DNA from: Fimbriimonadaceae bacterium | GTDB taxonomy: Bacteria; Armatimonadota; Fimbriimonadia; Fimbriimonadales; Fimbriimonadaceae | Length of the DNA stretch: 64,000 bases | Reading direction: 5' to 3' | NCBI GenBank assembly: GCA_023957775.1 | Contig: JAMLGR010000004.1 | Coordinates: 188,930 to 252,929, forward strand | Shown: positions 1 to 64,000 of the stretch, in pieces | Numbering within the stretch: position 1 is the first letter of the stretch | Layout of the letters: each line of letters begins with the position of its first letter | The notes under the pieces: generated by a model | Told to the model about the DNA's origin: nothing | What the model saw: the letters and a program-made list of their open reading frames with translations, nothing else | Databases searched by the model: none | Translations under genes and position numbers: made by a program

Positions 1-1510
1 GCAGCGGATACTTGGCCACGTACGCTTCCAACGCGTCGATGTCGACGAGTCCCAGATTCCAGCGCATGCCTGGGGCGGCCTTCAATACCTCGAACCCATC
101 GCCACCGTTGGCGATGTACTGGTTGACGGCCACGCGGTAGGTGCGGCCGTCCTCCACGGGTTGCCCCTTCAGCGAGGCGGAGAGCAGACGGCTGCCCACG
201 GGCTTCGAAGCGTCGAACGCGTAGTGGAAGCCCCTGGAAACCTGCAGGAAGCGACCCTCCTTCTCTTCGAGCCCGCTTAATCCGTACTCGAGTGCCGCCT
301 TGATCTCCTTGCCGGTGAGCTCCATCACGATGAGCGTGTTGGCAAACGGTTGGACCTCCACGAGCTTGTCGTAGGTGATCGTCCCGCTTGGCAAGGGGGC
401 GCGGACGCCGCCGCTGTTCACGACGGCGAAGTCGGGGTTGGAGGCCGCGCAGGCCTCGAGCGTCGCGTCCGCTATGAGGTCGCCCATGGCGGATTCGCGG
501 AGCCGTCCCTCCTCGTTGGGCACTCCCGCATCGCTCTTTCCGACGACTTTCCGTGACGCGGCCAGGATCGGCATGCGGAACGCGTCGAGTGCGGACAGGG
601 CGAACGGGTCGTCCGGAATCGACGCGTCGACGACCACCGGCGCGCCGCGCCAAGCCGTGACGGCGCCCTTGGCGTTGAAGTCCACCTGCAGGTGTCCGAG
701 GACCTTCCCCCACTCCCAGCTCGCGACGAGAAGGGTCTTGTTGCCTCCGGGGTTCTGGACGACGGTCGGGTAGGGCCCCTCGCTGGCGGGGAAGTCGGGA
801 TTGGCGAACGTTCCGAGCAACGAGTGGCTGTGTCCCCCGACGATCACATCGACCCCGCGGACCGTGGCGGCGACCTTCTTTTCCAGCTCATACCCGAGGT
901 GGCTGAGCAGGATGACCTTGTTGATGCCCTGTGCCGAGAACTGGTCGACCTCCTTCTGCACGTTGCTCATGAGCTCTAGCATCTTGACCGTCGGCCCCGG
1001 GCTGCTCACATCGGGAAGTTGCGGTGTGACGGCGCCCACCAGCCCGATGCGTTGGCCGCCGACCACGATCACAACCGAGCGCTTGATCACGTCTTTGAGG
1101 TCCGGATCGCCCGAAACGTCGAGGTTGGCCGCGAGCATCGGGAACTGGACGTTGCGTGCAAAGACGCCGAGCGGCTTGGGGCCGAGGTCGAACTCGTGGT
1201 TGCCCACGGCCATGGCGCGGTAGCCCATCAGGTTCATAAAGAACGCGTCGGCGAGTCCCTCGTACACCTTGAAGTACATCGTGCCCTGGAAGGTGTCCCC
1301 TCCCGAGAGGACCACGGGGTTGGGTTCGGTGGCCGCGAAGCGCATGAGGAGCGTGACGTGCTTCGCATAGCCCCCGTACATGCCTTTGCCGACCTTGACG
1401 GGCTCGATGTGACCGTGGAGATCGTCCGTATGGAGCACGGTCAAGGTGTACGACTGGCCGAACGCCAAGGCGGCGACGAGGGAGATCAGGAGGGAGGCGA
1501 GACGTCGCAT
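1..1510 (-). CDS. bifunctional metallophosphatase/5'-nucleotidase (UshA-like); C-terminal end truncated by window edge
   Basis: Absent from ORF track because no stop codon lies in the window. Reverse complement of 1441-1510 reads MRRLASLLISLVAALAFGQSYTLTVLHTDDLHGHIEPVKVGKGMYGG... The DLHG and GNHEFD metallophosphoesterase motifs and a signal-peptide-like N-terminus are present. ATG is the complement of 1508-1510. Confidence 0.8.
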   Translation of the reverse strand, partial: MRRLASLLISLVAALAFGQSYTLTVLHTDDLHGHIEPVKVGKGMYGGYAKHVTLLMRFAATEPNPVVLSGGDTFQGTMYFKVYEGLADAFFMNLMGYRAMAVGNHEFDLGPKPLGVFARNVQFPMLAANLDVSGDPDLKDVIKRSVVIVVGGQRIGLVGAVTPQLPDVSSPGPTVKMLELMSNVQKEVDQFSAQGINKVILLSHLGYELEKKVAATVRGVDVIVGGHSHSLLGTFANPDFPASEGPYPTVVQNPGGNKTLLVASWEWGKVLGHLQVDFNAKGAVTAWRGAPVVVDASIPDDPFALSALDAFRMPILAASRKVVGKSDAGVPNEEGRLRESAMGDLIADATLEACAASNPDFAVVNSGGVRAPLPSGTITYDKLVEVQPFANTLIVMELTGKEIKAALEYGLSGLEEKEGRFLQVSRGFHYAFDASKPVGSRLLSASLKGQPVEDGRTYRVAVNQYIANGGDGFEVLKAAPGMRWNLGLVDIDALEAYVAKYPL

Positions 1511-1587
1511 GGCGGCAGTCTACCAAGCGGTGTCCTGAAGTGGGACAGCCCCCTCCGATCCCATTGGGCCGGAGGGGGCGCCGAGCG

Positions 1588-2820
1588 TTACGACTCCCGT
1601 CGGTGGAAGAACGGGTGGTCGGGCGCCCGCGAATGGCACGCGGAACAGGTGTCCAGCGTGCCGACGTGCCCTTGGACGCGGAGCATCTGCTCGTTGTCCT
1701 GAGCGGTCACCGTGGGCACGATGGCGTGGGGGCTGTTGTGGCAAACCACGCACTTGACGTTCTTGTGCCCGACCGAATCACGGAACAGCTTGCCGGGTTG
1801 TTCGTACTCGTGCCCAGGCACGTGGTGGCAGCTGCCGCAGCGCGGCTCGTCCACCCAGGCCGTTCTAAGCGGACTACCGACGGCTTTCATGTTGCCATGG
1901 CAATCTTCGCACTTCATACCACGCGCGTAGTGCACGTCGCGAAGGCACTGCGTCTGGGTGCCCGGGTGGCAGTTGTAGCACGCCTCTTTGGCGGGCCCCG
2001 ACCGCATCCTGTAGGGCATGGCGCGCTTGGCGTGCGAACTGTGCATCGCCGACGACATGGACGAGACTCCTGGCACTCCCGCCGTCCCGAGCGCTGGGTC
2101 GGCGTGGCAGCTTGCGCACAGGACCGGTTTCTGGTTCATCAGGTCCGTCCCGTGTTTGCGGTCGTGCTTCCTTAGAATGTCTCCGGCGACCGTGTCGCCG
2201 TTTTGGGGCCGGTGGCAGTAGTCGCAGTGGATCTCCCAGGAGACGGGAATCACCGCGTAGGTCACGTCCTTGACCTGTCCGTTCTGACGGACCTGCACGC
2301 GGGCCAGTTGGTACGGGTCGTTCGCTCCCTGATCCGTGATGGGCGTGATTGGGATGCCCGAGGCGATCCAATCACGGTCGGCCGTAGGAGTCATGGAGCC
2401 TGTCAGGCCGTTGCCGGTCAGGCCGACATCCAAAGGGAGAGCGACGCCGAACAGGGCCGGAGCGTAGTCCCAGAAGTTGGTCTTGGTGTGACTCACCGTG
2501 TTTCCCGGGATCGAATACTCCACGGTCACGCCGGTCGTCAGGATCTTGGGATCTTCGTTCGAACGGTCGATGACGGTCGCCCGCATCGTGTTGTAGGGCG
2601 GGAGGATGCAGATCTCCGAGAAGTCGTCGTTGAGACAGTGCATGCCCAGGTCGTTGTAGGCGATGACCAGCTTGTCGCCCAGAATCTGCGGTGCAGCCGG
2701 AGGATCGGGACGGTGGCTGCTGACGGATCCAAAGCCGAGCGTGAGCAACCCACCCGACACGATCGCGAGCAACCAGGAATTCGCCTTCCCCTTGCGGGTG
2801 GCTCGAGGACTCTCCAACAT
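1588..2820 (-). CDS. membrane-anchored multiheme c-type cytochrome (7 CxxCH motifs)
   Basis: 410-aa ORF. N-terminal hydrophobic anchor (WLLAIVSGGLLTLGF). Seven CxxCH heme-binding motifs (CDYCH, CASCH, CYNCH, CEDCH, CGSCH, CVVCH, CSACH). Coding-like composition. Confidence 0.8.
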   Translation of the reverse strand: MLESPRATRKGKANSWLLAIVSGGLLTLGFGSVSSHRPDPPAAPQILGDKLVIAYNDLGMHCLNDDFSEICILPPYNTMRATVIDRSNEDPKILTTGVTVEYSIPGNTVSHTKTNFWDYAPALFGVALPLDVGLTGNGLTGSMTPTADRDWIASGIPITPITDQGANDPYQLARVQVRQNGQVKDVTYAVIPVSWEIHCDYCHRPQNGDTVAGDILRKHDRKHGTDLMNQKPVLCASCHADPALGTAGVPGVSSMSSAMHSSHAKRAMPYRMRSGPAKEACYNCHPGTQTQCLRDVHYARGMKCEDCHGNMKAVGSPLRTAWVDEPRCGSCHHVPGHEYEQPGKLFRDSVGHKNVKCVVCHNSPHAIVPTVTAQDNEQMLRVQGHVGTLDTCSACHSRAPDHPFFHRRES

Positions 2821-3014
2821 GATTCAACTCCCTACGGGCCAGGCACGGCCGCCTGATCGCAAAGGGGCTTGTCCCCCCGGACCCCTCTCGATCAACGCAA
2901 TTGGCTCCGAGTCGAAACTCGTCGCTCGACCCGACCCATACTCGTAAGTGTAACGGCACTTTCGAAAAGATTCGCAGGCATGTTGCGGAGCGATGGAAAA
3001 CGGGGCGGGTGGCA

Positions 3015-3845
3015 ATGCACGGACTGGGACCGCGAGACGGGAACAAAGTGATCGACTGGGGCAAGACCTCGCAAGACTACGCCCTTCATCGACCGGGGCC
3101 CCCGCCGAGCTTGTTTGAACAATTCTTGGAGCTTGGAATCGGCACGGAAGGGCAGCGCCTCCTCGACCTTGGGACTGGGACGGGCGTGATGGCGCGCCAG
3201 TTCGCAAGGCAAGGCGCGCTCGTGTCAGGAGTTGACGTTTCTCCAGAACAGATTGCGATGGCCGGCCAACTGGCTGCGGAAGAGGGCTTGGAGGTCGAGT
3301 TCCTTCCCCATCCGGCAGAGGCGCTCCCGTGGTCTGGACCGACGTTCGACGTGGCCACGGCGAATCAGTGTTGGCTCTATTTCGATCGAGAGAGGGTTGT
3401 AGCGGAGCTTCGGCGAGTTCTGAAACCGGGAGGGAAGCTGGTGACCTCTCACTTCTCGTGGCTCCCCCGGTTGGATGCGATCGCTCGGAGAAGCGAGCAA
3501 CTGGTCCTCGAGTTCAACCCGGATTGGAGCGCAGCCGATTGGTCGGGCGACGTGCCGAAAGTGCCTTCCTGGGCGGAGCCCGAGTTCGAAGTAGAGGCTA
3601 TGTTCGTCTACGATGAGCCGATCGCATTCACGCGAGAGAGCTGGCGTGGCCGATTCCGCGCCTGCCGGGGGGTGGGAGCAGTGCTTTCGGAATCAGAGGT
3701 CGAGGCGTTCGATGCCGCTCACCACGCCTTGCTGCATGGGACTGCTCCCGAGTCGTTCACCGTCCTGCATCGTTTGGACGCGCACGTTCTCAAGCCGAGG
3801 CCCAGGTCCAACTGGGTTTCGAGCCGAGGGATGGTGCCGCATTGA
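3015..3845 (+). CDS. class I SAM-dependent methyltransferase
   Basis: In-frame ATG at 3015 inside the longer ORF 2901..3845. Carries LLDLGTGTG (SAM-binding motif I) and the acidic loop VDVS. Confidence 0.75.
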   Translation: MHGLGPRDGNKVIDWGKTSQDYALHRPGPPPSLFEQFLELGIGTEGQRLLDLGTGTGVMARQFARQGALVSGVDVSPEQIAMAGQLAAEEGLEVEFLPHPAEALPWSGPTFDVATANQCWLYFDRERVVAELRRVLKPGGKLVTSHFSWLPRLDAIARRSEQLVLEFNPDWSAADWSGDVPKVPSWAEPEFEVEAMFVYDEPIAFTRESWRGRFRACRGVGAVLSESEVEAFDAAHHALLHGTAPESFTVLHRLDAHVLKPRPRSNWVSSRGMVPH

Positions 3846-3867
3846 TGACGGTCCGTTGGAAGCAGCG

Positions 3868-4728
3868 ATGCTGATCGTTCTCCCCCGCGCTCCCGCGCCA
3901 CTCGCCCCCCAGGGACCGGAGACTCGGCTGAATGCGGTTTGGCGCGGGCGGCTGGAACGTCGGTTGGAGCTGCCACGCGGCGGGCAGTTGGTTCTGGTCC
4001 TGCCGGTGGAGGGGCCGGGCGTGATTTGTCAGGGCGCGGTTCTTCGCAAGGACCGCTACCTACTGCTTGCCCCGGGCGCGGCTGATTCGACCTTGACTCT
4101 CGGTGTACCAGCCGGGCCCGCCGAGGTGTTGGTGCTGTGGCTCAGCTCTGGGTTCATCGCCGAGATGGCCGAGAGCCTGGTCATCCCCGCGGGCTTCCAA
4201 GAACTGCTGCATGGAGTGGCGCTTCGCAAGGGAGACCCGTTGTCCGCGGCGGCGGCAGAGCTTGCAAAGGCGTGTCTCGAGGGTCGGCATGACGATGCCG
4301 AGGAGGCTGGCTTCGATGTGATCGGGGTCGTCCTGAGCCTCATGCGGATTCGGCATGAGGCGATGCTGAGGCTCGCGAGGCATCGGGGCAGCACGTTGGA
4401 AGAGTTGCTGCCCCGGCTGATGCTTGCTCGGCAGATGGTCGAGGCTCGCTTCGCCAGCGCGTTCACCACGCGCGCGGTTGCCGACGAGCTCGGGCTCTCC
4501 GAGTTTCACTTTGCCCGCCTGTTCCGCGCGGCGTTCGACACGCCCTTGCGGCAGTTCGTCATCGGCCTGCGCCTGGATGCTGCCCGGCGCCTGTTGGAGT
4601 CCAGCAAGGGGTCGGTTCTGGAGATCGCGCTCGAGGTGGGCTACTCCAGCCCCAGCTCCTTCACCCACGCGTTCCGCAGGCGATTTGGCGTGCCTCCCGG
4701 GGCGTATCGCGACCAGTTCGCCGAGTGA
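3868..4728 (+). CDS. AraC/XylS-family transcriptional regulator
   Basis: C-terminal AraC HTH signature (ELGLSEFHFARLFRAAFDTPLRQFVIGLRLDAARRLL...GYSSPSSFTHAFRRRFGVPPGAYR). Start placed at the first ATG after the upstream stop (3868). The N-terminal part of ORF 3613.. is Arg/Ser-rich and judged non-coding. Confidence 0.8.
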   Translation: MLIVLPRAPAPLAPQGPETRLNAVWRGRLERRLELPRGGQLVLVLPVEGPGVICQGAVLRKDRYLLLAPGAADSTLTLGVPAGPAEVLVLWLSSGFIAEMAESLVIPAGFQELLHGVALRKGDPLSAAAAELAKACLEGRHDDAEEAGFDVIGVVLSLMRIRHEAMLRLARHRGSTLEELLPRLMLARQMVEARFASAFTTRAVADELGLSEFHFARLFRAAFDTPLRQFVIGLRLDAARRLLESSKGSVLEIALEVGYSSPSSFTHAFRRRFGVPPGAYRDQFAE

Positions 4729-4795
4729 GCAGGATTCGACAAGGACGCCATCGGGCATGCGGTGGATACTGGTCGTAGTGTGTGAGGTGACCCCG

Positions 4796-5095
4796 ATGTC
4801 GATTCAAGCGAAGAACGTCAACCATCCAGGCTACCAAGAGCCCCTCAACGAGCAGAAGTACACGCTCATTCGCGATGCGATCCTGGGCGTGGTCCCAGCC
4901 GAAGGTGGAATCACCTTCCAGGAGTTGGAGACCGAAGTGACGGCCCACCTCAAGCGGACGAAAGCGCCGATGGAGCTGTTCCCGAAGCCCGGCTCCGTGA
5001 GGTGGTACTGTAAGGTCGTGCAGCTCGATCTCGAGGCGCGGGAACTTATCGAACGCGTACCGGGCAAGGTCCCGCTCCAGATCCGCAAACGTTAG
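4796..5095 (+). CDS. hypothetical small protein (~99 aa)
   Basis: Well-behaved amino-acid composition (MSIQAKNVNHPGYQEPLNEQKYTLIRDAILGVVPAEGGITFQELETEV...) at the tail of ORF 4424..5095. The upstream part of that ORF is Arg/Ser/Pro-rich and judged non-coding. Start could also be 4757. Confidence 0.45.
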   Translation: MSIQAKNVNHPGYQEPLNEQKYTLIRDAILGVVPAEGGITFQELETEVTAHLKRTKAPMELFPKPGSVRWYCKVVQLDLEARELIERVPGKVPLQIRKR

Positions 5096-5150
5096 CCTCC
5101 CGAGGGACACCGACGGCAAACGACAAACCACGAGGGCCCCTCACCCGCTG

Positions 5151-5180
5151 CCCCCTCTCTCCCAGAGGGGCGAGGGGGGG
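5151..5180. terminator. GC-rich hairpin between convergent genes (putative bidirectional terminator)
   Basis: CCCCTC(tctcccagaggggc)GAGGGG inverted repeat. Lies between the + gene ending at 5095 and ftcD (-) ending at 5209. No U-tract, as is usual in high-GC genomes. Confidence 0.35.
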
Positions 5181-5208
5181 CGGACCACAACCACAAACCA
5201 CAAAACGC

Positions 5209-6900
5209 CTACGCGTCCATCTTCTGGCGAACCAGGGCCAAGGTCGCCTCCTCTCGCTTTGCCGCCTCTGCGTCGATCTCCGCAGCGCGAGCCAAGATAC
5301 GATCGACGAACGCCTTGTCCTCGACGCCCGAGGAGTTGATCTGCACGTTGAGATGCGCCCCCCGAACGGCGGCTCGGGCGCACAGGGCACCTACTCCCGC
5401 ATCGCTCACGGAGTTCGGGTTGCCTTCCGCGGCCATGGCTTCCAGCACCTCCATCGAACGGAGCGCAACCTCCATGGTCTGAAGCGGGACCTGCATGGCC
5501 TCCTCGGTGCGTCGTTGGATGGCGTCGTGCCGGGCCGCCTGCTCCTCGTCGGTGCCCTTGGGCAGCTTGAAGGCCGCCATGAGGCGGTCGAACGCGCGCG
5601 TGTCCTCGTCCACGAGGCGCAGAAGCTCGTCGCAGCACGCCTGGCCGCGCTCGGCCCAGTCGGAAAACTCCTCCCACCGCGCGTCCCAGCCGCGCTTGTG
5701 GCTGGAGAGGTTCGCGACCATGGTGCCGAGCGCCGCACCGAGGGCGCCGGCCAGAGCGGCGACCGAGCCACCGCCGGGCGCCGGTGATTCGGAAGCGACG
5801 GTGTAGGCGAACTGGCGCACGTCCAAATCCACGAGGTTCTTCAGGCCGCGGTCCCGCATCGCGTACTCGATGATCCGCTCCTGGGGGTCGAAGGGATCCA
5901 GTTCGTCCAAGCCCATGGTTTTGACCGCGATCCGGATCAATTCATCGTTGGGCAGGCCGGTGGAGCGCTGCTGCTTCTTCAGGAAGTGTCGCCCGGCCGC
6001 AAGCATCGCCTCGAGGGGGACAAGCCCGACGAGTTCGGAACCGGTGACCCGCATCCCCCGCTCGCCGGCCTTCTCGCAGCACACTTCGTACACGGTGTGG
6101 AGCGGCGTCTCGCGCAGGTTGGTGAGGTTGATCGAGACTTGAGCGAAACCGTACTCCTCGATGAACCACCCGATCGCCTTCGTGCTTTTGAGCGCGCCCG
6201 GCTCGTACACGGGATGGCCCTCGGCATCGCGCACGATCTCGCCCGTGAGCGGGTCGCCCTCGCGCTTGACGCGTCCGCGCTCGCGGATGTCGAACGCCAC
6301 GGCGTTGGCGCGGCGCGCGGAGGTCGTGTTGAGGTTCACGTTGTAGGCGATGAGGAAATCGCGCGCGCCGACGGCGGTGGCCCCGGTCTTGGGCTGGAAG
6401 GTCGCGGGGCCGAAGTCGGGCTTCCACCGCGGGTCCTTGAGGCGCTCGGGTAGGGCCTCGTACTCGCCCGCGCGGACCGACGAGAGCTCCTTTCGCTCCT
6501 CGCTTGTGGCCGCCTCGCCGTAGAGGAAGATGCTCAACCCCAGCTCCTTGCCCAGGCGTTTGCCCAGCGCCCGAGCGTGCTCCGCGACCTCCTCCATAGA
6601 GATGCCCGAAATGGGGATCAGGGGGCACACATCCATCGCGCCGAAGCGGGGATGCTCGCCGGAGTGGCGCGCCATGTCGATGCGCTCGGAACCCACCTTC
6701 GCGGCCTGGAACGCCGCTTCGCAAACCGCCTCGGGAGCTCCTGCGAAGGTGAAGACCGTGCGGTTCGTGGACTTGCCGGGATCGACGTTGAGAAGCGTCG
6801 CTCCTTCGACCGCCGAGACCGCGTCGGCGATCGCTTGGATCACCGCCGGGTCCCGGCCCTCGCTGAAGTTCGGCACGCACTCGATCAGGGGCTCGCTCAT
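5209..6900 (-). CDS. ftcD: bifunctional glutamate formimidoyltransferase / formimidoyl-THF cyclodeaminase (fused FTCD)
   Basis: Starts MSEPLIECVPNFSEGRD, the canonical formiminotransferase N-terminus. Start chosen at this internal Met of ORF 5209..7023. The C-terminal ~200 aa have cyclodeaminase-like helical composition. Confidence 0.85.
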   Translation of the reverse strand: MSEPLIECVPNFSEGRDPAVIQAIADAVSAVEGATLLNVDPGKSTNRTVFTFAGAPEAVCEAAFQAAKVGSERIDMARHSGEHPRFGAMDVCPLIPISGISMEEVAEHARALGKRLGKELGLSIFLYGEAATSEERKELSSVRAGEYEALPERLKDPRWKPDFGPATFQPKTGATAVGARDFLIAYNVNLNTTSARRANAVAFDIRERGRVKREGDPLTGEIVRDAEGHPVYEPGALKSTKAIGWFIEEYGFAQVSINLTNLRETPLHTVYEVCCEKAGERGMRVTGSELVGLVPLEAMLAAGRHFLKKQQRSTGLPNDELIRIAVKTMGLDELDPFDPQERIIEYAMRDRGLKNLVDLDVRQFAYTVASESPAPGGGSVAALAGALGAALGTMVANLSSHKRGWDARWEEFSDWAERGQACCDELLRLVDEDTRAFDRLMAAFKLPKGTDEEQAARHDAIQRRTEEAMQVPLQTMEVALRSMEVLEAMAAEGNPNSVSDAGVGALCARAAVRGAHLNVQINSSGVEDKAFVDRILARAAEIDAEAAKREEATLALVRQKMDA

Positions 6901-6917
6901 GTGTCGAAGTATATCGG

Positions 6918-8495
6918 TCAATCCAGCTTTCGGAAGTTCACCTTCATCGCCGCGAGCCGCGCGAGGTGGCCCTGGAGCCGCTCCAGGAAATCGGGGTAGG
7001 AGCGCTCCGCCTGGGGCGTCCATACGACCTCGGCGAGTGCGCAGATGCGGGGAAAGCCCATGTACTCCGCATACTCCGGCGTGGCGATGTACTCGGTCCA
7101 GATCTGGCCCTGGGCCCCGAGGACGCGGGCGGCCTCCTGGTCGGTGAAGCCCTCGGGCACCGGGTCGAACGCGTACACCTTTTCAAGCGGCAGGAACCCT
7201 CCGATCGCCAGGGGTTCCTTATCGGTGGGCCTCGCCTGATAGTAGTCGAGGTAGAGGTGGCTCGTGGGCGCCATCACGACGTCGTGGCCGGACTTCGCGG
7301 CGGTGATGCCGCCTTGGATGCCGCGCCAGGACATGACCGTCGCCCCCGGTGCGAGCCCTCCTTCGAGGATCTCGTCCCACCCGATGAGACGGCGGCCGCG
7401 GTCGGCGAGCCACTTGTCCATTTGGCGGATGAACCACGACTGCATCTCATGCTCGTCCTGGATCCCCAGGGCCTTCATCTTCGCCTGCACGCGCTCGCTG
7501 GCCTTCCACTGGTCCTTGGGACACTCGTCGCCGCCGACGTGGATGAACTTCGAGGGGAACAGCTCGATCACTTCCGCCAGCACGTTCTGCAGGAACTCGA
7601 TGGTGGAGTCTTCGGTGTTGAGCACGTTCGGGTTCACTCCCCACGTGGTCATCACCTTGAGATGCGTGTCCGTGTTGCCGAGTTCGGGATACGCGGCGAT
7701 GGCCGCCTGGGAGTGGCCGGGCATCTCGATTTCGGGCACCACGTTCACGTGCCGGCGCGCGGCGTAGGCGACGATCTCGCGGATATCCTTCTGGGTGTAG
7801 TAGCCGCCGTGGCGCACGCCGTCGTACTTCGGCTCCTTGGCGCCGTAGTGGCCGACGAGGGTTTCGTCGCGCCATGCTCCGATCTCGGTGAGCTTGGGGT
7901 ACCGCTTGATTTCGACGCGCCACCCCTGGTCGTCCGTGAGGTGCCAGTGGAACGAGTTCATCTTGTGCAGCGCGAGGAGATCGATGAACCGCATCACGAA
8001 CGCCTTGGGCATGAAGTGGCGCGCGCAGTCGAGCATGGCGCCGCGCCATTGGAAGCGGGGCGCGTCCTCGATGCGGGCGCAGGGAATCTGAACCGGACCC
8101 GAGGGTTGGGTGCCGAAGGTCGCCGCGGGCATCATCTGGCGCAGGGTTTGGCACCCGTAGAACAGCCCCGACGGCGAGGCCGCGTCGATGCGGATCTGGA
8201 AGGGGGACACCTCGAGGGTGTAGCTCTCGTCGGTCGTGTTGCCTCGCCGATCCGGATCGAGCCGCAGGAGGATCGCGCCGTTTCGCGGGGCCTCGCCTTC
8301 GTCGACCTCGAGTTTCAGCCCGGTGCCGGGCGCGATCTGTTCCGCAAAGAGCCTCGCCTCGCCGAGGGCCGCCTCGCTGGCGAGGATCACGGTCTCGGCG
8401 TTCAGCTCGAACGTGCCGAGCCCGGGGACGACGGAGACCGGAGCGGGGACGAGGTTGAGGGTGGAGAGAGTCGCCATGGCCATCGCGGAGAGCAT
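6918..8495 (-). CDS. beta-N-acetylhexosaminidase, glycoside hydrolase family 20
   Basis: HWHLTDDQGWR and HVGGDE catalytic motifs. N-terminal GH20b-like domain. Signal-like N-terminus. Confidence 0.9.
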   Translation of the reverse strand: MLSAMAMATLSTLNLVPAPVSVVPGLGTFELNAETVILASEAALGEARLFAEQIAPGTGLKLEVDEGEAPRNGAILLRLDPDRRGNTTDESYTLEVSPFQIRIDAASPSGLFYGCQTLRQMMPAATFGTQPSGPVQIPCARIEDAPRFQWRGAMLDCARHFMPKAFVMRFIDLLALHKMNSFHWHLTDDQGWRVEIKRYPKLTEIGAWRDETLVGHYGAKEPKYDGVRHGGYYTQKDIREIVAYAARRHVNVVPEIEMPGHSQAAIAAYPELGNTDTHLKVMTTWGVNPNVLNTEDSTIEFLQNVLAEVIELFPSKFIHVGGDECPKDQWKASERVQAKMKALGIQDEHEMQSWFIRQMDKWLADRGRRLIGWDEILEGGLAPGATVMSWRGIQGGITAAKSGHDVVMAPTSHLYLDYYQARPTDKEPLAIGGFLPLEKVYAFDPVPEGFTDQEAARVLGAQGQIWTEYIATPEYAEYMGFPRICALAEVVWTPQAERSYPDFLERLQGHLARLAAMKVNFRKLD

Positions 8496-8505
8496 GGCGC
8501 AGGGT

Positions 8506-10410
8506 TTACCCGCGATCTTTCAGACGTTTCTCGATTTCGCTCCGGAACGGCTCGGGGAACTCCGTCCACGGCGTAGGCTTGGGGTCGAAAACGGCTGGCT
8601 CGCCGATTTCGGCGGCGATCGGATCGCCCGTGCTGAAGACCAGAGTGAGGTGGAACACATTTTGCGTGCCGTGCAGGTACCGGTTCGCCATATCCCAGGC
8701 GTAGCCTTGGCTCTTGCCCTGTTGTCGGTTCGAGATCTGGCTGACGAGTTGGCCGATGTCGAGAAGGGGCGTCCGGGCGTTCGGCGCGGCCTCAAGCCAG
8801 GGCTGGGCCACATCGCGCGAGTCTACGGCCAGCTTGAACACGGTGTCGCGCGGGATGCCGTTTGGGTACGCATCGGTGACTTCGAAGGGAGGCCTTGGCC
8901 ATACGTCCTGCTCGTACAGGGCCTTTTCGGCAAGGGCGACTTGAGGTGGCGCCAGTTGGCTGATCGCGATGCCGGCAGGGGAGGCCGCGGCAGTGCGCTG
9001 GGCGCGTGAGAACGAGCCTACGAGAGGAACGAGCGCGTTGATAGGAATCGAAACGGTGGGGTATCCCAGCATCGCCACTTCGTCGTGGGGAACTCCATAG
9101 CCGATCTGCGCGATCAGTGCGGCTTCGTCCAAGAACCGTACCGAACCGACTTCGACCACGTGTCTGACAAAGCGTTGCAGGGGTTCGAGAGGCTTCTCTA
9201 GCCATTCGATCAACGTTGGTCTGGCGTGTCGAACGATCAGCCAGCCGTCCTCCCGGAGCAGTTCGCAACCTCTCAACTGGAGGGCCGTGGCGATCCGGCC
9301 GAGCGTGGGCTTGCTCGACCAATCGATCTCCAGGCGCCTCTCGGCCACCGACGGGATCCATGCGATCCATTGCCGCCCGTCGTGCGCCGCGAGGGCGTCG
9401 AGACTCTCATAGACCAGGGTTCCGATCCGCGGGTGATCGGCGGGATTGAGCAAGTACTCGCGAATCTCCTCGGTTGGTTTCGGAGGAGTGGTCTGGGTCC
9501 TCCGGCTTTCCCACCAGTCGGCAATCCACTGAGCGGTCGGGCTGAGTGGGACCGGAGTCTCCGGGTACCGCGCGTCGAGGTGGGGTTGCGTCTCTCCTTC
9601 CAAAAGAAGAGTGGTGACCGAGGCGCGTTCACCCGCCATTCGGAGTGTGGCGACATCGCTTCCTTGCACGGAGACGATCACCCTCGTGCTCGGGTCGAAC
9701 GCGCGCGGTGATGTCTCGCCGTACCCCACCACCCCGCCGCCTTGGCGAACGACCTCCTGTTGGAACCTCTTCACGGTCTCCGCCAGTTCTCGAAGAATGG
9801 CATCGCAGCCCTCCGGAAGGCGATGCTGTCGCCCGTTTGGCTGGTTGGAGAACACGATGCGTTCCAGGGGCTGCAGGCCCGACAGCCGCGCGCCGCCGAT
9901 TTTGGCGAGAAGCTGGACAAGCCCATTCTGGAACGGGAGTTCCTGATAGAGGCGCGAGAGCTCCTCTTCTGCCGCGGGATCGTAGTTTGCCTGCCACCTC
10001 GCCTGGGCGCTTCGAATGCGGGTGACCAGATCCTGACAGCGCGCGTCCGTCCACGGCCTTTGGGCTTTGAGGAGGTTCTGGAGGTGTTCGTCGATCTGCC
10101 TGGCCCCCGCCTCGCGTGCTGCTTTCTCAAGGCGCGTCTGGAGTCCCTTCGAGCGCGTGAGGATTCTTGCGTCGCCATCCTTGAGCCACTCGCCGTGAAC
10201 GGCTTGCGCCAAGTGTTCCAGCACCTCCTCGACGGGCGCTTCGTGCACGTCGATCAGCACCATCTGGTTTTGAATGGGGGGGCGCGCATGAAGCGTCAAG
10301 CCCGTTGCCTCGCCAATCTGGCGGACGGCGTTCGAAACCGTCGCGCCGCGGATAGCGAGCGTGAGCGGCGCGGGGCCTATCACAGTGTACGCAAGCAGGG
10401 CGAGGATCAT
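8506..10410 (-). CDS. hypothetical secreted protein (634 aa), unknown function; N-terminal region weakly STN-like
   Basis: Start at the internal Met (MILALLAYTVIGPAPLTLA, signal-peptide-like) of ORF 8506..10608. Coding-like composition throughout and no recognisable catalytic motif. Sits inside the minus-strand operon of glycan-degrading enzymes. Confidence 0.6.
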   Translation of the reverse strand: MILALLAYTVIGPAPLTLAIRGATVSNAVRQIGEATGLTLHARPPIQNQMVLIDVHEAPVEEVLEHLAQAVHGEWLKDGDARILTRSKGLQTRLEKAAREAGARQIDEHLQNLLKAQRPWTDARCQDLVTRIRSAQARWQANYDPAAEEELSRLYQELPFQNGLVQLLAKIGGARLSGLQPLERIVFSNQPNGRQHRLPEGCDAILRELAETVKRFQQEVVRQGGGVVGYGETSPRAFDPSTRVIVSVQGSDVATLRMAGERASVTTLLLEGETQPHLDARYPETPVPLSPTAQWIADWWESRRTQTTPPKPTEEIREYLLNPADHPRIGTLVYESLDALAAHDGRQWIAWIPSVAERRLEIDWSSKPTLGRIATALQLRGCELLREDGWLIVRHARPTLIEWLEKPLEPLQRFVRHVVEVGSVRFLDEAALIAQIGYGVPHDEVAMLGYPTVSIPINALVPLVGSFSRAQRTAAASPAGIAISQLAPPQVALAEKALYEQDVWPRPPFEVTDAYPNGIPRDTVFKLAVDSRDVAQPWLEAAPNARTPLLDIGQLVSQISNRQQGKSQGYAWDMANRYLHGTQNVFHLTLVFSTGDPIAAEIGEPAVFDPKPTPWTEFPEPFRSEIEKRLKDRG

Positions 10411-10614
10411 GAGCTTCCATGTGGAGGACGGGTGGGGGGACCCATATGTTCTGCGCGCAGGGCCAGAGTGCCAGGTGCTGCTGGCCGGGGCTTGCCGAGG
10501 GGTACAACGAAACTCGCGACCGTCGGCGACGCGCCACTTGAAGACGCTCCCGCTGCTTTCGAACGAAGAAGCGGTGCAGCCGGGACTCACCCCTGACACG
10601 GGTCGCACCTGCCG

Positions 10615-12117
10615 TTATTGGCGGGGCCAGGCGTCGGTGCGGAACGGCGGCGCGGGGAGCCCCGCACCGTTGTAGAGGTTGGCGCTCGGGTTGCTGGCCC
10701 ACGCGTATCGGACGGCCACGGGGTGGGGCACCTCGGCCGACCGCACCACCAGCGTTTGTCCGTCGACCGTGCCCGTCGCGGGAACGAACTTCCGATCGTC
10801 GCCCGCGATCTCGAGGCTGGTGACGGTGCCGCCTCGAGCGTTCAACCCTTGCGCCGCGGCGAACTGCACTCGGATCGCACTCCCCTCGACCGCAAACCCC
10901 GTGTAGGTGGGACCGAAACCCTGAACGGGACGGCGATAGGCGTCGGCGAGGGCGATCAGCGCGAGGCGCCTGCCCACGGCCTGCTTGTTCTTGGGGTGGA
11001 TGTCCCTCGCTTCGCCGACGTCGATGGCCGTTGCCAGTCCCACGTGGGGGAGCCTCAGCGCTGCGGCCTGCGCTTCACGCACCCAGGCCCAGTTGAAGCC
11101 TGTCTCGAAGTTCGCGAGCTGCACGAAGTAGAAGGGCAGCTCGGGGCGGTTCCACGCCTGGCGCCAGGCGGTGATCATCATCGGGAACAGTTCCGAGTAC
11201 AACTCGGGCTCGCCCGCATTCGACTCGCCCTGGTACCAGATGACGCCGCGGACGGGATACTTCACGAGGGGTGCGATCATGCCTTGGTACAAACCTCCCG
11301 GGACGCCTCCACCGCCGGGGCCGCCGCCTGGGGCGCGCGGCTGAGGGCCGCGTTCGGCCTCGGGCTTCCGACGCCAGGTCTCCATCTCGGCGTCCCATTG
11401 CGCTTTGCGCTCGGGATAGGTTTTGAGGCCCTCGAGGTAGGCGCCGAGCCGCTGCCCCAGCACGCTGTGGGCCCGCAGCCAAGGCCGAGGTGTCCACGCC
11501 TCCGCGGGCGTGCCGCCCCACGACGAGTGGATCAGTCCGATGGGGACTCCCAGCTGCTGCCGCAGCTCCCGACCGAAGAAGTAGGCCGCCGCCGAGAATC
11601 GGGGCACGGTTTCGGGCGAACACCTGGCCCACGTCCCGTAGGCGTCGGCCATGGGGAACTCGGTGGACCGGCGGGGGACGGTGAACAGCCGGATGTCCGG
11701 GTGGTTCGCCGCTGCGATCTCCGTCTGCGCGTCCTTGGAGGAGGCGACCGCCATCTCCATGTTGGACTGGCCCGAGCCCACCCAGACGTCGCCCGCCAAA
11801 ACGTCCGTGAACGCAAGGGAGTTTTGCCCGAGAACCTGCAGTTCGAAGGGGCCTCCCGCCGGGAGCGGAAGCAAGGAAACTTCCCACTTGCCATCGGGAC
11901 CCGTGACGGTCCGCGCGGAGCGGATGCGGTTCGCCGGCTCGCCCTTCGCGATGTGGACGTTCACGATTTCGCCAGGCGCGGCCCAGCCCCACACCCGCAA
12001 CGGCACGTCGCGCTGCAGGACCATGTGGTCCGAGAAGAGGCTCGGCATGGCGACCGAGGCGACCGTGGGCGCGGTGGAGAGGGCGAGGGAGGCGAGAGCG
12101 AGGAGGGGGCGTACCAT
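10615..12117 (-). CDS. sialate O-acetylesterase (SASA/DUF303 family carbohydrate esterase)
   Basis: GSGQSNM catalytic motif and SASA-like domain order. Start at MVRPLLALASLALS (signal peptide) inside ORF 10615..12264. Confidence 0.8.
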   Translation of the reverse strand: MVRPLLALASLALSTAPTVASVAMPSLFSDHMVLQRDVPLRVWGWAAPGEIVNVHIAKGEPANRIRSARTVTGPDGKWEVSLLPLPAGGPFELQVLGQNSLAFTDVLAGDVWVGSGQSNMEMAVASSKDAQTEIAAANHPDIRLFTVPRRSTEFPMADAYGTWARCSPETVPRFSAAAYFFGRELRQQLGVPIGLIHSSWGGTPAEAWTPRPWLRAHSVLGQRLGAYLEGLKTYPERKAQWDAEMETWRRKPEAERGPQPRAPGGGPGGGGVPGGLYQGMIAPLVKYPVRGVIWYQGESNAGEPELYSELFPMMITAWRQAWNRPELPFYFVQLANFETGFNWAWVREAQAAALRLPHVGLATAIDVGEARDIHPKNKQAVGRRLALIALADAYRRPVQGFGPTYTGFAVEGSAIRVQFAAAQGLNARGGTVTSLEIAGDDRKFVPATGTVDGQTLVVRSAEVPHPVAVRYAWASNPSANLYNGAGLPAPPFRTDAWPRQ

Positions 12118-12157
12118 CGCTGTCCCTATTCGGCGATGCGGCGGCTTTCCCTGCTTG

Positions 12158-12823
12158 TTACTTGAGGATGCCTTTGGCCATCCAGAGCGGGTGGTACTCG
12201 ATGCGGAGCCAACCGGCCTCGACCGCGGGGTCTTTGGCGAGCGCTTCGAGGGCGGCCCTTTCATCGGCCGTGTGGAAGAACACGATGCCGCGAAGGTCCC
12301 CGTCGTCTAGGAAAGGGCCAGCGGCGGCGACCTTCCCGTCCTTGGCGAGGGCTGTCAAGTGGGACATGTGTCCGGAAGCCAGACGTTGCGCCGCCTCTGT
12401 TGCCGGGTCGCCCCGCTTGGGGCCCCGGTACATGAGGACGACGCCGTACTCCTTCATCTCTGCGTCCTCTCCCACCTTGGCGAAGGGGTCGTCGGGCAAG
12501 AACCACGGGTGCGCATCCACAACGAGCTTGTCCATCTTGACAAAGGGGTCGTTGGCAAAGTGTTGCTTGGCGTCGCCTTGGTCCCCCTTGAGGACCACGA
12601 TGCCGCGAAGGGCGGTGTTGTCCCCGAAGGGACCCGCAGCAGGAGAGATCCCCTCCTTCCAAAGCCGGGTGAGGTTGCCGAGGTGGCCCGTCATGGCCTC
12701 CTCGCGCTGCTCCTTCGTCAGCACCTCCTTGTTCGTTCCGCTCTTGAAGAACACGAACGTGTAGTTCGGCTTGGGCGGGGTCTGGAGTCCCAAGACCACG
12801 ACGGCGAAGAGTGAAGCGAGCAT
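12158..12823 (-). CDS. tandem YciI-like domain protein
   Basis: Two ~100-aa repeats, each with YciI-like (Dabb-fold) features. Signal peptide MLASLFAVVVLGL. Confidence 0.6.
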   Translation of the reverse strand: MLASLFAVVVLGLQTPPKPNYTFVFFKSGTNKEVLTKEQREEAMTGHLGNLTRLWKEGISPAAGPFGDNTALRGIVVLKGDQGDAKQHFANDPFVKMDKLVVDAHPWFLPDDPFAKVGEDAEMKEYGVVLMYRGPKRGDPATEAAQRLASGHMSHLTALAKDGKVAAAGPFLDDGDLRGIVFFHTADERAALEALAKDPAVEAGWLRIEYHPLWMAKGILK

Positions 12824-12902
12824 GGGCTCATTATGGGACACCCTCGTGGGTCTTTGGCACGGAGGGCGTGACGCTTGGGCTCCCGGTTCGCGTCGGATGG
12901 CT

Positions 12903-13409
12903 ATGAGGCTTCTTCAGATTCTCGCCATCGGTCTGGCGGTCGCTGCGTCGGGCCAAACGCCCACCCCTCCCGCGGCGACGACCTACAAGGGCCACGACGC
13001 CCTCGATCACTGGGTGGGCGAGTGGGACGTCTTCATGGGCGGGCAGAAGGTCGGCTCGAGCGTGATCGAGAAGACGCTGAAGGGGTTTGGCGTTACCGAG
13101 CACTGGACGAGCGCACGGGGTGGCCAGGGGCGAAGCTTCTTTGTGTTCGACGCGGCGGACGGCACGTGGCGCCAGCTCTGGATCAGCGACACGGGGTGGA
13201 TCGTCCAGAAGACGGGCAAGCCAATCCAGGGCGGAATCTCTCTCGAAGGCGAATCGAAGTACCCCAGTGGCAAGAAGACCAAGTCGCGCGAGAAGTTGAC
13301 GAAGAACGCCGACGGGTCGGTGCGACAGTTGATCGAGGACTACGACGAGGCCACGAAGAAGTGGACCGTGGCGTTCGACGGGAAGTACGTGCGCAAGGGC
13401 GATCGTTGA
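12903..13409 (+). CDS. hypothetical secreted protein (DUF1579-like)
   Basis: MRLLQILAIGLAVAASGQ signal peptide. Gly/Trp-rich beta-type composition. Start could also be 12897. Confidence 0.5.
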   Translation: MRLLQILAIGLAVAASGQTPTPPAATTYKGHDALDHWVGEWDVFMGGQKVGSSVIEKTLKGFGVTEHWTSARGGQGRSFFVFDAADGTWRQLWISDTGWIVQKTGKPIQGGISLEGESKYPSGKKTKSREKLTKNADGSVRQLIEDYDEATKKWTVAFDGKYVRKGDR

Positions 13410-13451
13410 TCCCTCGACATCGCCCGGGATGACCCCTCTCCTCGCCTTGCG

Positions 13452-14954
13452 TTACTCGAAGGTGATGCCTTGGGCCAACGCGGGTTTCTCCGTTCCGAAG
13501 TAGGTGGTGCTGGTCTGGCGGCGCATGTACGCCTTCCACGCGTCGGAGCCGGACTCGCGTCCGCCGCCCGTCTCCTTCTCGCCTCCGAAGGCCCCGCCGA
13601 TCTCCGCGCCGCTCGTCCCGATGTTCACGTTGGCGATGCCGCAGTCGGATCGACGTTTGAAATACTCCGCCTCGCGCAGGTCCGTGGTCATGATCGCCGA
13701 GGAGAGGCCTTGGGGAACCGCGTTGTGGATCTCGAGCGCCTCTTCCAGCGTGTCGTACGGAATCAGGTAGGTGAGGGGGGCGAACGTTTCCCGCTCGACC
13801 ACCGCCGTCTGGTTCGGCATCAGCGCGAGCGCGGGACGGACGTAGTACGCGTCGGGCCAGCGCTCCGCGTGCATCCGCTCGCCTCCGATCAGTTCGCGCG
13901 CGTCGCGGCGCGCTTCCGCGAGGGTCTCCTCAAGGCACGTGTAAGCATCCTTGTCGATCAGCGGACCGACCAGGGTGCGCGGGTCGAGTGGATCGCCGAT
14001 GCGGGGGACGACTCCCGAAAGGGCGCCCTTGAGCCTCTGGTACAGGGTGTCTGCGATCGACCGGTGGACGATCACGCGGCGCGTGGACGTGCACCGCTGA
14101 CCCGCAGTGCCGATGGCGCCGAACAGGATCGACGGCATCGCAAGGTCCAGATCGGCGCGCTGGGAGACGATCACCGCGTTGTTGCCGCCCAGTTCGAGCA
14201 GAGCCCGTCCGAACCGCTCGGCGACTTTGGGGCCCACGGCGCGGCCCATCCGGGTGGACCCGGTCGCGCTGATGAGAGGGAGGCGACGGTCTGAGACCAA
14301 GAGGTTGCCCACCGTCGCATCTCCCAGCACCACCGAGCTCAATCCATCGGGTGCGGCTCCGAAGCGTTTGCACGCCCGTTCGAACAGCGCCTGGCACGCG
14401 AGGGCCGTAAGCGGCGTCTTTTCCGACGGCTTCCACACGACCGGATCGCCGCAGACGAAGGCGAGTGTCGCGTTCCACGCCCACACGGCCACGGGGAAGT
14501 TGAACGCGCTGATCACCCCGATCGGTCCCAGCGGCAACCAGTTCTCCTGCATCGAGTGGTTGGGCCGTTCCGAGGCGATCGTCAATCCATACAACTGCCT
14601 CGAGAGCCCCACAGCGAAGTCGCAGATGTCGATCATCTCCTGGACTTCGCCGCGGCCCTCTTCGAGGATCTTCCCGCACTCGAGGGTGACGAGCCGGGCC
14701 AGGTCCTCCTTGTGGCTGCGCAGCTCTTCGCCGAAGAGCCGCACCAACTCGCCGCGGCGAGGCGCCGGCACATCCCGCCACGCGTGGAACGCCTGGGACG
14801 CACGGGCGATCGCATGGTCCACCTCGGCCGCCGAGTTGTTTCTCAGCGAAGCCAAGGCCGAGCCGTCGATCGGCGAGGTGACCACGAGGTCTTCGCCGGA
14901 ACGGCTGGACAAGTCGACATGCAGGCGAGAGAGGAGTTCGGGTGCGTTTTCCAC
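13452..14954 (-). CDS. aldehyde dehydrogenase, ALDH7/antiquitin-like (piperideine-6-carboxylate / aminoadipate-semialdehyde dehydrogenase type)
   Basis: ELGGNNA and catalytic GQRCTSTRR motifs. Overall strong ALDH7-like sequence pattern (AFNFPVAVWAWN, VVWKPSEKTPLTA). Confidence 0.8.
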   Translation of the reverse strand: MENAPELLSRLHVDLSSRSGEDLVVTSPIDGSALASLRNNSAAEVDHAIARASQAFHAWRDVPAPRRGELVRLFGEELRSHKEDLARLVTLECGKILEEGRGEVQEMIDICDFAVGLSRQLYGLTIASERPNHSMQENWLPLGPIGVISAFNFPVAVWAWNATLAFVCGDPVVWKPSEKTPLTALACQALFERACKRFGAAPDGLSSVVLGDATVGNLLVSDRRLPLISATGSTRMGRAVGPKVAERFGRALLELGGNNAVIVSQRADLDLAMPSILFGAIGTAGQRCTSTRRVIVHRSIADTLYQRLKGALSGVVPRIGDPLDPRTLVGPLIDKDAYTCLEETLAEARRDARELIGGERMHAERWPDAYYVRPALALMPNQTAVVERETFAPLTYLIPYDTLEEALEIHNAVPQGLSSAIMTTDLREAEYFKRRSDCGIANVNIGTSGAEIGGAFGGEKETGGGRESGSDAWKAYMRRQTSTTYFGTEKPALAQGITFE

Positions 14955-15105
14955 GGCGGCTCCATTGTATCTGTTGGCGAAGCGGTCGTCCGTCGATTCC
15001 TGTTGCCCTGAGCGAGCGGTCTGGGAGGGGCGCAGGGATTCCCCCGAGTAGGCCCCACGGCCATTCGGTTCCAGAACTGCTGCGGCGCGTCAAACCTATG
15101 AACGA

Positions 15106-16590
15106 TTGGAAGATGGGCGGATACTCATGGATATGAAGATCCTTGCGTTTTGCGTTGTCTGCTACGTCCTTGTCGGGGCCATTCTGGGTTCGGGTTGCTC
15201 GAAAGCGGCTGGCGTGAGTCCGGAACCCGTCGCCGCCGCGAGGGGCGGGATCGAACTGGTCGTCTACACCGGTGATTTTGCCCAGGTACGCGAGGCGCGG
15301 CCCTTGGAGTTGGCCGCCGGCCGGAACCGGGTCGACGTCGCCGACGTGAGCCGGCAGCTCGACCAGGCGTCCGTCCTTTACACGTGGAACGATGCGAAGG
15401 GTGTCTCGGTGGATTCCAGCACCTACGATCTGGGAATCGAACAGAGCACCCAGCTCCTTCAGAGATTCCTCAACCGCGAGATCGAGCTGGTGTACCGAGG
15501 AGACAACGGCAAGGAGGGTGAACGCACGAAAGGGATTCTGCAGGTGGCGACGCCTGGCAACCTGGTCGTCCGTGTGGGCGATCACTTCGTCGTCAATCCG
15601 AATGCCACGGTCGAGGTGCCTGCCAATTCGGGCATCGTGCCTGTCGCTCAGCTCAGCGCCGAAGTGGAGAGCAAGAGCGCGCAGAAGGCGACGCTCGATT
15701 TGGCCTACATGACGCGTGGACTCAGTTGGAGCGCGGACTACACGGCGATCCTCGACCCAGACTCGGACTCGATGCGGCTCGAGTGCTGGGCCACGGTCAC
15801 GAATGGAACGGGCATCGACTATCCGGATGCCAAGCTCCAGTTCGTGGCGGGCTCGCCCAATCGGGCAGTGACGGCCTCACATAACAAATTGGAGGCCGAA
15901 ACGTCGATTGCTGGGGAATGGCAGAGGGAGGAGATGCGGCCTCTCGCCAATCCGATGGCGATGGACTCCGACACTCGTCCGATAGGCGAACTCGTCGCGT
16001 ACCCTTACAAGTCGACCGCCACGATCCGCCAAGGCCAGATGAACCGCGTGCGGATGATGGAGGCAAACGAAGCCAAGCTCGTTCGCGACTACTCGGTGCG
16101 ACTGCCCGCCAGCGCCCAGATCTCCGGTGGTGCCTCGGACCAGCGGATTCGAGCGACGCTTGCGATCAACTTTACCAACGACGAGTCATCGGGACTCGGC
16201 TTCCCGCTCCCAGCAGGGGCGGTGAGAGTCTATGAGACGTCCGACGCGGGGACGCCGGACTCCATCGGCGCTGCGGGGATTCCGGACACGCCCAAGAACG
16301 CGCGAGCCAGCTTGACGCTGACCAACGTGTTCAACGTGTACGCGCTCCCCAAGTTGGTTCAATCCCAACAAGTCGACAAGCGTCATTTGAGGCGGCGTGT
16401 GGAAGTGCACCTGCACAACGAGAAGAAGCGGGCGGTAGACGTGCGGTTGGTGGAGGGCTTCTACAGTGCCTGGAAGATCGAATCCGAGTCCAGCAAGAGC
16501 ACGAAGCTCGACAGCTCCACGGCCCAGTGGAAGGTTTCCGTGCCCGCCGGCGGGGAAACGGTCGTGAAGTTCTCGGTGCTCTTGGGCTAG
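15106..16590 (+). CDS. DUF4139/DUF4140 family lipoprotein (MuiA-like)
   Basis: Lipobox-like N-terminus (LVGAILGSGCS). Overall length and composition match the conserved DUF4139 family. Start could also be 15127 or 15133. Confidence 0.55.
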   Translation: MEDGRILMDMKILAFCVVCYVLVGAILGSGCSKAAGVSPEPVAAARGGIELVVYTGDFAQVREARPLELAAGRNRVDVADVSRQLDQASVLYTWNDAKGVSVDSSTYDLGIEQSTQLLQRFLNREIELVYRGDNGKEGERTKGILQVATPGNLVVRVGDHFVVNPNATVEVPANSGIVPVAQLSAEVESKSAQKATLDLAYMTRGLSWSADYTAILDPDSDSMRLECWATVTNGTGIDYPDAKLQFVAGSPNRAVTASHNKLEAETSIAGEWQREEMRPLANPMAMDSDTRPIGELVAYPYKSTATIRQGQMNRVRMMEANEAKLVRDYSVRLPASAQISGGASDQRIRATLAINFTNDESSGLGFPLPAGAVRVYETSDAGTPDSIGAAGIPDTPKNARASLTLTNVFNVYALPKLVQSQQVDKRHLRRRVEVHLHNEKKRAVDVRLVEGFYSAWKIESESSKSTKLDSSTAQWKVSVPAGGETVVKFSVLLG

Positions 16591-16617
16591 CGCAAGGGTG
16601 CGGAGTAGTCTGGGTGC

Positions 16618-18093
16618 GTGCGCATCCTCTATCTGGACATCGACTCTCTGCGGCCCGACCACCTCGGATGCTACGGCTACCCAAGGGCGACGTCGCCGAA
16701 CATCGACGCACTCGCCGCCCAGGGGATGCGGTTTGAAAACGTCTACGCCTCCGATGTCCCGTGCCTGCCCAGCCGCACCGCGTTCTTTGGCGGGCGATTC
16801 GGGACGAAGACCGGAGTGATCAACCACGGGGGGCGGTGCGCAGATCTGACACCGCAGGGCGAGACCCGCGACTTTCGATCGCGGCTGGTCGAATCCTCGC
16901 TGGCCTCCCAACTCACGCGATTGGGCTACCGAACCGCGAGCGTGAGCCCTTTCCCACGCCGCCACTCGGCGTACCAGATCTTTTGGGGCTTCCATGAAAC
17001 GATCGATACAGGAAGGGGTGGATTGGAGAACGCCGACGAAATCTTCCTTCCCGTCGCCGATTGGCTGCATCGCAACGGTGCGTCCGACCACTGGTTCCTC
17101 CATGTGAACATGTGGGACCCTCACACCCCCTACGACACGCCAGAGTCGTTCGGCAATCCGTTCGCCGGGGAGCCGCCGGTCCCCTGGCTCACGCCGGCGA
17201 TCCTCGAGCGTCAGCGCGCGAGTTGCGGTCCCCACTCGGCGCGCGAAGTCCCGCACATTACGCCGGATCTACCAGCTTCCTGGAGGTGGGGCGTCGGAGA
17301 GATCGCCTCGCTCGACGACGCGCAGGTGCACTGGGACGGATACGACACCGGCGTGCGTTATAGCGATCACTATATTGGCAAGATCCTCGATGAGTTGGAT
17401 TCGCTCGGAGTCTTGGAGGAGACCGCCGTCGTGGTCGCGGCGGACCATGGCGAGAACCTTGGAGAGCTGAACGTGTGGGGAGACCACCAGACGGCGGACG
17501 AGTTCACGTGCCACATCCCTTGCGTCGTGAGGTGGCCGGGCGTGACGGACCACCGGGCGGGACAAGCAGATTCCGGGTTGCGCTACCACCTGGACCTCGC
17601 GGCCACGATCGTGGAACTGGCGGGGCCCGCCGGTGCGGACTCGGTGAGGGACGCCGGCTGGGACGGACGGTCGCTCTTCGAGCCGGGGCGCGACGCGCTG
17701 TTCCTCAGCCAGGGGGCGTGGAGCTGCCAGCGCTCGATGCGCTGGGATCGGTGGATCTTGATCCACACCGTCCACACCGGGCTCAAGGAGTTTCCGGAGA
17801 CGATGCTGTTCGACCTCGACGCCGACCCGCACGAGACGACCAACCGCGCCGCCGAGCACCCGGACCTGGTGCGAGAGGGTCTCGGCCGGATCGAGAGCTG
17901 GTTTGCAGACGCGGCGAGCGTATGCCCGCTCGGCGATCCGTTCGACGTGGTGCTCGCGGAGGGCGGCCCGTGCCACGCCAACGAGAAGAGCCCGATGTGG
18001 GAGGAGTACTGCAGGCGGTTGGAATCGAGCGGCCGGCAAGGGCACTCCGATTGGTTCCGCACCCACGGGGGGCAGCCGCGGAGCGGTTGGTGA
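16618..18093 (+). CDS. Cys-type sulfatase (arylsulfatase family)
   Basis: GTG start. CLPSRTAFFGG formylglycine (C-x-P-x-R) motif plus sulfatase metal-binding residues (YLDIDSLRPDHLGCYG). Confidence 0.85.
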   Translation: MRILYLDIDSLRPDHLGCYGYPRATSPNIDALAAQGMRFENVYASDVPCLPSRTAFFGGRFGTKTGVINHGGRCADLTPQGETRDFRSRLVESSLASQLTRLGYRTASVSPFPRRHSAYQIFWGFHETIDTGRGGLENADEIFLPVADWLHRNGASDHWFLHVNMWDPHTPYDTPESFGNPFAGEPPVPWLTPAILERQRASCGPHSAREVPHITPDLPASWRWGVGEIASLDDAQVHWDGYDTGVRYSDHYIGKILDELDSLGVLEETAVVVAADHGENLGELNVWGDHQTADEFTCHIPCVVRWPGVTDHRAGQADSGLRYHLDLAATIVELAGPAGADSVRDAGWDGRSLFEPGRDALFLSQGAWSCQRSMRWDRWILIHTVHTGLKEFPETMLFDLDADPHETTNRAAEHPDLVREGLGRIESWFADAASVCPLGDPFDVVLAEGGPCHANEKSPMWEEYCRRLESSGRQGHSDWFRTHGGQPRSGW

Positions 18094-18097
18094 GGCG

Positions 18098-18287
18098 TGG
18101 GAGTGCGCGCGCTTGCGCGTCGCCCTGGTCCCGCCGGACTCGTCCGGCGCTTCCGGGCTCGCGGCGAGCCGCTCGGGTGCAGGGCGACGAGCAAGCTCGC
18201 GCACTCCCACGACGCTTGCCCGGCGCTTCCGGGCTCGCGGCGAGCCGCTCGGATTCAGGGCGACGAGCAAGCTCGCGCACTCCCACG
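18098..18287. repeat. structured GC-rich tandem repeat (2 x ~68-bp unit, period 75 bp) plus inverted copy at convergent gene junction
   Basis: Units 18144-18211 and 18219-18287 are ~95% identical (ccggcgcttccgggctcgcggcgagccgctcggNtNcagggcgacgagcaagctcgcgcactcccacg). 18098-18126 is the near-perfect reverse complement of 18180-18208, with 26 of 29 bases matching. Multiple internal small hairpins. Confidence 0.8.
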
Positions 18288-18295
18288 CCCTTGCT

Positions 18296-20707
18296 TTAGA
18301 GCGAAATCTCCTGAAAACCGGCAAGCGACCTCAGCTCGACCAGCGACGGCTTGCGTGGGCAACGGATCCGGAGGGTCTCGCCGGCAGGGCAAAGCGCCGG
18401 GCAGCCGTCCAAGAGCGGGACGGGCCTCACGTTGAGCGCGTCCGAAGGATCGCTCATGACGAGATCGTACGCCAGCCCCTCGACCTCCACGGCCAACTCC
18501 TGATCCGACCAACTCACCCGGTAGCGAGGCGGGGTCCAACGCATCTCCTTCGGCTCGGCCAGGGTCCGAAACGTGCGCGACTCGGGCTCGCCCTCGATCC
18601 ACGCGCAGACGATCGTGCGGTCGGCCTCGAGCGCGCCGAGGTCCAAGGTGATCGCCGCCACGCGCGTGCCGGGGGCTAGCTCGAGATGGGCCTCCGTGGC
18701 GGCCAGGGGCCGCCCGTCCAAGGTGTCCATCGCGGCCGCGGCCACGGTCATCCGGCGCGGCGCAGACCCGTCGTGGGCCACCCGGACCCGGGCCCATCCC
18801 TCGTCCACGCGCAGGCACACGATCGTCGGCGCATAGAGGCGGCTCAGTTCGAAGCCCGCGGGTTTGACGATCCCCATGAAATCGCGCACGGCCCAGCTTT
18901 GGACGGGCCAGCAATCGTTGAGCTGCCAAATCAGCGAACCCTTGCACGCGTCGTGGGAGCGGTAGTGCTCGATGGCGCACCGTAGGGCGTCGCGCTGGTT
19001 GAGCTGGCTGAAGTACACCCACTCCTCGAGCGACTTCGCCTCGGGATAGTGAAGCTGGACGAGGTCGCGGAACGTCTCCCACGCCTTGCCCGTCTTGTCG
19101 TGCCAACGGACGGTGGCCGACTCGTGGTGCCACTGCGTGGGTTCGGGCACCACCTCTCGCCATTGGGCCAACGAGCACGAGGACGCGAAGCCGAACTCGC
19201 TGCTGAACCGGGCGTCGGACTCGCGGTAGTGCACCCAATCCCCGCGGCCGTGCCACACGTCCCAGTAGTGCTGATCGCCGTAGCCGCCTGCGTTGCAGTC
19301 GTTCTGGCCGGGTGGCGACCCGGTCGGGCTCGTCGGGATGTAGGGGCGGTCCGGATCCAACTCCGCCAGCCGTTCGGGCAGGACCTCCTCGTAGAGCGCG
19401 AGCCCATGATCGCGTGGCGGGCTCTTCTCGCCTCCCCAACGCCCTTCGACCATCGTCTGGTTCTCGTTGTTGCCGCACCAGATCGCAAGGCTCGTATGGC
19501 TGCGCAGGCGGCGGATCGAGGCCCCTGCTTCCACACGGAGCGCCTCTCGGGCCCCCTCGTCGTCCGGGTAGTGGCTGCATGCGAAGGGGAAGTCCTGCCA
19601 CACGAGGATTCCGTTGAATGTGCACGCTTCGTAGAAGGCGTCGCTCTCGTACAGTCCGCCTCCCCACACCCGCAGCAGGTTGAAGTTCAACGCCGCGCAC
19701 TGGTCGATCAGGAGCGCGGTCTGACGGTCCGATTCCTGCGAGGGAAAGGCGTGCTGCGGGATCCAGTTGGCGCCGCGCGCCCAGATGCGCCGCCCGTTGA
19801 CCTCGATCTCGAAGGATTCGCCGAATGGGTCCGGCTCCCGGACGAGGCGAATCGTGCGGAGGCCGACCATGGCGCCGACCCAATCGCCCCCCGGTACCCG
19901 TGCCTCGAGGCTGTAGAAGTGCCGGTCCCCCTCGCCGTTCGGCCACCAGAGTCGGGGCGAGGCCACGACGTCGTCCCATTCCCCCCGGGTTTTCGTACCC
20001 TCGAAGCGGGTTTCCAACGTCCCCGGGCCCTCCACCACCGATTCGGTCCAGACCCGGAAGCGCCCGTCGCCGAGGGCCTGTTGTCGCACCGAGAACGAGA
20101 CGAGCCGAGAGTCGAACTCCAGCAGGGACACCGGTTTCCAGATGCCGCAGGAAACGAGGCGGGGACCCCAATCCCAGCCCGACGCGCACTGCATCTTCCG
20201 CACGAACGCGCGCTCGTCGAAGATGGCGGTGTCGAGGGGCAAACCCTCCCTTTCAAAGTACGCGGCACGCCGCTCGGCTCCGACGCGCACGGCCGACGCG
20301 AACCGCACCTCCAGCGCGTTGCTCCCCTCGCGGAGCCGTTCGCTCACATCGATTTCGAGCGGCACGAACATGTTGTCGTGCCGCCCGATCTCCTCGTCGT
20401 TGAGCACGATCGTGCACACCGTGTCGAGCCCCTCGAAGCGCAGCACCCGTCGCGAACCGCGTTCGCGGGGCATCCACTCGAACTCGAGGCGGTACGTCCA
20501 ATCCTCCTCGTCCACCCACTGGCAGCCGCTTTCGTGCTGGGCCGTGAAGGGGTCGGCGATCACGCCGTTTCGTGCGAGGTCGAGGTGGACGTGGCCCGGA
20601 ACGATCGCCGGCCGCCAAAGGTCTTTCGGGGCGTGCGGGCGCCAATAGCCCGGTCCCGATGATTCGCGGCGAAAGCGCCAACCGTGGTCGAGCGCGGTGG
20701 TGTGCAC
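18296..20707 (-). CDS. glycoside hydrolase family 2 beta-mannosidase-like
   Basis: 803 aa. N-terminal WRF...GxW...VPG motifs typical of GH2 beta-mannosidases. TIM-barrel region with catalytic acid/nucleophile context (WCGNNE, SEFGF). Confidence 0.8.
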   Translation of the reverse strand: MHTTALDHGWRFRRESSGPGYWRPHAPKDLWRPAIVPGHVHLDLARNGVIADPFTAQHESGCQWVDEEDWTYRLEFEWMPRERGSRRVLRFEGLDTVCTIVLNDEEIGRHDNMFVPLEIDVSERLREGSNALEVRFASAVRVGAERRAAYFEREGLPLDTAIFDERAFVRKMQCASGWDWGPRLVSCGIWKPVSLLEFDSRLVSFSVRQQALGDGRFRVWTESVVEGPGTLETRFEGTKTRGEWDDVVASPRLWWPNGEGDRHFYSLEARVPGGDWVGAMVGLRTIRLVREPDPFGESFEIEVNGRRIWARGANWIPQHAFPSQESDRQTALLIDQCAALNFNLLRVWGGGLYESDAFYEACTFNGILVWQDFPFACSHYPDDEGAREALRVEAGASIRRLRSHTSLAIWCGNNENQTMVEGRWGGEKSPPRDHGLALYEEVLPERLAELDPDRPYIPTSPTGSPPGQNDCNAGGYGDQHYWDVWHGRGDWVHYRESDARFSSEFGFASSCSLAQWREVVPEPTQWHHESATVRWHDKTGKAWETFRDLVQLHYPEAKSLEEWVYFSQLNQRDALRCAIEHYRSHDACKGSLIWQLNDCWPVQSWAVRDFMGIVKPAGFELSRLYAPTIVCLRVDEGWARVRVAHDGSAPRRMTVAAAAMDTLDGRPLAATEAHLELAPGTRVAAITLDLGALEADRTIVCAWIEGEPESRTFRTLAEPKEMRWTPPRYRVSWSDQELAVEVEGLAYDLVMSDPSDALNVRPVPLLDGCPALCPAGETLRIRCPRKPSLVELRSLAGFQEISL

Positions 20708-20729
20708 GTGCCGCAGTAAACCCGAGCGG

Positions 20730-20963
20730 CTAGTCGGACTTCTTCACCCACTCGCCTCCCTTCTTCTCGTACTTCTCCTTCACGGCCGACCACGCGACCT
20801 TGAAGGCGACCTCTTCGGGATCGTCGTCCTTGTTGCGACGCTCGTCGGGGTCGCTGTACTCCTTCACCGCGCTGTTGAACGCCTCCTTGAAGATCTCCTG
20901 CGCGTGTTTGGGGAGGTTCTCCCTCACGCGGTCCGGCAACTCCTGAATGCTGCTGTATGGCAT
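20730..20963 (-). CDS. chaB: ChaB-family protein (cation transport regulator ChaB homolog)
   Basis: MPYSSIQELPDRVRENLPKHAQEIFKEAFNSA...KVAWSAVKEKYEK closely matches the E. coli ChaB pattern. Start at the MPY Met inside ORF 20730..21143. Confidence 0.8.
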   Translation of the reverse strand: MPYSSIQELPDRVRENLPKHAQEIFKEAFNSAVKEYSDPDERRNKDDDPEEVAFKVAWSAVKEKYEKKGGEWVKKSD

Positions 20964-21132
20964 GGTCATCGTCTCCTTGGGCGGGGTCGTCTGCCGCGTT
21001 GCCCACCCCCTCTCCCGACGCGCTTCGGGAGGTCTCGGTCCCCCCTCTAGCGCCTTTCCTACGCGCCTGCCGGCGGCGAACTGGGCGCAGGTTGGCGAAG
21101 GGAAGGGGGGATCGCGCATAATCCGAGGTGGC

Positions 21133-22947
21133 ATGCAACCCACGGACGTTGGGAATCCGGAGTATTACCATCGCGTCGTCGATTGCCAATGGGCGTGTCC
21201 GGCGCACACCAACGTTCCGGAGTACATCCGCCTGATCGCCCAAGGGCGTTTCGACGATGCGTACATCGTCAACCGCGAGTCCAACGTCTTCCCGGGAATC
21301 CTCGGCCGGACGTGCGACCGCCCGTGCGAACCCGCGTGCCGGCGCACGCGCGTCGACGGCAAACCCGTGGCGATCTGCCGCCTCAAGCGCGTCGCCGCGG
21401 ACAACAAGCAGGACATTCGCGATCGGCTCCCCAAGGCGCCCGAGAAGAAGAACGGCAAGAAGATCGCGCTGATCGGCGCGGGCCCCGCGTCGCTCACTGT
21501 CGCCAACGACCTGATGCCGCTCGGCTACGAAGTGACTCTGTTCGAGGCCGGACCCAAGCCCGGCGGCCTGATGCGGGTCAACATTCCTGCCTTCCGCCTT
21601 CCCGCCGAGGTGCTCGACGAGGAGATCGGTTACATCCTCGACATGGGTGTGGACATTCGCTACAACACGCCGGTCAAGAGCCTCAAGGCGCTCCTGGACT
21701 CGGACGAGTACGACGCGGTGTTCGTCGGCAGCGGTGCCCCGAAAGGCAAGGAACTCGACATTCCGGGCCGCCACGATTCGGACCAAGTGTTCATCGGGAT
21801 CGAATGGCTCGAGTCGATCCACTTCGGCCACGTGGACTCGGTGGGCGAGCGGGTGATCATCATCGGGGTGGGCAACACGGCGATGGACTGCTGCCGCTCG
21901 GCCAAGCGCCTCGGTGCCAAAGACGTCAAGGTCATCGCGCGCAAGACGCGCAAGTACTTCAAAGCCTCGCCCTGGGAGCTGGAGGACGCCGAGGAGGAGC
22001 ACGTCGAGATCCTCGAGAACAAGTCGCCGGTCCAGTTCCTGGTCGAGAACGGCACGCTGGTCGGCATGGAGTTCGAGAAGTTCTCGTCGGTCGAACTCGA
22101 CGGCAAACTGGTGCAGGAGCCCCTCGGCCACGTGGAAATCCCTTGCGACACGGTGATCCTCGCGATCGGCCAGGAGAACGCCTTCCCGTGGATCGAGCGC
22201 GACATCGGCCTCGAGTTCAACAAGTGGGATATGCCCGTGGTCGATGAGACCACCCACATGTCCACGCGCGCCGGGGTCTTCTTCGGCGGCGACGCGGCGT
22301 TCGGCCCGAAGAACATCATCTGGGCCGTCGAGCATGGACACCAGGCCGCGATCTCGATCCACCAGTACTGCTCGGGACGCGCGGTCACGGAGCGCCCTCC
22401 GCACGGCAGCACGCTCGCAAGCACGAAGATGGGCTTGCACGAGTGGGCTTACAGCAACGACTACGCGCCCGTGATGCGGCAGAAGATGACGCACGTGTCG
22501 ATGCCGCAGCGCTTCTCCAACATGACCATCGAGGTCGAAGAGGGGTTCACGCCGGAGCAGACCCGCGCCGAGGTGCAGCGTTGCCTCAACTGCGACGTCG
22601 AGACGCACTTCACCGCCTCCCTCTGCATCGAGTGCGACGCGTGCATCGACATCTGCCCGACCGACTGCCTCACCATCACGGAGAATGCGGACGAGATGGA
22701 CCTTCGCGCGAAGCTGACCGCTCCCGCCGAGGTCCTCGAACAGGCGCTCTACGTCTCGAAGGACCTGAAGCAGACCGGCCGCGTGATGGTCAAGGACGAG
22801 AACCTCTGCCTTCACTGCGGCCTTTGTGCCGAGCGCTGTCCCACCTACGCTTGGGACATGCGCAAGTTCGTCCTCCACCTCCCGTATGCGGGCCGTCCCG
22901 TTCCCGAGAGCACTCTTCGCGTTGTGGAGCCTGCGCCCGTTTCATGA
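21133..22947 (+). CDS. GltD/NfnB-type NAD(P)H flavoprotein with C-terminal 2x[4Fe-4S] ferredoxin domain; putative KorC-like third subunit of 2-oxoglutarate oxidoreductase
   Basis: N-terminal Cys cluster (VDCQWACPAH). Two dinucleotide folds (KIALIGAGPASL; VIIIGVGNTAMD). C-terminal CxxCxxCxxxCP motifs (CIECDACIDICP; CLHCGLCAERCP). Start at MQPTDVGNPEYY inside ORF 20947... Stop overlaps the korA start (ATGA). Confidence 0.7.
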   Translation: MQPTDVGNPEYYHRVVDCQWACPAHTNVPEYIRLIAQGRFDDAYIVNRESNVFPGILGRTCDRPCEPACRRTRVDGKPVAICRLKRVAADNKQDIRDRLPKAPEKKNGKKIALIGAGPASLTVANDLMPLGYEVTLFEAGPKPGGLMRVNIPAFRLPAEVLDEEIGYILDMGVDIRYNTPVKSLKALLDSDEYDAVFVGSGAPKGKELDIPGRHDSDQVFIGIEWLESIHFGHVDSVGERVIIIGVGNTAMDCCRSAKRLGAKDVKVIARKTRKYFKASPWELEDAEEEHVEILENKSPVQFLVENGTLVGMEFEKFSSVELDGKLVQEPLGHVEIPCDTVILAIGQENAFPWIERDIGLEFNKWDMPVVDETTHMSTRAGVFFGGDAAFGPKNIIWAVEHGHQAAISIHQYCSGRAVTERPPHGSTLASTKMGLHEWAYSNDYAPVMRQKMTHVSMPQRFSNMTIEVEEGFTPEQTRAEVQRCLNCDVETHFTASLCIECDACIDICPTDCLTITENADEMDLRAKLTAPAEVLEQALYVSKDLKQTGRVMVKDENLCLHCGLCAERCPTYAWDMRKFVLHLPYAGRPVPESTLRVVEPAPVS

Positions 22948-24743
22948 AATCCCGGATCAACGATTTCGCGTTCAAGATCGCCACGGTCAACGGCACTGGC
23001 TCGGCCAGCGCCAACGCCTTGATCATGCAGACCATCTTCCGGATGGGCATTCCGGTCACGGGCAAGAACCTGTTTCCATCGAACATCCAGGGCCTTCCCA
23101 CCTGGTACGAGTTTCGGGTCAGCAAGGACGGCTACACGGCGCGCACCCCGGATTTCGATTTGATGGGCGCCTTCAACAAGGCGACCTTTGACGACGACGT
23201 CGCGGAACTGCGGTCGGGCGGTTATCTGCTGTACGACTCCACCTGGCCGCTGGACGAGAGCAAACTCCGCAACGACGTCGTCTACCTCGGGATTCCTTTC
23301 GCCCGATTGTGCAACGAAGCGTTCGGCGGGGTGCGCGAGCGCATCTTGATGAAGAACATCGCCTACGCGGGGGCGTTGGCAGCCTTGCTGAACCTGGACC
23401 CCGAAATCCTGTCGGAGCTTGCGAAGGAGAAGTTCGGTCGCAAGCCCGCGCTGCTCGAATCGAACCAGCGAGCCATCGAGCTGGGTTTCAACGGCGCCAA
23501 GGAGCGGTTCGCCTGTCCCCTTCCCATCGCGTTGGAGCCGATGGACGAGACCAAAGACTGCATCCTCATCGACGGCAACGCGGCCGCCGCCCTCGGCTGC
23601 CTCTACGCGGGGGCGACGGTGGGCGCCTGGTATCCGATCACCCCGGCCACGTCGCTGATGGAGTCGTTCAACGGGTTCTGTCAGCGCTACCGCAAAGACC
23701 CCGTGACGCAGAAGAACCGGTTCGCGATCCTGCAGGCCGAGGACGAACTGGCCGCGATAGGCATCGTGATTGGGGCCTCCTGGGCGGGTGCGCGCTCCTT
23801 CACTCCCACCGCGGGGCCCGGAATCTCGCTGATGAGCGAGTTCCTGGGGCTTGCCTACTACGCAGAGGTGCCGGCGGTGGTGTTCGACGTGCAGCGCACC
23901 GGGCCGTCCACGGGCATGCCGACGCGCACCCAGCAGGGCGACCTGATGCTGTGCGCCTACGCCTCGCACGGCGATACCAAGCACATCTGCCTCTACCCCT
24001 CCGACCCGCGGGAGGCCTTCGAAATGGCCGTCGCGGCCTTCGACCTCGCCGAGCGGTACCAGACGCCGGTGATGGTGCTCACCGACCTCGACATCGGGAT
24101 GAACGACTGGATGGTGCCGAAGCTCAAGTGGGACGACACGTACCGGCCCGACCGAGGCAAGGTGCTCTCGCCCGAGCAGCTCGACGCCATCGCGAAGTTC
24201 TCCCGCTACCTCGACGTCGACGGGGACGGCATTCCTTATCGGACCCTTCCCGGCCAGCACCCGAAGGGCGCCTACTTCACACGCGGTTCGGGACACAACA
24301 AGCACGGGCTCTACACGGAGGACGGCGACGAGTATCAGGAGGTCCTCGATCGCTTGGCGACCAAGATCCAAGGTGCCGCGAAAGCCGTGCCCGCCCCCGT
24401 GATGGCCAAGCAGGACGGGGCGAAGATGGGCATCGTGACCGTGGGTGGATGCCACGCCGCCTGCGTCGAAGCGAGGGATCAGCTTGCCGCCGAGGGCATT
24501 GCCTCGGACTACATGCGCGTGCGCGGCTTTCCCTTCGGGGACGAGGTGCGCGAGTTCCTGGAGGCCCACGAGACGAACTTCGTGGTCGAGCAGAACCGCG
24601 ACGGGCAGCTTCGAAGCCTGCTCGCTCTGGAAACCGGGGTGTGCTGCGAGCGGCTTGACTCCGTGCGCTACTACGCGGGCTATCCGATGAGCGCCCACCA
24701 CGTGGTGGAGGGGATCAAGAGCCAGATCCGGAGGACCGCATGA
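22944..24743 (+). CDS. korA: 2-oxoglutarate:ferredoxin oxidoreductase subunit alpha
   Basis: Starts MKSRINDFAFKIATVNGTGSASANALI, a typical KorA N-terminus, with OFOR alpha-domain pattern throughout. The upstream 167 codons of ORF 22443.. are Arg-rich junk. Confidence 0.85.
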   Translation: MKSRINDFAFKIATVNGTGSASANALIMQTIFRMGIPVTGKNLFPSNIQGLPTWYEFRVSKDGYTARTPDFDLMGAFNKATFDDDVAELRSGGYLLYDSTWPLDESKLRNDVVYLGIPFARLCNEAFGGVRERILMKNIAYAGALAALLNLDPEILSELAKEKFGRKPALLESNQRAIELGFNGAKERFACPLPIALEPMDETKDCILIDGNAAAALGCLYAGATVGAWYPITPATSLMESFNGFCQRYRKDPVTQKNRFAILQAEDELAAIGIVIGASWAGARSFTPTAGPGISLMSEFLGLAYYAEVPAVVFDVQRTGPSTGMPTRTQQGDLMLCAYASHGDTKHICLYPSDPREAFEMAVAAFDLAERYQTPVMVLTDLDIGMNDWMVPKLKWDDTYRPDRGKVLSPEQLDAIAKFSRYLDVDGDGIPYRTLPGQHPKGAYFTRGSGHNKHGLYTEDGDEYQEVLDRLATKIQGAAKAVPAPVMAKQDGAKMGIVTVGGCHAACVEARDQLAAEGIASDYMRVRGFPFGDEVREFLEAHETNFVVEQNRDGQLRSLLALETGVCCERLDSVRYYAGYPMSAHHVVEGIKSQIRRTA

Positions 24744-25795
24744 GCTACATCACGAAACCCAAAGTCCACCACCCTTCGCTCAAGCGCAATGCGATCGGGC
24801 TGACCCGCCGCGACTACGAAGGCTCGCTCACCACGCTCTGTGCGGGGTGCGGCCACGACTCGATCACCGCGGCGATCATCCAAGCCTTTTGGGAATTGGA
24901 CGTCGAGCCGCACAAGGTCGCGAAGATGTCGGGCATCGGCTGCTCGTCCAAAACGCCGGCTTACTTCCTCAGGGAGGCGCACGGGTTCAACAGCGTGCAC
25001 GGCCGCATGCCGTCGGTGGCGACGGGCGCCGCGGCGGCGAACCGCGAGATGATGATGATCGGGATCTCCGGCGACGGGGACTCCCTCTCGATCGGTCTCG
25101 GACAGCTCTGCCACGCGATGCGCCGCAATCCGAACCTGCTCTACGTGTTGGAGAACAACGGCGTGTACGGCCTGACGAAGGGCCAGTTCTCCGCATCGGC
25201 CGACCCGGGTTCCACCAGCAAGCGCGGCGAGCCCAACACCATGGCCTCGATCGACAGCGTGTTGTTGGCCCTGAACCTCGGCGCCACGTTCGTCGCGCGC
25301 AGCTTCTCGGGTGACAAGGAGCAGCTGGTCCCGATCCTCAAGGCGGGACTGGCGCACAAGGGGTTCGCCTTCGTCGATGTGATTTCGCCGTGCGTGACCT
25401 TCAACGACCACGTGGGCTCGACCAAGAGCTATGCGTACACGCGCAAGCACCAGATCGAAGTGGTCCACGCCGACATGATCATTCCGCGCGACGAGATCAC
25501 GGCCCAGTACGCGGCCGGCGAGGTGCACCGCGTCCAGCTCCACGACGACAGTTGGATCATGCTGCGCAAGGTCGAGGACGATTACGATCCCACCGACCGC
25601 GACCGGGCATACGCCCACATCCGAGCCCACCAGCGCGTGGGCGAGGTACCCACGGGGCTGCTCTACGTGGGAACGGACCTCGCGGACATGCACGAGCAGA
25701 TGGGCACCATCCCCGAGGCCCTTACAGACCTGCCCTTCGAGGATCTGTGCCCCGGCGACGCCGCCCTTCAGAAGCTCCAAGAGCGATTTAGATAG
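24740..25795 (+). CDS. korB: 2-oxoglutarate:ferredoxin oxidoreductase subunit beta (TPP-binding)
   Basis: TPP motif GISGDGDSLSIGLGQL. Cys residues CAGCGHD/GIGCSSK. ATGA overlap with korA. Confidence 0.85.
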   Translation: MSYITKPKVHHPSLKRNAIGLTRRDYEGSLTTLCAGCGHDSITAAIIQAFWELDVEPHKVAKMSGIGCSSKTPAYFLREAHGFNSVHGRMPSVATGAAAANREMMMIGISGDGDSLSIGLGQLCHAMRRNPNLLYVLENNGVYGLTKGQFSASADPGSTSKRGEPNTMASIDSVLLALNLGATFVARSFSGDKEQLVPILKAGLAHKGFAFVDVISPCVTFNDHVGSTKSYAYTRKHQIEVVHADMIIPRDEITAQYAAGEVHRVQLHDDSWIMLRKVEDDYDPTDRDRAYAHIRAHQRVGEVPTGLLYVGTDLADMHEQMGTIPEALTDLPFEDLCPGDAALQKLQERFR

Positions 25796-25882
25796 TCGTC
25801 TATCGTCTATCGTTGATCGTTTGTCGTCGGGGAGGAGATCCGGCGACAAACGACAAACGATAGACGATGAACGAATGACGAC
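25795..25882. repeat. long imperfect hairpin (CGACAAACGAC-type element), relatively AT-rich, between korB and the giant hydrolase gene
   Basis: Left arm GTCGTCTATCGTCTATCGTTGATCGTTTGTCGTCGG. Loop ggaggagat. Right arm CCGGCGACAAACGACAAACGATAGACGATGAACGAATGACGAC. A related element lies at 60791-60864. Confidence 0.6.
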
Positions 25883-25896
25883 GCCGGAGGACGACC

Positions 25897-28800
25897 ATGG
25901 TATTGCTTCTCGCGCTTCTTGCTTCCGCTGCGGCTTCGACGCCGCTTGAGTTCGCAAAACAGGAGATCGCGGCCGCTGCCGGCTCGCGGGCGGGCGAGGT
26001 CGAACTGGCGGTGCGATCCTCGTTGGGTGCCGAGAGCTACACCATCGCTCCGCGCGGGGGCAAAGTGCGTATCGAGGGAGGCGATCCTGTGGGGGTCATG
26101 TACGGGGCGTTCGAGTTCGCCGAGCGGGTGAAAAACGACCCTGCAGGGGCATGGAGCGCCAAGGCGCAGGGCAAGCCGTACCTTCCCGAGCGGGGGCTGA
26201 ACCTCTTCCTCACACTTCCTTGGAACTACGCCAAGAACGACACCGAGTACGACCCGGCGGCCTTGGTGGATCCCAAGCGCTGGTGGTTCCAGAACGACGC
26301 GTACTGGACGTCCCTGCTCGACCTCATGGCCCACAGCCGCCTGAACTGGCTCGACATTCATGGCACGTGGGACATCAGCGTGACCGACGCGCCCAACCTC
26401 TACGCGTACTTCGTCACGGCCCCTTCGTTCCCCAAGGTCGGGGTGAGCCCGGAGATCAAGGCCGCCAACCTCGCGCAGCTCAACCACGTGATCGACATGG
26501 CGCACGCGCGGGGCATTCGCGTGAGCCTCATGGCGTATCAGGCCAGCCTCAGGATCCCCCAGAACCCGAACCCGCCATACGAGGGGACCGAGGAGAACGT
26601 CTACGCCTACACGCGCGAAGCCGTCGAGCAGATGATCCGCAACGCTCCGGGACTCGACTCGATCGGATTCCGGATCGGCGAGAGCGGGCACGGCGGGTCG
26701 TTCTTCACGTGCTACGGCGAGGCGGTCAAGAACTCGGGGCGGGACATCCCGCTGATCACGCGCAGTTGGGTCACGCGGCGCCAAAGCGTGCTGCCTCTGG
26801 CGCGCGCGTCGAAGGACTTCACCGTCGAGATCAAGTACAACGGCGAACACTGGGGCGCGCCGTACATGGTGGCCGGCGGCCGCGTGGCCAACTGGTACAG
26901 CTACTCCTTCGAGGACTACCTCAGCGACCCCGGCAAGCCCGAAACAAACGCCAAAACATGGCCAGGCTGGCCCGCCGAAGCCCCCGCCGAAGGCAGGTGG
27001 CCGAGCGAACCGTACAAGATCGTGTGGCAGGTGCGCGCGAACGGAACGCACCGCATCTTCCCCTTCTACAACCCCGAGTGGGTGCGCCGCTCGATCCTCT
27101 CGATGAAGATGGGCACGGCCTCGGGATACACGATCGAGGGTGAGGACGCCTATTTCCCGAAGCAGCCCGACTACTACATGGCCGACCCCTCGAAGAAGGG
27201 GTACGAGTGGATCCACCAGCGCGACGCGATGTACTGGACCACCTGGGGCCGCCTGGGCTATGACCCGACCGTGAAGGACGAGGTGTTCGACGCCGAGACC
27301 GCTCGGATGTTGGGCAAGGGGAGCGAGGCGCTCGTTCAGGCTTGGAAAGAGGCGAGCACCCTGTTGCCGTTGGCGTTCATGGCGTACGCGCTGGGGCCCG
27401 ACCACCGCAGCCACGCGCCGGAGCTGGAATGGGGTGGCGACACGCCCACGTTCATCCAGGGACAAGGGTTCGACACCCACTCGTTCCTTCCCATCAACGA
27501 GGAGTTGGCCAACGCGGCCACCGGAGGGTTGGACGGACGCATCGGCTCGTTTGCCACGTCCGAACTGCTGCGATTGCGCGCCAAGCGGGTTCGAGCAACG
27601 CTTGACCAGATCGCGGTTCCGGGCGGGCGCGGCCCCGAGATCGCCAACGCCTCGCGCCTGATGTCGGACCTTGCGGAGTACTACGCCCAGCGGCTACTTG
27701 CCGCCTGGTCGATGGCGAAGGTGGAATCTGTCTCCGGAGTGGCCCAGCGGTCTTCGGGTGATCCCGTGGATACCGACGCGATCCAGTGGGCGGCCGACGC
27801 GTCCCGGCGTCTTGCCGACAACCCGTTCTACAAGCCGTTCACCGATCGGCTTCGGATGCACACGAACACGTTTGCCTGGGCCCAGGAGACGGCCAAGGTC
27901 GCGGCGGAGTCCAAGCGCATTCTGTCGCTTCCCAAGGCTGTGCCTCCGATCTCGACGGAGGACCCGCTCCGTCCGGTTCGGTTTGGCAAGGCGAACCTTG
28001 AGTGGCGTGTGTCGGGTGGCAACATCGTCGTTCGCCTCGATGCACGGGGAAGCGACGCGGCGTGGCTGCTGGAGAAGCCCCTTCCGAGTTCGACGTTCTT
28101 CCACAAGGTCCCGATGCGACGAGTCGGCGACCACTTCGAGGCGACGTTCCCGCGCCAGAAGTGGGGGCACCAGATCGCCGTGGAGATCCGCGACGGCGGG
28201 GCTGTTTGGCGGGAGCCGTCCCCGGCGGAGGCCCGCCCCTACCTTGTCGTGCCCAGCCAACCGGGCCCCACCCCGCCGATCTACAGCGCCGAGGAGGCAA
28301 TGGCGTACCTCAAGCCTGAGGCGCTCGACCCCTCCCAGTACGGCGGGATGCTGCTCGGCACTCGGGCGTGGCGCTTCTTCACGTCGTTCGACAAAGCCAC
28401 GCAGCGCAAGCTGCTCGACCCCATCGAGCGCGGCATGCGTCTCGTGATCCTCCAGCAGGATTTCAACAAGTACAAGCTCGACTGGCTTCCCAAGCCGTTG
28501 AAGTTCGAGGGGGGCAACTGGGGCGTGTTCGACCCGGGAGGCCAACTCGGACTGTCCAAGGTCGAAACCGCCGACATCCTATGGCAGAGGTTCCTGCCGA
28601 GCGACGGGTGGGAGGTGTTCGGCAACGGCGGACTCGCCCGGCTGAAACTCGGCAAGGGAGAGGTGTGGGTCACCAGTGCCCGCCTCATGCAGCGCATGCA
28701 CATCCCGTCGGCCGCGAAGGCGTTCGTGGCGTTGCTCAGTCTGGGCGGGAAGACGAAGCCTACGGTGCTCATCGACAGCAACAGCGAGGGTGCGGACTAC

Positions 28801-30657
28801 TCGAGTTCGAACCATCCCGACCTGATGAACGCGCACGACATCCCGTTCCTGACCTTGGGCGAGGTGATCGCGCGGGAGCAGGGGATGGACTCCGCCACCG
28901 TGGTGCCGGGTCCCACCCTCGACGACGACGTGCTGGAGGGCAAGGGGTCTGCGGTCGTTGCGGCGTATCAGCGTGCGAAGGTCGTGCAGGCCGCCAGGCG
29001 GACCGTTCCGGCAGACAGGCCGGCGTTTCAACGCGAGCGCGCGCGCCGACGGGCCGAACTGATGCGCTCCCTCGGCCTCGACCCCCTGCCGTCGCGCACG
29101 CCTCTCAACGCACGCACGACCGGGGTGCTGCAACGGTCCGGCTACAAGATCGAGAAGGTCGTGTTCGAAAGCCGCCCTAAGTTCTATGTGACGGCCCACG
29201 TGTACGTGCCGGACGCGCCGGGCAAGCATCCGGTGATCATGAACGTGAACGGGCACTGGGCGCACAAGAAGGACGAGGACCGCATCCAGTTGCGCTGCGC
29301 GTTCCAAGCGCTGCGCGGCTACCTGGCGATCGCCATCGACAGCCCGGGGCACAGCTTCGAGGGCAACAGCCTTATCGAGCGCCGCGCCGAGGGCGAGCAC
29401 AACGACTGGTTCTTGGTCCAGGGAGGGTTGAACGCGACCGGCGTGTACGTGTGGGATGCGATGCGCGCGCTCGACTACGTGACGACCCGCCCCGACGCCG
29501 ACATGGCGCACGTGGGATTGACCGGCGCGTCGGGTGGCGGGTTGGCGACGCTCTACGCCTTTGCCGCGGACGATCGGTATCAGGCCGCGGTTCCGGTCGT
29601 GTACATGGCGAGCATGGAGTTGGCGCCGGACAACGGGTGCCTGTGCAACCACGTTCCGGGGACGCTGCAGATTGGCGACCGCTCCGACGTCATCGCGATC
29701 CAGGCGCCCAAGCCCGTGCTCCTGATGGGGGCGGAGAACGACGGCGAGTTTCCCGCCGACGCCACGAGGCTGACCGGCGCGAAGATGCAGCGGGAGTGGG
29801 GCCTCTTTGGCGCCTCGGGCGCGGTGACGACGCGGATCTTTCCTGGCGGGCACGATTACAGCAAACCCATGCGGGAGGCGATGATCGGGTTCTTCGACCA
29901 CGCCCTGCGCGGGGTGGGCGACGGTTCGCCCGTGCCCGAGCCCGCCCTCCAGGCGTTGGACGCCGAGGATCGGTCGCTGTTGGTCCTTCCCGATCCGCCG
30001 TCCGACGAGCGCACGATGCGCGAATTGGCGCGCGAAGCCCTTGGGCACCCCGGGCGTTACACCCTTGCCGACGTGAACGGAGGGTTGCCGCCGCGGAGCG
30101 ATCTGCGTTATGTGGAAACGGGCTCGGGCTCGAAGCGCGCCGTTGTCTTCGAGTCGGAACCCGGCCTGCGGACCCCGGGCATCCTCCTTCTGCCCAAGGC
30201 GAAGGTGGACACCGTGCGGATCGTCGTGGACGATCGTGGGAAGGCGGCCGCCGTCGCGGAGTTTGACGGGAAGCAACGAGCGGGGGAAGCCGTGCTGTTC
30301 TTGGACACGCTCGGCATCGGCGAATTGGCCGAGGTGAATCTGCGCTACGCCATCTATCTCGGCACGGCCGTCCCCTATACCGCGGGGTGGCAGATCGCAA
30401 GGGCCATCGAAGCGATGAAGCGGTACGGATCCGCCTTTGTGATCGAAGCCCGCGGACCCTTGGCCTCGATGGCCGCGCTGGACGCGGGCCTTCTCGCGCC
30501 CGATGCCGCGCGAATCGAGGCCAGCGGAGGCCTGCAGCGTTGGGAGGATGTGTTCGACACGTCGGCCAACCCGTTGCTGGTTCAGCCGCGCGCCAACCTG
30601 CTGCCGCCGCTGGATGCGCTGCGCGGATCCGTACCGAACGCCGTATGGCGCGGATGA
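25897..30657 (+). CDS. giant secreted multi-domain protein (1586 aa): N-terminal GH20b/GH67N-like + TIM-barrel hydrolase-like region, central unknown region, C-terminal alpha/beta-hydrolase (acetyl-esterase/S9-like)
   Basis: Signal peptide MVLLLALLASAAAS. Conserved block VMYGAFEFAERV followed by a TIM-barrel-like segment. C-terminal part has HVYVPDAPGKHPVIMNVNGHW and GLTGASGGG (GxSxG nucleophile elbow). RBS GGAGG 8 nt upstream of the ATG. Confidence 0.7.
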   Translation: MVLLLALLASAAASTPLEFAKQEIAAAAGSRAGEVELAVRSSLGAESYTIAPRGGKVRIEGGDPVGVMYGAFEFAERVKNDPAGAWSAKAQGKPYLPERGLNLFLTLPWNYAKNDTEYDPAALVDPKRWWFQNDAYWTSLLDLMAHSRLNWLDIHGTWDISVTDAPNLYAYFVTAPSFPKVGVSPEIKAANLAQLNHVIDMAHARGIRVSLMAYQASLRIPQNPNPPYEGTEENVYAYTREAVEQMIRNAPGLDSIGFRIGESGHGGSFFTCYGEAVKNSGRDIPLITRSWVTRRQSVLPLARASKDFTVEIKYNGEHWGAPYMVAGGRVANWYSYSFEDYLSDPGKPETNAKTWPGWPAEAPAEGRWPSEPYKIVWQVRANGTHRIFPFYNPEWVRRSILSMKMGTASGYTIEGEDAYFPKQPDYYMADPSKKGYEWIHQRDAMYWTTWGRLGYDPTVKDEVFDAETARMLGKGSEALVQAWKEASTLLPLAFMAYALGPDHRSHAPELEWGGDTPTFIQGQGFDTHSFLPINEELANAATGGLDGRIGSFATSELLRLRAKRVRATLDQIAVPGGRGPEIANASRLMSDLAEYYAQRLLAAWSMAKVESVSGVAQRSSGDPVDTDAIQWAADASRRLADNPFYKPFTDRLRMHTNTFAWAQETAKVAAESKRILSLPKAVPPISTEDPLRPVRFGKANLEWRVSGGNIVVRLDARGSDAAWLLEKPLPSSTFFHKVPMRRVGDHFEATFPRQKWGHQIAVEIRDGGAVWREPSPAEARPYLVVPSQPGPTPPIYSAEEAMAYLKPEALDPSQYGGMLLGTRAWRFFTSFDKATQRKLLDPIERGMRLVILQQDFNKYKLDWLPKPLKFEGGNWGVFDPGGQLGLSKVETADILWQRFLPSDGWEVFGNGGLARLKLGKGEVWVTSARLMQRMHIPSAAKAFVALLSLGGKTKPTVLIDSNSEGADYSSSNHPDLMNAHDIPFLTLGEVIAREQGMDSATVVPGPTLDDDVLEGKGSAVVAAYQRAKVVQAARRTVPADRPAFQRERARRRAELMRSLGLDPLPSRTPLNARTTGVLQRSGYKIEKVVFESRPKFYVTAHVYVPDAPGKHPVIMNVNGHWAHKKDEDRIQLRCAFQALRGYLAIAIDSPGHSFEGNSLIERRAEGEHNDWFLVQGGLNATGVYVWDAMRALDYVTTRPDADMAHVGLTGASGGGLATLYAFAADDRYQAAVPVVYMASMELAPDNGCLCNHVPGTLQIGDRSDVIAIQAPKPVLLMGAENDGEFPADATRLTGAKMQREWGLFGASGAVTTRIFPGGHDYSKPMREAMIGFFDHALRGVGDGSPVPEPALQALDAEDRSLLVLPDPPSDERTMRELAREALGHPGRYTLADVNGGLPPRSDLRYVETGSGSKRAVVFESEPGLRTPGILLLPKAKVDTVRIVVDDRGKAAAVAEFDGKQRAGEAVLFLDTLGIGELAEVNLRYAIYLGTAVPYTAGWQIARAIEAMKRYGSAFVIEARGPLASMAALDAGLLAPDAARIEASGGLQRWEDVFDTSANPLLVQPRANLLPPLDALRGSVPNAVWRG

Positions 30658-30687
30658 GTTTCGGGCCCGGGCCTTCGAGTTGGAAGA

Positions 30688-32304
30688 TCAGGGGGCTGGG
30701 CGATTTGGAAGTTGGAGCTGATCGAGGTACGCGTCCTCAAACCCGGGATCGAGATTGAGCTCCACCACCTCGACGCCATCGCGCACTCTCTCCAACTCCG
30801 CGAGCGTGTTGCGGTCGAGGAGTGCCAAGGTCGCGCCGGCCAGGGACGTGTTGCCCACCAGCTCGATCTGCGGGATCGTGAAGCCGGGGAGCAGGCCGCA
30901 CGCGATGGCGTTGCGCAGGTCCAGATGCATGCCGAAGCCGCCGGCCAGGTAGAGCGTCCTCACATCGGAGGGGGTCAGCCCGTGGCGGCGCAGGAGGGTG
31001 AGGATGCCGGCGGCGATCGCGGCCTTCGCCTGAAGGAGGCGCGCGACGTCGGCCTCGGACACGAGGATCGGCCGCTTGCCCTGGCCCCACGCGACACGGA
31101 CCGCCTGCCCGTGGGGGGTGTCCACCACGTGTTCGTCGAGGCCGTCCAAGGCCTGGAACCGACCCGTCGCGCCGAGCAGCCCGCACCTTCGGCCCTCGGC
31201 GAGCATGTCGACGTAGCCCGAGCCGCAAATGCCCGTCGGTTTCAGGGCTCGCGGCCCGATCTTCTCCCACCGGACGCAAAAGGGGGCCGTGCCCATCGCA
31301 ATCCGGGAAATCGCACCTTCGCCCGCCCGGATGCCTCCCGAGAGCCCCGAGCCCTCGAACGCGGGACCCGCCGCCGTCGCACAGGCTGAAGTCCGTCCCA
31401 CGTCGCGCAGAAGGATCTCGCCGTTGGTTCCCACGTCGACGAGGAGGCTGGGGCCGTCGTCGTAGAGCAGTCCCGAGGCAAAGGCCCCGGCCGCTATGTC
31501 CGCACCGATGTAGGCCCCGATCGACGGAAGGAGGCGAACGAACGCGCCGGCGGGCTCAAGACCGATGCGCTCGGCTTGGAACGGCTCGCGCGAGAGAAAA
31601 CGCGGCGCGAAGGGCGCCACGCCCATCGGGGAAGGGTCCTCGCCGACGAGCAGGTGGAGCATCGTCGTGTTTCCGGCGACGGTGTACCCGACGACCCGCT
31701 CCGGGTCTCCGACCGCCTGACGGACCAGCGGCCGCAGGGTTTGCTCGACGAGGGACGCCTGCATTCGTCCGAGCATCGCGGGGTCGGTTGCGCACAGGTT
31801 GATCCGGGTCAGCACATCGTCGCCAAAGTGCATCTGTCGGTTGAATCCCGAGGCTTTGCCGACGATTTCGCCGGTCGCCAGGTCCACCGCCTGCAGCGCA
31901 ACGGTCGTGGTCCCCACGTCGACGGCGATTCCGAGCCCGTCTGCGGCGAGAGGATCGTGCGCGTACGGGACGTTGATGCGGTAGCTGTCGAGAACTTGGG
32001 GCGCGTACGCCAGGCGAGAGCGTTGAGGGATTCGGATGGCGGCGAACTCCCCAGTGGGCCGATAGCGGCAGCCTCGGACTTCCACGGAATCTCCCCGGGA
32101 CACGGTCAACGAGGTGCCGTCTGCGTGTTCCAGGGTTCCTCGCACCAGTTCGACGAGGCACCCCGCGCACATGTCCTTCTCGCCGCAGCGCGTGTTGAGT
32201 GCGAGGTCGTGGCCGCGCAGGATCTGGGCGAGGCTGCGCCGGGCCTGGTCTTGGGTCAGAACGAGCTCCCGCGTGCCATCTGGGAGCTGGACCTCAATCC
32301 GCAT
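30688..32304 (-). CDS. RACo-type reductive activator of corrinoid proteins (N-terminal 2Fe-2S ferredoxin + ASKHA/DUF4445 ATPase domain)
   Basis: N-terminal C-x5-C-x2-C...C ferredoxin motif (RCGEKDMCAGC ... RGC). Large ASKHA-like remainder with glycine-rich phosphate loops (DVGTTTV, DVGTNGE). Confidence 0.7.
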   Translation of the reverse strand: MRIEVQLPDGTRELVLTQDQARRSLAQILRGHDLALNTRCGEKDMCAGCLVELVRGTLEHADGTSLTVSRGDSVEVRGCRYRPTGEFAAIRIPQRSRLAYAPQVLDSYRINVPYAHDPLAADGLGIAVDVGTTTVALQAVDLATGEIVGKASGFNRQMHFGDDVLTRINLCATDPAMLGRMQASLVEQTLRPLVRQAVGDPERVVGYTVAGNTTMLHLLVGEDPSPMGVAPFAPRFLSREPFQAERIGLEPAGAFVRLLPSIGAYIGADIAAGAFASGLLYDDGPSLLVDVGTNGEILLRDVGRTSACATAAGPAFEGSGLSGGIRAGEGAISRIAMGTAPFCVRWEKIGPRALKPTGICGSGYVDMLAEGRRCGLLGATGRFQALDGLDEHVVDTPHGQAVRVAWGQGKRPILVSEADVARLLQAKAAIAAGILTLLRRHGLTPSDVRTLYLAGGFGMHLDLRNAIACGLLPGFTIPQIELVGNTSLAGATLALLDRNTLAELERVRDGVEVVELNLDPGFEDAYLDQLQLPNRPAP

Positions 32305-33052
32305 CTGGGGGCGCGGCCTCCACCACTCGCTCGTCGGCCGTCATGCGGAGTGTCTGCCCCGGCTCCAGCACGAGGAAGCGCTCGGCGTCCCATTCGCCAT
32401 TCAGGAGGGCCTTCAGCAGTTCGGGATCGCCCTGTTGCCGGTCGAAGCTCCACCCGAGCCAATGGGCGCACTTCTTCGTGAACGCGACGTCCTCTTCCGT
32501 CGCGCCTGGGCCGAGGTCCACGTAGGTCGCTCGGTCGTAGGTCGAGAACCAGTGCTGTTCGGTCTCCATGAGGTAATCCGCGTTGTCCTCGCCGTACTTC
32601 TCCGCGTACTCTGCGCGGAGCAGACGGTGCCGCTCCTCGCCCGGGGGCAGGTGGTGCTTGTTCCAGCCGGGGCTGTACCAGTAGGTCCCCGGCGCCTGGC
32701 GCACATACTCGGCGTACCGTTCTTTGCTGCCCAGCAACACGGTGATGCAGTCGTGGGCTCGCGGGATCACCAGTTTCGCCCTCGCTGCCCGCACGCCCTC
32801 CGTGCCCCGGCTGCACAGCCCGTAGCCCAGCACGATGGCCTCGGCCTCGGTCTCCCTCTCGGCCTTGTCGATCGCGTCCTGGAGTTCGCGTCGCAAGCGC
32901 TCCGGTTCGTTGTGCAGGCCTTGGGGCATCAGGTCGATGCGGACGATGTGCTCCAGTCCGCGGGCAAAGTGCGCGATCTCGGTTTCGAGAACGGAGCAGG
33001 TGATGACCACCGTGCGGGGGTTCCGATTGTTGGCCTTGGATCTGTGCGCCAC
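32294..33052 (-). CDS. DUF1638 domain protein (family typically linked to corrinoid methyltransferase clusters)
   Basis: Composition and length typical of DUF1638. Overlaps the RACo start by 11 bp, so the two form one operon. Divergent from the corrinoid operon. Confidence 0.55.
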   Translation of the reverse strand: MAHRSKANNRNPRTVVITCSVLETEIAHFARGLEHIVRIDLMPQGLHNEPERLRRELQDAIDKAERETEAEAIVLGYGLCSRGTEGVRAARAKLVIPRAHDCITVLLGSKERYAEYVRQAPGTYWYSPGWNKHHLPPGEERHRLLRAEYAEKYGEDNADYLMETEQHWFSTYDRATYVDLGPGATEEDVAFTKKCAHWLGWSFDRQQGDPELLKALLNGEWDAERFLVLEPGQTLRMTADERVVEAAPPDAD

Positions 33053-33176
33053 CGTGGGGATGATACGAGGTTTCTGCCCTCGGTTTGTCGCCGTTTTGGC
33101 CTACAGGGGGGATCGTCTTGGCTCGGGTATTACGGAGTGGTCGTCCTCGTGACGATCGCAAGGAGGTGCATCCTCG

Positions 33177-33815
33177 ATGAATCAGTCGCAGCCCCTCACC
33201 GACGCCGTAATCGCGGGGAACCGGAACGAAGCGACCCGGCTCACGTCCGAAGCGCTCGCGGAGGGCAACGATCCCCGGGAGGTGCTCGCCGCGTTGGTGG
33301 CCGGGATGGACGAGGTGGGCGGACGGTTTCAACGCAACGAGGCCTTCGTACCGGAGATGCTGATCGCCGCGCGGGCGATGAAGGAGAGCATGGCCGTGCT
33401 CGAACCGGTCCTCGTGAAGGCCGGAATCCGCCCCGAGCGCACTGCGGTGATCGGCACGGTGCTGGGCGATCTCCACGACATCGGCAAGAACCTGGTGGCG
33501 ATGATGTGGCGGGGCGCCCACTTCGAGGTCGTCGACCTTGGCACCAACGTCCCGCCCGAGCGGTTCGTCGAGGCCGCGCGGACGCACGACGCCGACTTGA
33601 TTGGCCTATCGGCTCTGCTGACGACCACGATGCCGTCCATGAAGGAGACGATCCAGGCCATCCGCAGCGCCGGTCTCAGGGCCAAGGTCATCATCGGCGG
33701 CGCCCCGATCACGCCCGAGTTCGCGCAGCAGATCGGAGCGGATGCGTTCGCGGCCGACGCCGCCAGCGGTGTTGAGATCGCAAGGGCGATGTTGACGCAC
33801 GGAGACCCCCCCTAG
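33177..33815 (+). CDS. B12-binding corrinoid protein (MtaC/MtbC-like methyltransferase cognate corrinoid protein)
   Basis: DxHxxG cobalamin-binding motif (GDLHDIGKNLV) with following Rossmann-like B12-binding domain and N-terminal helical cap. AAGGAGG RBS upstream. Confidence 0.85.
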   Translation: MNQSQPLTDAVIAGNRNEATRLTSEALAEGNDPREVLAALVAGMDEVGGRFQRNEAFVPEMLIAARAMKESMAVLEPVLVKAGIRPERTAVIGTVLGDLHDIGKNLVAMMWRGAHFEVVDLGTNVPPERFVEAARTHDADLIGLSALLTTTMPSMKETIQAIRSAGLRAKVIIGGAPITPEFAQQIGADAFAADAASGVEIARAMLTHGDPP

Positions 33816-33820
33816 GCCCC

Positions 33821-34900
33821 ATGCGTACCTCGCGCCTCTCCAGCCGCGAACGGGTCGCGCGCATGTTCAAGAGGCAGGATCACGACTGCATCCCCCGCGC
33901 CGACAGCTTCTGGACTGAAACTTCCGAACGCTGGAGGAACGAGGGGCAGGAGGGCGACCTCAACGCCTTTCTCGGAACCGATTTCAAGGCGCTTTCGTGG
34001 AGCGATCCCCGGCCGTTTCCCGGGCAGAAGCGCCTTGTGTCCGAAGACGGTAGGACGCAGACCTTCGTGGACGAGTGGGGGAACACGGTGCGTTATTGGA
34101 AACATCGCTCCGGCACCCCCGAGCACGTCGCGTTCGGGTGCACGTCCCGACGCGAGTGGGAGGAGACGTACAAGCCTGCGCTGTTGGCGGCTTGGCCGTT
34201 CGTCAACCCCTACGCCTCGTATCGAGACTTCGAAAGCGGTCGGCGCAACGGCCTCTGGACCTACCTGTGTGGTTTGGAGACGTTCGAGATGACCCGCCGT
34301 CAGTTGGGTGACGAGGTGTTCCTCATCGGGATGATCGAGGATCCCGAGTGGATCGTCGATGTGTCGAGAACGATGACCGGGCTTGTCCTCAGGGATTTCG
34401 ACCTCCTGATGGACCGCGGCGTGAAACCCGACGGGGTCTGGATCTACGGCGACATGGCGTATCGGCGCGGCACGATGTGTTCGCCCGCGATGTACCGGGA
34501 GTTGGTCTGGCCCGATCACAAGCGCATGGCCGATTGGGCGCACGCGCGCGGTCTGCCCTTCATCTTCCACACGGACGGCGACGTCAAAGGGGTGCTGGAG
34601 CACTACATCGAAGCGGGATTCGACTGCCTTCAGCCGCTGGAAGCGAAGGCGGGGATGGACGTCCGATCGTTGTCCCCTGTTTATGGCGAGCGACTGGCCC
34701 TGTTCGGGAACATCGACGTGATGGTGATGGCCACCAACGACCTGGAACTCGTCGAGCACGAAGTCCGGACCAAGCTCCAGGCGGGCATGGCCACCCGAGG
34801 ATACGCGTATCACTCGGACCACTCGGTTCCCCCGACCGTGAGCTGGGAGACCTACGAGTTCGTGATCGATCTGGTCGATCGCCATGGGAACTACGATTGA
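33821..34900 (+). CDS. URO-D/MtaA-family methyltransferase paralog 1 (putative substrate:corrinoid methyltransferase)
   Basis: ~359 aa, the size of the uroporphyrinogen decarboxylase/MtaA family. N-terminal SRERVARMFKRQDHDCIPR matches the family N-terminal helix. HTDGD in the position where MtaA carries its H-x-C zinc ligands. Confidence 0.7.
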   Translation: MRTSRLSSRERVARMFKRQDHDCIPRADSFWTETSERWRNEGQEGDLNAFLGTDFKALSWSDPRPFPGQKRLVSEDGRTQTFVDEWGNTVRYWKHRSGTPEHVAFGCTSRREWEETYKPALLAAWPFVNPYASYRDFESGRRNGLWTYLCGLETFEMTRRQLGDEVFLIGMIEDPEWIVDVSRTMTGLVLRDFDLLMDRGVKPDGVWIYGDMAYRRGTMCSPAMYRELVWPDHKRMADWAHARGLPFIFHTDGDVKGVLEHYIEAGFDCLQPLEAKAGMDVRSLSPVYGERLALFGNIDVMVMATNDLELVEHEVRTKLQAGMATRGYAYHSDHSVPPTVSWETYEFVIDLVDRHGNYD

Positions 34901-34901
34901 G

Positions 34902-36032
34902 ATGAACGACCGCCAGCGATTCTTGGCCACGATGCGGTACCAGACGCGCGATCGGGTGCCGATCTGCGACTTCGGGTTCTGGTCGGAGACGATCGAGGTC
35001 TGGAAGGACCAGGGTTTGCCCGAGCACTGGACGGACACCACGACCTCCGACTTCCTCGGGATGGACCGCTTTGAGGGACCGGTTGGGATTCGAGATTCTC
35101 TCGACCCCTCGTTCGAGGAGTTCGTCCTCGAGGACCGTGGGGATCAGGAGGTCGTGCAGGGCGGGGACGGCGTTCGCACCCTGCGGCACAAGTTCATGAG
35201 CTCCATTCCCATGCACGTGGGGCACCTTCTCACCGATCGCGAGAGCTGGAACAAGCACTACAAACCTCGACTCGACCCCTTGTCCCCCGCGCGCTTTCCG
35301 GCCACTTGGGAAACGCGGGTCGAACGCTGGAAGAGGCCTGATCGGCCCTACTGTCTCACCCTTCCCGGCGGCAGCCTGTACGGCTGGATCCGAAACTGGA
35401 TGGGGGTGGAGAACGTGTCGTACTCGGTCTACGACGATCCCGCCTGGTTCGAGGAGATGGTGGAGACCGTGTGCGTGTTGATCGAGGGGATCCTGACCCG
35501 GGCATTCGAGTCGGGCGTCGCCTTCGACTCGTGCGGGATGTGGGAGGACATGTGTTACTCCGGCGGCCCGCTGCTGGGTGTGGATCACTTCAAACAGTAT
35601 CTGGTGCCTCGCTACCGGCGCATCACCGACCTCTTGCGCAAAAACGGGGTGGAGGTGATCTGGCTCGATTGCGACGGCAACATCGAGAAGCTCATGCCTT
35701 TGTGGCTGGACGCCGGCGTCAACTGCATGTTCCCCATCGAGATCGGCACGTGGGGCGCGGATCCGGTGCGCTACCGCAAAGAGTACGGCAAGGCGCTGTT
35801 GATGATGGGCGGCTTCGACAAGCACATCCTCGCCGGACCGAAGCCCGGCATCGTCGAGGAGGTCGAGCGGTTGACACCGCTGGTCGAGGAGGGCGGCTAC
35901 ATTCCGTTCTGCGACCACCGGGTGCCTCCGGACGTCCCGCTCGAGAACTACCTCTTCTACCTCTCGCTGGCCCGCGAGAGGTGGGGCAAGGGAGTGAATC
36001 TCAAACCGATGTGGGAGGTGGGGGGCGCGTGA
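34902..36032 (+). CDS. URO-D/MtaA-family methyltransferase paralog 2
   Basis: MNDRQRFLATMRYQTRDRVPICDF family-typical N-terminus. ORF track starts it at 34884 (MGTTIE..), overlapping paralog 1 by 17 bp. The ATG at 34902, 1 bp after the upstream stop, is preferred. Confidence 0.7.
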   Translation: MNDRQRFLATMRYQTRDRVPICDFGFWSETIEVWKDQGLPEHWTDTTTSDFLGMDRFEGPVGIRDSLDPSFEEFVLEDRGDQEVVQGGDGVRTLRHKFMSSIPMHVGHLLTDRESWNKHYKPRLDPLSPARFPATWETRVERWKRPDRPYCLTLPGGSLYGWIRNWMGVENVSYSVYDDPAWFEEMVETVCVLIEGILTRAFESGVAFDSCGMWEDMCYSGGPLLGVDHFKQYLVPRYRRITDLLRKNGVEVIWLDCDGNIEKLMPLWLDAGVNCMFPIEIGTWGADPVRYRKEYGKALLMMGGFDKHILAGPKPGIVEEVERLTPLVEEGGYIPFCDHRVPPDVPLENYLFYLSLARERWGKGVNLKPMWEVGGA

Positions 36033-37126
36033 CCGAGCGCGAGAACCTGCTGCGCATGCTGGCCGGTGAGCGGGCCAGCCACCTGCCGCTCGACGTCTGG
36101 CTGACCGCACCGTCGCTTGCCATGGTCGAGGCGCACCGGGGCACGCGGGACCCGGTGGAGGCTCTTGGCCTCTCGGTGGAACGGGTGGGACCGCGGTTTC
36201 CCGCGCGTCCCGACGCCTGGCGCGAGTCTTACCGCGAGCTAGGCTTCGCCGTCCACCCGGAGGCGATTTTGGGTGCGCTCGGTACGGTGGACGACGTGCC
36301 GCCCGCCCACTCGCTCGGCGATGCCTATCACCTGCTGGAGATGCGCCACCCGCTCTCGGGAGAGGTGACGGTCGCCCAACTCGCGAGCCTTCCGTTTCCG
36401 GACGTGGACTCGCCGGAGCCCTACCGGCATCTCCCCGACCACTTCGCCGAGATCCACTCCAAAGGCATCACGTCGATCGGTCAGATGGACTGCACGATGT
36501 TCGAGATGACCTGGTACCTGCGCGGCATGGATCGGGTGTTCCTCGATCTTGTCGATGGAACCGGGGCGGCGGATTGGTTGCTCGATTGGTTCACCCACCG
36601 TTCGGAGGTCGGGGTGGCCCACTACGTGCGGGCGGGGGCGGATATTGTGTGGCTCGGCGACGATGTCGGCACCCAGCGCGGGATGATGATGGCGGTCCCC
36701 TTCTGGCGCGAACACCTGAAGCCCCGCCTCAAGCGCGTGGTCGCGGCCGCGCGCAACGCCCAGAACCGCGAAGTATGGATCGCCTACCACTCGGACGGCG
36801 ACATTCGCCCCATCATCCCCGACCTGATCGAGATCGGGATCGACATCCTGAACCCGGTGCAGCCCGAGTGCATGCCGCTCGAAGAGGTCGTGGCCGCCTA
36901 CCGGGAGCGCCTCGCGTTTTGGGGAATGATCGGCACGCAGACCACGATGCCTTTCGGCACTCCGGACGACGTCCGTGCGGCCGTGGGGCGGGTGAGAGAT
37001 TTCGCCTGCGGCGGTTGCAGGATGGTGGTTTCTCCCACCCACGCCATCGAACCCGACGTGCCGTGGCGCAACCTGGAGGCGTTGATCGAGGATGTGAAGA
37101 CGCCGCTCTTCGGAGAGCGGCTTTGA
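36029..37126 (+). CDS. URO-D/MtaA-family methyltransferase paralog 3
   Basis: GTG start overlapping the upstream stop (GTGA). VTERENLLRMLAGERASHLPLD family-typical N-terminus. HSDGD motif. The upstream part of ORF 35471.. is Arg/Gly-rich out-of-context sequence. Confidence 0.7.
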   Translation: MTERENLLRMLAGERASHLPLDVWLTAPSLAMVEAHRGTRDPVEALGLSVERVGPRFPARPDAWRESYRELGFAVHPEAILGALGTVDDVPPAHSLGDAYHLLEMRHPLSGEVTVAQLASLPFPDVDSPEPYRHLPDHFAEIHSKGITSIGQMDCTMFEMTWYLRGMDRVFLDLVDGTGAADWLLDWFTHRSEVGVAHYVRAGADIVWLGDDVGTQRGMMMAVPFWREHLKPRLKRVVAAARNAQNREVWIAYHSDGDIRPIIPDLIEIGIDILNPVQPECMPLEEVVAAYRERLAFWGMIGTQTTMPFGTPDDVRAAVGRVRDFACGGCRMVVSPTHAIEPDVPWRNLEALIEDVKTPLFGERL

Positions 37127-38007
37127 ATTGGCTCGGGGCTGCCCTGGCGGAGGGTCCGTTGCTCGGGGACGGGGCGATGGGCACGATGCTGTTTCGGGCA
37201 GGCTTGGCGCCGGGGGCGAGCGCCGAGTTATGGAACGTCGAGCAGCCCGATCTTGTGGCAGGGGTGCATCGCGGCTACGCGGAAGCGGGCTCGGCGTTTG
37301 TGACGGCCAACACGTTCGGCGCGACGCCGCTCGCGTTGGCCCGCCACGGGCTTGCCGATCGCACGGCGGAGTTGAATGCGGCCGCGGTGGCCCTCGCGCG
37401 CGAGGCAGTGGGCGACCGCGTTCGGGTGATGGGCGACATCGGCCCCTTCGGCGGTTTCCTCGAGCCTTACGGCGAGGCGTCGACCAAGGCGGTCGAGGAG
37501 ACGTATCGCGCGCAGGTCGCCGCGCTTCGGGTGGCGGGAGCGGATGGCGTTCTCGTCGAGACGATGGTGGACCCGAACGAACTGACGATCGCCGTTCGCG
37601 CCGCGCGCCAGGCCGGGGATTGGCCCGTGCTCGCGAGCTACGCCTTCCAGCGGATGGGCGCGGAGTTCCGGACGATCATGGGGACCGGCGTCGCCGAGGC
37701 CCTTGGGGCCGCCTTCGATGCCGGGGCCGACGCCGCGGGCGCCAACTGCGGCACCAACCTCTCTTTGGACGACTACTTGCAGCTCGCCGACGAGTTGGTG
37801 GCCGCGGCCAAGGGGCGGCCGGTGGTCTTGCAACCCAACGCCGGGCCTCCGCGCGCTTCGGGCACGGAGATCGAGTACTCCGCGACGCCCCAGGAGATGG
37901 GGAAGTGGGCGGCACGTGCGGCCGAGGTCGGCGTGCGCGTGTTGGGAGGGTGCTGCGGCACGACCCCCGCGCATGTGGCCGCCATGGCGCAGGTTTTGCG
38001 GCGCTAG
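37123..38007 (+). CDS. stand-alone homocysteine S-methyltransferase domain protein (MetH N-terminal/BHMT/MmuM-type, zinc)
   Basis: LLGDGAMGTML N-terminus and GGCCGTTPAHV zinc-ligand motif typical of Hcy-binding domains. Proposed TTG start at 37123, overlapping the upstream TGA, with GGAGAG 5 nt upstream. The alternative ATG at 37177 would truncate the conserved N-terminus. Confidence 0.7.
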   Translation: MNWLGAALAEGPLLGDGAMGTMLFRAGLAPGASAELWNVEQPDLVAGVHRGYAEAGSAFVTANTFGATPLALARHGLADRTAELNAAAVALAREAVGDRVRVMGDIGPFGGFLEPYGEASTKAVEETYRAQVAALRVAGADGVLVETMVDPNELTIAVRAARQAGDWPVLASYAFQRMGAEFRTIMGTGVAEALGAAFDAGADAAGANCGTNLSLDDYLQLADELVAAAKGRPVVLQPNAGPPRASGTEIEYSATPQEMGKWAARAAEVGVRVLGGCCGTTPAHVAAMAQVLRR

Positions 38008-39056
38008 CCGGACTCGGAGGGCAAGCCCTTCTGAAGCTTCGCGAGGGCAGAGGCGGCCTCCATGACTTCGACCGGCACGGCCAGCACCACGGTGTTCGAC
38101 GCCGTGGGTCCAAGGCCGTCGATCGTCTGTAGGGTGCGGAGCTGCATCGCACCGGGGCTCTCCATCATCGTGTGCGCCGCGGCCGCGAGGTTGTCCGCTG
38201 CCAGGCGGTCCCCTTCGGACTTCGTGATGTTCGCGCGCTTTTCGCGCTCGGCGCTCGCCTGCCGGCTCATCACCTTCTTCAGCTCCTCCGGCAGGATGAT
38301 GTCCTGGATCCGGATGCCGTCCACCTCGAGTCCCCAGTGCTCGGTCTCTTTGATCAGCATCTGCTCAATCTGGTGCCCCAAACCCTCGCGCTCGGTGAGA
38401 ACCTCGTCGAGGGTGCGCCCGCCGATCACATCGCGAAGCGCTGCGCGCGCGTACTGCACGATGGTCCACATGTAGTCCTGGACGTTGATCACCGCCTGAT
38501 CGGGACGCACGACGCGCAGGAAGACCACGCCGTCGATGGCGATCGGCACGTTGTCGCGGGTGATCGCCTCCTGTCGGGGAATGTCCACGGACAACACGCG
38601 GGTGTCCACGGATCGGATCTGTTCCAGCAGTGGAATGACTCCGTACACACCAGGCCCGGTGAGTCGGTGGAATTTCCCGAGCCGGAACACCAGGACCCGT
38701 TCCCACTGCGCCGCAAGTTTGATCGCGGAGGCGGCGAGCCAACTCGCCACGAACCAAGCGGTCGGCATCAGGAGCGCCCTTGGTTCTTCCGTGAGGTCTT
38801 TGCCAAAGAGCACCCAGCCGATGCCGCTGAGAATGAGAAAGACGATAAGCGAGAGGTAGTTGACGATCATGGTGGTCCCCGATGAGAGCCTGTGCTTTTG
38901 ACGCAGCGAGGTGAAGTTGGACGTGGAGAATGCAGAGGGTGACTCGCGGAAGGGGAACGCCTCGCCCCCGTCTCCGGTCTTGGAGGGTGCCTGGGCGTTC
39001 TGTTGCGCTTGCTCCGAGAGCGCCTGGAGAGTCTTCCGGAGCTGGTCGAAGTCCAT
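38004..39056 (-). CDS. SPFH/band-7 (stomatin/HflC-like) membrane protein with low-complexity N-terminal extension
   Basis: TM helix ([21 protein letters not shown]) followed by an SPFH domain. The 62 codons upstream ([22 protein letters not shown]..) keep high GC3 and so are probably translated. The alternative start is 38870. Shares a CTAG stop tetranucleotide with the convergent Hcy methyltransferase gene. Confidence 0.65.
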
Positions 39057-39189
39057 CTGTGCTTCAGGATTCGACTGGCTCACGAGTGGTTCCTGCGTAG
39101 GTTGGCGATGCAATCGGGCCAGGGGGCCGTTCGCTTTGCGGATCACGGCGTCAAGAGGGTTGCGCGCAGGGTGCGCCGAACTCACCCTC

Positions 39190-41574
39190 ATGTCCCTCCT
39201 TGCCGCCACATTGCTCGTCTCAACTTTGATGGCCGCTCCTCACGAGGCGTTGACGCTTTGGTACAAGCAACCCGCGGCCAACTGGAACGAGGCGCTGCCG
39301 ATCGGCAACGGGCGCATCGGCGCGATGGTGTTTGGCGGGGCTGCGGAAGAGCGGCTGCAGCTCAACGACGACACGTTGTGGGAGGGCGCGCCGAAGGACC
39401 GGGTGAACCCGAAGGCCCTTGCGGCGCTGCCCGAGGTGCGGCGGCTGATCTTCGAGGGCAAGAACGAGGAGGCCCGCGCGCTCGCCGACCAAGCCATGAT
39501 GGGCGTGCCGCCAAGAATCGACTCGTACCAAACTCTGGGGGACCTGCACGTGCGCTTCGCCGACGGTGCGGTCTCGGGCTCTTACGAACGGACGCTCGAT
39601 CTCGACCGGGCGCTCGCCACCGTTCAAAGCGGTGGGTTGACGCGGACGGCGTTCGCCTCGGCCGCGGACGACGTGATCGTGCTGAACCTCCAGGCGACCC
39701 TCGGCGGTTCGTTCTCTGCCGAAGTGGAGATGGACCGGCCCGAGAACTTCAAGACAGAGCCCTTCGGCAACGACGGCCTGCGCATGGCCGGCCAGGCCGG
39801 CGACAAAGGGGCGAGATACGACGCCCTGCTGCGGGTGAAGATCGAGGGCGGCACGATCACGGGCGCCGCGAACAGCCTCCGCATCCAGGGCGCCAAGTCG
39901 GCCACGGTTTACCTGACCTCCAAGACGGACTACGATCGCCGGCATCCGGGCGTCCCCTTGAAACGAGACCGCATGAAGGCGTGCGAGGACACGCTGGCCA
40001 AGGCGATGGCGAAACCGTATGCGAAGCTCGTCTCCGACCACGTTCGGGAGCACCAACGTCTGTTTCGGCGCGTCTCGCTCGATCTGGGCTCGAACGAACT
40101 GGCCAATCTGCCGACCGACGAGCGGCTCAAAGCGGTGCAGGCCGGCAAATCCGACCCCGCGCTCGAGGCGCTGTACTTCCAGTACGGGCGGTATCTGCTC
40201 ATGAGCTCGTCGCGGCCCGGAGACATGCCTGCGAACCTCCAGGGGATCTGGTGCCAGGACCTCAAGGCGCCCTGGAACGCGGACTACCACACGAACATCA
40301 ACCTTCAGATGAACTACTGGCCAGCGGAGGTCGCCAACCTCGGCGAGTGCCATCTCCCTCTGTTCGACCTGATGGAGAGCCTTGTGGGGCCCGGCGAGGA
40401 CACCGCAAAACGCATGTACGGCGCGCGGGGCTGGGTGGTGCACCACCTCACCGACGTGTGGGGCTTCACCGTGCCGGCGGACGGCGTTTGGGGCGTGTGG
40501 CCGGTGGGAGCGGCGTGGCTGGCGCAGCACCCCTGGGAGCACTTCCTGTTCACGCAGGACCGAAAGTTCCTGAAGGAGCGCGGGTACCCGTTGATGAAGA
40601 GCGCCGCGCAGTTCCTGCTCGACACTCTGGTCAAGGCCCCGGCGGGCAGTCCCGTGGCGGGCAAGCTGGTCACCAACCCGTCGCACTCTCCCGAGAACTC
40701 GTTCCGCAAGCCCGACGGCACGACCTCGCAGTTCACCTACGCCGCGACCATGGATCTCGAGATCGCGCACGACCTGTTCGCCAACTGCGTGTCGGCCATC
40801 GACGAACTGGGCAAGGGGGACAAGGGGTTCGACGCCGCCTTTCGTGCGGAGCTCATGTCGGCGCTCGATCGGTTGGCGCCGCTTCAGATCAGCAAGAAGA
40901 GCGGCCGGCTGCAGGAGTGGGTCGAGGATTACGACGAGCCCGAGCCCGGGCACCGGCACATGTCGCACCTGTACGGTCTCCATCCCGGCCACGAGATCAC
41001 GCTCGAGGGCACTCCGGAGTTGGCCGCCGCGGCGCGCAAGTCGCTGGAGTTTCGCTTGAGCCACGGGGGCGGGCACACGGGTTGGAGCCGCGCGTGGATC
41101 GTGAACTTCTGGGCGCGGTTCCGCGAGCCCCAGTTGGCTCACGAGAACCTTGTGGCCCTGCTCTCGCACTCGACGTTGCCGAACCTGTTCGACAACCATC
41201 CGCCCTTCCAGATCGACGGCAACTTCGGCGGTTGCGCGGGGATCGCGGAGATGCTGCTCCAGAGCCAGAGCGGGGAGATCCGTCTGCTTCCCGCGCTGCC
41301 CAAGGCGTGGAGCGACGGGTCTGTGACGGGCCTTCGGGCGCGCGGCGGATTCGAGGTGTCGATGGCCTGGAGCTCCGGACGGTTGCAGTCGGCGGTGGTG
41401 AAGGCTGTTTCGGCCGGCAGCTGCACGGTGCGCCTCCCCGGGGGCGCGAAGGTGGCCTCCGTGTCGGTCGACGGTAGGCCCGCAATGGCAAATCAGGAGG
41501 GAGACGGGTTGGAGCTCTCGCTGAGGAAGGGCCAGACGGCGACGGTGCGCTTCGGGCTCGGATCCAATGGGTGA
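39190..41574 (+). CDS. alpha-L-fucosidase, glycoside hydrolase family 95
   Basis: [28 protein letters not shown]...LQLNDDTLW is a classic GH95 N-terminus. ~795 aa. Signal peptide [16 protein letters not shown]. The ORF track's upstream extension was discarded. Confidence 0.9.
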
Positions 41575-41598
41575 GAGACGATACTGAGGACGTGTTGA

Positions 41599-42228
41599 AT
41601 GACGAGAGATCCATCTTCTTCTGAGATTCCGGGCGGCTATCACGACGGCTCCCGCCAGCTCCAAGATCGCTTCGACAGCCGCCGAATCGCGGATCGGCTG
41701 GAGCAGGTGACCGCCCATACGGTGTTCACCGATGGCGACCGTGAGTTCATCGCCCGCTCCTCGATGTTCTTTTTCGCCACTGCGAACCAAGAGGGGTGGC
41801 CGGAGTGCTCCTACAAGGGCGGGATGCCCGGCTTCGTGAGGGTGCTCGATACCCGCACGCTGGCCTTTCCCGACTACGATGGGAATGGAATGTTCCGGAG
41901 TCTGGGCAACGTGGCGGTGAACCCCCGCGTCGGGCTGCTCTTCCTCGACTTCGAGAGACCGGCCCGCCTGCGGATCAATGGCCTTGCCACTTTGCACGAG
42001 GAGGACCCGTTGCTGTCTGAGTTTCCAGGCGCGCAATTGATCGTCCGGGTGCGCGCCGAGCGCATCTTCCCGAACTGTCCGCGCTACATCCATCGGCTGC
42101 GGTTGGTCGAGCACTCCGTATACGCGCCCACCCACGATCGAACACCACCTGAGCCCGAGTGGAAGGAGATGGAGGAGTTCCGGGACGCACTGCCCGGAAC
42201 GTCGGATCGACGCGCTGAGACAACTTAG
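41599..42228 (+). CDS. pyridoxamine 5'-phosphate oxidase-like FMN-binding split-barrel protein
   Basis: Composition and length resemble the PNPOx-like family (FFFATANQEGWPECSYKGG...VRVRAERIFPNCPRY). Confidence 0.5.
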   Translation: MTRDPSSSEIPGGYHDGSRQLQDRFDSRRIADRLEQVTAHTVFTDGDREFIARSSMFFFATANQEGWPECSYKGGMPGFVRVLDTRTLAFPDYDGNGMFRSLGNVAVNPRVGLLFLDFERPARLRINGLATLHEEDPLLSEFPGAQLIVRVRAERIFPNCPRYIHRLRLVEHSVYAPTHDRTPPEPEWKEMEEFRDALPGTSDRRAETT

Positions 42229-42331
42229 AGCGACAATGGGTCGTACGAGTCCGGTGTTTCGATTCGTGCCACCCAAGGGCTGGAAACTTGTGAAGGTGGA
42301 GGGGCTCCCCATCTGCCGTAAACTCGTGTCC

Positions 42332-43687
42332 ATGAGACGCTTGGCTCTGTCGACCCTCTTGCTCTCCATTTGTCTCAGCGGCACGGCATGGCCCGCCCAG
42401 GTCCAGCGCGGCAAGTCGCTCCCCCGCGCGGGATTCCTCGGGGTGCAGACCGCGGCGGTGGAGGGCGGCAAGGGCGTCCGAGTCGTGCGCATCGTGCCCG
42501 GTGGATCGGGCGAAGCGCTCGGCCTCAAGGCCGACGACGTGCTGCTGTCGCTCAATGGGACAGTCCTGGCGACCCAGCAGCAACTCAACATCGCCATTCG
42601 CGCGGTGAGGGGAGGCGATGCGCTCAAGATCGCCTACGTCCGAGCGGGCAAGGAGGCGGCGGCCGGAGGCAAGATGATCGCACGCCCGATCCCCTCCGAG
42701 CCAGGCCTCGACGTGATCTTCGACCAAGTGCTCAGCCGGGGCAATCGCGTCCGTGTGATGATCACCAAGCCCAAGGGGCCGGGGAGGTTCCCGACCCTGT
42801 TCTTTATCGGCGGGATCGGCGCGTACAGCATGGACGGCGCGCTCTCGAGCAGCTTCTACGGCAAGGTTCTGGGCCCTGTCTCGCAAGCGGGCTACGTGAC
42901 CGTGCGTATCGACAAGCCTGGCATCGGCGACAGCGAGGGGCCAGAATACAAGAACCTCGGCTTCGGCGAGGAGAAGGACGCCTACCTTCAGGCCTTGCGG
43001 CTCACGAAGACGCTGGAATACGTGGACCCCGACCGCATCGCGATCTTCGGCCACAGCATGGGCGGATGCTTCGGGCCGCTGGTCGCTGCCGAGGAGCCGG
43101 TCAAGGCGCTCCTCGTCACCGGCACGTTGTACAAGACGTTCGGCGAGTACATGTTGGAGAACACGCGCCGCCAGGCCGAACTCGGCGGCGCGGCGCCCGA
43201 CGGCCTCGATCAGACCCTGCGGCAATGCCTGACGGCCATGCACTACCTGTTCGACGAGGGCCTGACTCCCAAGCAAGCCTCCGAGGAGCACCCGGAGACC
43301 GCGAGTTGGATCAAGGGCAACTTCCCCGATGGCGAGACCTACTCGGGGGTCGGTTTCGGCTTTTGGCGGGAACTCGCGAACACGAACCTCGCCAAAGCGT
43401 GGTCGGGCACGAACGCCGATGTGCTGGCGATCTACAGCGAGAACGACTTCCTTTCGGGCCGCGACGACCACGAGCGTATCGCGGCTGCAATGAACAGGAA
43501 GCGCGCGGGCTCCGGGGAGTTCAGGCTGCTGGAGGGCACAGACCACATCTGGTCGAAGACGACTTCGATGCGCGACAGCCAGGAGAAGTGGGGCAAGGCG
43601 TCGGAGTTCAACCCCTCGATCGTGGAGACGGTGCTGGATTATCTTAAGCGAAAGCTTCGAGGCGAGGGTCGGGAGGATCCAGAATGA
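42332..43687 (+). CDS. secreted PDZ-domain alpha/beta-hydrolase
   Basis: Signal peptide MRRLALSTLLLSICLSG. PDZ-like segment (GVRVVRIVPGGSGEALGLKADDVLLSLNG). GHSMGG nucleophile elbow. Confidence 0.7.
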   Translation: MRRLALSTLLLSICLSGTAWPAQVQRGKSLPRAGFLGVQTAAVEGGKGVRVVRIVPGGSGEALGLKADDVLLSLNGTVLATQQQLNIAIRAVRGGDALKIAYVRAGKEAAAGGKMIARPIPSEPGLDVIFDQVLSRGNRVRVMITKPKGPGRFPTLFFIGGIGAYSMDGALSSSFYGKVLGPVSQAGYVTVRIDKPGIGDSEGPEYKNLGFGEEKDAYLQALRLTKTLEYVDPDRIAIFGHSMGGCFGPLVAAEEPVKALLVTGTLYKTFGEYMLENTRRQAELGGAAPDGLDQTLRQCLTAMHYLFDEGLTPKQASEEHPETASWIKGNFPDGETYSGVGFGFWRELANTNLAKAWSGTNADVLAIYSENDFLSGRDDHERIAAAMNRKRAGSGEFRLLEGTDHIWSKTTSMRDSQEKWGKASEFNPSIVETVLDYLKRKLRGEGREDPE

Positions 43688-43720
43688 GGCGCCCATCAAT
43701 ACCAGGGGGCGATGGGCCGC
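43688..43720. terminator. hairpin immediately after PDZ-hydrolase stop (putative terminator)
   Basis: GGCGCCCATC(aataccagggggc)GATGGGCCGC inverted repeat, beginning 1 nt after the stop codon. Confidence 0.35.
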
Positions 43721-43869
43721 GGAGAGCGGTCAGGCTGGTCTGAAACTCGCCAAAGTGGCGGGCCTCGCCGGCCCGCGAATCTCGGCCCGCGAAGTGCGGC
43801 TGAGGCCAGCGAAAATCCCGTTGGGTGCCGTAAACTCGCGATCGGGAATGCGCGCGAAGCGTTCCCCAA

Positions 43870-44910
43870 GTGAGGCTTTCAATGCGAATCACTCCACTGA
43901 ACCTTCGGCACCTCGTCTGGAGTCTTGCCGTGATCGTTGTTGCCGCGGGCTGCGGCGGCGGGGAAAAGAACGCCCAAGGAGTCGCCGAAGCGCCGAAGGA
44001 CAAGGTCAAGATCGGATTCATCGTCAAGAAGCCCGACGAGCCGTGGTTCCAGCTCGAGTGGAAGTTCGCGGGCGAGGCGGCCCAGGCCGACGGGTTCGAA
44101 CTGATCACCATCGGCGCGACCGACGGCGACAAGGTCCTCCCCGCGATCGAGAACGTTGCCGCTCAAGGGGCGCAGGGTCTGGTGATCTGCACGCCGGACG
44201 TCAAGCTCGGCCCCGCGATCGTCGCGCGGTGCGCGCAGCGAAACCTCAAGCTGCTGACGGTGGACGACCAACTGGTCGGGCCTGACGGCAAGTTTCTCGA
44301 CGTCCCCCACGTGGGCATCAGTGCGCACAAGATCGGCAACAACCTGGGTCAAGCGCTGCTGGACGAGATGAAGAAGCGGGGTTGGAAGCCCGAAGAGACC
44401 GGGATGATCGCCGTGACCTTCGAAGAGCTGGACACCGCGCGCGAACGCACCGATGGCGCCATCGAGACGGTGGTCGCCGGTGGTTTCCCGGAAAGCCACG
44501 TCTTCAAGGCGCCCGAGCGCGGACAGGACATCGCCGACAGCCGCACCGCCGCCACGCCCGTCCTCACCCAACACCCCGAGTTCAAGAACTGGCTGATCGC
44601 CTCGATGAACGACGCCGGAGCGATGGGCGCCGTACGCGCCACGGAGTCGTTCAACATCCCCGCGGAGCGCGTCATCGGCATCGGGATCAACGGGGACTTG
44701 GCGCTTGCCGACCTGAAGAAGCCCACCCCGAACGGCCTGTACGGCTCGATCCTCCTGCAGGCCAAGCGCCACGGGTATGACACGAGCCACATGATGTTCA
44801 AGTGGATCACGGAGGGTACGGCGCCTCCGAAGATCACCTACACCGACGGCATTCTCATCACCCGCGAGAACTTCAAGCAAGTGCTCGCCGACCAAGGGCT
44901 TCCCGAGTGA
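43870..44910 (+). CDS. ABC monosaccharide transporter periplasmic binding lipoprotein (AraF/RbsB-type, PBP type I)
   Basis: Lipobox VVAAGCGGG. Periplasmic-binding-protein type I pattern. Followed by a two-NBD ATPase and an AraH/RbsC-type permease. Confidence 0.75.
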   Translation: MRLSMRITPLNLRHLVWSLAVIVVAAGCGGGEKNAQGVAEAPKDKVKIGFIVKKPDEPWFQLEWKFAGEAAQADGFELITIGATDGDKVLPAIENVAAQGAQGLVICTPDVKLGPAIVARCAQRNLKLLTVDDQLVGPDGKFLDVPHVGISAHKIGNNLGQALLDEMKKRGWKPEETGMIAVTFEELDTARERTDGAIETVVAGGFPESHVFKAPERGQDIADSRTAATPVLTQHPEFKNWLIASMNDAGAMGAVRATESFNIPAERVIGIGINGDLALADLKKPTPNGLYGSILLQAKRHGYDTSHMMFKWITEGTAPPKITYTDGILITRENFKQVLADQGLPE

Positions 44911-46415
44911 ATCGCGCGCTCGAGTTCGAGGGCATCCGGAAGACCTTCCCAGGTGTGGTTGCGCTCGACGACGTGAGCTTTGGCGTCGGAGCGGGGTCGG
45001 TCCACGCGCTGCTCGGAGAAAACGGGGCCGGTAAGAGCACGCTGCTGAAGATCCTCAGCGGCGCGCATCGGGCGGACGAGGGCCGGGTGCTCCTCGACGG
45101 CAAGGAGAAGCGATTCCGCAACACGCAGGACGCCATCGCCGAGGGCATCGCGGTGATCTATCAGGAGCTCCAACTCGTAGACGATCTTTCCGTCGCAGAG
45201 AACCTGTTTCTGGGCCACCTTCCCCAACGGTTCGGCAAAGTGGATCGCCACCGGCTGTTCGCCGAATCGGGGCGGCTTCTCGAGTGGGTCGGCGAGGCGT
45301 TGAACCCCCGCACGCGCCTCGGCGCACTGCCCATCGCGCAGCGGCAGATGGTGGAGATCGCGAAGGCCCTCTCGCTCGACGCGCGTGTTCTAGCCTTCGA
45401 CGAACCCACGAGCTCCCTGACCAGCCGCGAGGTGGACCGCCTGTTCGAGGTGATCCGGCAGTTGCGCGACGAGGGCCGCGTGATCCTCTACGTGTCGCAC
45501 CGGATGGAGGAGATCTTTAAGCTCTGCGACGCGGCGACCGTGTTTCGGGACGGCAAGCACGTCCAGACGTGGGACTCGCTCCAGGAGGTGACCCGCGACG
45601 AACTGGTGCGGAGCATGGTCGGGCGGGACGTGGCCGCCTTTGCTGAAGAGGGCGAGGCGCGTGCTCTTGGCGACGTGGCGCTGCGGGTTGCCGATGTGAC
45701 AGGACCGGGGGTGGTGGCGCCCGCGGATCTCGCCATCCGCAAGGGCGAGATCGTCGGGCTCTTCGGGCTGGTCGGCGCGGGGAGAACCGAGCTGCTGAAG
45801 CTCATCTACGGCGCGGCGAAGGCGCGTTCTGGCCGCGTGTCGCTGCACGGTGTCGAACTGGGGCCGCACGGCCCGGGCAAGGCGCTCGCCACGGGTCTTG
45901 CGTGGTGCCCCGAGGATCGCAAGGCCGAAGGCATCGTGCCCCTCGCGAGCGTGCAAGACAACCTGAACCTCGGGGTGCGCCGACGCTTCTCGCCCCTCGG
46001 ATTTGTGATCCACCCCGGGCGGGAGCATCGCAACGCGCTTAAGGGAGTGGAGCGTCTGGGCATTCGGGCTTCGGGCTTGCGGCAAGCGGTCGGCAATCTA
46101 TCGGGAGGGAACCAGCAGAAGACGATTCTCGGGCGTGTGCTCGGGCACGACGTGGAGGTTCTGCTCCTCGACGAGCCCACGCGGGGCATCGACATTGGGG
46201 CGAAGCAGGAGATCTATGCGATCATTCGCGACCTGGCGCGCAACGGGGCCGCGGTGCTGTTCGTGTCCAGCGACTTGCCCGAGGTGATCAACTTGAGCGA
46301 CCGCGTGCTGGTGATGCGCGAAGGCGCCTTGGTGGGCGAGTTGCCGCGCGGCGACGCGACTCCCGAGCGCGTGCTTGAACTGGCGCTGCCGGCGGGCGGA
46401 CGCGCCGCGTCATGA
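44907..46415 (+). CDS. sugar ABC transporter ATP-binding protein with duplicated NBD (AraG/RbsA-type)
   Basis: GTG start overlapping the upstream stop. Two Walker A motifs (GENGAGKST; GLVGAGRTE) and two LSGG signatures. Confidence 0.85.
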   Translation: MNRALEFEGIRKTFPGVVALDDVSFGVGAGSVHALLGENGAGKSTLLKILSGAHRADEGRVLLDGKEKRFRNTQDAIAEGIAVIYQELQLVDDLSVAENLFLGHLPQRFGKVDRHRLFAESGRLLEWVGEALNPRTRLGALPIAQRQMVEIAKALSLDARVLAFDEPTSSLTSREVDRLFEVIRQLRDEGRVILYVSHRMEEIFKLCDAATVFRDGKHVQTWDSLQEVTRDELVRSMVGRDVAAFAEEGEARALGDVALRVADVTGPGVVAPADLAIRKGEIVGLFGLVGAGRTELLKLIYGAAKARSGRVSLHGVELGPHGPGKALATGLAWCPEDRKAEGIVPLASVQDNLNLGVRRRFSPLGFVIHPGREHRNALKGVERLGIRASGLRQAVGNLSGGNQQKTILGRVLGHDVEVLLLDEPTRGIDIGAKQEIYAIIRDLARNGAAVLFVSSDLPEVINLSDRVLVMREGALVGELPRGDATPERVLELALPAGGRAAS

Positions 46416-47365
46416 AGAGAGCGAACTGGCTGGCGACGGCTTGGGACAGCGGTGGGATGGTGCTCCTCTTCCTGGCGTTGTTCGCCTACGCGAGCTTCGG
46501 GGTGGGCAACTTCTTCACGCCGACCAACCTCGTGTACGCCCTTGGTCTCTCGGTGACCACCACGGGCATCGTCGCGTGCGGGATGCTGTTCTGCTTGGCC
46601 GCCGGGGATTTCGACCTGTCCGTGGGGTCCGTGGCGGCGTTTGCGGGGATGCTGGTCGCGGTGCTGCTCGACGCCATGGGAGGCAGTCTGTGGGCGGTTC
46701 CGCTGTGCTTGGCAGCCTGTGCGTGCGTCGGGCTGTTCAACGGGCTGATCATCGCTGTGTTCGGGATCAACGCGCTGATCACGACGCTGGCGACGATGCA
46801 GATCGTGCGCGGACTGGCCTATCTGTTGAAGGACGGCAACTCGCTCGGCATTTCGAGCGAGGCCTTCGCGGGGCTCGGTACGGGGGATTTTCTGGGATTG
46901 CCCATTCCGCTGTGGGTCCTCCTCGGCTGTCTGGCGGTGTTCGGATTCACGCTCCACATGACGGTCTTCGGTCGCAACGCGCTGGCGATCGGCGGCAACC
47001 GCGAGGCGGCGCGCCTCGCCGGGGTGCCCACGGCGCGCACGCAGATGCTGATCTTCACCTTGCAGGCGACCCTCGCGGGTTTGGCCGGTGTGGTGAGCGC
47101 CGCGCAGCAGCAGTTGGGCGATCCCAAGGGGATGGTGGGGCTCGAACTGCGGGTCATCAGCGCATGTGTTTTGGGCGGAGTTTCGCTCACCGGTGGCATC
47201 GGCTCGATCCACCACGTGATCGTGGGCGTGCTGATCATGGGCACGGTCCAGAACATCATGGATTTGAAGAGCGTGCCGACGTTCTACCAGTACCTGGTCA
47301 GCGGCGCCATCCTCCTGGCGGCGGTGCTGCTCGATCGATTGAAGAGGCGGGGCGTGAGGGCGTGA
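46412..47365 (+). CDS. sugar ABC transporter permease (AraH/RbsC-type)
   Basis: Polytopic hydrophobic protein. ATGA overlap with the ATPase gene. Stop codon lies inside the first unit of a 7-mer tandem repeat. Confidence 0.8.
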   Translation: MKRANWLATAWDSGGMVLLFLALFAYASFGVGNFFTPTNLVYALGLSVTTTGIVACGMLFCLAAGDFDLSVGSVAAFAGMLVAVLLDAMGGSLWAVPLCLAACACVGLFNGLIIAVFGINALITTLATMQIVRGLAYLLKDGNSLGISSEAFAGLGTGDFLGLPIPLWVLLGCLAVFGFTLHMTVFGRNALAIGGNREAARLAGVPTARTQMLIFTLQATLAGLAGVVSAAQQQLGDPKGMVGLELRVISACVLGGVSLTGGIGSIHHVIVGVLIMGTVQNIMDLKSVPTFYQYLVSGAILLAAVLLDRLKRRGVRA

Positions 47366-47395
47366 GGCGTGAGGCGTGAGGCGGGAGGCGGGAGG
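47353..47395. repeat. 7-bp microsatellite (CGTGAGG x4 then CGGGAGG x2) spanning the permease stop codon
   Basis: gcgtgagg g cgtgagg cgtgagg cgtgagg cgggagg cgggagg. The TGA at 47363-47365 is supplied by the second unit. Confidence 0.8.
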
Positions 47396-47443
47396 GGCTT
47401 CCCGCATAATCCGATTCGGCGCGAGAGTTCGCACACAGGGAGA

Positions 47444-47890
47444 ATGAGCATGAATGGCGAGAAGATCTACGAATACGACGTCGACGTCACGGGTGTGACG
47501 GACTTTGGCTTGACGATGGAGGCCGTTCTTTCCGGCCAAGCCGCGGTTCCACCGCAGGGATTGCGGTTCGACGTCGCCTTCGACGGAACGGCGAACGGTC
47601 GCCTTGCGGGACGCGTGAGCGGGATCGACCACGTCCGGATGCGCGCCGACGGCCGCATCGACTTGGACATCCGCGGAGTGATCGTGACCGAGGACGGGCA
47701 TCGCATCGCGCTGGCCGCGGACGGCGTCGCGGTGCCTCGCGCCGACGCGCCGATCGCGGACCTGTTCGAGAATGTCAGCCTCACCACCGCCGCCGAGGGG
47801 TATGCCTGGGTGAACTCGAGGCAGATATGGGGCGTCGGGACCGTCAACTTCGCCGAGGGCAAGGTCCATATCGACGGCTACATGCAGTGA
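47444..47890 (+). CDS. hypothetical protein (DUF3237-like beta-barrel, ~148 aa)
   Basis: Start at MSMNGEKIYEYDVDVTG inside ORF 47369... Composition resembles the DUF3237 family. Confidence 0.45.
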   Translation: MSMNGEKIYEYDVDVTGVTDFGLTMEAVLSGQAAVPPQGLRFDVAFDGTANGRLAGRVSGIDHVRMRADGRIDLDIRGVIVTEDGHRIALAADGVAVPRADAPIADLFENVSLTTAAEGYAWVNSRQIWGVGTVNFAEGKVHIDGYMQ

Positions 47891-47902
47891 GGGGTGTTCC
47901 CC

Positions 47903-49828
47903 CTATCTCACCTTCACCAGCACGACGCCATGCCTCGGCACCTTCGCCTCAAAACTCACGGCGAACGTGCCGAGCTCCTTCTGGCGCCACAGGTCGCGCA
48001 CCCGCTTCCCTCCGCTGATCCCGAGATCCTTCCACGCCACGCGCACCGGCCCTTCCTCCTCGCCAAGGTTGAAGAGCCCGACCGCCAGACCCCCATCCTC
48101 GAGTGGTTTGGCCCACACCTCGGTCTCGCCTACCTTGGCGATCCGGTGGGCGGCCTTCACCAGGGCGTCCTGATCGACGGCGATCACCTCGTCGTTGGTG
48201 AGAAGGCTGAGGGTGAAGGGGTCGAGGGTCGTGATGTCGCCGCTGAGGATCAGGGGTGCGGCCAGAAGGCACCACATCGACATCTGCGTGTACTGCTCGT
48301 TGGGGGTGAACGGCGTCTTGCGTTTGCCGCCCGATCCGGCGATTTGGCCCAGCAGGAGGTAGTCGGGGTCGTTGAACGCGCCCGGCCCGGCGTAGCGGTC
48401 GAGGTGTTGGCGCGCATAGAGATCGAAGCTGTCCTGGAACAAGGTGAACCCGATTCCGAGGTCGCCCGCGGTGCGCCAGCTGTGGCCACCCACCTCTTTG
48501 CCCCACTTCCAAACGTCGGCCATCCCGTATTGGCACAGGTTCAGCACCATGTCCCTGCTTTGCGCCTTCAGCAGATCGCCCATGACCTGGTACGGCTTCT
48601 TGAATCCCTCCACGCCCGGCACCTCGGCCTTGTAGCTGCACCAGTCGTACTTGAGGAGATCGAAGCCCCAATCCGCAAACGTCTTGGCGTCCACAGCCTC
48701 GTGGCCGAACGCCCCCTCGTACCCCGCGCACGTGGTGGGTCCGGGCGACGTGTAGATGCCCGCCTTCAGTCCCTTGCCGTGAATGAACGTCGTCAGCGCC
48801 TTCATGTCGGGGAACTTGGCGTTCGGAAGGATGCGTCCTTGGGCGTCGCGCGTGGGGCCGCCCACCACCGGGTCCTTGCTGCCCGGGACGCGGGCCCAGC
48901 AATCGTCGATGCACACGAACTGCCAGCCGTGTTGGGCCATGCCGTTCGCGACCATCGCGTCGGCCGCCTCGCGCATGATGGCGTCGCTCACGCCGCCCAT
49001 CCACACGTACCAACTGTTCCAGCCCATCTGCGGAGTCAGCGCGATGGCGTCGCCGCACACGATCTTGAGGTTCCGGGTCGCCGTGCCCTTGCGGTTGGTG
49101 GCCCGCAGCGCCACCGTGTAGGTGCCTCGCTTGGCGATCGCGCCCGTGATGCGGCCGCTGCTCGGATCGAGCGTGAGGCTGTCGGGCAGGCCGGTCGCCG
49201 AGAACCGCATCGGCCGCACGCCGGTGGCCGGCACCAGGTAGAGGAAGGGGTGTAGCGGTCGGGCACCCGTGACCGTCGGGCCGTTGATCCTCGGGCTGGC
49301 TGGAGGCGGTGGGGTGAGGATCACGGCCTTCTCGATGGGCGGAACGAGCGCCGCGGGTTTGGCGCCCGTGTACTCGATGGTGGCCTCGGCCCAGTCGCCG
49401 TGGTCGAAGTCGATGCCGTCGCCGGCGTCGTCCACCACAAGACTCAGGATCTTGACGCCGCGGAGGGGGACGCTTGCCTCGACGGGCGGCTGCTTCCACG
49501 AGAGCCTCGGACTCTTCCAGAGCTCTTTCCCGTCCCCGAGTACGTGGAAGACGACGCTGGCGTTGGCCGAGCCCGCGTCGTCGTCCACCCCGCAGAACGC
49601 ATGGAATCGCGTCGCCTTGCCATCGAGCCGGATCTTGAAGGTGCTGATCGCATGCGTTCCCAAGCCCTTGTCGAAGGTCCGCCCCGCGATCGAGAGCGGC
49701 TGGTTGGTCACCGACCGGTTCTGCACCGGCGACCCCCAGCCTTGGCGGATGTGCGAAAGGTCGAGATCGGAGACGAACACGGTCGAGGTTTGGATCGAAC
49801 CGAGCAGTGCCAGGCAGATCAGATTCAC
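47903..49828 (-). CDS. NPCBM-domain + glycoside hydrolase family 27 alpha-galactosidase / alpha-N-acetylgalactosaminidase-like
   Basis: GTG start. N-terminal NPCBM-like module (LDLSHIRQGWGSPVQNRSVTNQPLSIAGRTFDKGLGTHA). GH27 catalytic region (MGWNSWYVW, CIDDCW, DLLKYDWC). Confidence 0.8.
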   Translation of the reverse strand: MNLICLALLGSIQTSTVFVSDLDLSHIRQGWGSPVQNRSVTNQPLSIAGRTFDKGLGTHAISTFKIRLDGKATRFHAFCGVDDDAGSANASVVFHVLGDGKELWKSPRLSWKQPPVEASVPLRGVKILSLVVDDAGDGIDFDHGDWAEATIEYTGAKPAALVPPIEKAVILTPPPPASPRINGPTVTGARPLHPFLYLVPATGVRPMRFSATGLPDSLTLDPSSGRITGAIAKRGTYTVALRATNRKGTATRNLKIVCGDAIALTPQMGWNSWYVWMGGVSDAIMREAADAMVANGMAQHGWQFVCIDDCWARVPGSKDPVVGGPTRDAQGRILPNAKFPDMKALTTFIHGKGLKAGIYTSPGPTTCAGYEGAFGHEAVDAKTFADWGFDLLKYDWCSYKAEVPGVEGFKKPYQVMGDLLKAQSRDMVLNLCQYGMADVWKWGKEVGGHSWRTAGDLGIGFTLFQDSFDLYARQHLDRYAGPGAFNDPDYLLLGQIAGSGGKRKTPFTPNEQYTQMSMWCLLAAPLILSGDITTLDPFTLSLLTNDEVIAVDQDALVKAAHRIAKVGETEVWAKPLEDGGLAVGLFNLGEEEGPVRVAWKDLGISGGKRVRDLWRQKELGTFAVSFEAKVPRHGVVLVKVR

Positions 49829-49872
49829 GGTGGCTCGAGGTTACCGGGAACCGGATAGAATCGAATCGAGCC

Positions 49873-51861
49873 ATGCTCTCCCTTCTTCTTGCCGTGATGC
49901 AAACGTCTTCGTTCTCGTTCCATGCGCCGACGCCCGACTCGTTCGAGGTCCGTTGGCGCGACAAGCCCGTGCTGGCCGCGAGCGGGGTGGGTCCGCGGGT
50001 CGAACCCGCGCGAGCGGTCGAGCCTTGCGAGTCCCTCTTTCTCGGCTATCCGCACGGCCCGAAGACCGCCGAGTTCGTACCTCCCGGACGCGAGCGCGAG
50101 ACCTACACGATGGTGCTCGAGCGGATCCACGGCACGATCTCGGCTTCGGCAGACGCGTTTGCGTGCACCGACGACCCGAAGGTGCCGCTTGGCAGCACCT
50201 TTGGCCGACCTGTGATCGAAGGCGCCAACGCCGTGTACGATCGGACGGGCGATTGGCTGATCAGCGTGGAAGGCGGACCGGTATCGATCCAGCCCGTCGG
50301 AAACACGGAGTTCAGCATCGAGTGCGCGGTGCCATGCACCGTTCGATTCAAGCCGAACTACTACCGCGACCACCTCGGCTACTTCCTTTGGGACAAGTCC
50401 AAACCTCTGTGGAAGGAGCCGGTGGCGGGCTGGTGCTCCTGGATGGCGCACCTGCAGGGCGTGACCGAGCGCGATGTCCTGGCGGCGGCCCGTTTCTTCT
50501 CGGAGAACCTGAAGGCGTACGGCTACGACATCGTGCAGATCGACGACGGCTACCAGCGGGTGCTCCAGTTCGGGCAGGACAACAAGGGTGGGGAACCGTT
50601 CTCGAACTACTGGACTCGGCCGAACGAGAAATTCCCGCACGGCATGGAGGCGCTGGCCCACGAGATCAAGGCGCTCGGCATGACCCCAGGCGTGTGGGTC
50701 GGTTACTACCTTCCGCTGGGTCTGCAGCACAAGGAAGGCTATGTCACCGATCCCGATGGGCAACCGCACAAGGGGCCGTGGGTGAACTACGCGATGAACG
50801 GCCTTGACGGCCCGGCGCGGGACGAGGCGTACATCGACACGATCCGCCAGTTCAAACGGCAGGGCTGGGACTACTTCAAGATCGACACGCTGCGGCACGT
50901 GCTGTACGACAGCTACCGCCAGGTGCCCGACTACTGGAAGGCGCGCGGCGAATCGATGGAGGCCGCGTACCGGACGATCTTGGCGGAAACCAAGAAGGCC
51001 GCGAAGGACTCCTATGTGCTGGCGTGCTGGGGCACGATTCCCGAACTCGCGGGGCTGGCGGACGGCGCGCGGATCGGCGAGGACGTGGGACCGGACTTCG
51101 ACAGCATGCGCCGCAGCGCGAAGTACATCGCGCAGTTCCAGTATCTGAACAACGTCGTGTGGCGCAACGACCCCGACTACATGTGCTTCCGCGTGCCCAT
51201 CGACCAGGCGCGCGCGTGGGCGACGCTGACGTTCCTTGCGGGAGGCCATCTGATGGTGAGCGATCCCATCGCGGCGTACGACGCCGCGCACCTCGACGCG
51301 TTGCGCCGCGTGGGACCGCCCATCTTCACCCGCCCGCTCAACGTGGTCTCCCACGGTCCCGACCCCGAGTTCATGACGTTGAACGCCGAGAAGGGGGGCG
51401 AGCAGTGGACGGTCATGGCGCGGTTCGCGTGGCAGGATCTGCCCGCGCGGGAGGTCGCGACTCCGGGCAAAGGCCGGTTCCTGGCGTTCGATTTCTGGAA
51501 CGAAGAGTTCTTGGGCAGCGTGGAGGCCGCGTCCTTCCGCGCGCTTCCGAAGGGCCAGTGCCAGGTGCTCTCCCTGAGGCCGGACCTCGGGCGTCCGCAG
51601 GTGCTGGGCACCAACCGCCACCTGAGCCAGGGAGCGTACGAACTCGAAAACGTTCGGTGGGCTAACGATCGCCTATCGGGCCGGTTTCTGCGCGGCCCGG
51701 GTCAGGCGTGGTCGGTCTTCATTCGCGTTCCCGCCGGCTGGAAGGTCGTGGAGGCATCCGTGCCGCACGCGCTGGACGGAGAGGTGCTGAAGTTGACGTT
51801 CCCGGTGGGCGGCGATCCGGCGGGCTGGAGCGTTCGATTCTCAAAGGGCGCACTGCACTAG
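49873..51861 (+). CDS. clan GH-D-like glycoside hydrolase (GH36-like alpha-galactosidase family, uncertain)
   Basis: AGWCSWMAH and VQIDDGYQ motifs reminiscent of GH36/GH27 clan D. Signal-like start MLSLLLAVMQTSS. Divergent from the GH27 gene with only a 44-bp spacer. Confidence 0.55.
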   Translation: MLSLLLAVMQTSSFSFHAPTPDSFEVRWRDKPVLAASGVGPRVEPARAVEPCESLFLGYPHGPKTAEFVPPGRERETYTMVLERIHGTISASADAFACTDDPKVPLGSTFGRPVIEGANAVYDRTGDWLISVEGGPVSIQPVGNTEFSIECAVPCTVRFKPNYYRDHLGYFLWDKSKPLWKEPVAGWCSWMAHLQGVTERDVLAAARFFSENLKAYGYDIVQIDDGYQRVLQFGQDNKGGEPFSNYWTRPNEKFPHGMEALAHEIKALGMTPGVWVGYYLPLGLQHKEGYVTDPDGQPHKGPWVNYAMNGLDGPARDEAYIDTIRQFKRQGWDYFKIDTLRHVLYDSYRQVPDYWKARGESMEAAYRTILAETKKAAKDSYVLACWGTIPELAGLADGARIGEDVGPDFDSMRRSAKYIAQFQYLNNVVWRNDPDYMCFRVPIDQARAWATLTFLAGGHLMVSDPIAAYDAAHLDALRRVGPPIFTRPLNVVSHGPDPEFMTLNAEKGGEQWTVMARFAWQDLPAREVATPGKGRFLAFDFWNEEFLGSVEAASFRALPKGQCQVLSLRPDLGRPQVLGTNRHLSQGAYELENVRWANDRLSGRFLRGPGQAWSVFIRVPAGWKVVEASVPHALDGEVLKLTFPVGGDPAGWSVRFSKGALH

Positions 51862-51865
51862 AACG

Positions 51866-52963
51866 ATGCTCCTCGCTCTCGTACTGCTCGCAACCACGTT
51901 CCAGAATCCGCTGAAGGACGCAGGCACGTTTCCGATCGCGGTGTGGCTTCAGGACCCCGGGCAGGCGACACGGTACAAGTCAGCCGGCATCAACCTTTAT
52001 GTAGGGTTGTGGCAGGGTCCGACGGAGGAGCAACTCGCCGCGCTCAAGAAGGCTGGCATGCCCGTCGTGTGCGACCAGAACGCCGTGGGCCTTCGGCATC
52101 TTGCGGACCCCACGATCGTCGCTTGGATGCACGGCGACGAACCGGACAACGCGCAGGCGGTCATCGACCCCGCGACGGGGAAGCAGACGTGGGGCCCGTG
52201 CGTGCCTCCCGCCCGCATCGTAGCGGATTATCGGCGTCTCAAGTCGGCGGATCCGAGCCGGCCGGTGTTGCTGAACCTTGGCCAGGGGGTCGCCAACGAC
52301 GCGTGGAAGGGCCGGGGCAACGGCGCGAAGCTCGACGACTACAAGACCTATGTGCAGGGTAGCGACATCGTGTCGTTCGACGTGTATCCCGTCGCGGGCG
52401 TCGGCGAGCCGCTCCAGCTCGGGCTTGTCGCCAAGGGAGTGGACCGCCTCAAGGCGTGGGCCGACGACAAGAAGCGGATCTGGACGTGCCTCGAGTGCAC
52501 CGACATCGGAGCCAAGGGCAAGGCCACCCCTGCTCAGGTCAAGGCCGAGGCGTGGTCCGCGATCATCCACGGCGCCCGAGGGCTGATCTACTTCGTCCAC
52601 CAGTTTCAGCCGAAGTTCAACGAGCACGCGCTGTTGGACGACCCCGAAATGCTGGCCGCGGTGACCTCGCTCAACAAGCAGATCCAACGGTACGCGCTTC
52701 GCCTCGGGAATGTGCGCCGCGCCGGGGTCATGTTCGACAACGGTATCCACAGCTGGGCGTCGACGGTGGGTGGCAATGCGACGTTGTTCGCGGTGTCGCT
52801 GGAGGACCATCCCGTGACCGCGGTGTTGCAGTTGCCCGCCGAACTGCGGCAGAGCGTTGTCGAGGAGATCGAGGAGGGTCGCATGCTCTCGCTTTACGAC
52901 GGCAGAGCTGCCGAGACGTTTGCCCCGTACCAGGTGCACATCTACCGAATCGGCGCCCGCTAG
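51866..52963 (+). CDS. hypothetical secreted TIM-barrel-like protein, possible clan GH-A glycoside hydrolase
   Basis: Signal peptide MLLALVLLATTF. WMHGDEPDN resembles the acid/base NEP motif of clan GH-A. Starts 4 bp after the upstream gene. Confidence 0.4.
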   Translation: MLLALVLLATTFQNPLKDAGTFPIAVWLQDPGQATRYKSAGINLYVGLWQGPTEEQLAALKKAGMPVVCDQNAVGLRHLADPTIVAWMHGDEPDNAQAVIDPATGKQTWGPCVPPARIVADYRRLKSADPSRPVLLNLGQGVANDAWKGRGNGAKLDDYKTYVQGSDIVSFDVYPVAGVGEPLQLGLVAKGVDRLKAWADDKKRIWTCLECTDIGAKGKATPAQVKAEAWSAIIHGARGLIYFVHQFQPKFNEHALLDDPEMLAAVTSLNKQIQRYALRLGNVRRAGVMFDNGIHSWASTVGGNATLFAVSLEDHPVTAVLQLPAELRQSVVEEIEEGRMLSLYDGRAAETFAPYQVHIYRIGAR

Positions 52964-53025
52964 GTCGTGGCACCCAGGGTGTTGCGACAGTCTGCGACGG
53001 GAGATCCGGGTTACACTGAACTGCT

Positions 53026-54285
53026 GTGTGGAAGTTCTGGCTGCCCGCATTGGCCCTGGGAATCGTCGCGCTTGTCGCTGCCTACCGGCGCCCGGCACCG
53101 GCAACGCAGTTCCGGCTGCTGGGCTTTCAGCGGGCGGAAGATGCGCCGGGTATGGTCGTGGATGGCGTTCGTCTGAGGCGCACCATCAGTCGCGCCGACT
53201 CCGTTGCCTTTGCCTGGGTCGACCTGGGTTCGCACCGGCCCAAAGATCTGAATCAAAAGCTGCAGCCCGGTGACGTTCTCTTCGCGCTGGAGGCAAAGAA
53301 CGGCGACTCCTTCCCCCTGGAGGCGAACGTTGTCTCTGACGTCAAGCAGACCAGCGTGGCCTGCATCAACTTCCTGCCGGGATCGGGCGGGTCGTTCGTC
53401 GACCCGTGGCTCGTCGCTTCGATCGACGGCCGGGAGGTCGCGCGGTGGCCCCTGCCGAACTACCCCACCGACACGTTGCACATTCCTGCCGATGAGCCCA
53501 CGGTCACCCGGATCGACGACGTCCTGGGTTTCTCCATCGAAGCGACCGCTACGAAGACGGTGCAAGAGAAGTTTGTGGGGAGGGAGACCGGCTTCGTGAA
53601 CCTGCACCTGCGCTTGGACGGGCAATTCCCCCCCGACCTCGAAGTCTGGCTGCACCACTCGATCACCGAGTCCACATGGCGCAAGGAGCGGTACTGGAGC
53701 GGCGGCGGTTCTCGCTTCACCGAGCCGCGCTCGACGAGCGAAGGTCAGGGGGCGGAGTTTGCAGCCTATGCCGATCGGGTGCGTGTCGTGGGCGACGTCG
53801 AAGTGCGCCAGAGTTACGAGGAGGCGGCCGTGTTCCGCGGACTCTTGGTTTTGCGCGACCCGCGGACAGGACAGTTGGCGATCGCAAACAGGCGCGAGCA
53901 GCGGGTCGTGCTTTCGACTGGCCTTGAAGTGGTCATGCCGGTGTTTCAACTCCCGGTCGAGATGGATCCCTCCGGACAAGCCCAAGTGGGTTTCAACGTC
54001 ACGTTCCCGCAAGGGACCCAGAACCTGGACTTGCCAGGAGCCCAGAACGTGTTGCGCTCCACCCACGGCGTTTCCCTGAGCTTCGGCAAGATCGTCGCGA
54101 ACACGACCTGGTCGGGTGCGGGTGGAGGGATCAGCCGCGGCGGCTGGGCGGTCCGCATGTTGGTGGACCCGAAGAGTGTGAAGGCGGGCGTGAAGTTCGA
54201 CGTTTCCTTGGGAGTGAAGCATCACGTCGTAGTGGGCAAGAAGGAGTTTCAACTCCTTGTTCCATTGCAGCGGCTGGATGGGTGA
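53026..54285 (+). CDS. hypothetical membrane-anchored protein (419 aa), unknown function
   Basis: N-terminal TM helix (MWKFWLPALALGIVALVAAY). Coding-like composition and no recognisable motifs. Confidence 0.55.
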   Translation: MWKFWLPALALGIVALVAAYRRPAPATQFRLLGFQRAEDAPGMVVDGVRLRRTISRADSVAFAWVDLGSHRPKDLNQKLQPGDVLFALEAKNGDSFPLEANVVSDVKQTSVACINFLPGSGGSFVDPWLVASIDGREVARWPLPNYPTDTLHIPADEPTVTRIDDVLGFSIEATATKTVQEKFVGRETGFVNLHLRLDGQFPPDLEVWLHHSITESTWRKERYWSGGGSRFTEPRSTSEGQGAEFAAYADRVRVVGDVEVRQSYEEAAVFRGLLVLRDPRTGQLAIANRREQRVVLSTGLEVVMPVFQLPVEMDPSGQAQVGFNVTFPQGTQNLDLPGAQNVLRSTHGVSLSFGKIVANTTWSGAGGGISRGGWAVRMLVDPKSVKAGVKFDVSLGVKHHVVVGKKEFQLLVPLQRLDG

Positions 54286-54361
54286 GCGACGATTCAGAGG
54301 GTGCCACGCCCGCTTGACGGGCGTGAGTTCTAGTCTCCGATCCCCTTAGGTTGCTGCCAAA

Positions 54362-57300
54362 CTACTTCGGCAGCCTAACGATTCTTGCTGAGCGCAAAGT
54401 CACCGGACCCAGCAGCCCCGATTCCAGCAGCGGCGAGTCCTTGTTGTAGAAGTGCCAGGTCGTGAAGGCGATGCGCCCGGTCTTGGGCCGGGGTTCGCCC
54501 TTGACCAGCCAGTCCGGCCAACCCTTCAACCGGTTGCCAGCCCACTCGACATCGGGCGGGAGTTGCTCGTCCCCGATCAGGCGATTCGGCCACAGGTTGG
54601 TCACCCGCACTTCAAGCGCGTTCGCGCCCGGCTTCAGCGCCTGGGTGACGTCCAAGCGGAAGGGCTCCTTCCAGAGCACCCCGAGGCTCTTGCCGTTGAG
54701 AACGACCTCGGCGAAGTTCTTCACGCGCCCGAGATCCAGCCATACAACGCGGCCCGGAGCCAAGAACGCAGAGGGGACCGTGACCTGTTTCGTGTACGTG
54801 GCGGTCCCGGAGAAGTAGCGGACGCCGGAAACCGGGTGGTCGGTCCAAGAGATCAGCCTCGACAGTTCCACCTGAGGTGGGGCACCCAGCTTGGGCGGAA
54901 ACGCAAGATGCCACGCCCCGCCGATGGCGAGGCGAAGGGGGCTGTCTGAGACGGCCACTGAACGCGTTGCACCGGTGCTGCTCTTGGTCGACAGCGTGCC
55001 CTTCGCCCAGGGGATCAGCTCGACCTCGCCCCGCGCGTTGGTGCGGAGCGTGGAGGAGGGGAAGGCGGGAGGAGCCGCAATTCTCAGGAGAGTCAATGTC
55101 TCGTTCTCTGCGACCGTTTGGCTCATCGCCTTTCCATCCAGCGTGTAGTCGATTCGAAGCCGCTTCACGACGTTGACAGCCGGATCGCCGAACATCCCGT
55201 TGGTCGCGGGGATCTCCACCTGACCCTCCGCCACGAGGCGGCGGACAGTCTCGGTGACATCCGCCCCGAGCCCGTCGGCCGTCTCGTAGCGCGCGCGTGT
55301 GATCACGATCTTCGGCGGGGCCACGACCTTGCGGTCGGGATCGACGAACTCCGCGGACACGAGATGCGCGCGGGTCGCGGGGCGTCGGAACACGACGAAC
55401 GTCGAGCCTGCAGGATCGAAATGCAAAGGCACCGTGGTTCGTCCGCCCTCGACGCGGTAGGCTGGCGCGTCCCGCATCGTTCCTGTCGCGGCGTCCCACA
55501 GCTCGGGAACCCGGCCGGCGACCCGGAACGTGCACTCGACGTCCGCGGGCAGATACCGCTGGTTGGACACGAAGTACACCTCCGCTCCTTCCACCCGTCG
55601 GTGGATGAAGGCCGTGCGCCCGCCCCGGGCCTCGTAATCCGGCGAAACCGCGAGCCCGGCAAACACCTCTTCCAGAGGCTTGCCCCAAACGACCCGCCCT
55701 TGCCCGAAGCGGTGCTCCTTCACCGTCTCGCCGTCCAGACCGCCCCACACCTCCTCCGCAATGGCGCGCACTTCGGCATCGCCCCTCGGCACGTCGGCGA
55801 GGCTGGGGGATCGCGTCGGCTTCGGGCCGACCACCGTGGCACCCGCCAGCACGAGCGAGCGGATCTTGCGCGCCAGCCGCGGGGTCATGAGCGGGGAATC
55901 GGGCAGCACCAGCACGCGGTACTCCATACCGCTGGGGAGGATGATTCGGCCGTTGCGTACACCTGCTTGGCCAAGAAGCAGGGTGGCGTCGATGCCGTCG
56001 TAATCGTAGCCGGCGGGAATGGCGGGCTGGAGTTGACTGCGCGAGGGGAGATCGTTGGGCGCCCCTTCGCCGACGAAGTAGGCCGCGTCGGCCACGAACC
56101 GACCTTGCTGCAGCAGGAACTGGCAGCGCGCGACGTACCGCAGCCACGCAGAGGCTTCGTCCCACCACGTGATCGTGCGCTCAAGATGGGTGCCCCAGGG
56201 CCCCATCGTCATCCCCGGCTGCAGGTTCATCCAGGGCTGATGCGCGTAGCGATGGAAGATGTATCGGTTAATGCCCTGGGTGAACACGAAGTCGCCCAGC
56301 GCTTTGATCGAGTACGGCTCGACGAGGTAGCGGCCGCGCTGCTCGTCGGCGGTGAAGGACTCGGCGCCCACCACCTGGTGCCCGTACGTGTGACCGATCG
56401 AGGCGGCGAGCTTCGTGGTCTCCATCGCCCCACCGCTGACCCAGAACTCGCCCATCGGAATGTCGGCGCGGCCTCCCGCCTGCATCGTATCGAAGCCGCC
56501 GTTGCCGTAAGGCTCGGTGGAGAACTGGAGTCCCGCCTTGTGGCACAGCTCCCCGAAGTAGCCGAAGTAATTGTCGGCATAGAGGTCCGCGATCGTGCGT
56601 CGGAAGTCCCACAGGAAGCGCTCGGTCGTCGCCGGGCTGCCGATCGTCCAGCCCGCGATGGTCGGCAGGTAGGGAAGTGGGTCGTAGCCTCGGCGCGCGC
56701 GGAACTCTTCTCGGAACTTGGGGGTCCAGTTCTGGCTGCCGACCTCGTAGCTGTCAATCAGCGCGTTGTTCAGCACTTTGCCGGCGAGGGGCCCGACGTC
56801 GGCGAGCACCTTGGCCATCATGCCGGCCCAGTGCATATCGAGCGCCTCGCGGCTGAGCTTGTCCACTTCCAGCCCATCGCCTTCGGGCGGCGCCGGATGG
56901 TTGTCTTTGCCCGTCGGGGTGTGCCCCATGCGCAAAATCGTCCAGTTGCCCGCAGGCACGTCCCATTGGAGATGGCCAGTGGCGTCCATTTTGGAGGTGA
57001 GATCGATCAAGCCCTCCAGCGGGACCGGCGCGGAGGTCGCCGGCTGGTCGAGCGGTCGCAGGCCGTCGGTGCGCACGACGCCCGTGCGCCCGAGGAACTG
57101 TGGGGGTTGCGCGCCCTTGCCTCCCGCGGGAGTGCGGAACGCGAACACGGCGATGTCCTTGTGGTAGTCGACCGCGCGCACCACCTGCGGCGCTTTGGGG
57201 ATGGCAAGGGTCTTTGAGAAGTGCGCGGGGCCGGAAACGGTCTCTTCCGACCAGGCCAGCACCTGCATCGCGTTTTCGGGCGTGATCCAAGGTCCGCCGC

Positions 57301-57649
57301 TGCTCGACCAGCCCGCGCAGTTGTGGATGCACAGCTCGAGCCCGACGCGGTCGGCCTCCTTGACCGCGTGGGTCATCATCGCGCGCCACTCGGGGCTCAT
57401 GTAACCCACGGGTCCGGCGGGGATGCCCACGGCTACGGTGAACATCTGGGCGCCTCCCATCCCCGCCTTGGCCATCGCCTCGAGATCGGCGGTGATACCC
57501 TCCTTCGTGACGTTGCCGTCCATCCAGTGCCACCACGTGTGCGGCTTTGCGGAGGCCGGCGGGTTCACGAAACCCCGGGCCAGAGGGTCCTGCGAGAGCA
57601 CGGGCGTAGGGGCGAGCGACGAGGCGAGCGCGATGAGCGTTAGAAGCAT
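54362..57649 (-). CDS. very large secreted glycoside hydrolase (~1095 aa), family uncertain (possibly GH106-type alpha-L-rhamnosidase-like) with C-terminal galactose-binding-like domain
   Basis: Signal peptide MLLTLIALASSLAPTP. Conserved N-terminal block FVNPPASAKPHTWWHWMDGNVTKEGITADLEAMAKAGMGG seen in a family of ~1100-aa bacterial GHs. Start at the internal Met of ORF 54362..57679. Confidence 0.55.
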   Translation of the reverse strand: MLLTLIALASSLAPTPVLSQDPLARGFVNPPASAKPHTWWHWMDGNVTKEGITADLEAMAKAGMGGAQMFTVAVGIPAGPVGYMSPEWRAMMTHAVKEADRVGLELCIHNCAGWSSSGGPWITPENAMQVLAWSEETVSGPAHFSKTLAIPKAPQVVRAVDYHKDIAVFAFRTPAGGKGAQPPQFLGRTGVVRTDGLRPLDQPATSAPVPLEGLIDLTSKMDATGHLQWDVPAGNWTILRMGHTPTGKDNHPAPPEGDGLEVDKLSREALDMHWAGMMAKVLADVGPLAGKVLNNALIDSYEVGSQNWTPKFREEFRARRGYDPLPYLPTIAGWTIGSPATTERFLWDFRRTIADLYADNYFGYFGELCHKAGLQFSTEPYGNGGFDTMQAGGRADIPMGEFWVSGGAMETTKLAASIGHTYGHQVVGAESFTADEQRGRYLVEPYSIKALGDFVFTQGINRYIFHRYAHQPWMNLQPGMTMGPWGTHLERTITWWDEASAWLRYVARCQFLLQQGRFVADAAYFVGEGAPNDLPSRSQLQPAIPAGYDYDGIDATLLLGQAGVRNGRIILPSGMEYRVLVLPDSPLMTPRLARKIRSLVLAGATVVGPKPTRSPSLADVPRGDAEVRAIAEEVWGGLDGETVKEHRFGQGRVVWGKPLEEVFAGLAVSPDYEARGGRTAFIHRRVEGAEVYFVSNQRYLPADVECTFRVAGRVPELWDAATGTMRDAPAYRVEGGRTTVPLHFDPAGSTFVVFRRPATRAHLVSAEFVDPDRKVVAPPKIVITRARYETADGLGADVTETVRRLVAEGQVEIPATNGMFGDPAVNVVKRLRIDYTLDGKAMSQTVAENETLTLLRIAAPPAFPSSTLRTNARGEVELIPWAKGTLSTKSSTGATRSVAVSDSPLRLAIGGAWHLAFPPKLGAPPQVELSRLISWTDHPVSGVRYFSGTATYTKQVTVPSAFLAPGRVVWLDLGRVKNFAEVVLNGKSLGVLWKEPFRLDVTQALKPGANALEVRVTNLWPNRLIGDEQLPPDVEWAGNRLKGWPDWLVKGEPRPKTGRIAFTTWHFYNKDSPLLESGLLGPVTLRSARIVRLPK

Positions 57650-57701
57650 TCCAACTCCTCCCGCTCCATCATGCGTCAAGGCGCATGGCGCGCGCCACGG
57701 G

Positions 57702-58235
57702 TCAGTCTCCGGAAGGTTCCGGGACGACCAGCGACGTCCAATGGATCAACTCGCCGCGCCCGACCTCGGAGCGGTCGCCAAACTCGTGCTCCAGTTCCGT
57801 CAGTCTGGCAAGAAACGCGTCGCGGTCATCGGGCTGCAGCCAGAGTTGGGCGCGCGCGATCCGAAGCGACTTGGGCGATGGGACGGAAGCCTGGGCGGCA
57901 AGGAACTCCCGCTCCGCGGCCCGCAGCGTGGCCTTGACGAGCCGCGCGCGCAACTCGAGGTCTGCGCCGCGGGCGATTTCGAAGCGGTCTGCCGTCACGG
58001 CATAGACCGTTTCGGCCCGGCGTTTCCCCCTCTGCTTACCCACCATCCGGACGAGCCCTGTGGCGACCAGTTTGCGGAGGGGGTAGTAGAGCGACTTCGG
58101 ATCGGCAGCGACTCGGCGCGCCAACTCGGCGACGGATCCAGGCCCGAAGGCCCTGAGTGCGAGGACCAGTTCGGAACGGAGGGGGTCGGCAAGCGCCTCC
58201 ATTTGAGGTTCGGTGAGCACAATTCTCTGTTTCAT
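57702..58235 (-). CDS. ArsR/winged-helix family transcriptional regulator
   Basis: LADPLRSELVLALRAFGPGSVAELARRVAADPKSLYYPLRKLVATGLV is a wHTH pattern. Divergent from the serine-hydrolase gene across a 38-bp spacer. Confidence 0.65.
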   Translation of the reverse strand: MKQRIVLTEPQMEALADPLRSELVLALRAFGPGSVAELARRVAADPKSLYYPLRKLVATGLVRMVGKQRGKRRAETVYAVTADRFEIARGADLELRARLVKATLRAAEREFLAAQASVPSPKSLRIARAQLWLQPDDRDAFLARLTELEHEFGDRSEVGRGELIHWTSLVVPEPSGD

Positions 58236-58246
58236 GGAACCGATGA

Positions 58247-58270
58247 GTGTAATTCACTGTAATATTACAC
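58247..58270. promoter_or_regulatory. AT-rich palindromic putative operator GTGTAAT-N10-ATTACAC in 38-bp divergent intergenic region
   Basis: Perfect 7-bp inverted repeat (58247-58253 / 58264-58270) with internal TGTAAT direct repeat. It is the most AT-rich stretch of the window. Lies 4 bp upstream of the serine-hydrolase ATG and 12 bp from the ArsR start. Confidence 0.5.
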
Positions 58271-58273
58271 TAT

Positions 58274-59320
58274 ATGTTGTCCATGCTAGCCTCTCTCATG
58301 CTGATGCAGGGCTCAGCTGCCCCCGACTTGCCCAAAACCGTCGACGCACGTCTCCAAGAGGCGGCCTCCGACGGATTCAGCGGATCGGTTCTGGTCGTGC
58401 ACGGCGGCAAATCGGTCCTGTCCAAGGGGTATGGCTTTGCCGATCCCAAGGCGGGGCGCAAGGTGACCCCTTCGACGATCTTCTCCATCGGCTCGGTAAC
58501 GAAGTGGTTCACCGCCCTCGTCACGCTCCGGCTGGAACAGGACGGCAAGTTGAAGCTGAGCGATCCCATCGCGCGGCTCATCGACCACGTGCCCGCCGAC
58601 AAGCGGAGGATCACGATCGAGCAACTGCTCGCGCACACGGCCGGACTGGGCGATTACATCGACCGGCCCGGCGAAGGGGGCGACTTCGCCAAGATCGACC
58701 GAGCGACGGCGCTCAAACGCATCCTTGCCGAGAAGCTGAAGTTCGAGCCTGGGACCAAGACCGAGTATTCAAACGTCGGTTACACCTTGCTGGCGATGAT
58801 TCTTGAAAAGGCTTCGGGGCAGAGCTACGAGGAGTGTGTGCGCAACCTCATCTTCAAACCCGCGGGCATGGCGCGTTCGGGGTTCTTCGGCGATCGACTG
58901 TGGCCCGAGGACCAGTTCGCCATCGGACAACGCGCCAAAACGCATGGAACGAGGAACATGGCCTATCACTGGGGGCCCGTGACCTGGTCTCTCAAAGGGG
59001 CGGGAGGCATTGTCTCGACGTCCGAAGACCTCGGAAAGGCCGTGTTGGCGCTGACCCAGGGCAAGATCCTGAGCATGGCCAACGAGCCACGGATGTTCCG
59101 TGCGGTCTTCGAGCACGAGGGTTACGGATGGATGGTCGGTCGCACAGCGGCGGGCACCCCGTTTTGCAACGTCGGCGGCGGGGACGACTTTGGTTTCCAG
59201 GCCGCGATCCTCTACATGCCGCACGAGGGCGACCTTGTGATCACCTGCTCGAACAGCAATACACCGGAGAAGATGCGGGTCGCCATCATGGACGTCCTTC
59301 GAACCCTCGAGGGAGGGTAA
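58274..59320 (+). CDS. serine hydrolase of the beta-lactamase/penicillin-binding (class C-like) family
   Basis: SIGSVTK (S-x-x-K) and YSN motifs. Signal-like N-terminus. Confidence 0.8.
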   Translation: MLSMLASLMLMQGSAAPDLPKTVDARLQEAASDGFSGSVLVVHGGKSVLSKGYGFADPKAGRKVTPSTIFSIGSVTKWFTALVTLRLEQDGKLKLSDPIARLIDHVPADKRRITIEQLLAHTAGLGDYIDRPGEGGDFAKIDRATALKRILAEKLKFEPGTKTEYSNVGYTLLAMILEKASGQSYEECVRNLIFKPAGMARSGFFGDRLWPEDQFAIGQRAKTHGTRNMAYHWGPVTWSLKGAGGIVSTSEDLGKAVLALTQGKILSMANEPRMFRAVFEHEGYGWMVGRTAAGTPFCNVGGGDDFGFQAAILYMPHEGDLVITCSNSNTPEKMRVAIMDVLRTLEGG

Positions 59321-59352
59321 CCCTACAGGGCTCGGGCGGCGTATGGAAGAGC

Positions 59353-60153
59353 ATGCTGGCGATCTTGGCGGCGGTGGGGGTGGCGCTTTCCGTCGGAACG
59401 ATGCAGCCCGAGCGGTGCAGCGTGAATCTTCATGCCGAGGTGGCCACTGTAACCGCGGGGCAGCCGTTTTGGGTCGCGCTCCAGTTTGAAATCGAGCCGG
59501 GTTGGCACATTTACTGGACCAACCCGGGCGATTCGGGTCTGCCCACGGAGATTCGTTGGAAGCTCCCGCCCGGGTTCCGCGTTTCCGAGGTTCGGTGGCC
59601 GACGCCGCACCGTTTCGAAGCGGGGGGGCTGGTCAGTTACGGCTTCGAAGGGGCACCCATCGTGCTCGCGCGGATCGTGCCGCCCGAGCGGTTGGATCAA
59701 GCGTCCCCGACGGCCATCGGGGTCGAGACGGACTGGATGGTGTGCAACGAGAACTGCGAGCTGGGCTCCTCCAACGCCGGGCTCGAGTGGGGGCGCGCTC
59801 CCGCAACCGCCAAGCTCTTCGAAACCGCCCGTGCGGCCCTTCCGCGACCGGGGACGGCGTTGAATGCCCGAGCCGTCCGGACGGAGAAGGGCTGTCGGCT
59901 GCAGTTCCACCTGCAGGGGAAGCCGGAGGTGGCCGGGGCGACGTTCTTCGCAGCGGCCAGCGGGCTTGTCTCACCTGGTGCCGCCCAGCAGGTCAAGCGA
60001 GAGGCGGGGACCTACGAACTGAGTCTCGAGACCCTCCCCGGCGCCAAGCAGCCGGGATCTTTGGACGGTGTTCTCACCGTATCTTTTGCAAACAAGACAA
60101 CGGAGTCTTATTGGATCAAGGCTCCCTTCAGCCTCGAAGGAGGCAAGGAGTGA
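59353..60153 (+). CDS. periplasmic DsbD-alpha/DsbC-like thiol-disulfide domain protein
   Basis: Start at MLAILAAVGVALSV inside ORF 58834... Conserved WHIYWTNPGDSGLPT block and Cys pair CNENC. Confidence 0.5.
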   Translation: MLAILAAVGVALSVGTMQPERCSVNLHAEVATVTAGQPFWVALQFEIEPGWHIYWTNPGDSGLPTEIRWKLPPGFRVSEVRWPTPHRFEAGGLVSYGFEGAPIVLARIVPPERLDQASPTAIGVETDWMVCNENCELGSSNAGLEWGRAPATAKLFETARAALPRPGTALNARAVRTEKGCRLQFHLQGKPEVAGATFFAAASGLVSPGAAQQVKREAGTYELSLETLPGAKQPGSLDGVLTVSFANKTTESYWIKAPFSLEGGKE

Positions 60154-60154
60154 G

Positions 60155-60760
60155 ATGATGATGAAGCAGGTAATCGCGTTGGGCGCTCTAGGCGCCGTGG
60201 TGTGCGCGGGTGCGTTCACGTTCGGCAACAGGGCCCCGGAAGCGCCCGATTTCAAATTGGCCGCCGCAAGCGGCAAGACCCTGTCCCTTACGGACTTCAA
60301 GGGCAAGTACGTGATTCTCGAATGGTGGAACAACGGGTGCCCTGTGGTCGGAAAGCACTACCGCAGCGAGAACATCCCGAAGCTCCAGAAGGAGTTCATC
60401 GAGAAGGGCGCGGTGTGGCTCACCATTGTGTCGTCGGCCCCAGGAAAGCAGGGTTACGTGACCACGGAGAACGCCATGACCACGATGAAGGGCATGGGCG
60501 GGCAACCCACCGACATCCTGTTCGATACGACCGGCGAAACGGGCAAGGCGTACCGCGCCACCGCGACGCCTCAGATCGTGCTGATCGGTCCGAAGGGCGA
60601 GATGCTCTACAACGGAGCGATCGACAACAACCCGCGGGCCAGCGGAGCGGCGATCCTGCAGTCCGAGAACTACCTGCGCCGCGCGTGGGACGAGGTGCAC
60701 GCCGGCAAGCCGGTCTCGACCCCTTCCACGCAGGCGTACGGCTGCGCGGTCAAGTACTAG
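60155..60760 (+). CDS. thioredoxin-fold (redoxin/AhpC-TSA-like) periplasmic protein
   Basis: Start MMMKQVIALGALGAVVCAGA, 1 bp after the upstream stop. YVILEWWNNGCPVV redoxin-like active-site region containing a single Cys. Confidence 0.5.
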   Translation: MMMKQVIALGALGAVVCAGAFTFGNRAPEAPDFKLAAASGKTLSLTDFKGKYVILEWWNNGCPVVGKHYRSENIPKLQKEFIEKGAVWLTIVSSAPGKQGYVTTENAMTTMKGMGGQPTDILFDTTGETGKAYRATATPQIVLIGPKGEMLYNGAIDNNPRASGAAILQSENYLRRAWDEVHAGKPVSTPSTQAYGCAVKY

Positions 60761-60781
60761 GCGCCCCCCTGGGGGGGCGCC
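60760..60781. terminator. perfect GC palindrome GGCGCCCCCC-T-GGGGGGCGCC overlapping the stop codon
   Basis: 10-bp perfect inverted repeat with a 1-nt loop, starting at the last base of the TAG stop of the redoxin-like gene. Confidence 0.45.
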
Positions 60782-60790
60782 GCTGGTCGT

Positions 60791-60864
60791 GGGTCGTTGG
60801 TCGTCTGTCGTGTTCTCCCTCTCCCTCTGGACGACAAAGGATCGACGACAAACGACCAACGAAC
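60791..60864. repeat. long hairpin of the CGACAAACGAC-type family upstream of ABC permease gene
   Basis: Left arm GGTCGTTGGTCGTCTGTCGTG. Pyrimidine loop ttctccctctccctctgg. Right arm ACGACAAAGGATCGACGACAAACGACCAACGAAC. Similar arm sequence to the element at 25795-25882. Confidence 0.55.
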
Positions 60865-60883
60865 TCGCTATCATGAACCCGGG

Positions 60884-61777
60884 ATGGCGCGCACGACGAA
60901 CCACCGGGCCAAGCGGGACCTGATCGGCTACCTGTTCATCAGCCCGTGGCTGGTCGGGTTCCTGGTGTTCACCGCGTGGCCGTTCGTGCAGAGCATCTAC
61001 CTGTCGTTCACCCGCTACAACATCGTGACGGCCCCGAAGTGGGTGGGCGGAGCGAACTACCAGATGCTGCTCACCCAGGACGAGCTCTTCTGGAAGTCGG
61101 CCTGGGTGACCCTGCGCTACGCGGCGATCTCGGTGCCCATCGCGATCGTGATCGGGGTGGTGCTGGCGTTGCTGCTCAACGCCGACGTGAAGGGCATTGC
61201 GGTGTTCCGCACGGTGTTCTTTCTGCCCTCGATCGTGCCGGTGGTGGCGACGTCGGTGCTGTTCATCTGGCTTCTGAATCCCAACATCGGACTCATCAAC
61301 CGCATGCTCGCCCTGATCGGGGTCGACGGGCCCGCTTGGCTCAACACCGCTCCCTGGGCCTTCTACAGCCTGGTGATGATGGCGCTTTGGGGGGTGGGCG
61401 GCAGCATGGTGATCTACCTTGCGGGGCTCAAGGACATTCCGACCTACCTCTACGAGGCCGCGACGATCGACGGCGCGAGCGCGGTCCACAAACTGCGACA
61501 CGTGACGCTTCCGATGCTCACCCCCGTGATCTTCTTCAACCTGGTGATGGGCATCATCGGCGCGTTCCAGACGTTCACGCAGGCGTTCGTGATGACCCCC
61601 GGGGGAGGGCCGCAGGACAGCACCTATTTCTACAGCCTCTACCTCTACAACCGCGCCTGGAAGTACCTCGACATGGGCTACGCGAGCGCGATGGCGTGGA
61701 TGTTGTTCCTGGTGATCGTGGTGCTCACCGCTCTGGTATTCCGCACGCAGCGGAAGTGGGTGCATTACGGTGGCTAG
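60884..61777 (+). CDS. carbohydrate ABC transporter permease (MalF/CUT1-type)
   Basis: Start MARTTNHRAKRDLIGYLFISPW. EAA-loop region IDGASAVHKLRHVTLPML. Six TM segments. Confidence 0.8.
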   Translation: MARTTNHRAKRDLIGYLFISPWLVGFLVFTAWPFVQSIYLSFTRYNIVTAPKWVGGANYQMLLTQDELFWKSAWVTLRYAAISVPIAIVIGVVLALLLNADVKGIAVFRTVFFLPSIVPVVATSVLFIWLLNPNIGLINRMLALIGVDGPAWLNTAPWAFYSLVMMALWGVGGSMVIYLAGLKDIPTYLYEAATIDGASAVHKLRHVTLPMLTPVIFFNLVMGIIGAFQTFTQAFVMTPGGGPQDSTYFYSLYLYNRAWKYLDMGYASAMAWMLFLVIVVLTALVFRTQRKWVHYGG

Positions 61778-61900
61778 GGATATGGGAGTGCGCGACCTTG
61801 GTCGCGCCGTGTTCCCGAGCAGCTTGCTGCAAGTTGGCGCCGGACAAGTCCGGCGGGTGACAGCGCGGGCGAGCTCGCGTACTCCCAAAGGGGGGGCACT

Positions 61901-63235
61901 GTGAAGCGCATCCTCGTTTGGGCGAGCCTCCTGGCCCTGGTGGTTTTCATCGTGGCCACCGGTTCCAGCACGCCGCGCAAGTATCCAGACCGCAAACTCG
62001 TTCGCTTCTGGCATCGCTGGCAGGGGGACTGGGAGAAGCAGGTCCAGAAGATCGTGGACGCGTTCAACGAGAGCCAGGACCAGTACGAGGTTGTGCCGGT
62101 CAGCGTGCCCGGCGGTGGTTCGTCGGAGGCGAAGTTCATTCTTGGCGTGATCGGCGGCGACCCGCCCGATCTCATGTCGATGGGCAGCGGCGGACTGCCC
62201 AACCTCGCGTCCAACGGATTCCTCACCGACCTCGGGACCCTCATGTCGCCCGAGGACAAGAAGCGGTTCTTCGAAGAGAGCTACCCCTCGATCAGGGAGA
62301 CCGGCATGTACGAGGGCAAGTGCTACGGCGTCACCATCGGCGCGGACCTCATGGCGCTCTACGTCAACGTCCAGCAGATTCGCGACGCGGGCTACGACCC
62401 CGACAACCTGCCCAAGACCCTTGAGGGCCTGGAGGAGCTCGGCCTCAAGCTGAACCGGTACGACAAGCAGGGGAACCTCACCCGCCTGGGCCTGCTGATC
62501 AACGATGTGTCGTATCTCGCCCACCTCTATGGCGGGGGGTTCGACGTGCTTCCAGACGGCACCCCAAAGCTGGACACGCCGCAGAATCTGCGCGCCTTGC
62601 AGAACATCGTCGATTTCCGCAAGAAGGTCGGGTTCGACAACGTGCTGCGCTTCCAGGCGGGGCTGAACGACATCGAGGGCGCCGCGTCGTGGGCGTTCAT
62701 GCACGGCGATCTCACCATCACCTACGACGGACAGTGGCGCGTCGAAGAGCTGCGCAAGTTCAAGCCCGACATGGAGTATCGGGTGATCCCCATCCCGCCC
62801 CCGGCCCAGGGGGGCACGCCGCTGGGAGGGCTCGTGGGGGGCAACTACATGATCGTGCCGATCTCGGCCAAGCAGAAGGAGGGTGCGTGGGAGTTCCTCA
62901 AGTTCTGGACGGGCCTTGAGAACCCGGACCGGGCCGCGACGTTCTACAACCTCGGCGGATGGTTGCCCTACTCGCCGGCGGTCGCCAACTCCCCCACGTT
63001 TCAGAGGTGGCTCAAGGCCAACCCACAGTTCCAAGCGTTCCTCGACATCTTGGCCAGTCCCAACTGCAAGGCGGCACCCTCGATCCCGAACCTCAGCTTC
63101 CTCAACGACCTGATCGTTCGCGCCGAGGATCAGGCGGTGCGCGGAGCCGTCACGCCGAAACAGGCGCTGGAAACGTTGCAGAAGCGGTTCATCGAGGAGA
63201 GAGACAAACGGAGGTCGTTGGGCTATGACCAATAA
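61901..63235 (+). CDS. extracellular solute-binding protein, family 1 (oligosaccharide ABC transporter SBP)
   Basis: GTG start. Signal peptide/anchor MKRILVWASLLALVVFIVATG. SBP_bac_1-like length and composition. Confidence 0.75.
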   Translation: MKRILVWASLLALVVFIVATGSSTPRKYPDRKLVRFWHRWQGDWEKQVQKIVDAFNESQDQYEVVPVSVPGGGSSEAKFILGVIGGDPPDLMSMGSGGLPNLASNGFLTDLGTLMSPEDKKRFFEESYPSIRETGMYEGKCYGVTIGADLMALYVNVQQIRDAGYDPDNLPKTLEGLEELGLKLNRYDKQGNLTRLGLLINDVSYLAHLYGGGFDVLPDGTPKLDTPQNLRALQNIVDFRKKVGFDNVLRFQAGLNDIEGAASWAFMHGDLTITYDGQWRVEELRKFKPDMEYRVIPIPPPAQGGTPLGGLVGGNYMIVPISAKQKEGAWEFLKFWTGLENPDRAATFYNLGGWLPYSPAVANSPTFQRWLKANPQFQAFLDILASPNCKAAPSIPNLSFLNDLIVRAEDQAVRGAVTPKQALETLQKRFIEERDKRRSLGYDQ

Positions 63236-64000
63236 CCGTCTCTCCGCCGCCTCGAAGATCGGGATCTATACCGCCCTGGTGCTGCTCAGCATCCCCGCCC
63301 TGATGCCGATGCTGTGGATGGTCTCCACCTCGCTCAAGGGCAACGAACAGATCTTTGCGGGCGGCGATTTCAATTTCAAAGCGCTGATCCCTTCGCCGCT
63401 GGTGACCACGAATTACCCGGACGCGTTGCAGAACATGCCGTTCTTCCTGTACCTGCGCAACACGCTGTTGTTGTGCGGGCTGACCGTGGTGGGGGCCGTG
63501 GCGAGCAGCGCGCTCGTGGCCTACGGGTTCGCCAAGATCGAGTTTCGGGGCAAGAAGGTGTGGTTCGCGGTGATGATCGCGACGATGGCGTTGCCCGGCC
63601 AGGTCACGATGATCCCCGTGTTCAGCCTTTTCCGTTCGTTGGGATGGTACGGCACCTACCTGCCGCTCGTGGTGCCCTCGTTCGCCGCGTCCGCGTACTA
63701 CGTGTTCCTGCTCACGCAGTTCTTCAAGACGCTCCCCATGGAGATGTCCGAAGCGGCCCAGGTGGACGGGGCCGGCGACTGGACCATCTTCCGCTCGCTC
63801 GTGCTGCCCCTGTCGAAACCTGCGCTCGCCACGTGTGCGCTGTTCCAGTTCATCGGCACGTGGAACGACTTCCTCGGCCCCTTGCTGTACATCAACGACC
63901 CGGCCAAGTACACGCTGGCTTACGGTCTGCAGCAGTTCGTGTCGCACTACGGCGGGTTCTTCGCGCAGCTCATGGCCGCGGCCACGATCTTCACCCTCCC
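63225..64000 (+). CDS. carbohydrate ABC transporter permease (MalG/CUT1-type), 3' end beyond window
   Basis: Not in ORF track because no stop lies in the window. Frame reads MTNNRLSAASKIGIYTALVLLSIPALMPMLWMVSTSLKG... with EAA-like region. The ATG at 63225 overlaps the SBP gene by 11 bp. Confidence 0.75.
   Translation, partial: MTNNRLSAASKIGIYTALVLLSIPALMPMLWMVSTSLKGNEQIFAGGDFNFKALIPSPLVTTNYPDALQNMPFFLYLRNTLLLCGLTVVGAVASSALVAYGFAKIEFRGKKVWFAVMIATMALPGQVTMIPVFSLFRSLGWYGTYLPLVVPSFAASAYYVFLLTQFFKTLPMEMSEAAQVDGAGDWTIFRSLVLPLSKPALATCALFQFIGTWNDFLGPLLYINDPAKYTLAYGLQQFVSHYGGFFAQLMAAATIFTL

Follow-up and report, generated by a model that had tools for sequence, protein, structure and literature searches.

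A conserved corrinoid-dependent gene cluster of Fimbriimonadaceae as a probable methyl-transfer hub on a split methionine synthase

The 64-kb stretch of DNA from a Fimbriimonadaceae bacterium analysed here (the window) contains seven genes, G1 to G7, that probably constitute a corrinoid-dependent methyl-transfer hub, in which feeder methyltransferases of the URO-D superfamily load methyl groups onto a split methionine synthase for the conversion of homocysteine to methionine. On our best reading of related loci, the core would consist of a RACo activase and a DUF1638 protein on one side and a corrinoid protein and a MetH-type homocysteine module on the other, with variable URO-D feeders added on. 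Dozens of genomes from at least three phyla contain this gene set, which is thus not a product of chance.

All seven open reading frames were found where a sequence-only reading of the window had placed them, they correspond to the NCBI gene calls on contig JACJXA010000008.1 of a Fimbriimonadaceae MAG (GCA_020636875.1), and the ORF check and Pfam bore out the domains and motifs assigned to them. The minus strand carries G1 (30688..32304, 538 aa), encoding a RACo/RamA-like activase, and G2 (32294..33052, 252 aa), encoding a DUF1638 protein, which overlap by 11 nt. Across a divergent intergenic region of 124 bp (33053..33176) follow five genes on the plus strand, i.e. G3 for a stand-alone corrinoid (B12) carrier protein (33177..33815, 212 aa), G4 (33821..34900, 359 aa), G5 (34902..36032, 376 aa, or 382 aa from 34884) and G6 (36029..37126, 365 aa, GTG start) for URO-D-superfamily methyltransferases of lineages 1, 2 and 3, respectively, and G7 for a stand-alone MetH-type homocysteine-binding zinc methyltransferase (37123..38007, 294 aa, TTG start). 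The genes are packed as expected for the tightly coupled operon proposed earlier, with a gap of 5 nt between G3 and G4, a 1-nt gap or a 17-nt overlap between G4 and G5, depending on the G5 start chosen, and 4-nt overlaps at G5/G6 and G6/G7, so that G3-G7 appear to be translationally coupled. G5 probably starts at 34902 and not at 34884, as this is the NCBI call and as conservation among the orthologs begins at M7; the TTG start of G7, which overlaps the G6 stop codon, is needed because the homology to the MetH homocysteine domain includes the N-terminus of that domain. The G2/G3 intergenic region is presumed to contain both promoters, and G3 is preceded by an AGGAGG ribosome-binding site; within the 124 bp neither a sigma-70 consensus nor an Rfam/riboswitch match was found, and no motif is conserved between this region and four related loci.

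The cluster is surrounded by glycan genes, in agreement with the glycoside hydrolases, sulfatase and esterases recognised before: the window encodes GH20, GH2-like, GH95, GH27+NPCBM and GH106 proteins, SASA and AXE1-like esterases, and a sulfatase. Such a glycan-rich neighbourhood is the norm in the phyla carrying the module. The host itself, an Armatimonadota MAG, is a sugar-polymer-degrading soil/water bacterium.

G1 is matched by the Pfam families RACo_C_ter (4.4e-68) and Raco_middle (4e-42). Its N-terminus contains four ferredoxin-like Cys residues (C-x5-C-x2-C...C), which is in favour of the 2Fe-2S domain claimed by the sequence-only reading, but the Fer2 match of 19.3 bits is below the 21-bit threshold. 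G1 thus has the composition of RACo/RamA activases, i.e. an Fe-S domain, a RACo middle domain and a C-terminal ASKHA ATPase domain; of the NCBIfam models, AcsV yields 313 bits and RamA 114 bits, both under their cut-offs. G2 matches DUF1638 (3.6e-41) and presumably helps in corrinoid reactivation or handling; most related loci have genes for RACo and DUF1638 next to that of the corrinoid protein.

G3 combines a cap domain (B12-binding_2, 1.1e-20) with a Rossmann domain (B12-binding, 3.1e-30) and carries the motif GDLHDIGKN (DxHxxG), GDLHDIGKNL being invariant in 59 orthologs. Its nearest solved structures are a Moorella corrinoid protein (1Y80, 182 bits), the TMA corrinoid protein 7XCN (130 bits) and, in third place, Desulfitobacterium hafniense 4JGI (128 bits), the corrinoid protein of an O-demethylase, whereas the best MetH chains reach about 105 bits. 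By sequence, G3 therefore appears closer to methylotrophic/O-demethylase corrinoid proteins than to the B12 domain of MetH.

At least 584 species genomes contain orthologs of G4 with 53-89% identity. The gene-neighbourhood comparison suggested by the sequence-only reading, covering 80 loci on the G4 side from Armatimonadota, Verrucomicrobiota, Planctomycetota and one Anaerolineae genome, reveals that the module is kept as a unit across phyla: a corrinoid gene occurs in 53 loci, RACo in 39, DUF1638 in 34, a homocysteine methyltransferase (Hcy-MT) gene in 24 and Pterin_bind in six. The Hcy-MT gene adjoins a G6-type gene in 15 of 27 cases. The number of URO-D-like genes varies, with a median of 5 and a maximum of 10 per locus in the 27 well-flanked corrinoid-containing loci, ten of which have neither Hcy-MT nor Pterin_bind nearby, and minimal modules with one feeder each exist as well (L087, L091 and L006). 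MtaB, of the methanol:corrinoid methyltransferase family (545 bits), takes the place of the feeder in 12-14 related loci, suggesting that small C1 donors can supply methyl groups to the shared carrier. About 14 G4 orthologs are solitary, i.e. a corrinoid gene is absent within 10 kb; either their partners are unlinked or G4 can act without them.

One related locus (L090) consists of the bare core, RACo and DUF1638 beside corrinoid protein and Hcy-MT, with zero URO-D genes. This speaks for an explanation in which G3 and G7, with the activase and DUF1638, are a housekeeping split MetH that obtains its methyl group from CH3-tetrahydrofolate via an unlinked pterin-binding subunit, the URO-D proteins being accessory or just co-located, and the folate enzyme FTCD, encoded within the window, implies that folates are in use. 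We regard this explanation as possible, if unlikely, since three URO-D genes are packed between the corrinoid gene and G7, since a corrinoid gene lies directly in front of the G4 ortholog (<250 nt upstream) in 30 of the 53 corrinoid-containing loci, since G3 is nearer to methylotrophic corrinoid proteins, and since no pterin-binding (PF00809) gene could be detected in the 64-kb window by tblastn or by HMM searches including the E. coli MetH pterin domain. The housekeeping function overlaps with the feeder hub, and the two are compatible. Very probably, the same core also carries out ordinary methionine synthesis, provided that a pterin-binding subunit is encoded elsewhere in the genome.

The locus might also be a catabolic O-demethylase system whose main sink is tetrahydrofolate, reached through a methyltransferase (pterin-binding or URO-D-type) encoded at another locus and followed by oxidation, with G7 as a minor anabolic branch. 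Stoichiometrically, homocysteine would be ill suited as the sink of a catabolic demethylation, so that a large donor flux would require another acceptor. Moreover, a Pterin_bind methyltransferase gene does occur in six of the 80 related loci, in some of them accompanied by MTHFR and FTHFS genes, and the YitJ-like MTHFR and FTHFS genes beside the island in Opitutae loci hint at a folate route. The sequence-only reading had held a pterin-binding methyltransferase at orthologous loci to be at odds with its proposal; such genes exist, but never together with the homocysteine module (0 of 80 loci; hypergeometric p ~0.02 among the 53 corrinoid loci, relatedness ignored), and the two thus look like alternative sinks. 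With Hcy-MT four times as common as Pterin_bind in related loci, and with no folate-linked gene adjoining the cluster in the window, tetrahydrofolate is an improbable main sink here.

G7 consists of an S-methyl_trans domain (1.3e-62, residues 13-291 of 294), with no further domain according to Pfam, which confirms the homocysteine-binding domain read earlier from the product of 37123-38007. Its zinc motifs GANCG and GGCCG (Cys3 site) are invariant in 25 orthologs. The nearest solved structure is the homocysteine domain of T. maritima MetH (1Q7M, 148 bits), followed by Thermus MetH (124 bits), as compared to 61 bits for MmuM and 50 bits for BHMT, so that the proposed split MetH-like architecture holds, and from its sequence we propose that G7 is a methyl-corrinoid:homocysteine methyltransferase (MT2). 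Instead, G7 could methylate homocysteine without a cofactor, with S-methylmethionine, DMSP, betaine or SAM as donor, and simply share a transcript with a corrinoid system to which it is unrelated: the stand-alone PF02574 protein Bmt of Phaeobacter produces methionine from DMSP/betaine in vitro (PMC12366255), and G7 scores 205 bits on the BHMT-type NCBIfam model PRK07534, albeit under its cut-off. The preference for MetH domains over MmuM and BHMT makes this highly improbable, as does the genomic context on the Hcy-MT side, where seven of eight family members examined adjoin a corrinoid protein; six of the eight adjoin URO-D genes.

The paralogs G4, G5 and G6 match Pfam URO-D weakly (2e-16, 1.4e-11 and 9.8e-15, respectively; 44-60 bits), and the matches cover only their C-terminal 40-55% (profile positions 209-345, 161-345 and 153-344 of 346). 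The predicted structure of G4 (AF2, pLDDT 91.3) has UroD and MtaA (4AY7) as best folds, with TM-scores of 0.66-0.70 at 13% identity, the highest TM-score belonging to MtaA and the lead by E-value to UroD structures; to solved MtaA/UroD structures overall, G4 is 13-18% identical. The metal motif of G4, H250-T-D252, aligns with the HIC zinc motif of MtaA and is invariant, together with Y-H-S-D-H-S (330-335), in 87 sequences. G5 contains W-x-D-C-D-G and D-H-R-V-P-P, kept in 28 sequences, and G6 contains Y-H-S-D-G and P-T-H-x-x-E-P, kept in 19. The metal motifs thus read H-T-D, D-C-D and H-S-D; the third Cys is not conserved, and Asp/His are found where MtaA has its zinc cysteines. The three are old lineages; G5 is 26% identical to G4 and 75-78% to its orthologs in L002 and L004, and G6 is 59% identical to its L002 ortholog and 23-27% to G4 and G5. 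NCBIfam models for MtaA/MtbA give only 18-37 bits against cut-offs of 235-600, and none of the G4-type proteins among the 150 best relatives carries a fused B12 domain. We infer that G4-G6 are donor:corrinoid methyltransferases (MT1), each of which would load G3. That they are genuine uroporphyrinogen decarboxylases of heme/corrin biosynthesis and the locus serves tetrapyrrole supply, as the Pfam family name and the E-value ranking of the fold search might suggest, can be dismissed, for the HemE model TIGR01464 yields 20.1 bits for G4 against a cut-off of 302.95 and does not match G5 and G6, the identity to UroD structures is 12-18%, MtaA has the top TM-score, and loci contain three to ten divergent copies, always along with corrinoid-protein machinery.

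The proposed hub mechanism starts from the observed domain identities, motif conservation, operon packing and cross-phylum synteny. G1, using ATP and its ferredoxin-like cluster, would reduce oxidised G3 to the Co(I) state, assisted by the DUF1638 protein G2. G4, G5 and G6 would each draw on a small methyl donor of its own and transfer the methyl group to Co(I)-G3 to give CH3-Co(III), and G7, as free-standing MetH homocysteine module with intact Cys3 zinc site, would finally methylate homocysteine to methionine. Both the direction of transfer, from donor to homocysteine, and the role of homocysteine as acceptor are what we infer from the gene set. What weighs against the hub are the weak URO-D matches of G4-G6 and their low identity to solved structures, the solitary G4 orthologs, the corrinoid loci with neither Hcy-MT nor Pterin_bind, the poor fit of homocysteine to a large donor flux, the folate genes of the Opitutae loci, the direct methylation of homocysteine by the Phaeobacter PF02574 protein, and the lack of B12-domain fusions among G4-type proteins. 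The donors would most likely be O-methyl compounds, because Asp/His occupy the positions that are zinc cysteines in MtaA: in the UroD family, O-methyltransferases have a carboxylate in place of a zinc-site Cys (PMC10418091), and in this respect G4-G6 resemble them. Our guess is that these donors are glycan-derived methyl ethers, such as O-methyl sugars, based on this metal motif and the glycan-rich neighbourhood.

[quoted passage not shown] Phaeobacter split MetH depends on the RamA-like protein and DUF1638 (10.1101/192971), and Ruegeria uses a single corrinoid protein for glycine-betaine demethylation as well as for methionine synthesis, the homocysteine subunit being stand-alone and the feeder paralogs numbering up to seven (PMC12478193). 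Shared with the present locus are the stand-alone corrinoid protein and the stand-alone PF02574 subunit, whose Cys3 zinc site is intact here, a RamA/RACo-type activase plus DUF1638 replacing the MetH activation domain, here divergently transcribed beside the corrinoid gene, one carrier with several methyltransferase paralogs that feed it from alternative methyl donors (10.1101/192971; PMC12478193), and hosts that are non-methanogenic heterotrophs and not strict anaerobes. However, the feeders are of the URO-D superfamily here and of the MttB/pfam06253 family there, the corrinoid protein stays under the NCBIfam MtgC cut-off (183 against 370), and the phyla are Armatimonadota, Verrucomicrobiota and Planctomycetota. 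Moreover, the homocysteine gene lies inside the feeder operon, and a pterin-binding subunit, encoded at a distant locus in Phaeobacter and Ruegeria (10.1101/192971; PMC12478193), is not linked within the 64-kb window.

With the four-component O-demethylases (MtvABC, Odm, Vdm) known from acetogens and Desulfitobacterium, the locus shares a putative MT I of the URO-D superfamily, a small corrinoid protein related to 4JGI and a RACo-type activase. The likeness claimed by the sequence-only reading stands only at superfamily level, G4 being 13-18% identical to MtaA/UroD structures. MT II of those systems is pterin-binding and forms methyl-tetrahydrofolate, whereas Pterin_bind is absent from both cluster and window and the sole second methyltransferase is the MetH-type homocysteine module; the hosts of the present cluster are not Wood-Ljungdahl anaerobes. 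Type 1 mlp clusters lack a folate methyltransferase, and a link to methionine has been proposed for them, too (Kountz & Balskus 2023, PMC10418091), but at the zinc site Mlp2 and Mlp3 have His-Cys-Cys, and they are ~30% identical to CoM methyltransferases, whereas G4-G6 have H-x-D or D-x-D. Besides, Mlp hosts are obligate anaerobes, mostly Firmicutes, the proposed substrates are methyl-S or methyl-Se compounds, and a PF02574 gene, present here, is not reported in the cluster (PMC10418091). As in canonical MetH, the proposed chemistry of G3 and G7 is CH3-Co(III) + homocysteine -> methionine, with a homologous homocysteine module that keeps the Cys3 zinc site; the modules, however, are separate proteins, the pterin domain and the SAM-dependent activation domain are absent, and reactivation would be ATP-dependent through RACo.

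Like the sequence-only reading, which knew of no characterised system of this exact composition, we found no description of the combination of URO-D proteins with a homocysteine module in the literature. Nevertheless, there are close precedents that it did not name, i.e. split MetH with RamA-like protein and DUF1638, the MtgBCDE hub and the mlp clusters, and the novelty is therefore lower than it implied. Taken together, the cluster most likely represents a widespread variant of 'split' B12-dependent methionine synthases, a type described only recently.

The corrinoid locus comprises seven genes, which lie where the sequence-only reading had placed them, carry the domains it had assigned and match the NCBI gene calls on the Fimbriimonadaceae MAG contig JACJXA010000008.1 (GCA_020636875.1); the G+C content of the window is ~65%. 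On the minus strand, the RACo/RamA-like activase G1 (30688-32304) matches RACo_C_ter (4.4e-68) and Raco_middle (4e-42), and its ferredoxin domain match is below threshold, the C-x5-C-x2-C...C motif nonetheless being present. It is accompanied by the DUF1638 protein G2 (32294-33052, minus; 3.6e-41). A 124-bp gap separates this pair from the plus-strand genes, i.e. the stand-alone corrinoid carrier protein G3 (33177-33815; B12-binding_2 and B12-binding domains, motif GDLHDIGKN), the three putative feeders of the URO-D superfamily, G4 (33821-34900), G5 (34902, or 34884, to 36032) and G6 (36029-37126), and the homocysteine methyltransferase G7 (37123-38007). The plus-strand genes are tightly packed, with 5 nt between G3 and G4, 1 nt between G4 and G5 (or, with a G5 start at 34884, 17 nt of overlap) and 4-nt overlaps at both G5/G6 and G6/G7. 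Domain identity, motif integrity and operon packing are, like the synteny described below, direct observations. At the G6 stop and the TTG start of G7 there is a hairpin made up of a perfect 8-bp stem and a UUCG loop (37102-37121, plus; GCCGCTCTTCGGAGAGCGGC), followed by TTTGAATT, terminator-like matches in this region being at chance level (4 found, 3.8 expected). No Rfam match, to a riboswitch or any other RNA element, was found in the window at the gathering threshold, nor in 32900-33300 at E <= 1, and an Rfam scan of eight related loci returned nothing but one tRNA. The promoter scan gave no sigma-70 match, and an alignment of five loci revealed no conserved operator in the divergent G2-G3 intergenic region.

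The Pfam URO-D matches of G4, G5 and G6 are weak (44-60 bits) and cover the C-terminal 40-55% of each protein. A function as heme-pathway decarboxylases, i.e. as genuine UroD, was rejected, as the hemE equivalog model scores 20 bits against G4 (cut-off 303) and does not match G5 or G6, and the sequence-only reading was thus right to set the three apart from uroporphyrinogen decarboxylases. Their mutual identity is only 23-28%, compared to 59-78% to the respective orthologs in other Armatimonadota, and they are not recent duplicates. In a fold search, the AlphaFold model of G4 (pLDDT 91) retrieved both UroD structures and MtaA, the methylcobalamin:CoM methyltransferase, with the best TM-scores for MtaA (4AY7, 0.66/0.70) at an identity of only 13%; a search of the G4 sequence against solved structures returned nothing significant (E >= 0.09), so that the fold search alone is informative. 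In a profile alignment H250-T-D252 of G4 falls on the H-I-C motif of MtaA, which holds two of the MtaA zinc ligands. Each lineage has its own conserved motifs, namely HTD and YHSDHS in G4, D-C-D-G and DHRVPP in G5, and YHSDG and PTH in G6. As S-methyltransferases of the URO-D superfamily have a His-Cys-Cys site, whereas O-methyltransferases swap Cys for carboxylates (Kountz and Balskus, PMC10418091), the metal motifs of G4-G6 may be regarded as a lead towards O-methyl donors. In a Rosetta-stone check, none of the 150 best representatives of the G4 type is fused to a B12 domain; the long proteins among them are a tandem URO-D fusion or carry unannotated extensions. The 686-aa protein P0485, a distant G4 relative, is a tandem URO-D-URO-D fusion.

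G7 consists of S-methyl_trans as its sole domain (1.3e-62, residues 13-291 of 294) with both GANCG and GGCCG in place, confirming the earlier claim that it lacks a pterin-binding or B12 domain. Among solved structures it is closest to the homocysteine domains of MetH from Thermotoga (1Q7M, 148 bits) and Thermus (124 bits), compared to 61 bits for the S-methylmethionine enzyme MmuM and ~50 bits for BHMT, and both zinc-cysteine motifs are invariant in 25 orthologs. Judged by these similarities, G7 is a MetH-type homocysteine module. G3 scores highest against the Moorella corrinoid protein 1Y80 (182 bits), followed by the trimethylamine corrinoid protein 7XCN (130 bits) and 4JGI from Desulfitobacterium hafniense (128 bits), as opposed to ~105 bits for the best MetH chains, and is thus closest to the free-standing corrinoid proteins of methylotrophic and O-demethylase-type systems. 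DUF1638 is conserved at 60-87% identity across phyla, and a structure search with its model returned no informative neighbour or recognisable structural relative.

Stand-alone proteins of the G7 type (~295 aa) form a large family (4,521 matches at E < 1e-20). Among eight neighbourhood look-ups with homologs at 50-60% identity, a corrinoid protein adjoins the G7 homolog in seven, six of which also contain RACo and DUF1638, and URO-D genes are found nearby in six of the eight. L090 represents the bare core, i.e. RACo with DUF1638 and the corrinoid protein with the homocysteine methyltransferase, and has no URO-D gene; L087, L091 and L006, the minimal modules, each have just one URO-D gene, of the Cys type (U345, HxC...C), and in L092 the homocysteine gene stands on its own. 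The bare-core and one-feeder loci argue for a core that serves as a platform to which feeders are added, a logic that is exactly the one demonstrated for the Rhodobacterales. Directly next to their corrinoid gene, the minimal one-feeder modules encode a small DUF6580 protein (L006:13244-13780, L087:6734-7273, L091:6735-7274), possibly a component for corrinoid uptake or handling; a small hydrophobic protein (189 aa) occupies a similar position at L013:16632-17201.

An alignment-based scan with G4, using one genome per species, found relatives in at least 584 genomes, and the neighbourhoods of the best 80 of these (53-89% identity) belong to Fimbriimonadaceae, Capsulimonadaceae, Opitutae, Chthoniobacter, Luteolibacter, Phycisphaerae, Tepidisphaerales (among them the isolate Fontivita pretiosa) and a single Anaerolineae genome. 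These loci are methyltransferase islands: 53 of the 80 contain a corrinoid gene, which in 30 precedes the G4 ortholog by less than 250 nt, and RACo, DUF1638 and the homocysteine module are present in 39, 34 and 24, respectively. The 27 well-flanked loci with a corrinoid gene have a median of five and a maximum of ten URO-D-like genes; across the loci these belong to at least eight lineages, three of which are barely recognised by Pfam. Homologs of MtaB, the methanol:corrinoid methyltransferase family (PF12176, 545 bits), occur in 12-14 loci, and in Fimbriimonadaceae, Phycisphaerae and Verrucomicrobiia a full-length MtaB lies between the corrinoid gene and the G4 ortholog (L009:7906-9333, L089:4203-5582; L010, L011, L016, L018, L041, L050, L056, L061, L063, L066, L075). 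As the carriers are neither methanogens nor acetogens, this suggests corrinoid-dependent methanol use in these taxa, e.g. of methanol from pectin esters.

The islands also contain AraC regulators and MFS transporters. Those of Opitutae end in a YitJ-like fusion of S-methyl_trans and MTHFR (L021:9268-11184; equivalents in L013, L017, L028, L033, L040, L060 and L085), often together with an MFS transporter and the formate-tetrahydrofolate ligase FTHFS, so that the corrinoid island has a folate C1 branch next to it, also in cases where no pterin-binding methyltransferase is visible. About 14 G4 orthologs lack a corrinoid gene within 10 kb, and their mixed neighbours (GH1, GH78 with a LacI-type regulator, a peptidase, a phosphate transporter, PrmC) are too heterogeneous to give a decisive clue to the substrate. 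In L084 (three times), L070 (8954-9985) and L086, an AraC regulator recurs in a triad with a PhyH-type Fe/2-oxoglutarate dioxygenase (PF05721, 6e-41) and a URO-D-like gene, each URO-D lineage having its own dioxygenase. The cluster in L093 comprises URO-D, DUF1638, RACo, Amidohydro_2, AraC, a corrinoid protein and U345, a URO-D of the Cys type. An FGGY kinase, a xylose-isomerase-like gene, GH4 and lyxose isomerase flank it, and within 10 kb of it there is neither a homocysteine nor a pterin methyltransferase.

We infer in which direction the methyl group moves, what the methyltransferases do and which acceptor receives it, and the simplest model that fits has four steps. RACo (G1) with DUF1638 (G2) would hold G3 at Co(I), G4, G5 and G6, each with its own donor, would supply G3 with methyl groups, and G7 would hand these over to homocysteine, yielding methionine. 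Close parallels exist. Methionine synthesis in Phaeobacter needs three separate MetH modules, a RamA-like protein and a DUF1638 protein (10.1101/192971); in Ruegeria glycine-betaine demethylation and methionine synthesis share a single corrinoid protein, MtgC, whose partners are the stand-alone homocysteine subunit MtgE, a pterin subunit that works in both directions (MtgD) and as many as seven feeder paralogs of the MttB type (PMC12478193). These systems have their core in common with the present locus, but the feeders are MttB there and URO-D here, different phyla are involved, and here no pterin subunit is known. Acetogen and Desulfitobacterium O-demethylases share the kinds of MT I superfamily, corrinoid protein and activase, whereas their defining pterin-type MT II is absent from our locus. 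Type 1 mlp clusters likewise combine several UroD-like genes with no folate methyltransferase, but their His-Cys-Cys site is not found here and the homocysteine gene is an addition. Full-text literature searches returned no description of clusters of URO-D, corrinoid and PF02574 genes in these phyla, and the combination is widespread and uncharacterised. The architecture was read correctly from sequence and its novelty is real, but smaller than had been implied. The locus may also be seen as a housekeeping split MetH with accessory feeders, a view that is compatible with the four-step model and partly contained in it.

A less likely rival is a catabolic demethylase with an unlinked folate sink. 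Homocysteine is a poor bulk methyl sink, so that a catabolic donor flux would need another acceptor, and since the pterin subunit is unlinked in Rhodobacterales, its absence from the 64-kb window is no proof of folate independence. A pterin-binding methyltransferase in orthologous loci, which the sequence-only reading had held to be incompatible with its proposal, does occur in 6 of the 80 G4 loci, but never together with the homocysteine module; an HMM that included the pterin domain of E. coli MetH found no further loci. The window itself, searched for pterin-binding methyltransferases, MTHFR, FTHFS, MtaB and other URO-D families, contains none of these. The zero overlap corresponds to a hypergeometric p of ~0.02 among the 53 corrinoid loci, uncorrected for relatedness, with four of the six pterin-binding loci being near-identical in architecture. 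As the two never co-occur, pterin-binding methyltransferase and homocysteine module are suggested to be alternative second methyltransferases. Direct methionine synthesis, as in the four-step model, is plausible if the donor flux is small, e.g. from minor O-methyl sugars or scavenged methanol. Phaeobacter Bmt, acting alone, uses onium donors in vitro (PMC12366255); that G7 would do the same is argued against by its MetH-type similarity and its linkage to corrinoid proteins.

The window is rich in glycan degradation genes (GH20, GH2-like, GH95, GH27 with NPCBM, GH106, SASA and AXE1-like esterases, a sulfatase) and also encodes the folate enzyme FTCD. A 1,586-aa protein (25897-30657, plus), convergent with G1 and ending 30 nt from its stop, is mostly unannotated; its sole recognisable parts are an AXE1/S9 esterase-like segment (residues ~1084-1240) and an N-terminus with faint similarity to GH20b. 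Four further sizeable ORFs with coding-type GC3 have no Pfam match at E <= 1e-5 (8506-10608, minus; 49807-51861, 51866-52963 and 53026-54285, plus). Fimbriimonadaceae are described as aerobic. Low-potential redox features of the window are a Pyr_redox/Fer4 protein (glutamate-synthase-small-subunit-like) followed by 2-oxoacid:ferredoxin oxidoreductase alpha/gamma and beta subunits (20947-25795, plus), and a cytochrome c7-like protein (1588-2820).

We tentatively speculate, while considering it rather unlikely as a whole, that the URO-D islands of Armatimonadota, Verrucomicrobiota and Planctomycetota, in which a single corrinoid protein is surrounded by up to ten divergent URO-D-like genes and MtaB, constitute an undescribed oxygen-tolerant, B12-dependent route by which methyl groups from glycan-derived compounds enter methionine directly and without folate, which would link polysaccharide breakdown with the methyl cycle and with the B12 demand of soils and waters. 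Candidate donors would include methanol from pectin esters, 2-O-methyl-fucose or -xylose and 4-O-methyl-glucuronate. For DUF1638, a second independent context is gained that ties it to corrinoid-protein function. If the four-step model holds, abundant environmental glycan degraders, i.e. freshwater and soil Opitutae, Phycisphaerae, Tepidisphaerales and Fimbriimonadaceae, with the G4 family in at least 584 species genomes, would use B12 for more than MetH, and several large URO-D-like families now labelled 'uroporphyrinogen decarboxylase' or 'hypothetical' would be given a function. The principle of one carrier with many feeders, so far that of split MetH/MtgBCDE in marine Alphaproteobacteria and quaternary amines, would then reach other phyla and another methyltransferase superfamily. 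These bacteria would possess a modular hub for demethylation that channels methyl groups into methionine, allowing the oxygen-independent handling of methanol or O-methylated sugars that stem from the walls of plants and algae and giving an added reason for the corrinoid dependence of these communities.

Follow-up and report, generated by a model that had tools for sequence, protein, structure and literature searches.

Three URO-D-family paralogs with replaced zinc-ligand columns in a probable corrinoid methyltransferase gene cluster of a Fimbriimonadaceae bacterium

The genome fragment of a Fimbriimonadaceae bacterium analyzed here in full (64,000 nucleotides, referred to as the window) encodes three tandem proteins of the URO-D superfamily in which the zinc-ligand columns of the coenzyme M methyltransferase MtaA are occupied by a different and invariant set of residues. 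The same operon encodes a corrinoid protein together with a homocysteine module of the MetH type, and clusters of this type are conserved across several phyla. We favor, with moderate confidence, a scheme in which three MT I enzymes, each specific for its own donor, methylate a common corrinoid protein, from which the methyl group leaves to homocysteine.

In agreement with the original prediction, positions 33821–37126 contain three consecutive plus-strand open reading frames, all of which match Pfam PF01208 (URO-D) above the gathering score of 23.9 bits: par1 (33821–34900, 359 aa, E = 2e-16), par2 (34884–36032, 382 aa from the first ATG, E = 1.4e-11) and par3 (36029–37126, 365 aa, E = 9.8e-15). 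According to GenBank and the family consensus, the probable true start of par2 is the ATG at 34902, which gives a protein of 376 aa; the GTG start of par3 at 36029 overlaps the par2 stop codon. Because pairwise identity is only 23–28% (27% for par1 and par2, 28% across 154 aa for par1 and par3, 23% across 91 aa for par2 and par3), the three genes are old paralogs and not recent tandem duplicates. Each belongs to its own conserved family. A β-rich N-terminal insertion is common to par1 and par2 but is lacking in par3. Their N-termini (RERV, RQRF and RENL, respectively) are like those of VdmB, MecE and CmuA, whereas UroD does not have this 'RER...' helix. The proteins have the (β/α)8 URO-D fold: the best fold match of the par1 AF2 model (pLDDT 94) is MtaA (4AY7/4AY8, TM 0.69–0.70). 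The fold by itself does not tell HemE from MtaA.

The HemE profile TIGR01464, with a cut-off of 303 bits, gave 20.1 bits for par1 and no match for par2 and par3, and the HemE substrate-binding motif PxWxMRQAGR was missing from all three proteins in a regular-expression search, so that HemE identity was rejected. Bacillus subtilis UroD likewise scored from -1.7 to 11.3 bits with the profiles of the three families. Scores with the MtaA/CmuA profile TIGR01463 (cut-off 235 bits) were 29.8 bits for par1, 19.3 for par2 and 28.8 for par3. Judged by these profiles, the three proteins are members of neither HemE nor MtaA/CmuA.

The zinc ligands of MtaA form what we take to be an H-x-C-x(n)-C motif (His-x-Cys ... 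Cys). The motifs HTDGD, LDCDGN and HSDGD, previously matched by eye to this region, are all present, and the alignment on which they were based holds. HMMER places 'HSDGD' of par3 (H254-S-D256-G-D, 36788–36802, plus strand) beneath 'HICGN' of Methanosarcina mazei MtaA (4AY7) and 'SPTHAIEP' beneath 'APGCGIAP', with T337-H338 (37037–37042) aligned to the 'G-C' of 'PGCGIAP', and MAFFT puts the motifs of par1 and par2 into the same columns. In par1, HTDGD (H250-T-D252-G-D, 34568–34582) has its H250-T-D252 at the C-terminal end of a predicted strand (residues 247–251), while D333-H334 (34817–34822) comes after a predicted strand at 328–330, with H334 in the column of the third MtaA ligand, the Cys of 'PGCG'. 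In par2, (L)DCDGN (D262-C263-D264-G-N, 35667–35681) has Asp instead of His in the first ligand column.

Conservation of these columns is strict in alignments of 121 sequences for each family. The signature of family 1 is D211 / H250-T-D252 / E274 / D333-H334, with H250, D252, E274, D333 and H334 fixed in 121/121 sequences; that of family 2 is D222 / D262-C263-D264 / E286 / C343-D344-H345, with D262, C263, D264, E286, D344 and H345 fixed in 121/121; and that of family 3 is D212 / H254-S-D256 / Q278..E280-C281 / T337-H338, with H254, D256, Q278, E280, T337 and H338 fixed in 121/121 and Cys281, beside the site, nearly invariant. The ligand columns thus read H-T-D...E...D-H, D-C-D...E...D-H and H-S-D...Q...T-H. 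None of these alignments has a Cys in the MtaA zinc-ligand columns of any family, and the conserved His/Cys/Cys set whose presence in all three would have spoken against the prediction was looked for and not found. The proposal that the MtaA-type zinc site is missing therefore stands as regards its Cys ligands, but the site is not simply absent: the Cys ligands are not merely lost but replaced by an invariant His/Asp-x-Asp ... Glu/Gln ... His set. This set could still bind metal, and we infer that it may do so in these proteins. True MtaA-type paralogs (H-I-C...G-C, about 30 ORFs) are found in sister clusters and none at the window locus; the lack of Cys thus marks off a differentiated subfamily.

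The best-scoring characterized relatives of all three families in profile and BLAST searches are OdmB and VdmB (46–75 bits), although identity to the closest characterized enzymes is only 22–30%. Together with their Acetobacterium dehalogenans paralogs, these two proteins score 42–79 bits with the family profiles; the best reference for the par3 profile is an uncharacterized A. dehalogenans paralog, WP_026394596.1, with 168 bits. A 161-residue fragment of MtaA scored 5–44 bits, the highest value being that with par3, and par3 also matched MtaA 4AY7 in phmmer (1.4e-5) with the ligand columns aligned. CdmB, MtvB and MtoB gave about 0–21 bits. Profile searches of the PDB with two narrow family alignments (A1, A2) returned no useful match. 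In a neighbor-joining tree, par1 and par2 fall beside the Odm/Vdm clade, with weak deep nodes (26% bootstrap for the joint group). The par3 gene, conserved beside the homocysteine module, forms a separate lineage whose role could differ.

The assignment to MT I rather than MT II had been derived from the motif pattern, and this part of the argument does not hold. The H-S-D of par3 is found again in the first ligand columns of OdmB, but VdmB, CmuA and MecE are MT I enzymes that retain H-x-C, so that H-x-C versus H-x-D does not discriminate between MT I and MT II. The assignment itself is favored by OdmB and VdmB as best relatives, by the H-S-D of OdmB, and by a separate Zn(Cys)3 module that can supply the MT II activity. 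As these two relatives are ether-cleaving MT I enzymes, the suggested ether cleavage gains some support, and we infer an MT I role with ether-type donors and homocysteine as the acceptor. Methylated sulfur, selenium or nitrogen compounds or halomethanes as donors appear quite improbable to us, even though MtsA, CmuA, MecE, CdmB and the type-1 Mlp proteins, all of the URO-D group, use or are proposed to use such donors; chloromethane and dichloromethane MT I enzymes belong to this superfamily (PMC13222342), methyl-sulfur/selenide URO-D enzymes have been proposed (PMC10418091), and a homocysteine/methionine link would fit sulfur metabolism. However, CmuA and MecE keep the H-x-C...C that par1, par2 and par3 lack, CdmB, MtvB and MtoB score near 0 with the three family profiles, and the best-scoring characterized relatives are aryl-ether demethylases.

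A corrinoid protein is encoded just upstream of the three genes. This methyl carrier (33177–33815, plus strand, 212 aa) combines Pfam B12-binding_2 (1e-20) and B12-binding (3e-30) domains, has the DxHxxG motif as DLHDIG (residues 98–103, nt 33468–33485), and among NCBIfam models is MtgC/MtbC-like, below equivalog cut-offs. Divergent from it and the genes downstream are those for a DUF1638 protein (32294–33052, minus strand, 252 aa, PF07796 3.6e-41) and a RACo/AcsV-type ATP-dependent reductive activase of corrinoid proteins (30688–32304, minus strand, 538 aa; Pfam RACo_C_ter 4e-68, Raco_middle 4e-42, Fer2 1e-3; NCBIfam AcsV 3e-93) with an N-terminal [2Fe-2S] Cys motif of C40, C46, C49 and C79. 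The three URO-D genes follow the corrinoid protein gene and are themselves followed by a stand-alone MetH-type homocysteine-binding methyltransferase module (37123–38007, plus strand, 294 aa, Pfam S-methyl_trans 1.3e-62), whose TTG start overlaps the par3 stop, as start and stop codons do elsewhere inside the operon. The best solved relative of this module is the Hcy domain of Thermotoga maritima MetH (1Q7M, 4.9e-42), to which it aligns at 'NC' and 'GGCCGTTP'. The module contains just three cysteines (C209, C277 and C278), which are the Zn ligands, so that the Zn(Cys)3 site is intact, and it is likely the thiol-methylating (MT II) partner. A separate corrinoid protein, a PF02574 module with three Zn cysteines, a RamA-like activase and DUF1638 are the components of the split MetH/MtgCDE system; in Phaeobacter, split MetH genetically requires DUF1638 together with the RamA-like protein (PMC5764234). 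No tblastn match to a pterin-binding (PF00809) methyl-tetrahydrofolate module was found within the 64-kb window. At the junction of par3 and the homocysteine module, an 8-bp G+C-rich terminator-like hairpin is followed by TTTGAATT (37102–37121, plus strand); one hairpin-type site was found where shuffles give 3.0, which is within chance. An Rfam search of the window found neither a riboswitch nor any other RNA, and a promoter scan found nothing.

In the proposed mechanism, the activase, aided by DUF1638, would bring the cobalamin on the corrinoid protein to the Co(I) state at the expense of ATP and an electron. Each URO-D paralog would bind its own methyl donor, for which methyl ethers are the likeliest candidates. 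At the upper end of the barrel, the invariant acid/imidazole residues (H/D-x-D on strand 6, E/Q following strand 7, H following strand 8) would polarize the leaving group, possibly with a non-thiolate metal. Co(I) would then accept the methyl group in the MT I step, and the MetH-type module would transfer it from methyl-Co(III) to homocysteine through its Zn(Cys)3 site, yielding methionine and regenerating Co(I) in the MT II step. Three donor specificities sharing one corrinoid protein, as had been suggested, fit the separate conservation of each paralog family. It is rather unlikely, in our estimate, that one or more paralogs, most plausibly par3, work at the acceptor end, whether by serving as an MT II that methylates something other than a thiol, by exchanging methyl groups in both directions, or by assisting the homocysteine module as its partner or adaptor. 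In the window, and in 12 of the 15 loci where a par3-type gene occurs, that gene adjoins this module, in many cases with overlap of a start and a stop codon. Of the three paralogs, par3 is nearest to MtaA (1.4e-5 in phmmer, 44 bits with the 161-residue fragment), the nearly invariant Cys281 lies beside its site, and the window lacks a pterin-binding module. Yet both Cys ligand positions of thiol-methylating enzymes are missing from par3, its ortholog occurs together with a pterin-binding methyltransferase in one locus (L038), which argues against simple replacement, and we found no member of the URO-D family with a known folate-methylating activity. MtoA was considered as a precedent for par3 as a folate methyltransferase and rejected, as MtoA is MtrH-like and not a URO-D protein (PMC8630106).

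The three families are found in Armatimonadota, Verrucomicrobiota, Planctomycetota and Chloroflexota, and family 1 alone accounts for at least 589 species genomes. Of 81 loci retrieved around members of family 1, 50 encode the corrinoid protein, 39 the activase, 29 DUF1638 and 26 the homocysteine module. Sister clusters contain up to about 10 URO-D paralogs or subfamilies around a single corrinoid protein; 17 loci encode the methanol MT I MtaB, others FTHFS, and seven sister loci a pterin-binding methyltransferase. In planctomycete loci, the genes for this methyltransferase and MTHFR separate that of the corrinoid protein from the URO-D genes, which is the classical O-demethylase layout. About a quarter of the family-1 loci have no corrinoid protein within 10 kb, and single orthologs of families 2 and 3 stand alone among sugar-acid or AraC/PhyH genes. 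Members without a nearby corrinoid protein, a His/Asp/Glu/His set typical of hydrolytic or Lewis-acid metal sites, and a fold that alone does not separate HemE from MtaA would suit other metal-dependent barrel enzymes (decarboxylase, hydrolase or isomerase) clustered by chance with a split methionine synthase. We consider such a corrinoid-independent function very improbable, given that most family-1 genes lie directly downstream of the corrinoid protein gene with the activase gene divergent, that up to about 10 paralogs surround one corrinoid protein, that an N-terminal 'RER...' helix recurs in VdmB, MecE and CmuA but not in UroD, and that the HemE motif PxWxMRQAGR is missing.

As for the substrates of the presumed demethylases, AraC regulators and C1/folate enzymes lead a Pfam census of 141 neighboring genes from the 81 loci, in which no consistent glycoside hydrolase, transporter or catabolic gene points to a substrate. 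Methylated-sugar demethylation, hinted at by a neighboring GH95 gene, is unsupported by this census.

To our knowledge, corrinoid-dependent O-demethylases have been found almost only in acetogens, organohalide respirers and one methanogen. Known O-demethylase systems pass methyl groups to folate or methanopterin. As a tentative possibility, the clusters could provide a folate-independent route from methyl ethers to methionine in non-acetogenic heterotrophs, in which three elements would combine: a battery of URO-D demethylases in clusters widespread in Armatimonadota, Verrucomicrobiota and Planctomycetota; in these enzymes, a catalytic or metal site of a kind not described before (non-thiolate, H/D-x-D...E...H); and donors such as methoxylated aromatics, methylated sugars or methanol, with methyl groups going from one corrinoid protein directly to homocysteine. 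If so, corrinoid O-demethylase-type chemistry would be common among soil and freshwater phyla that degrade polysaccharides, one family alone being present in at least 589 species genomes; about 10 separately conserved URO-D subfamilies would be used per cluster type; and the MetH-type module would tie the demethylation of compounds from the environment directly to the supply of methionine and the demand for vitamin B12. Our literature searches found no earlier description of this cluster type, which is spread over hundreds of bacterial species from soil and freshwater; its invariant residues are a defined target for studying how the URO-D fold activates a non-thiol substrate.

OdmB and VdmB, the MT I proteins of the vanillate and veratrol O-demethylases of A. 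dehalogenans and Desulfitobacterium hafniense, are also of the URO-D superfamily, have a corrinoid protein and a RACo-type activase encoded alongside them, and occur as several paralogs per genome. Apart from the 22–30% identity, the window differs from these systems in its host range (Armatimonadota, PVC bacteria and Chloroflexota instead of acetogens and organohalide respirers), in DUF1638, in the invariant His of the fourth ligand column, which is Gln or Leu in OdmB, and in having a homocysteine module where the O-demethylase MT II is a pterin-binding folate methyltransferase. The methylcobamide:coenzyme M methyltransferases MtaA, MtbA and MtsA (4AY7) have His-x-Cys ... Cys in place of H/D-x-D ... 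H, and we know of no bacteria of these phyla that make coenzyme M.

The CdmBCA chloromethane system and the MtvB/MtoB O-demethylases combine, as the window is predicted to do, a URO-D MT I with a corrinoid protein, an MT II and an activase (PMC13222342; PMC8630106). CdmB, MtvB and MtoB are precedents for a zinc-free MT I of this fold (PMC13222342; PMC8630106). Unlike par1, par2 and par3, they have no His or Asp at the ligand columns, and in these systems a pterin-binding or MtrH-like protein serves as MT II instead of a homocysteine module. Which O-demethylases of the fold require zinc is not settled in the literature (PMC13222342). The type 1 mlp clusters (Kountz and Balskus 2023, PMC10418091) resemble the window in that they combine several URO-D paralogs of distinct lineages with a single corrinoid protein and an activase of bacterial type, and lack a folate methyltransferase in the cluster. 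However, they come from obligate anaerobes, mostly Firmicutes, and are tied to methyl-sulfur/selenide metabolism, and Mlp2 and Mlp3 are about 30% identical to CoM methyltransferases and fall inside their clade (PMC10418091). The three families, in contrast, stand nearer to O-demethylases, have no Cys ligands and occur together with a homocysteine module; the MtaA fragment, which stood in for Mlp, scored 5–44 bits, below the O-demethylases, placing them outside the Mlp2/Mlp3-type clade.

The split methionine synthase and MtgBCDE of Phaeobacter and Ruegeria have, like the window, a separate corrinoid protein, a PF02574 module, a RamA-like activase and DUF1638 (PMC5764234; PMC12478193). Pterin-binding MtgD is essential there, whereas the 64 kb analyzed here have no pterin-binding gene. 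In those bacteria, one corrinoid protein serves both methionine synthesis and demethylation of another donor (PMC5764234; PMC12478193), with MtgB of the MttB superfamily acting on glycine betaine, in the place of which the window has three candidate URO-D proteins.

The three tandem paralogs of the URO-D superfamily (PF01208) lie in a region that comprises one operon and a divergent gene pair. On the forward strand, the gene for a 212-aa corrinoid protein (33177-33815), with B12-binding_2 and B12-binding domains and a DxHxxG motif at residues 98-103, is followed by par1 (33821-34900, 359 aa), par2 (34884-36032, 382 aa, or 376 aa from the probable true start at 34902) and par3 (36029-37126, 365 aa), whose GTG start overlaps the par2 stop. 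The last gene, with a TTG start overlapping the par3 stop, encodes a 294-aa homocysteine S-methyltransferase module of the PF02574 family (37123-38007). The reverse strand carries the divergent genes for a RACo/AcsV-type corrinoid activase (30688-32304, 538 aa) and a DUF1638 protein (32294-33052, 252 aa). Both par1 and par2 are 100% identical to proteins of a metagenome-assembled genome of Fimbriimonadaceae (Armatimonadota).

The immediate neighbours of this region encode a 1586-aa protein, an SPFH protein and a GH95 glycosidase. The 1586-aa ORF (25897-30657), directly upstream of the activase gene, shows only faint Pfam marks at its C-terminus (AXE1, peptidase S9-like; esterase-like). The SPFH/Band-7 gene (38004-39209, reverse strand) converges on the end of the homocysteine module and overlaps it, and is followed by the GH95 gene (38911-41574, forward strand). 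Since the GenBank versions of these two genes are shorter (254 and 774 aa, respectively), the long ORFs probably start too far upstream. At 37102-37121, exactly where par3 ends and just 5' of the TTG that starts the homocysteine module, lies an 8-bp G+C-rich hairpin (loop TTCG), with TTTGAATT after it. A role in attenuation or mRNA stability is conceivable, with one such site being within chance for the region scanned. Many long ORFs on both strands of positions 28000-43000 are antisense to or overlap real genes (such as 28579-30276 and 39220-42627, both reverse strand); none had support from third-position G+C or homologs, and at 65% G+C spurious ORFs of this kind are to be expected.

The original prediction held that par1, par2 and par3 lack the H-x-C...C zinc site of the methylcobamide:coenzyme M methyltransferase MtaA (structure 4AY7), reading HTDGD, LDCDGN and HSDGD, respectively, in its place. 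These motifs are present, and the alignment to MtaA, made by eye, proved correct, because HMMER places HSDGD of par3 under HICGN of MtaA (and SPTHAIEP under APGCGIAP) and MAFFT puts the par1 and par2 motifs in the same columns. The cysteine of H-x-C is replaced by aspartate in all three paralogs, its histidine is retained in par1 and par3 and is aspartate in par2, and the distal cysteine ligand is histidine throughout. Relatives were retrieved separately for each paralog, and each search recovered its own family; the best 120 of 2600-3200 clusters with E < 1e-5 were 57-100%, 63-100% and 46-95% identical to par1, par2 and par3, respectively. Not one of the ligand columns varies in the 121 sequences analysed for each family. 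The invariant residues are H250 and D252 (strand 6), E274 (after strand 7), and D333 and H334 (after strand 8) in the par1 family, and D262, C263 and D264, E286, and D344 and H345 at the respective places in the par2 family. The par3 family has H254 and D256, Q278 and E280 (with C281 in 119 of 121 sequences), and T337 and H338. An aspartate after strand 5 is also invariant (D211, D222 and D212 in par1, par2 and par3). In the structural model of par1, the site residues are predicted to lie at or just past the C-terminal ends of strands 205-210, 247-251, 269-272 and 328-330, the usual active-site end of such a barrel; for E274, the match to the glutamate close to the zinc of MtaA could be off by one residue. 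The cysteine ligands are indeed gone from all three proteins, but the zinc site is not simply deleted: remodelling has left an invariant carboxylate/imidazole site in its place.

With 27% identity between par1 and par2, 28% over 154 residues between par1 and par3, and 23% over 91 residues between par2 and par3, the three proteins are old paralogs. They are not HemE: par1 scores 20 bits with TIGR01464 (cut-off 303) and the other two have no match, the PxWxMRQAGR motif is missing from all three, and B. subtilis UroD scores -1.7 to 11 bits with the three family profiles. Membership in the MtaA/CmuA family was likewise rejected (TIGR01463 scores of 19-30 bits, cut-off 235). Among the reference sequences taken from a supplement of the CdmB paper (PMC13222342), the best matches of all three profiles were OdmB and VdmB, aryl-O-demethylase enzymes of the MT I type, which load the corrinoid protein with methyl groups from the donor, together with their A. 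dehalogenans paralogs (42-79 bits). With one uncharacterised A. dehalogenans paralog (WP_026394596.1), the par3 profile reaches 168 bits. Scores with a 161-residue MtaA fragment (5-44 bits) fall below those with the Odm/Vdm proteins, as do scores with CmuA and MecE, and those with MtvB, MtoB and CdmB are about zero. In a crude neighbour-joining tree with unreliable deeper nodes, par1 and par2 form a sister pair (90% bootstrap) next to the Odm/Vdm group, and par3 groups with WP_026394596.1 (40% bootstrap).

OdmB of both species reads H-S-D in the ligand columns, like par3 and par1, so at least one characterised MT I that cleaves ethers has the aspartate variant. In contrast, VdmB, CmuA and MecE, like MtaA, retain H-x-C, which therefore is not confined to MT II, the enzymes that pass the methyl group from the corrinoid protein to an acceptor. 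Accordingly, the motif is compatible with the predicted MT I role of the three paralogs but is no proof of it by itself. Zinc has been reported in vanillate and veratrol O-demethylases and none in MtvB or CdmB (PMC13222342).

Among solved structures, the homocysteine module comes closest to the T. maritima MetH Hcy domain (1Q7M; E 4.9e-42), and the only three cysteines of the module (C209, C277 and C278) align with the zinc ligands of the 'NC' and 'GGCCGTTP' motifs. Judged from sequence, it would be the only protein of the operon built for thiol methylation. The most economical reading of the locus is a three-component corrinoid methyltransferase system, in which par1, par2 and par3 would be MT I enzymes of differing specificity, loading a single corrinoid carrier that the activase would keep reduced, and the MetH-type module would move the methyl group to homocysteine. 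As for the predicted ether donors, the only pointer to them is the distant kinship with OdmB and VdmB.

At least 589 relatives of par1 emerged from a pattern scan of species-representative genomes. Their hosts belong to Fimbriimonadaceae, Capsulimonadaceae, Verrucomicrobiota (Opitutae among them) and Planctomycetota (Phycisphaerae and Tepidisphaerales among them), and include the cultured Fontivita pretiosa (locus L085). The 81 loci fetched contain 290 URO-D ORFs and encode the corrinoid protein (50 loci), activase (39), DUF1638 (29) and the homocysteine module (26). Usually, activase and DUF1638 genes on one strand are followed by those for the corrinoid protein, par1, further paralogs, par2, the homocysteine module and par3. 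Of the 15 loci that have a gene of the par3 type, 12 show it adjoining the module. In the main rival interpretation, par3, as the conserved neighbour of the module, would work on the acceptor side; the three-component system has it on the donor side with par1 and par2.

Site signatures distinguish about ten URO-D subfamilies across the clusters, and in one locus, from Opitutaceae, a single corrinoid protein is surrounded by about ten of these genes. Sister clusters include VdmB-like (H-x-C) and true MtaA-type (H-I-C ... G-C, about 30 ORFs in the 81 loci) subfamilies, neither of which occurs in the window. The latter reads 'MHICGN' ... 'GAGCEIP' (e.g. L012:15390-16412, L013:2583-4779 and L014:4059-5100); the bacteria carrying it are not known to make coenzyme M. 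A family of ~371 aa with no Pfam hit, present in 34 loci and often alternating with URO-D genes (e.g. L001:14763-15971, L036:3788-4903 and L085:8810-9976), probably represents a URO-D-like barrel that has diverged very far, given its hhalign match to the par1 family (93% probability over 137 columns). A second conserved family, of ~425 aa (24 loci, e.g. L016:4452-5729, reverse strand, and L013:1267-2640), lacks both a Pfam hit and significant similarity to the URO-D families.

A link of the clusters to one-carbon metabolism comes from accessory genes. MtaB is encoded in 17 of the 81 loci, FTHFS in 8, a pterin-binding methyltransferase in 7 and MTHFR in 5, and at least 7 loci of Opitutae have a fused homocysteine-methyltransferase/MTHFR. 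AraC regulators and MTHFR lead the Pfam census of 141 flanking genes, which revealed no recurrent transporter or glycosidase. In planctomycete loci, the pterin-binding methyltransferase and MTHFR genes lie between those for the corrinoid protein and par1. Four of these (L028, L035, L039 and L083, at about 5800-12300) encode, in this order, the corrinoid protein, MTHFR (with DUF5981), the pterin-binding methyltransferase, a 416-aa protein, par1, a par3-like and a VdmB-like protein but no homocysteine module, an arrangement that is complete for a folate-linked demethylase. Against the general pattern run the approximately one quarter of par1 loci with no corrinoid protein within 10 kb, and lone par2 and par3 orthologs. 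A par2 ortholog from Caldilineaceae (L003:10001-11137, 66% identity) is accompanied by SIS-domain, phosphotriesterase-family and four-carbon acid-sugar kinase-like genes, and a par3 ortholog from Phycisphaeraceae (L005:10001-11104, 49% identity) by AraC and PhyH genes; neither has a corrinoid protein gene within 10 kb.

No description of this cluster type was found in the searchable literature. The nearest published concept is that of the type 1 mlp clusters of anaerobic Firmicutes (PMC10418091), which differ in having MtaA-like proteins and in their biology. The split methionine synthase of Phaeobacter and Ruegeria, whose corrinoid protein serves glycine-betaine demethylation as well (PMC5764234; PMC12478193), includes a pterin-binding module, whereas the window operon has none, and no pterin-binding, MTHFR, MtaB or FTHFS genes were detected within the 64-kb window. 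Common to both systems are the corrinoid protein, the homocysteine module, a RamA-like activase and DUF1638.
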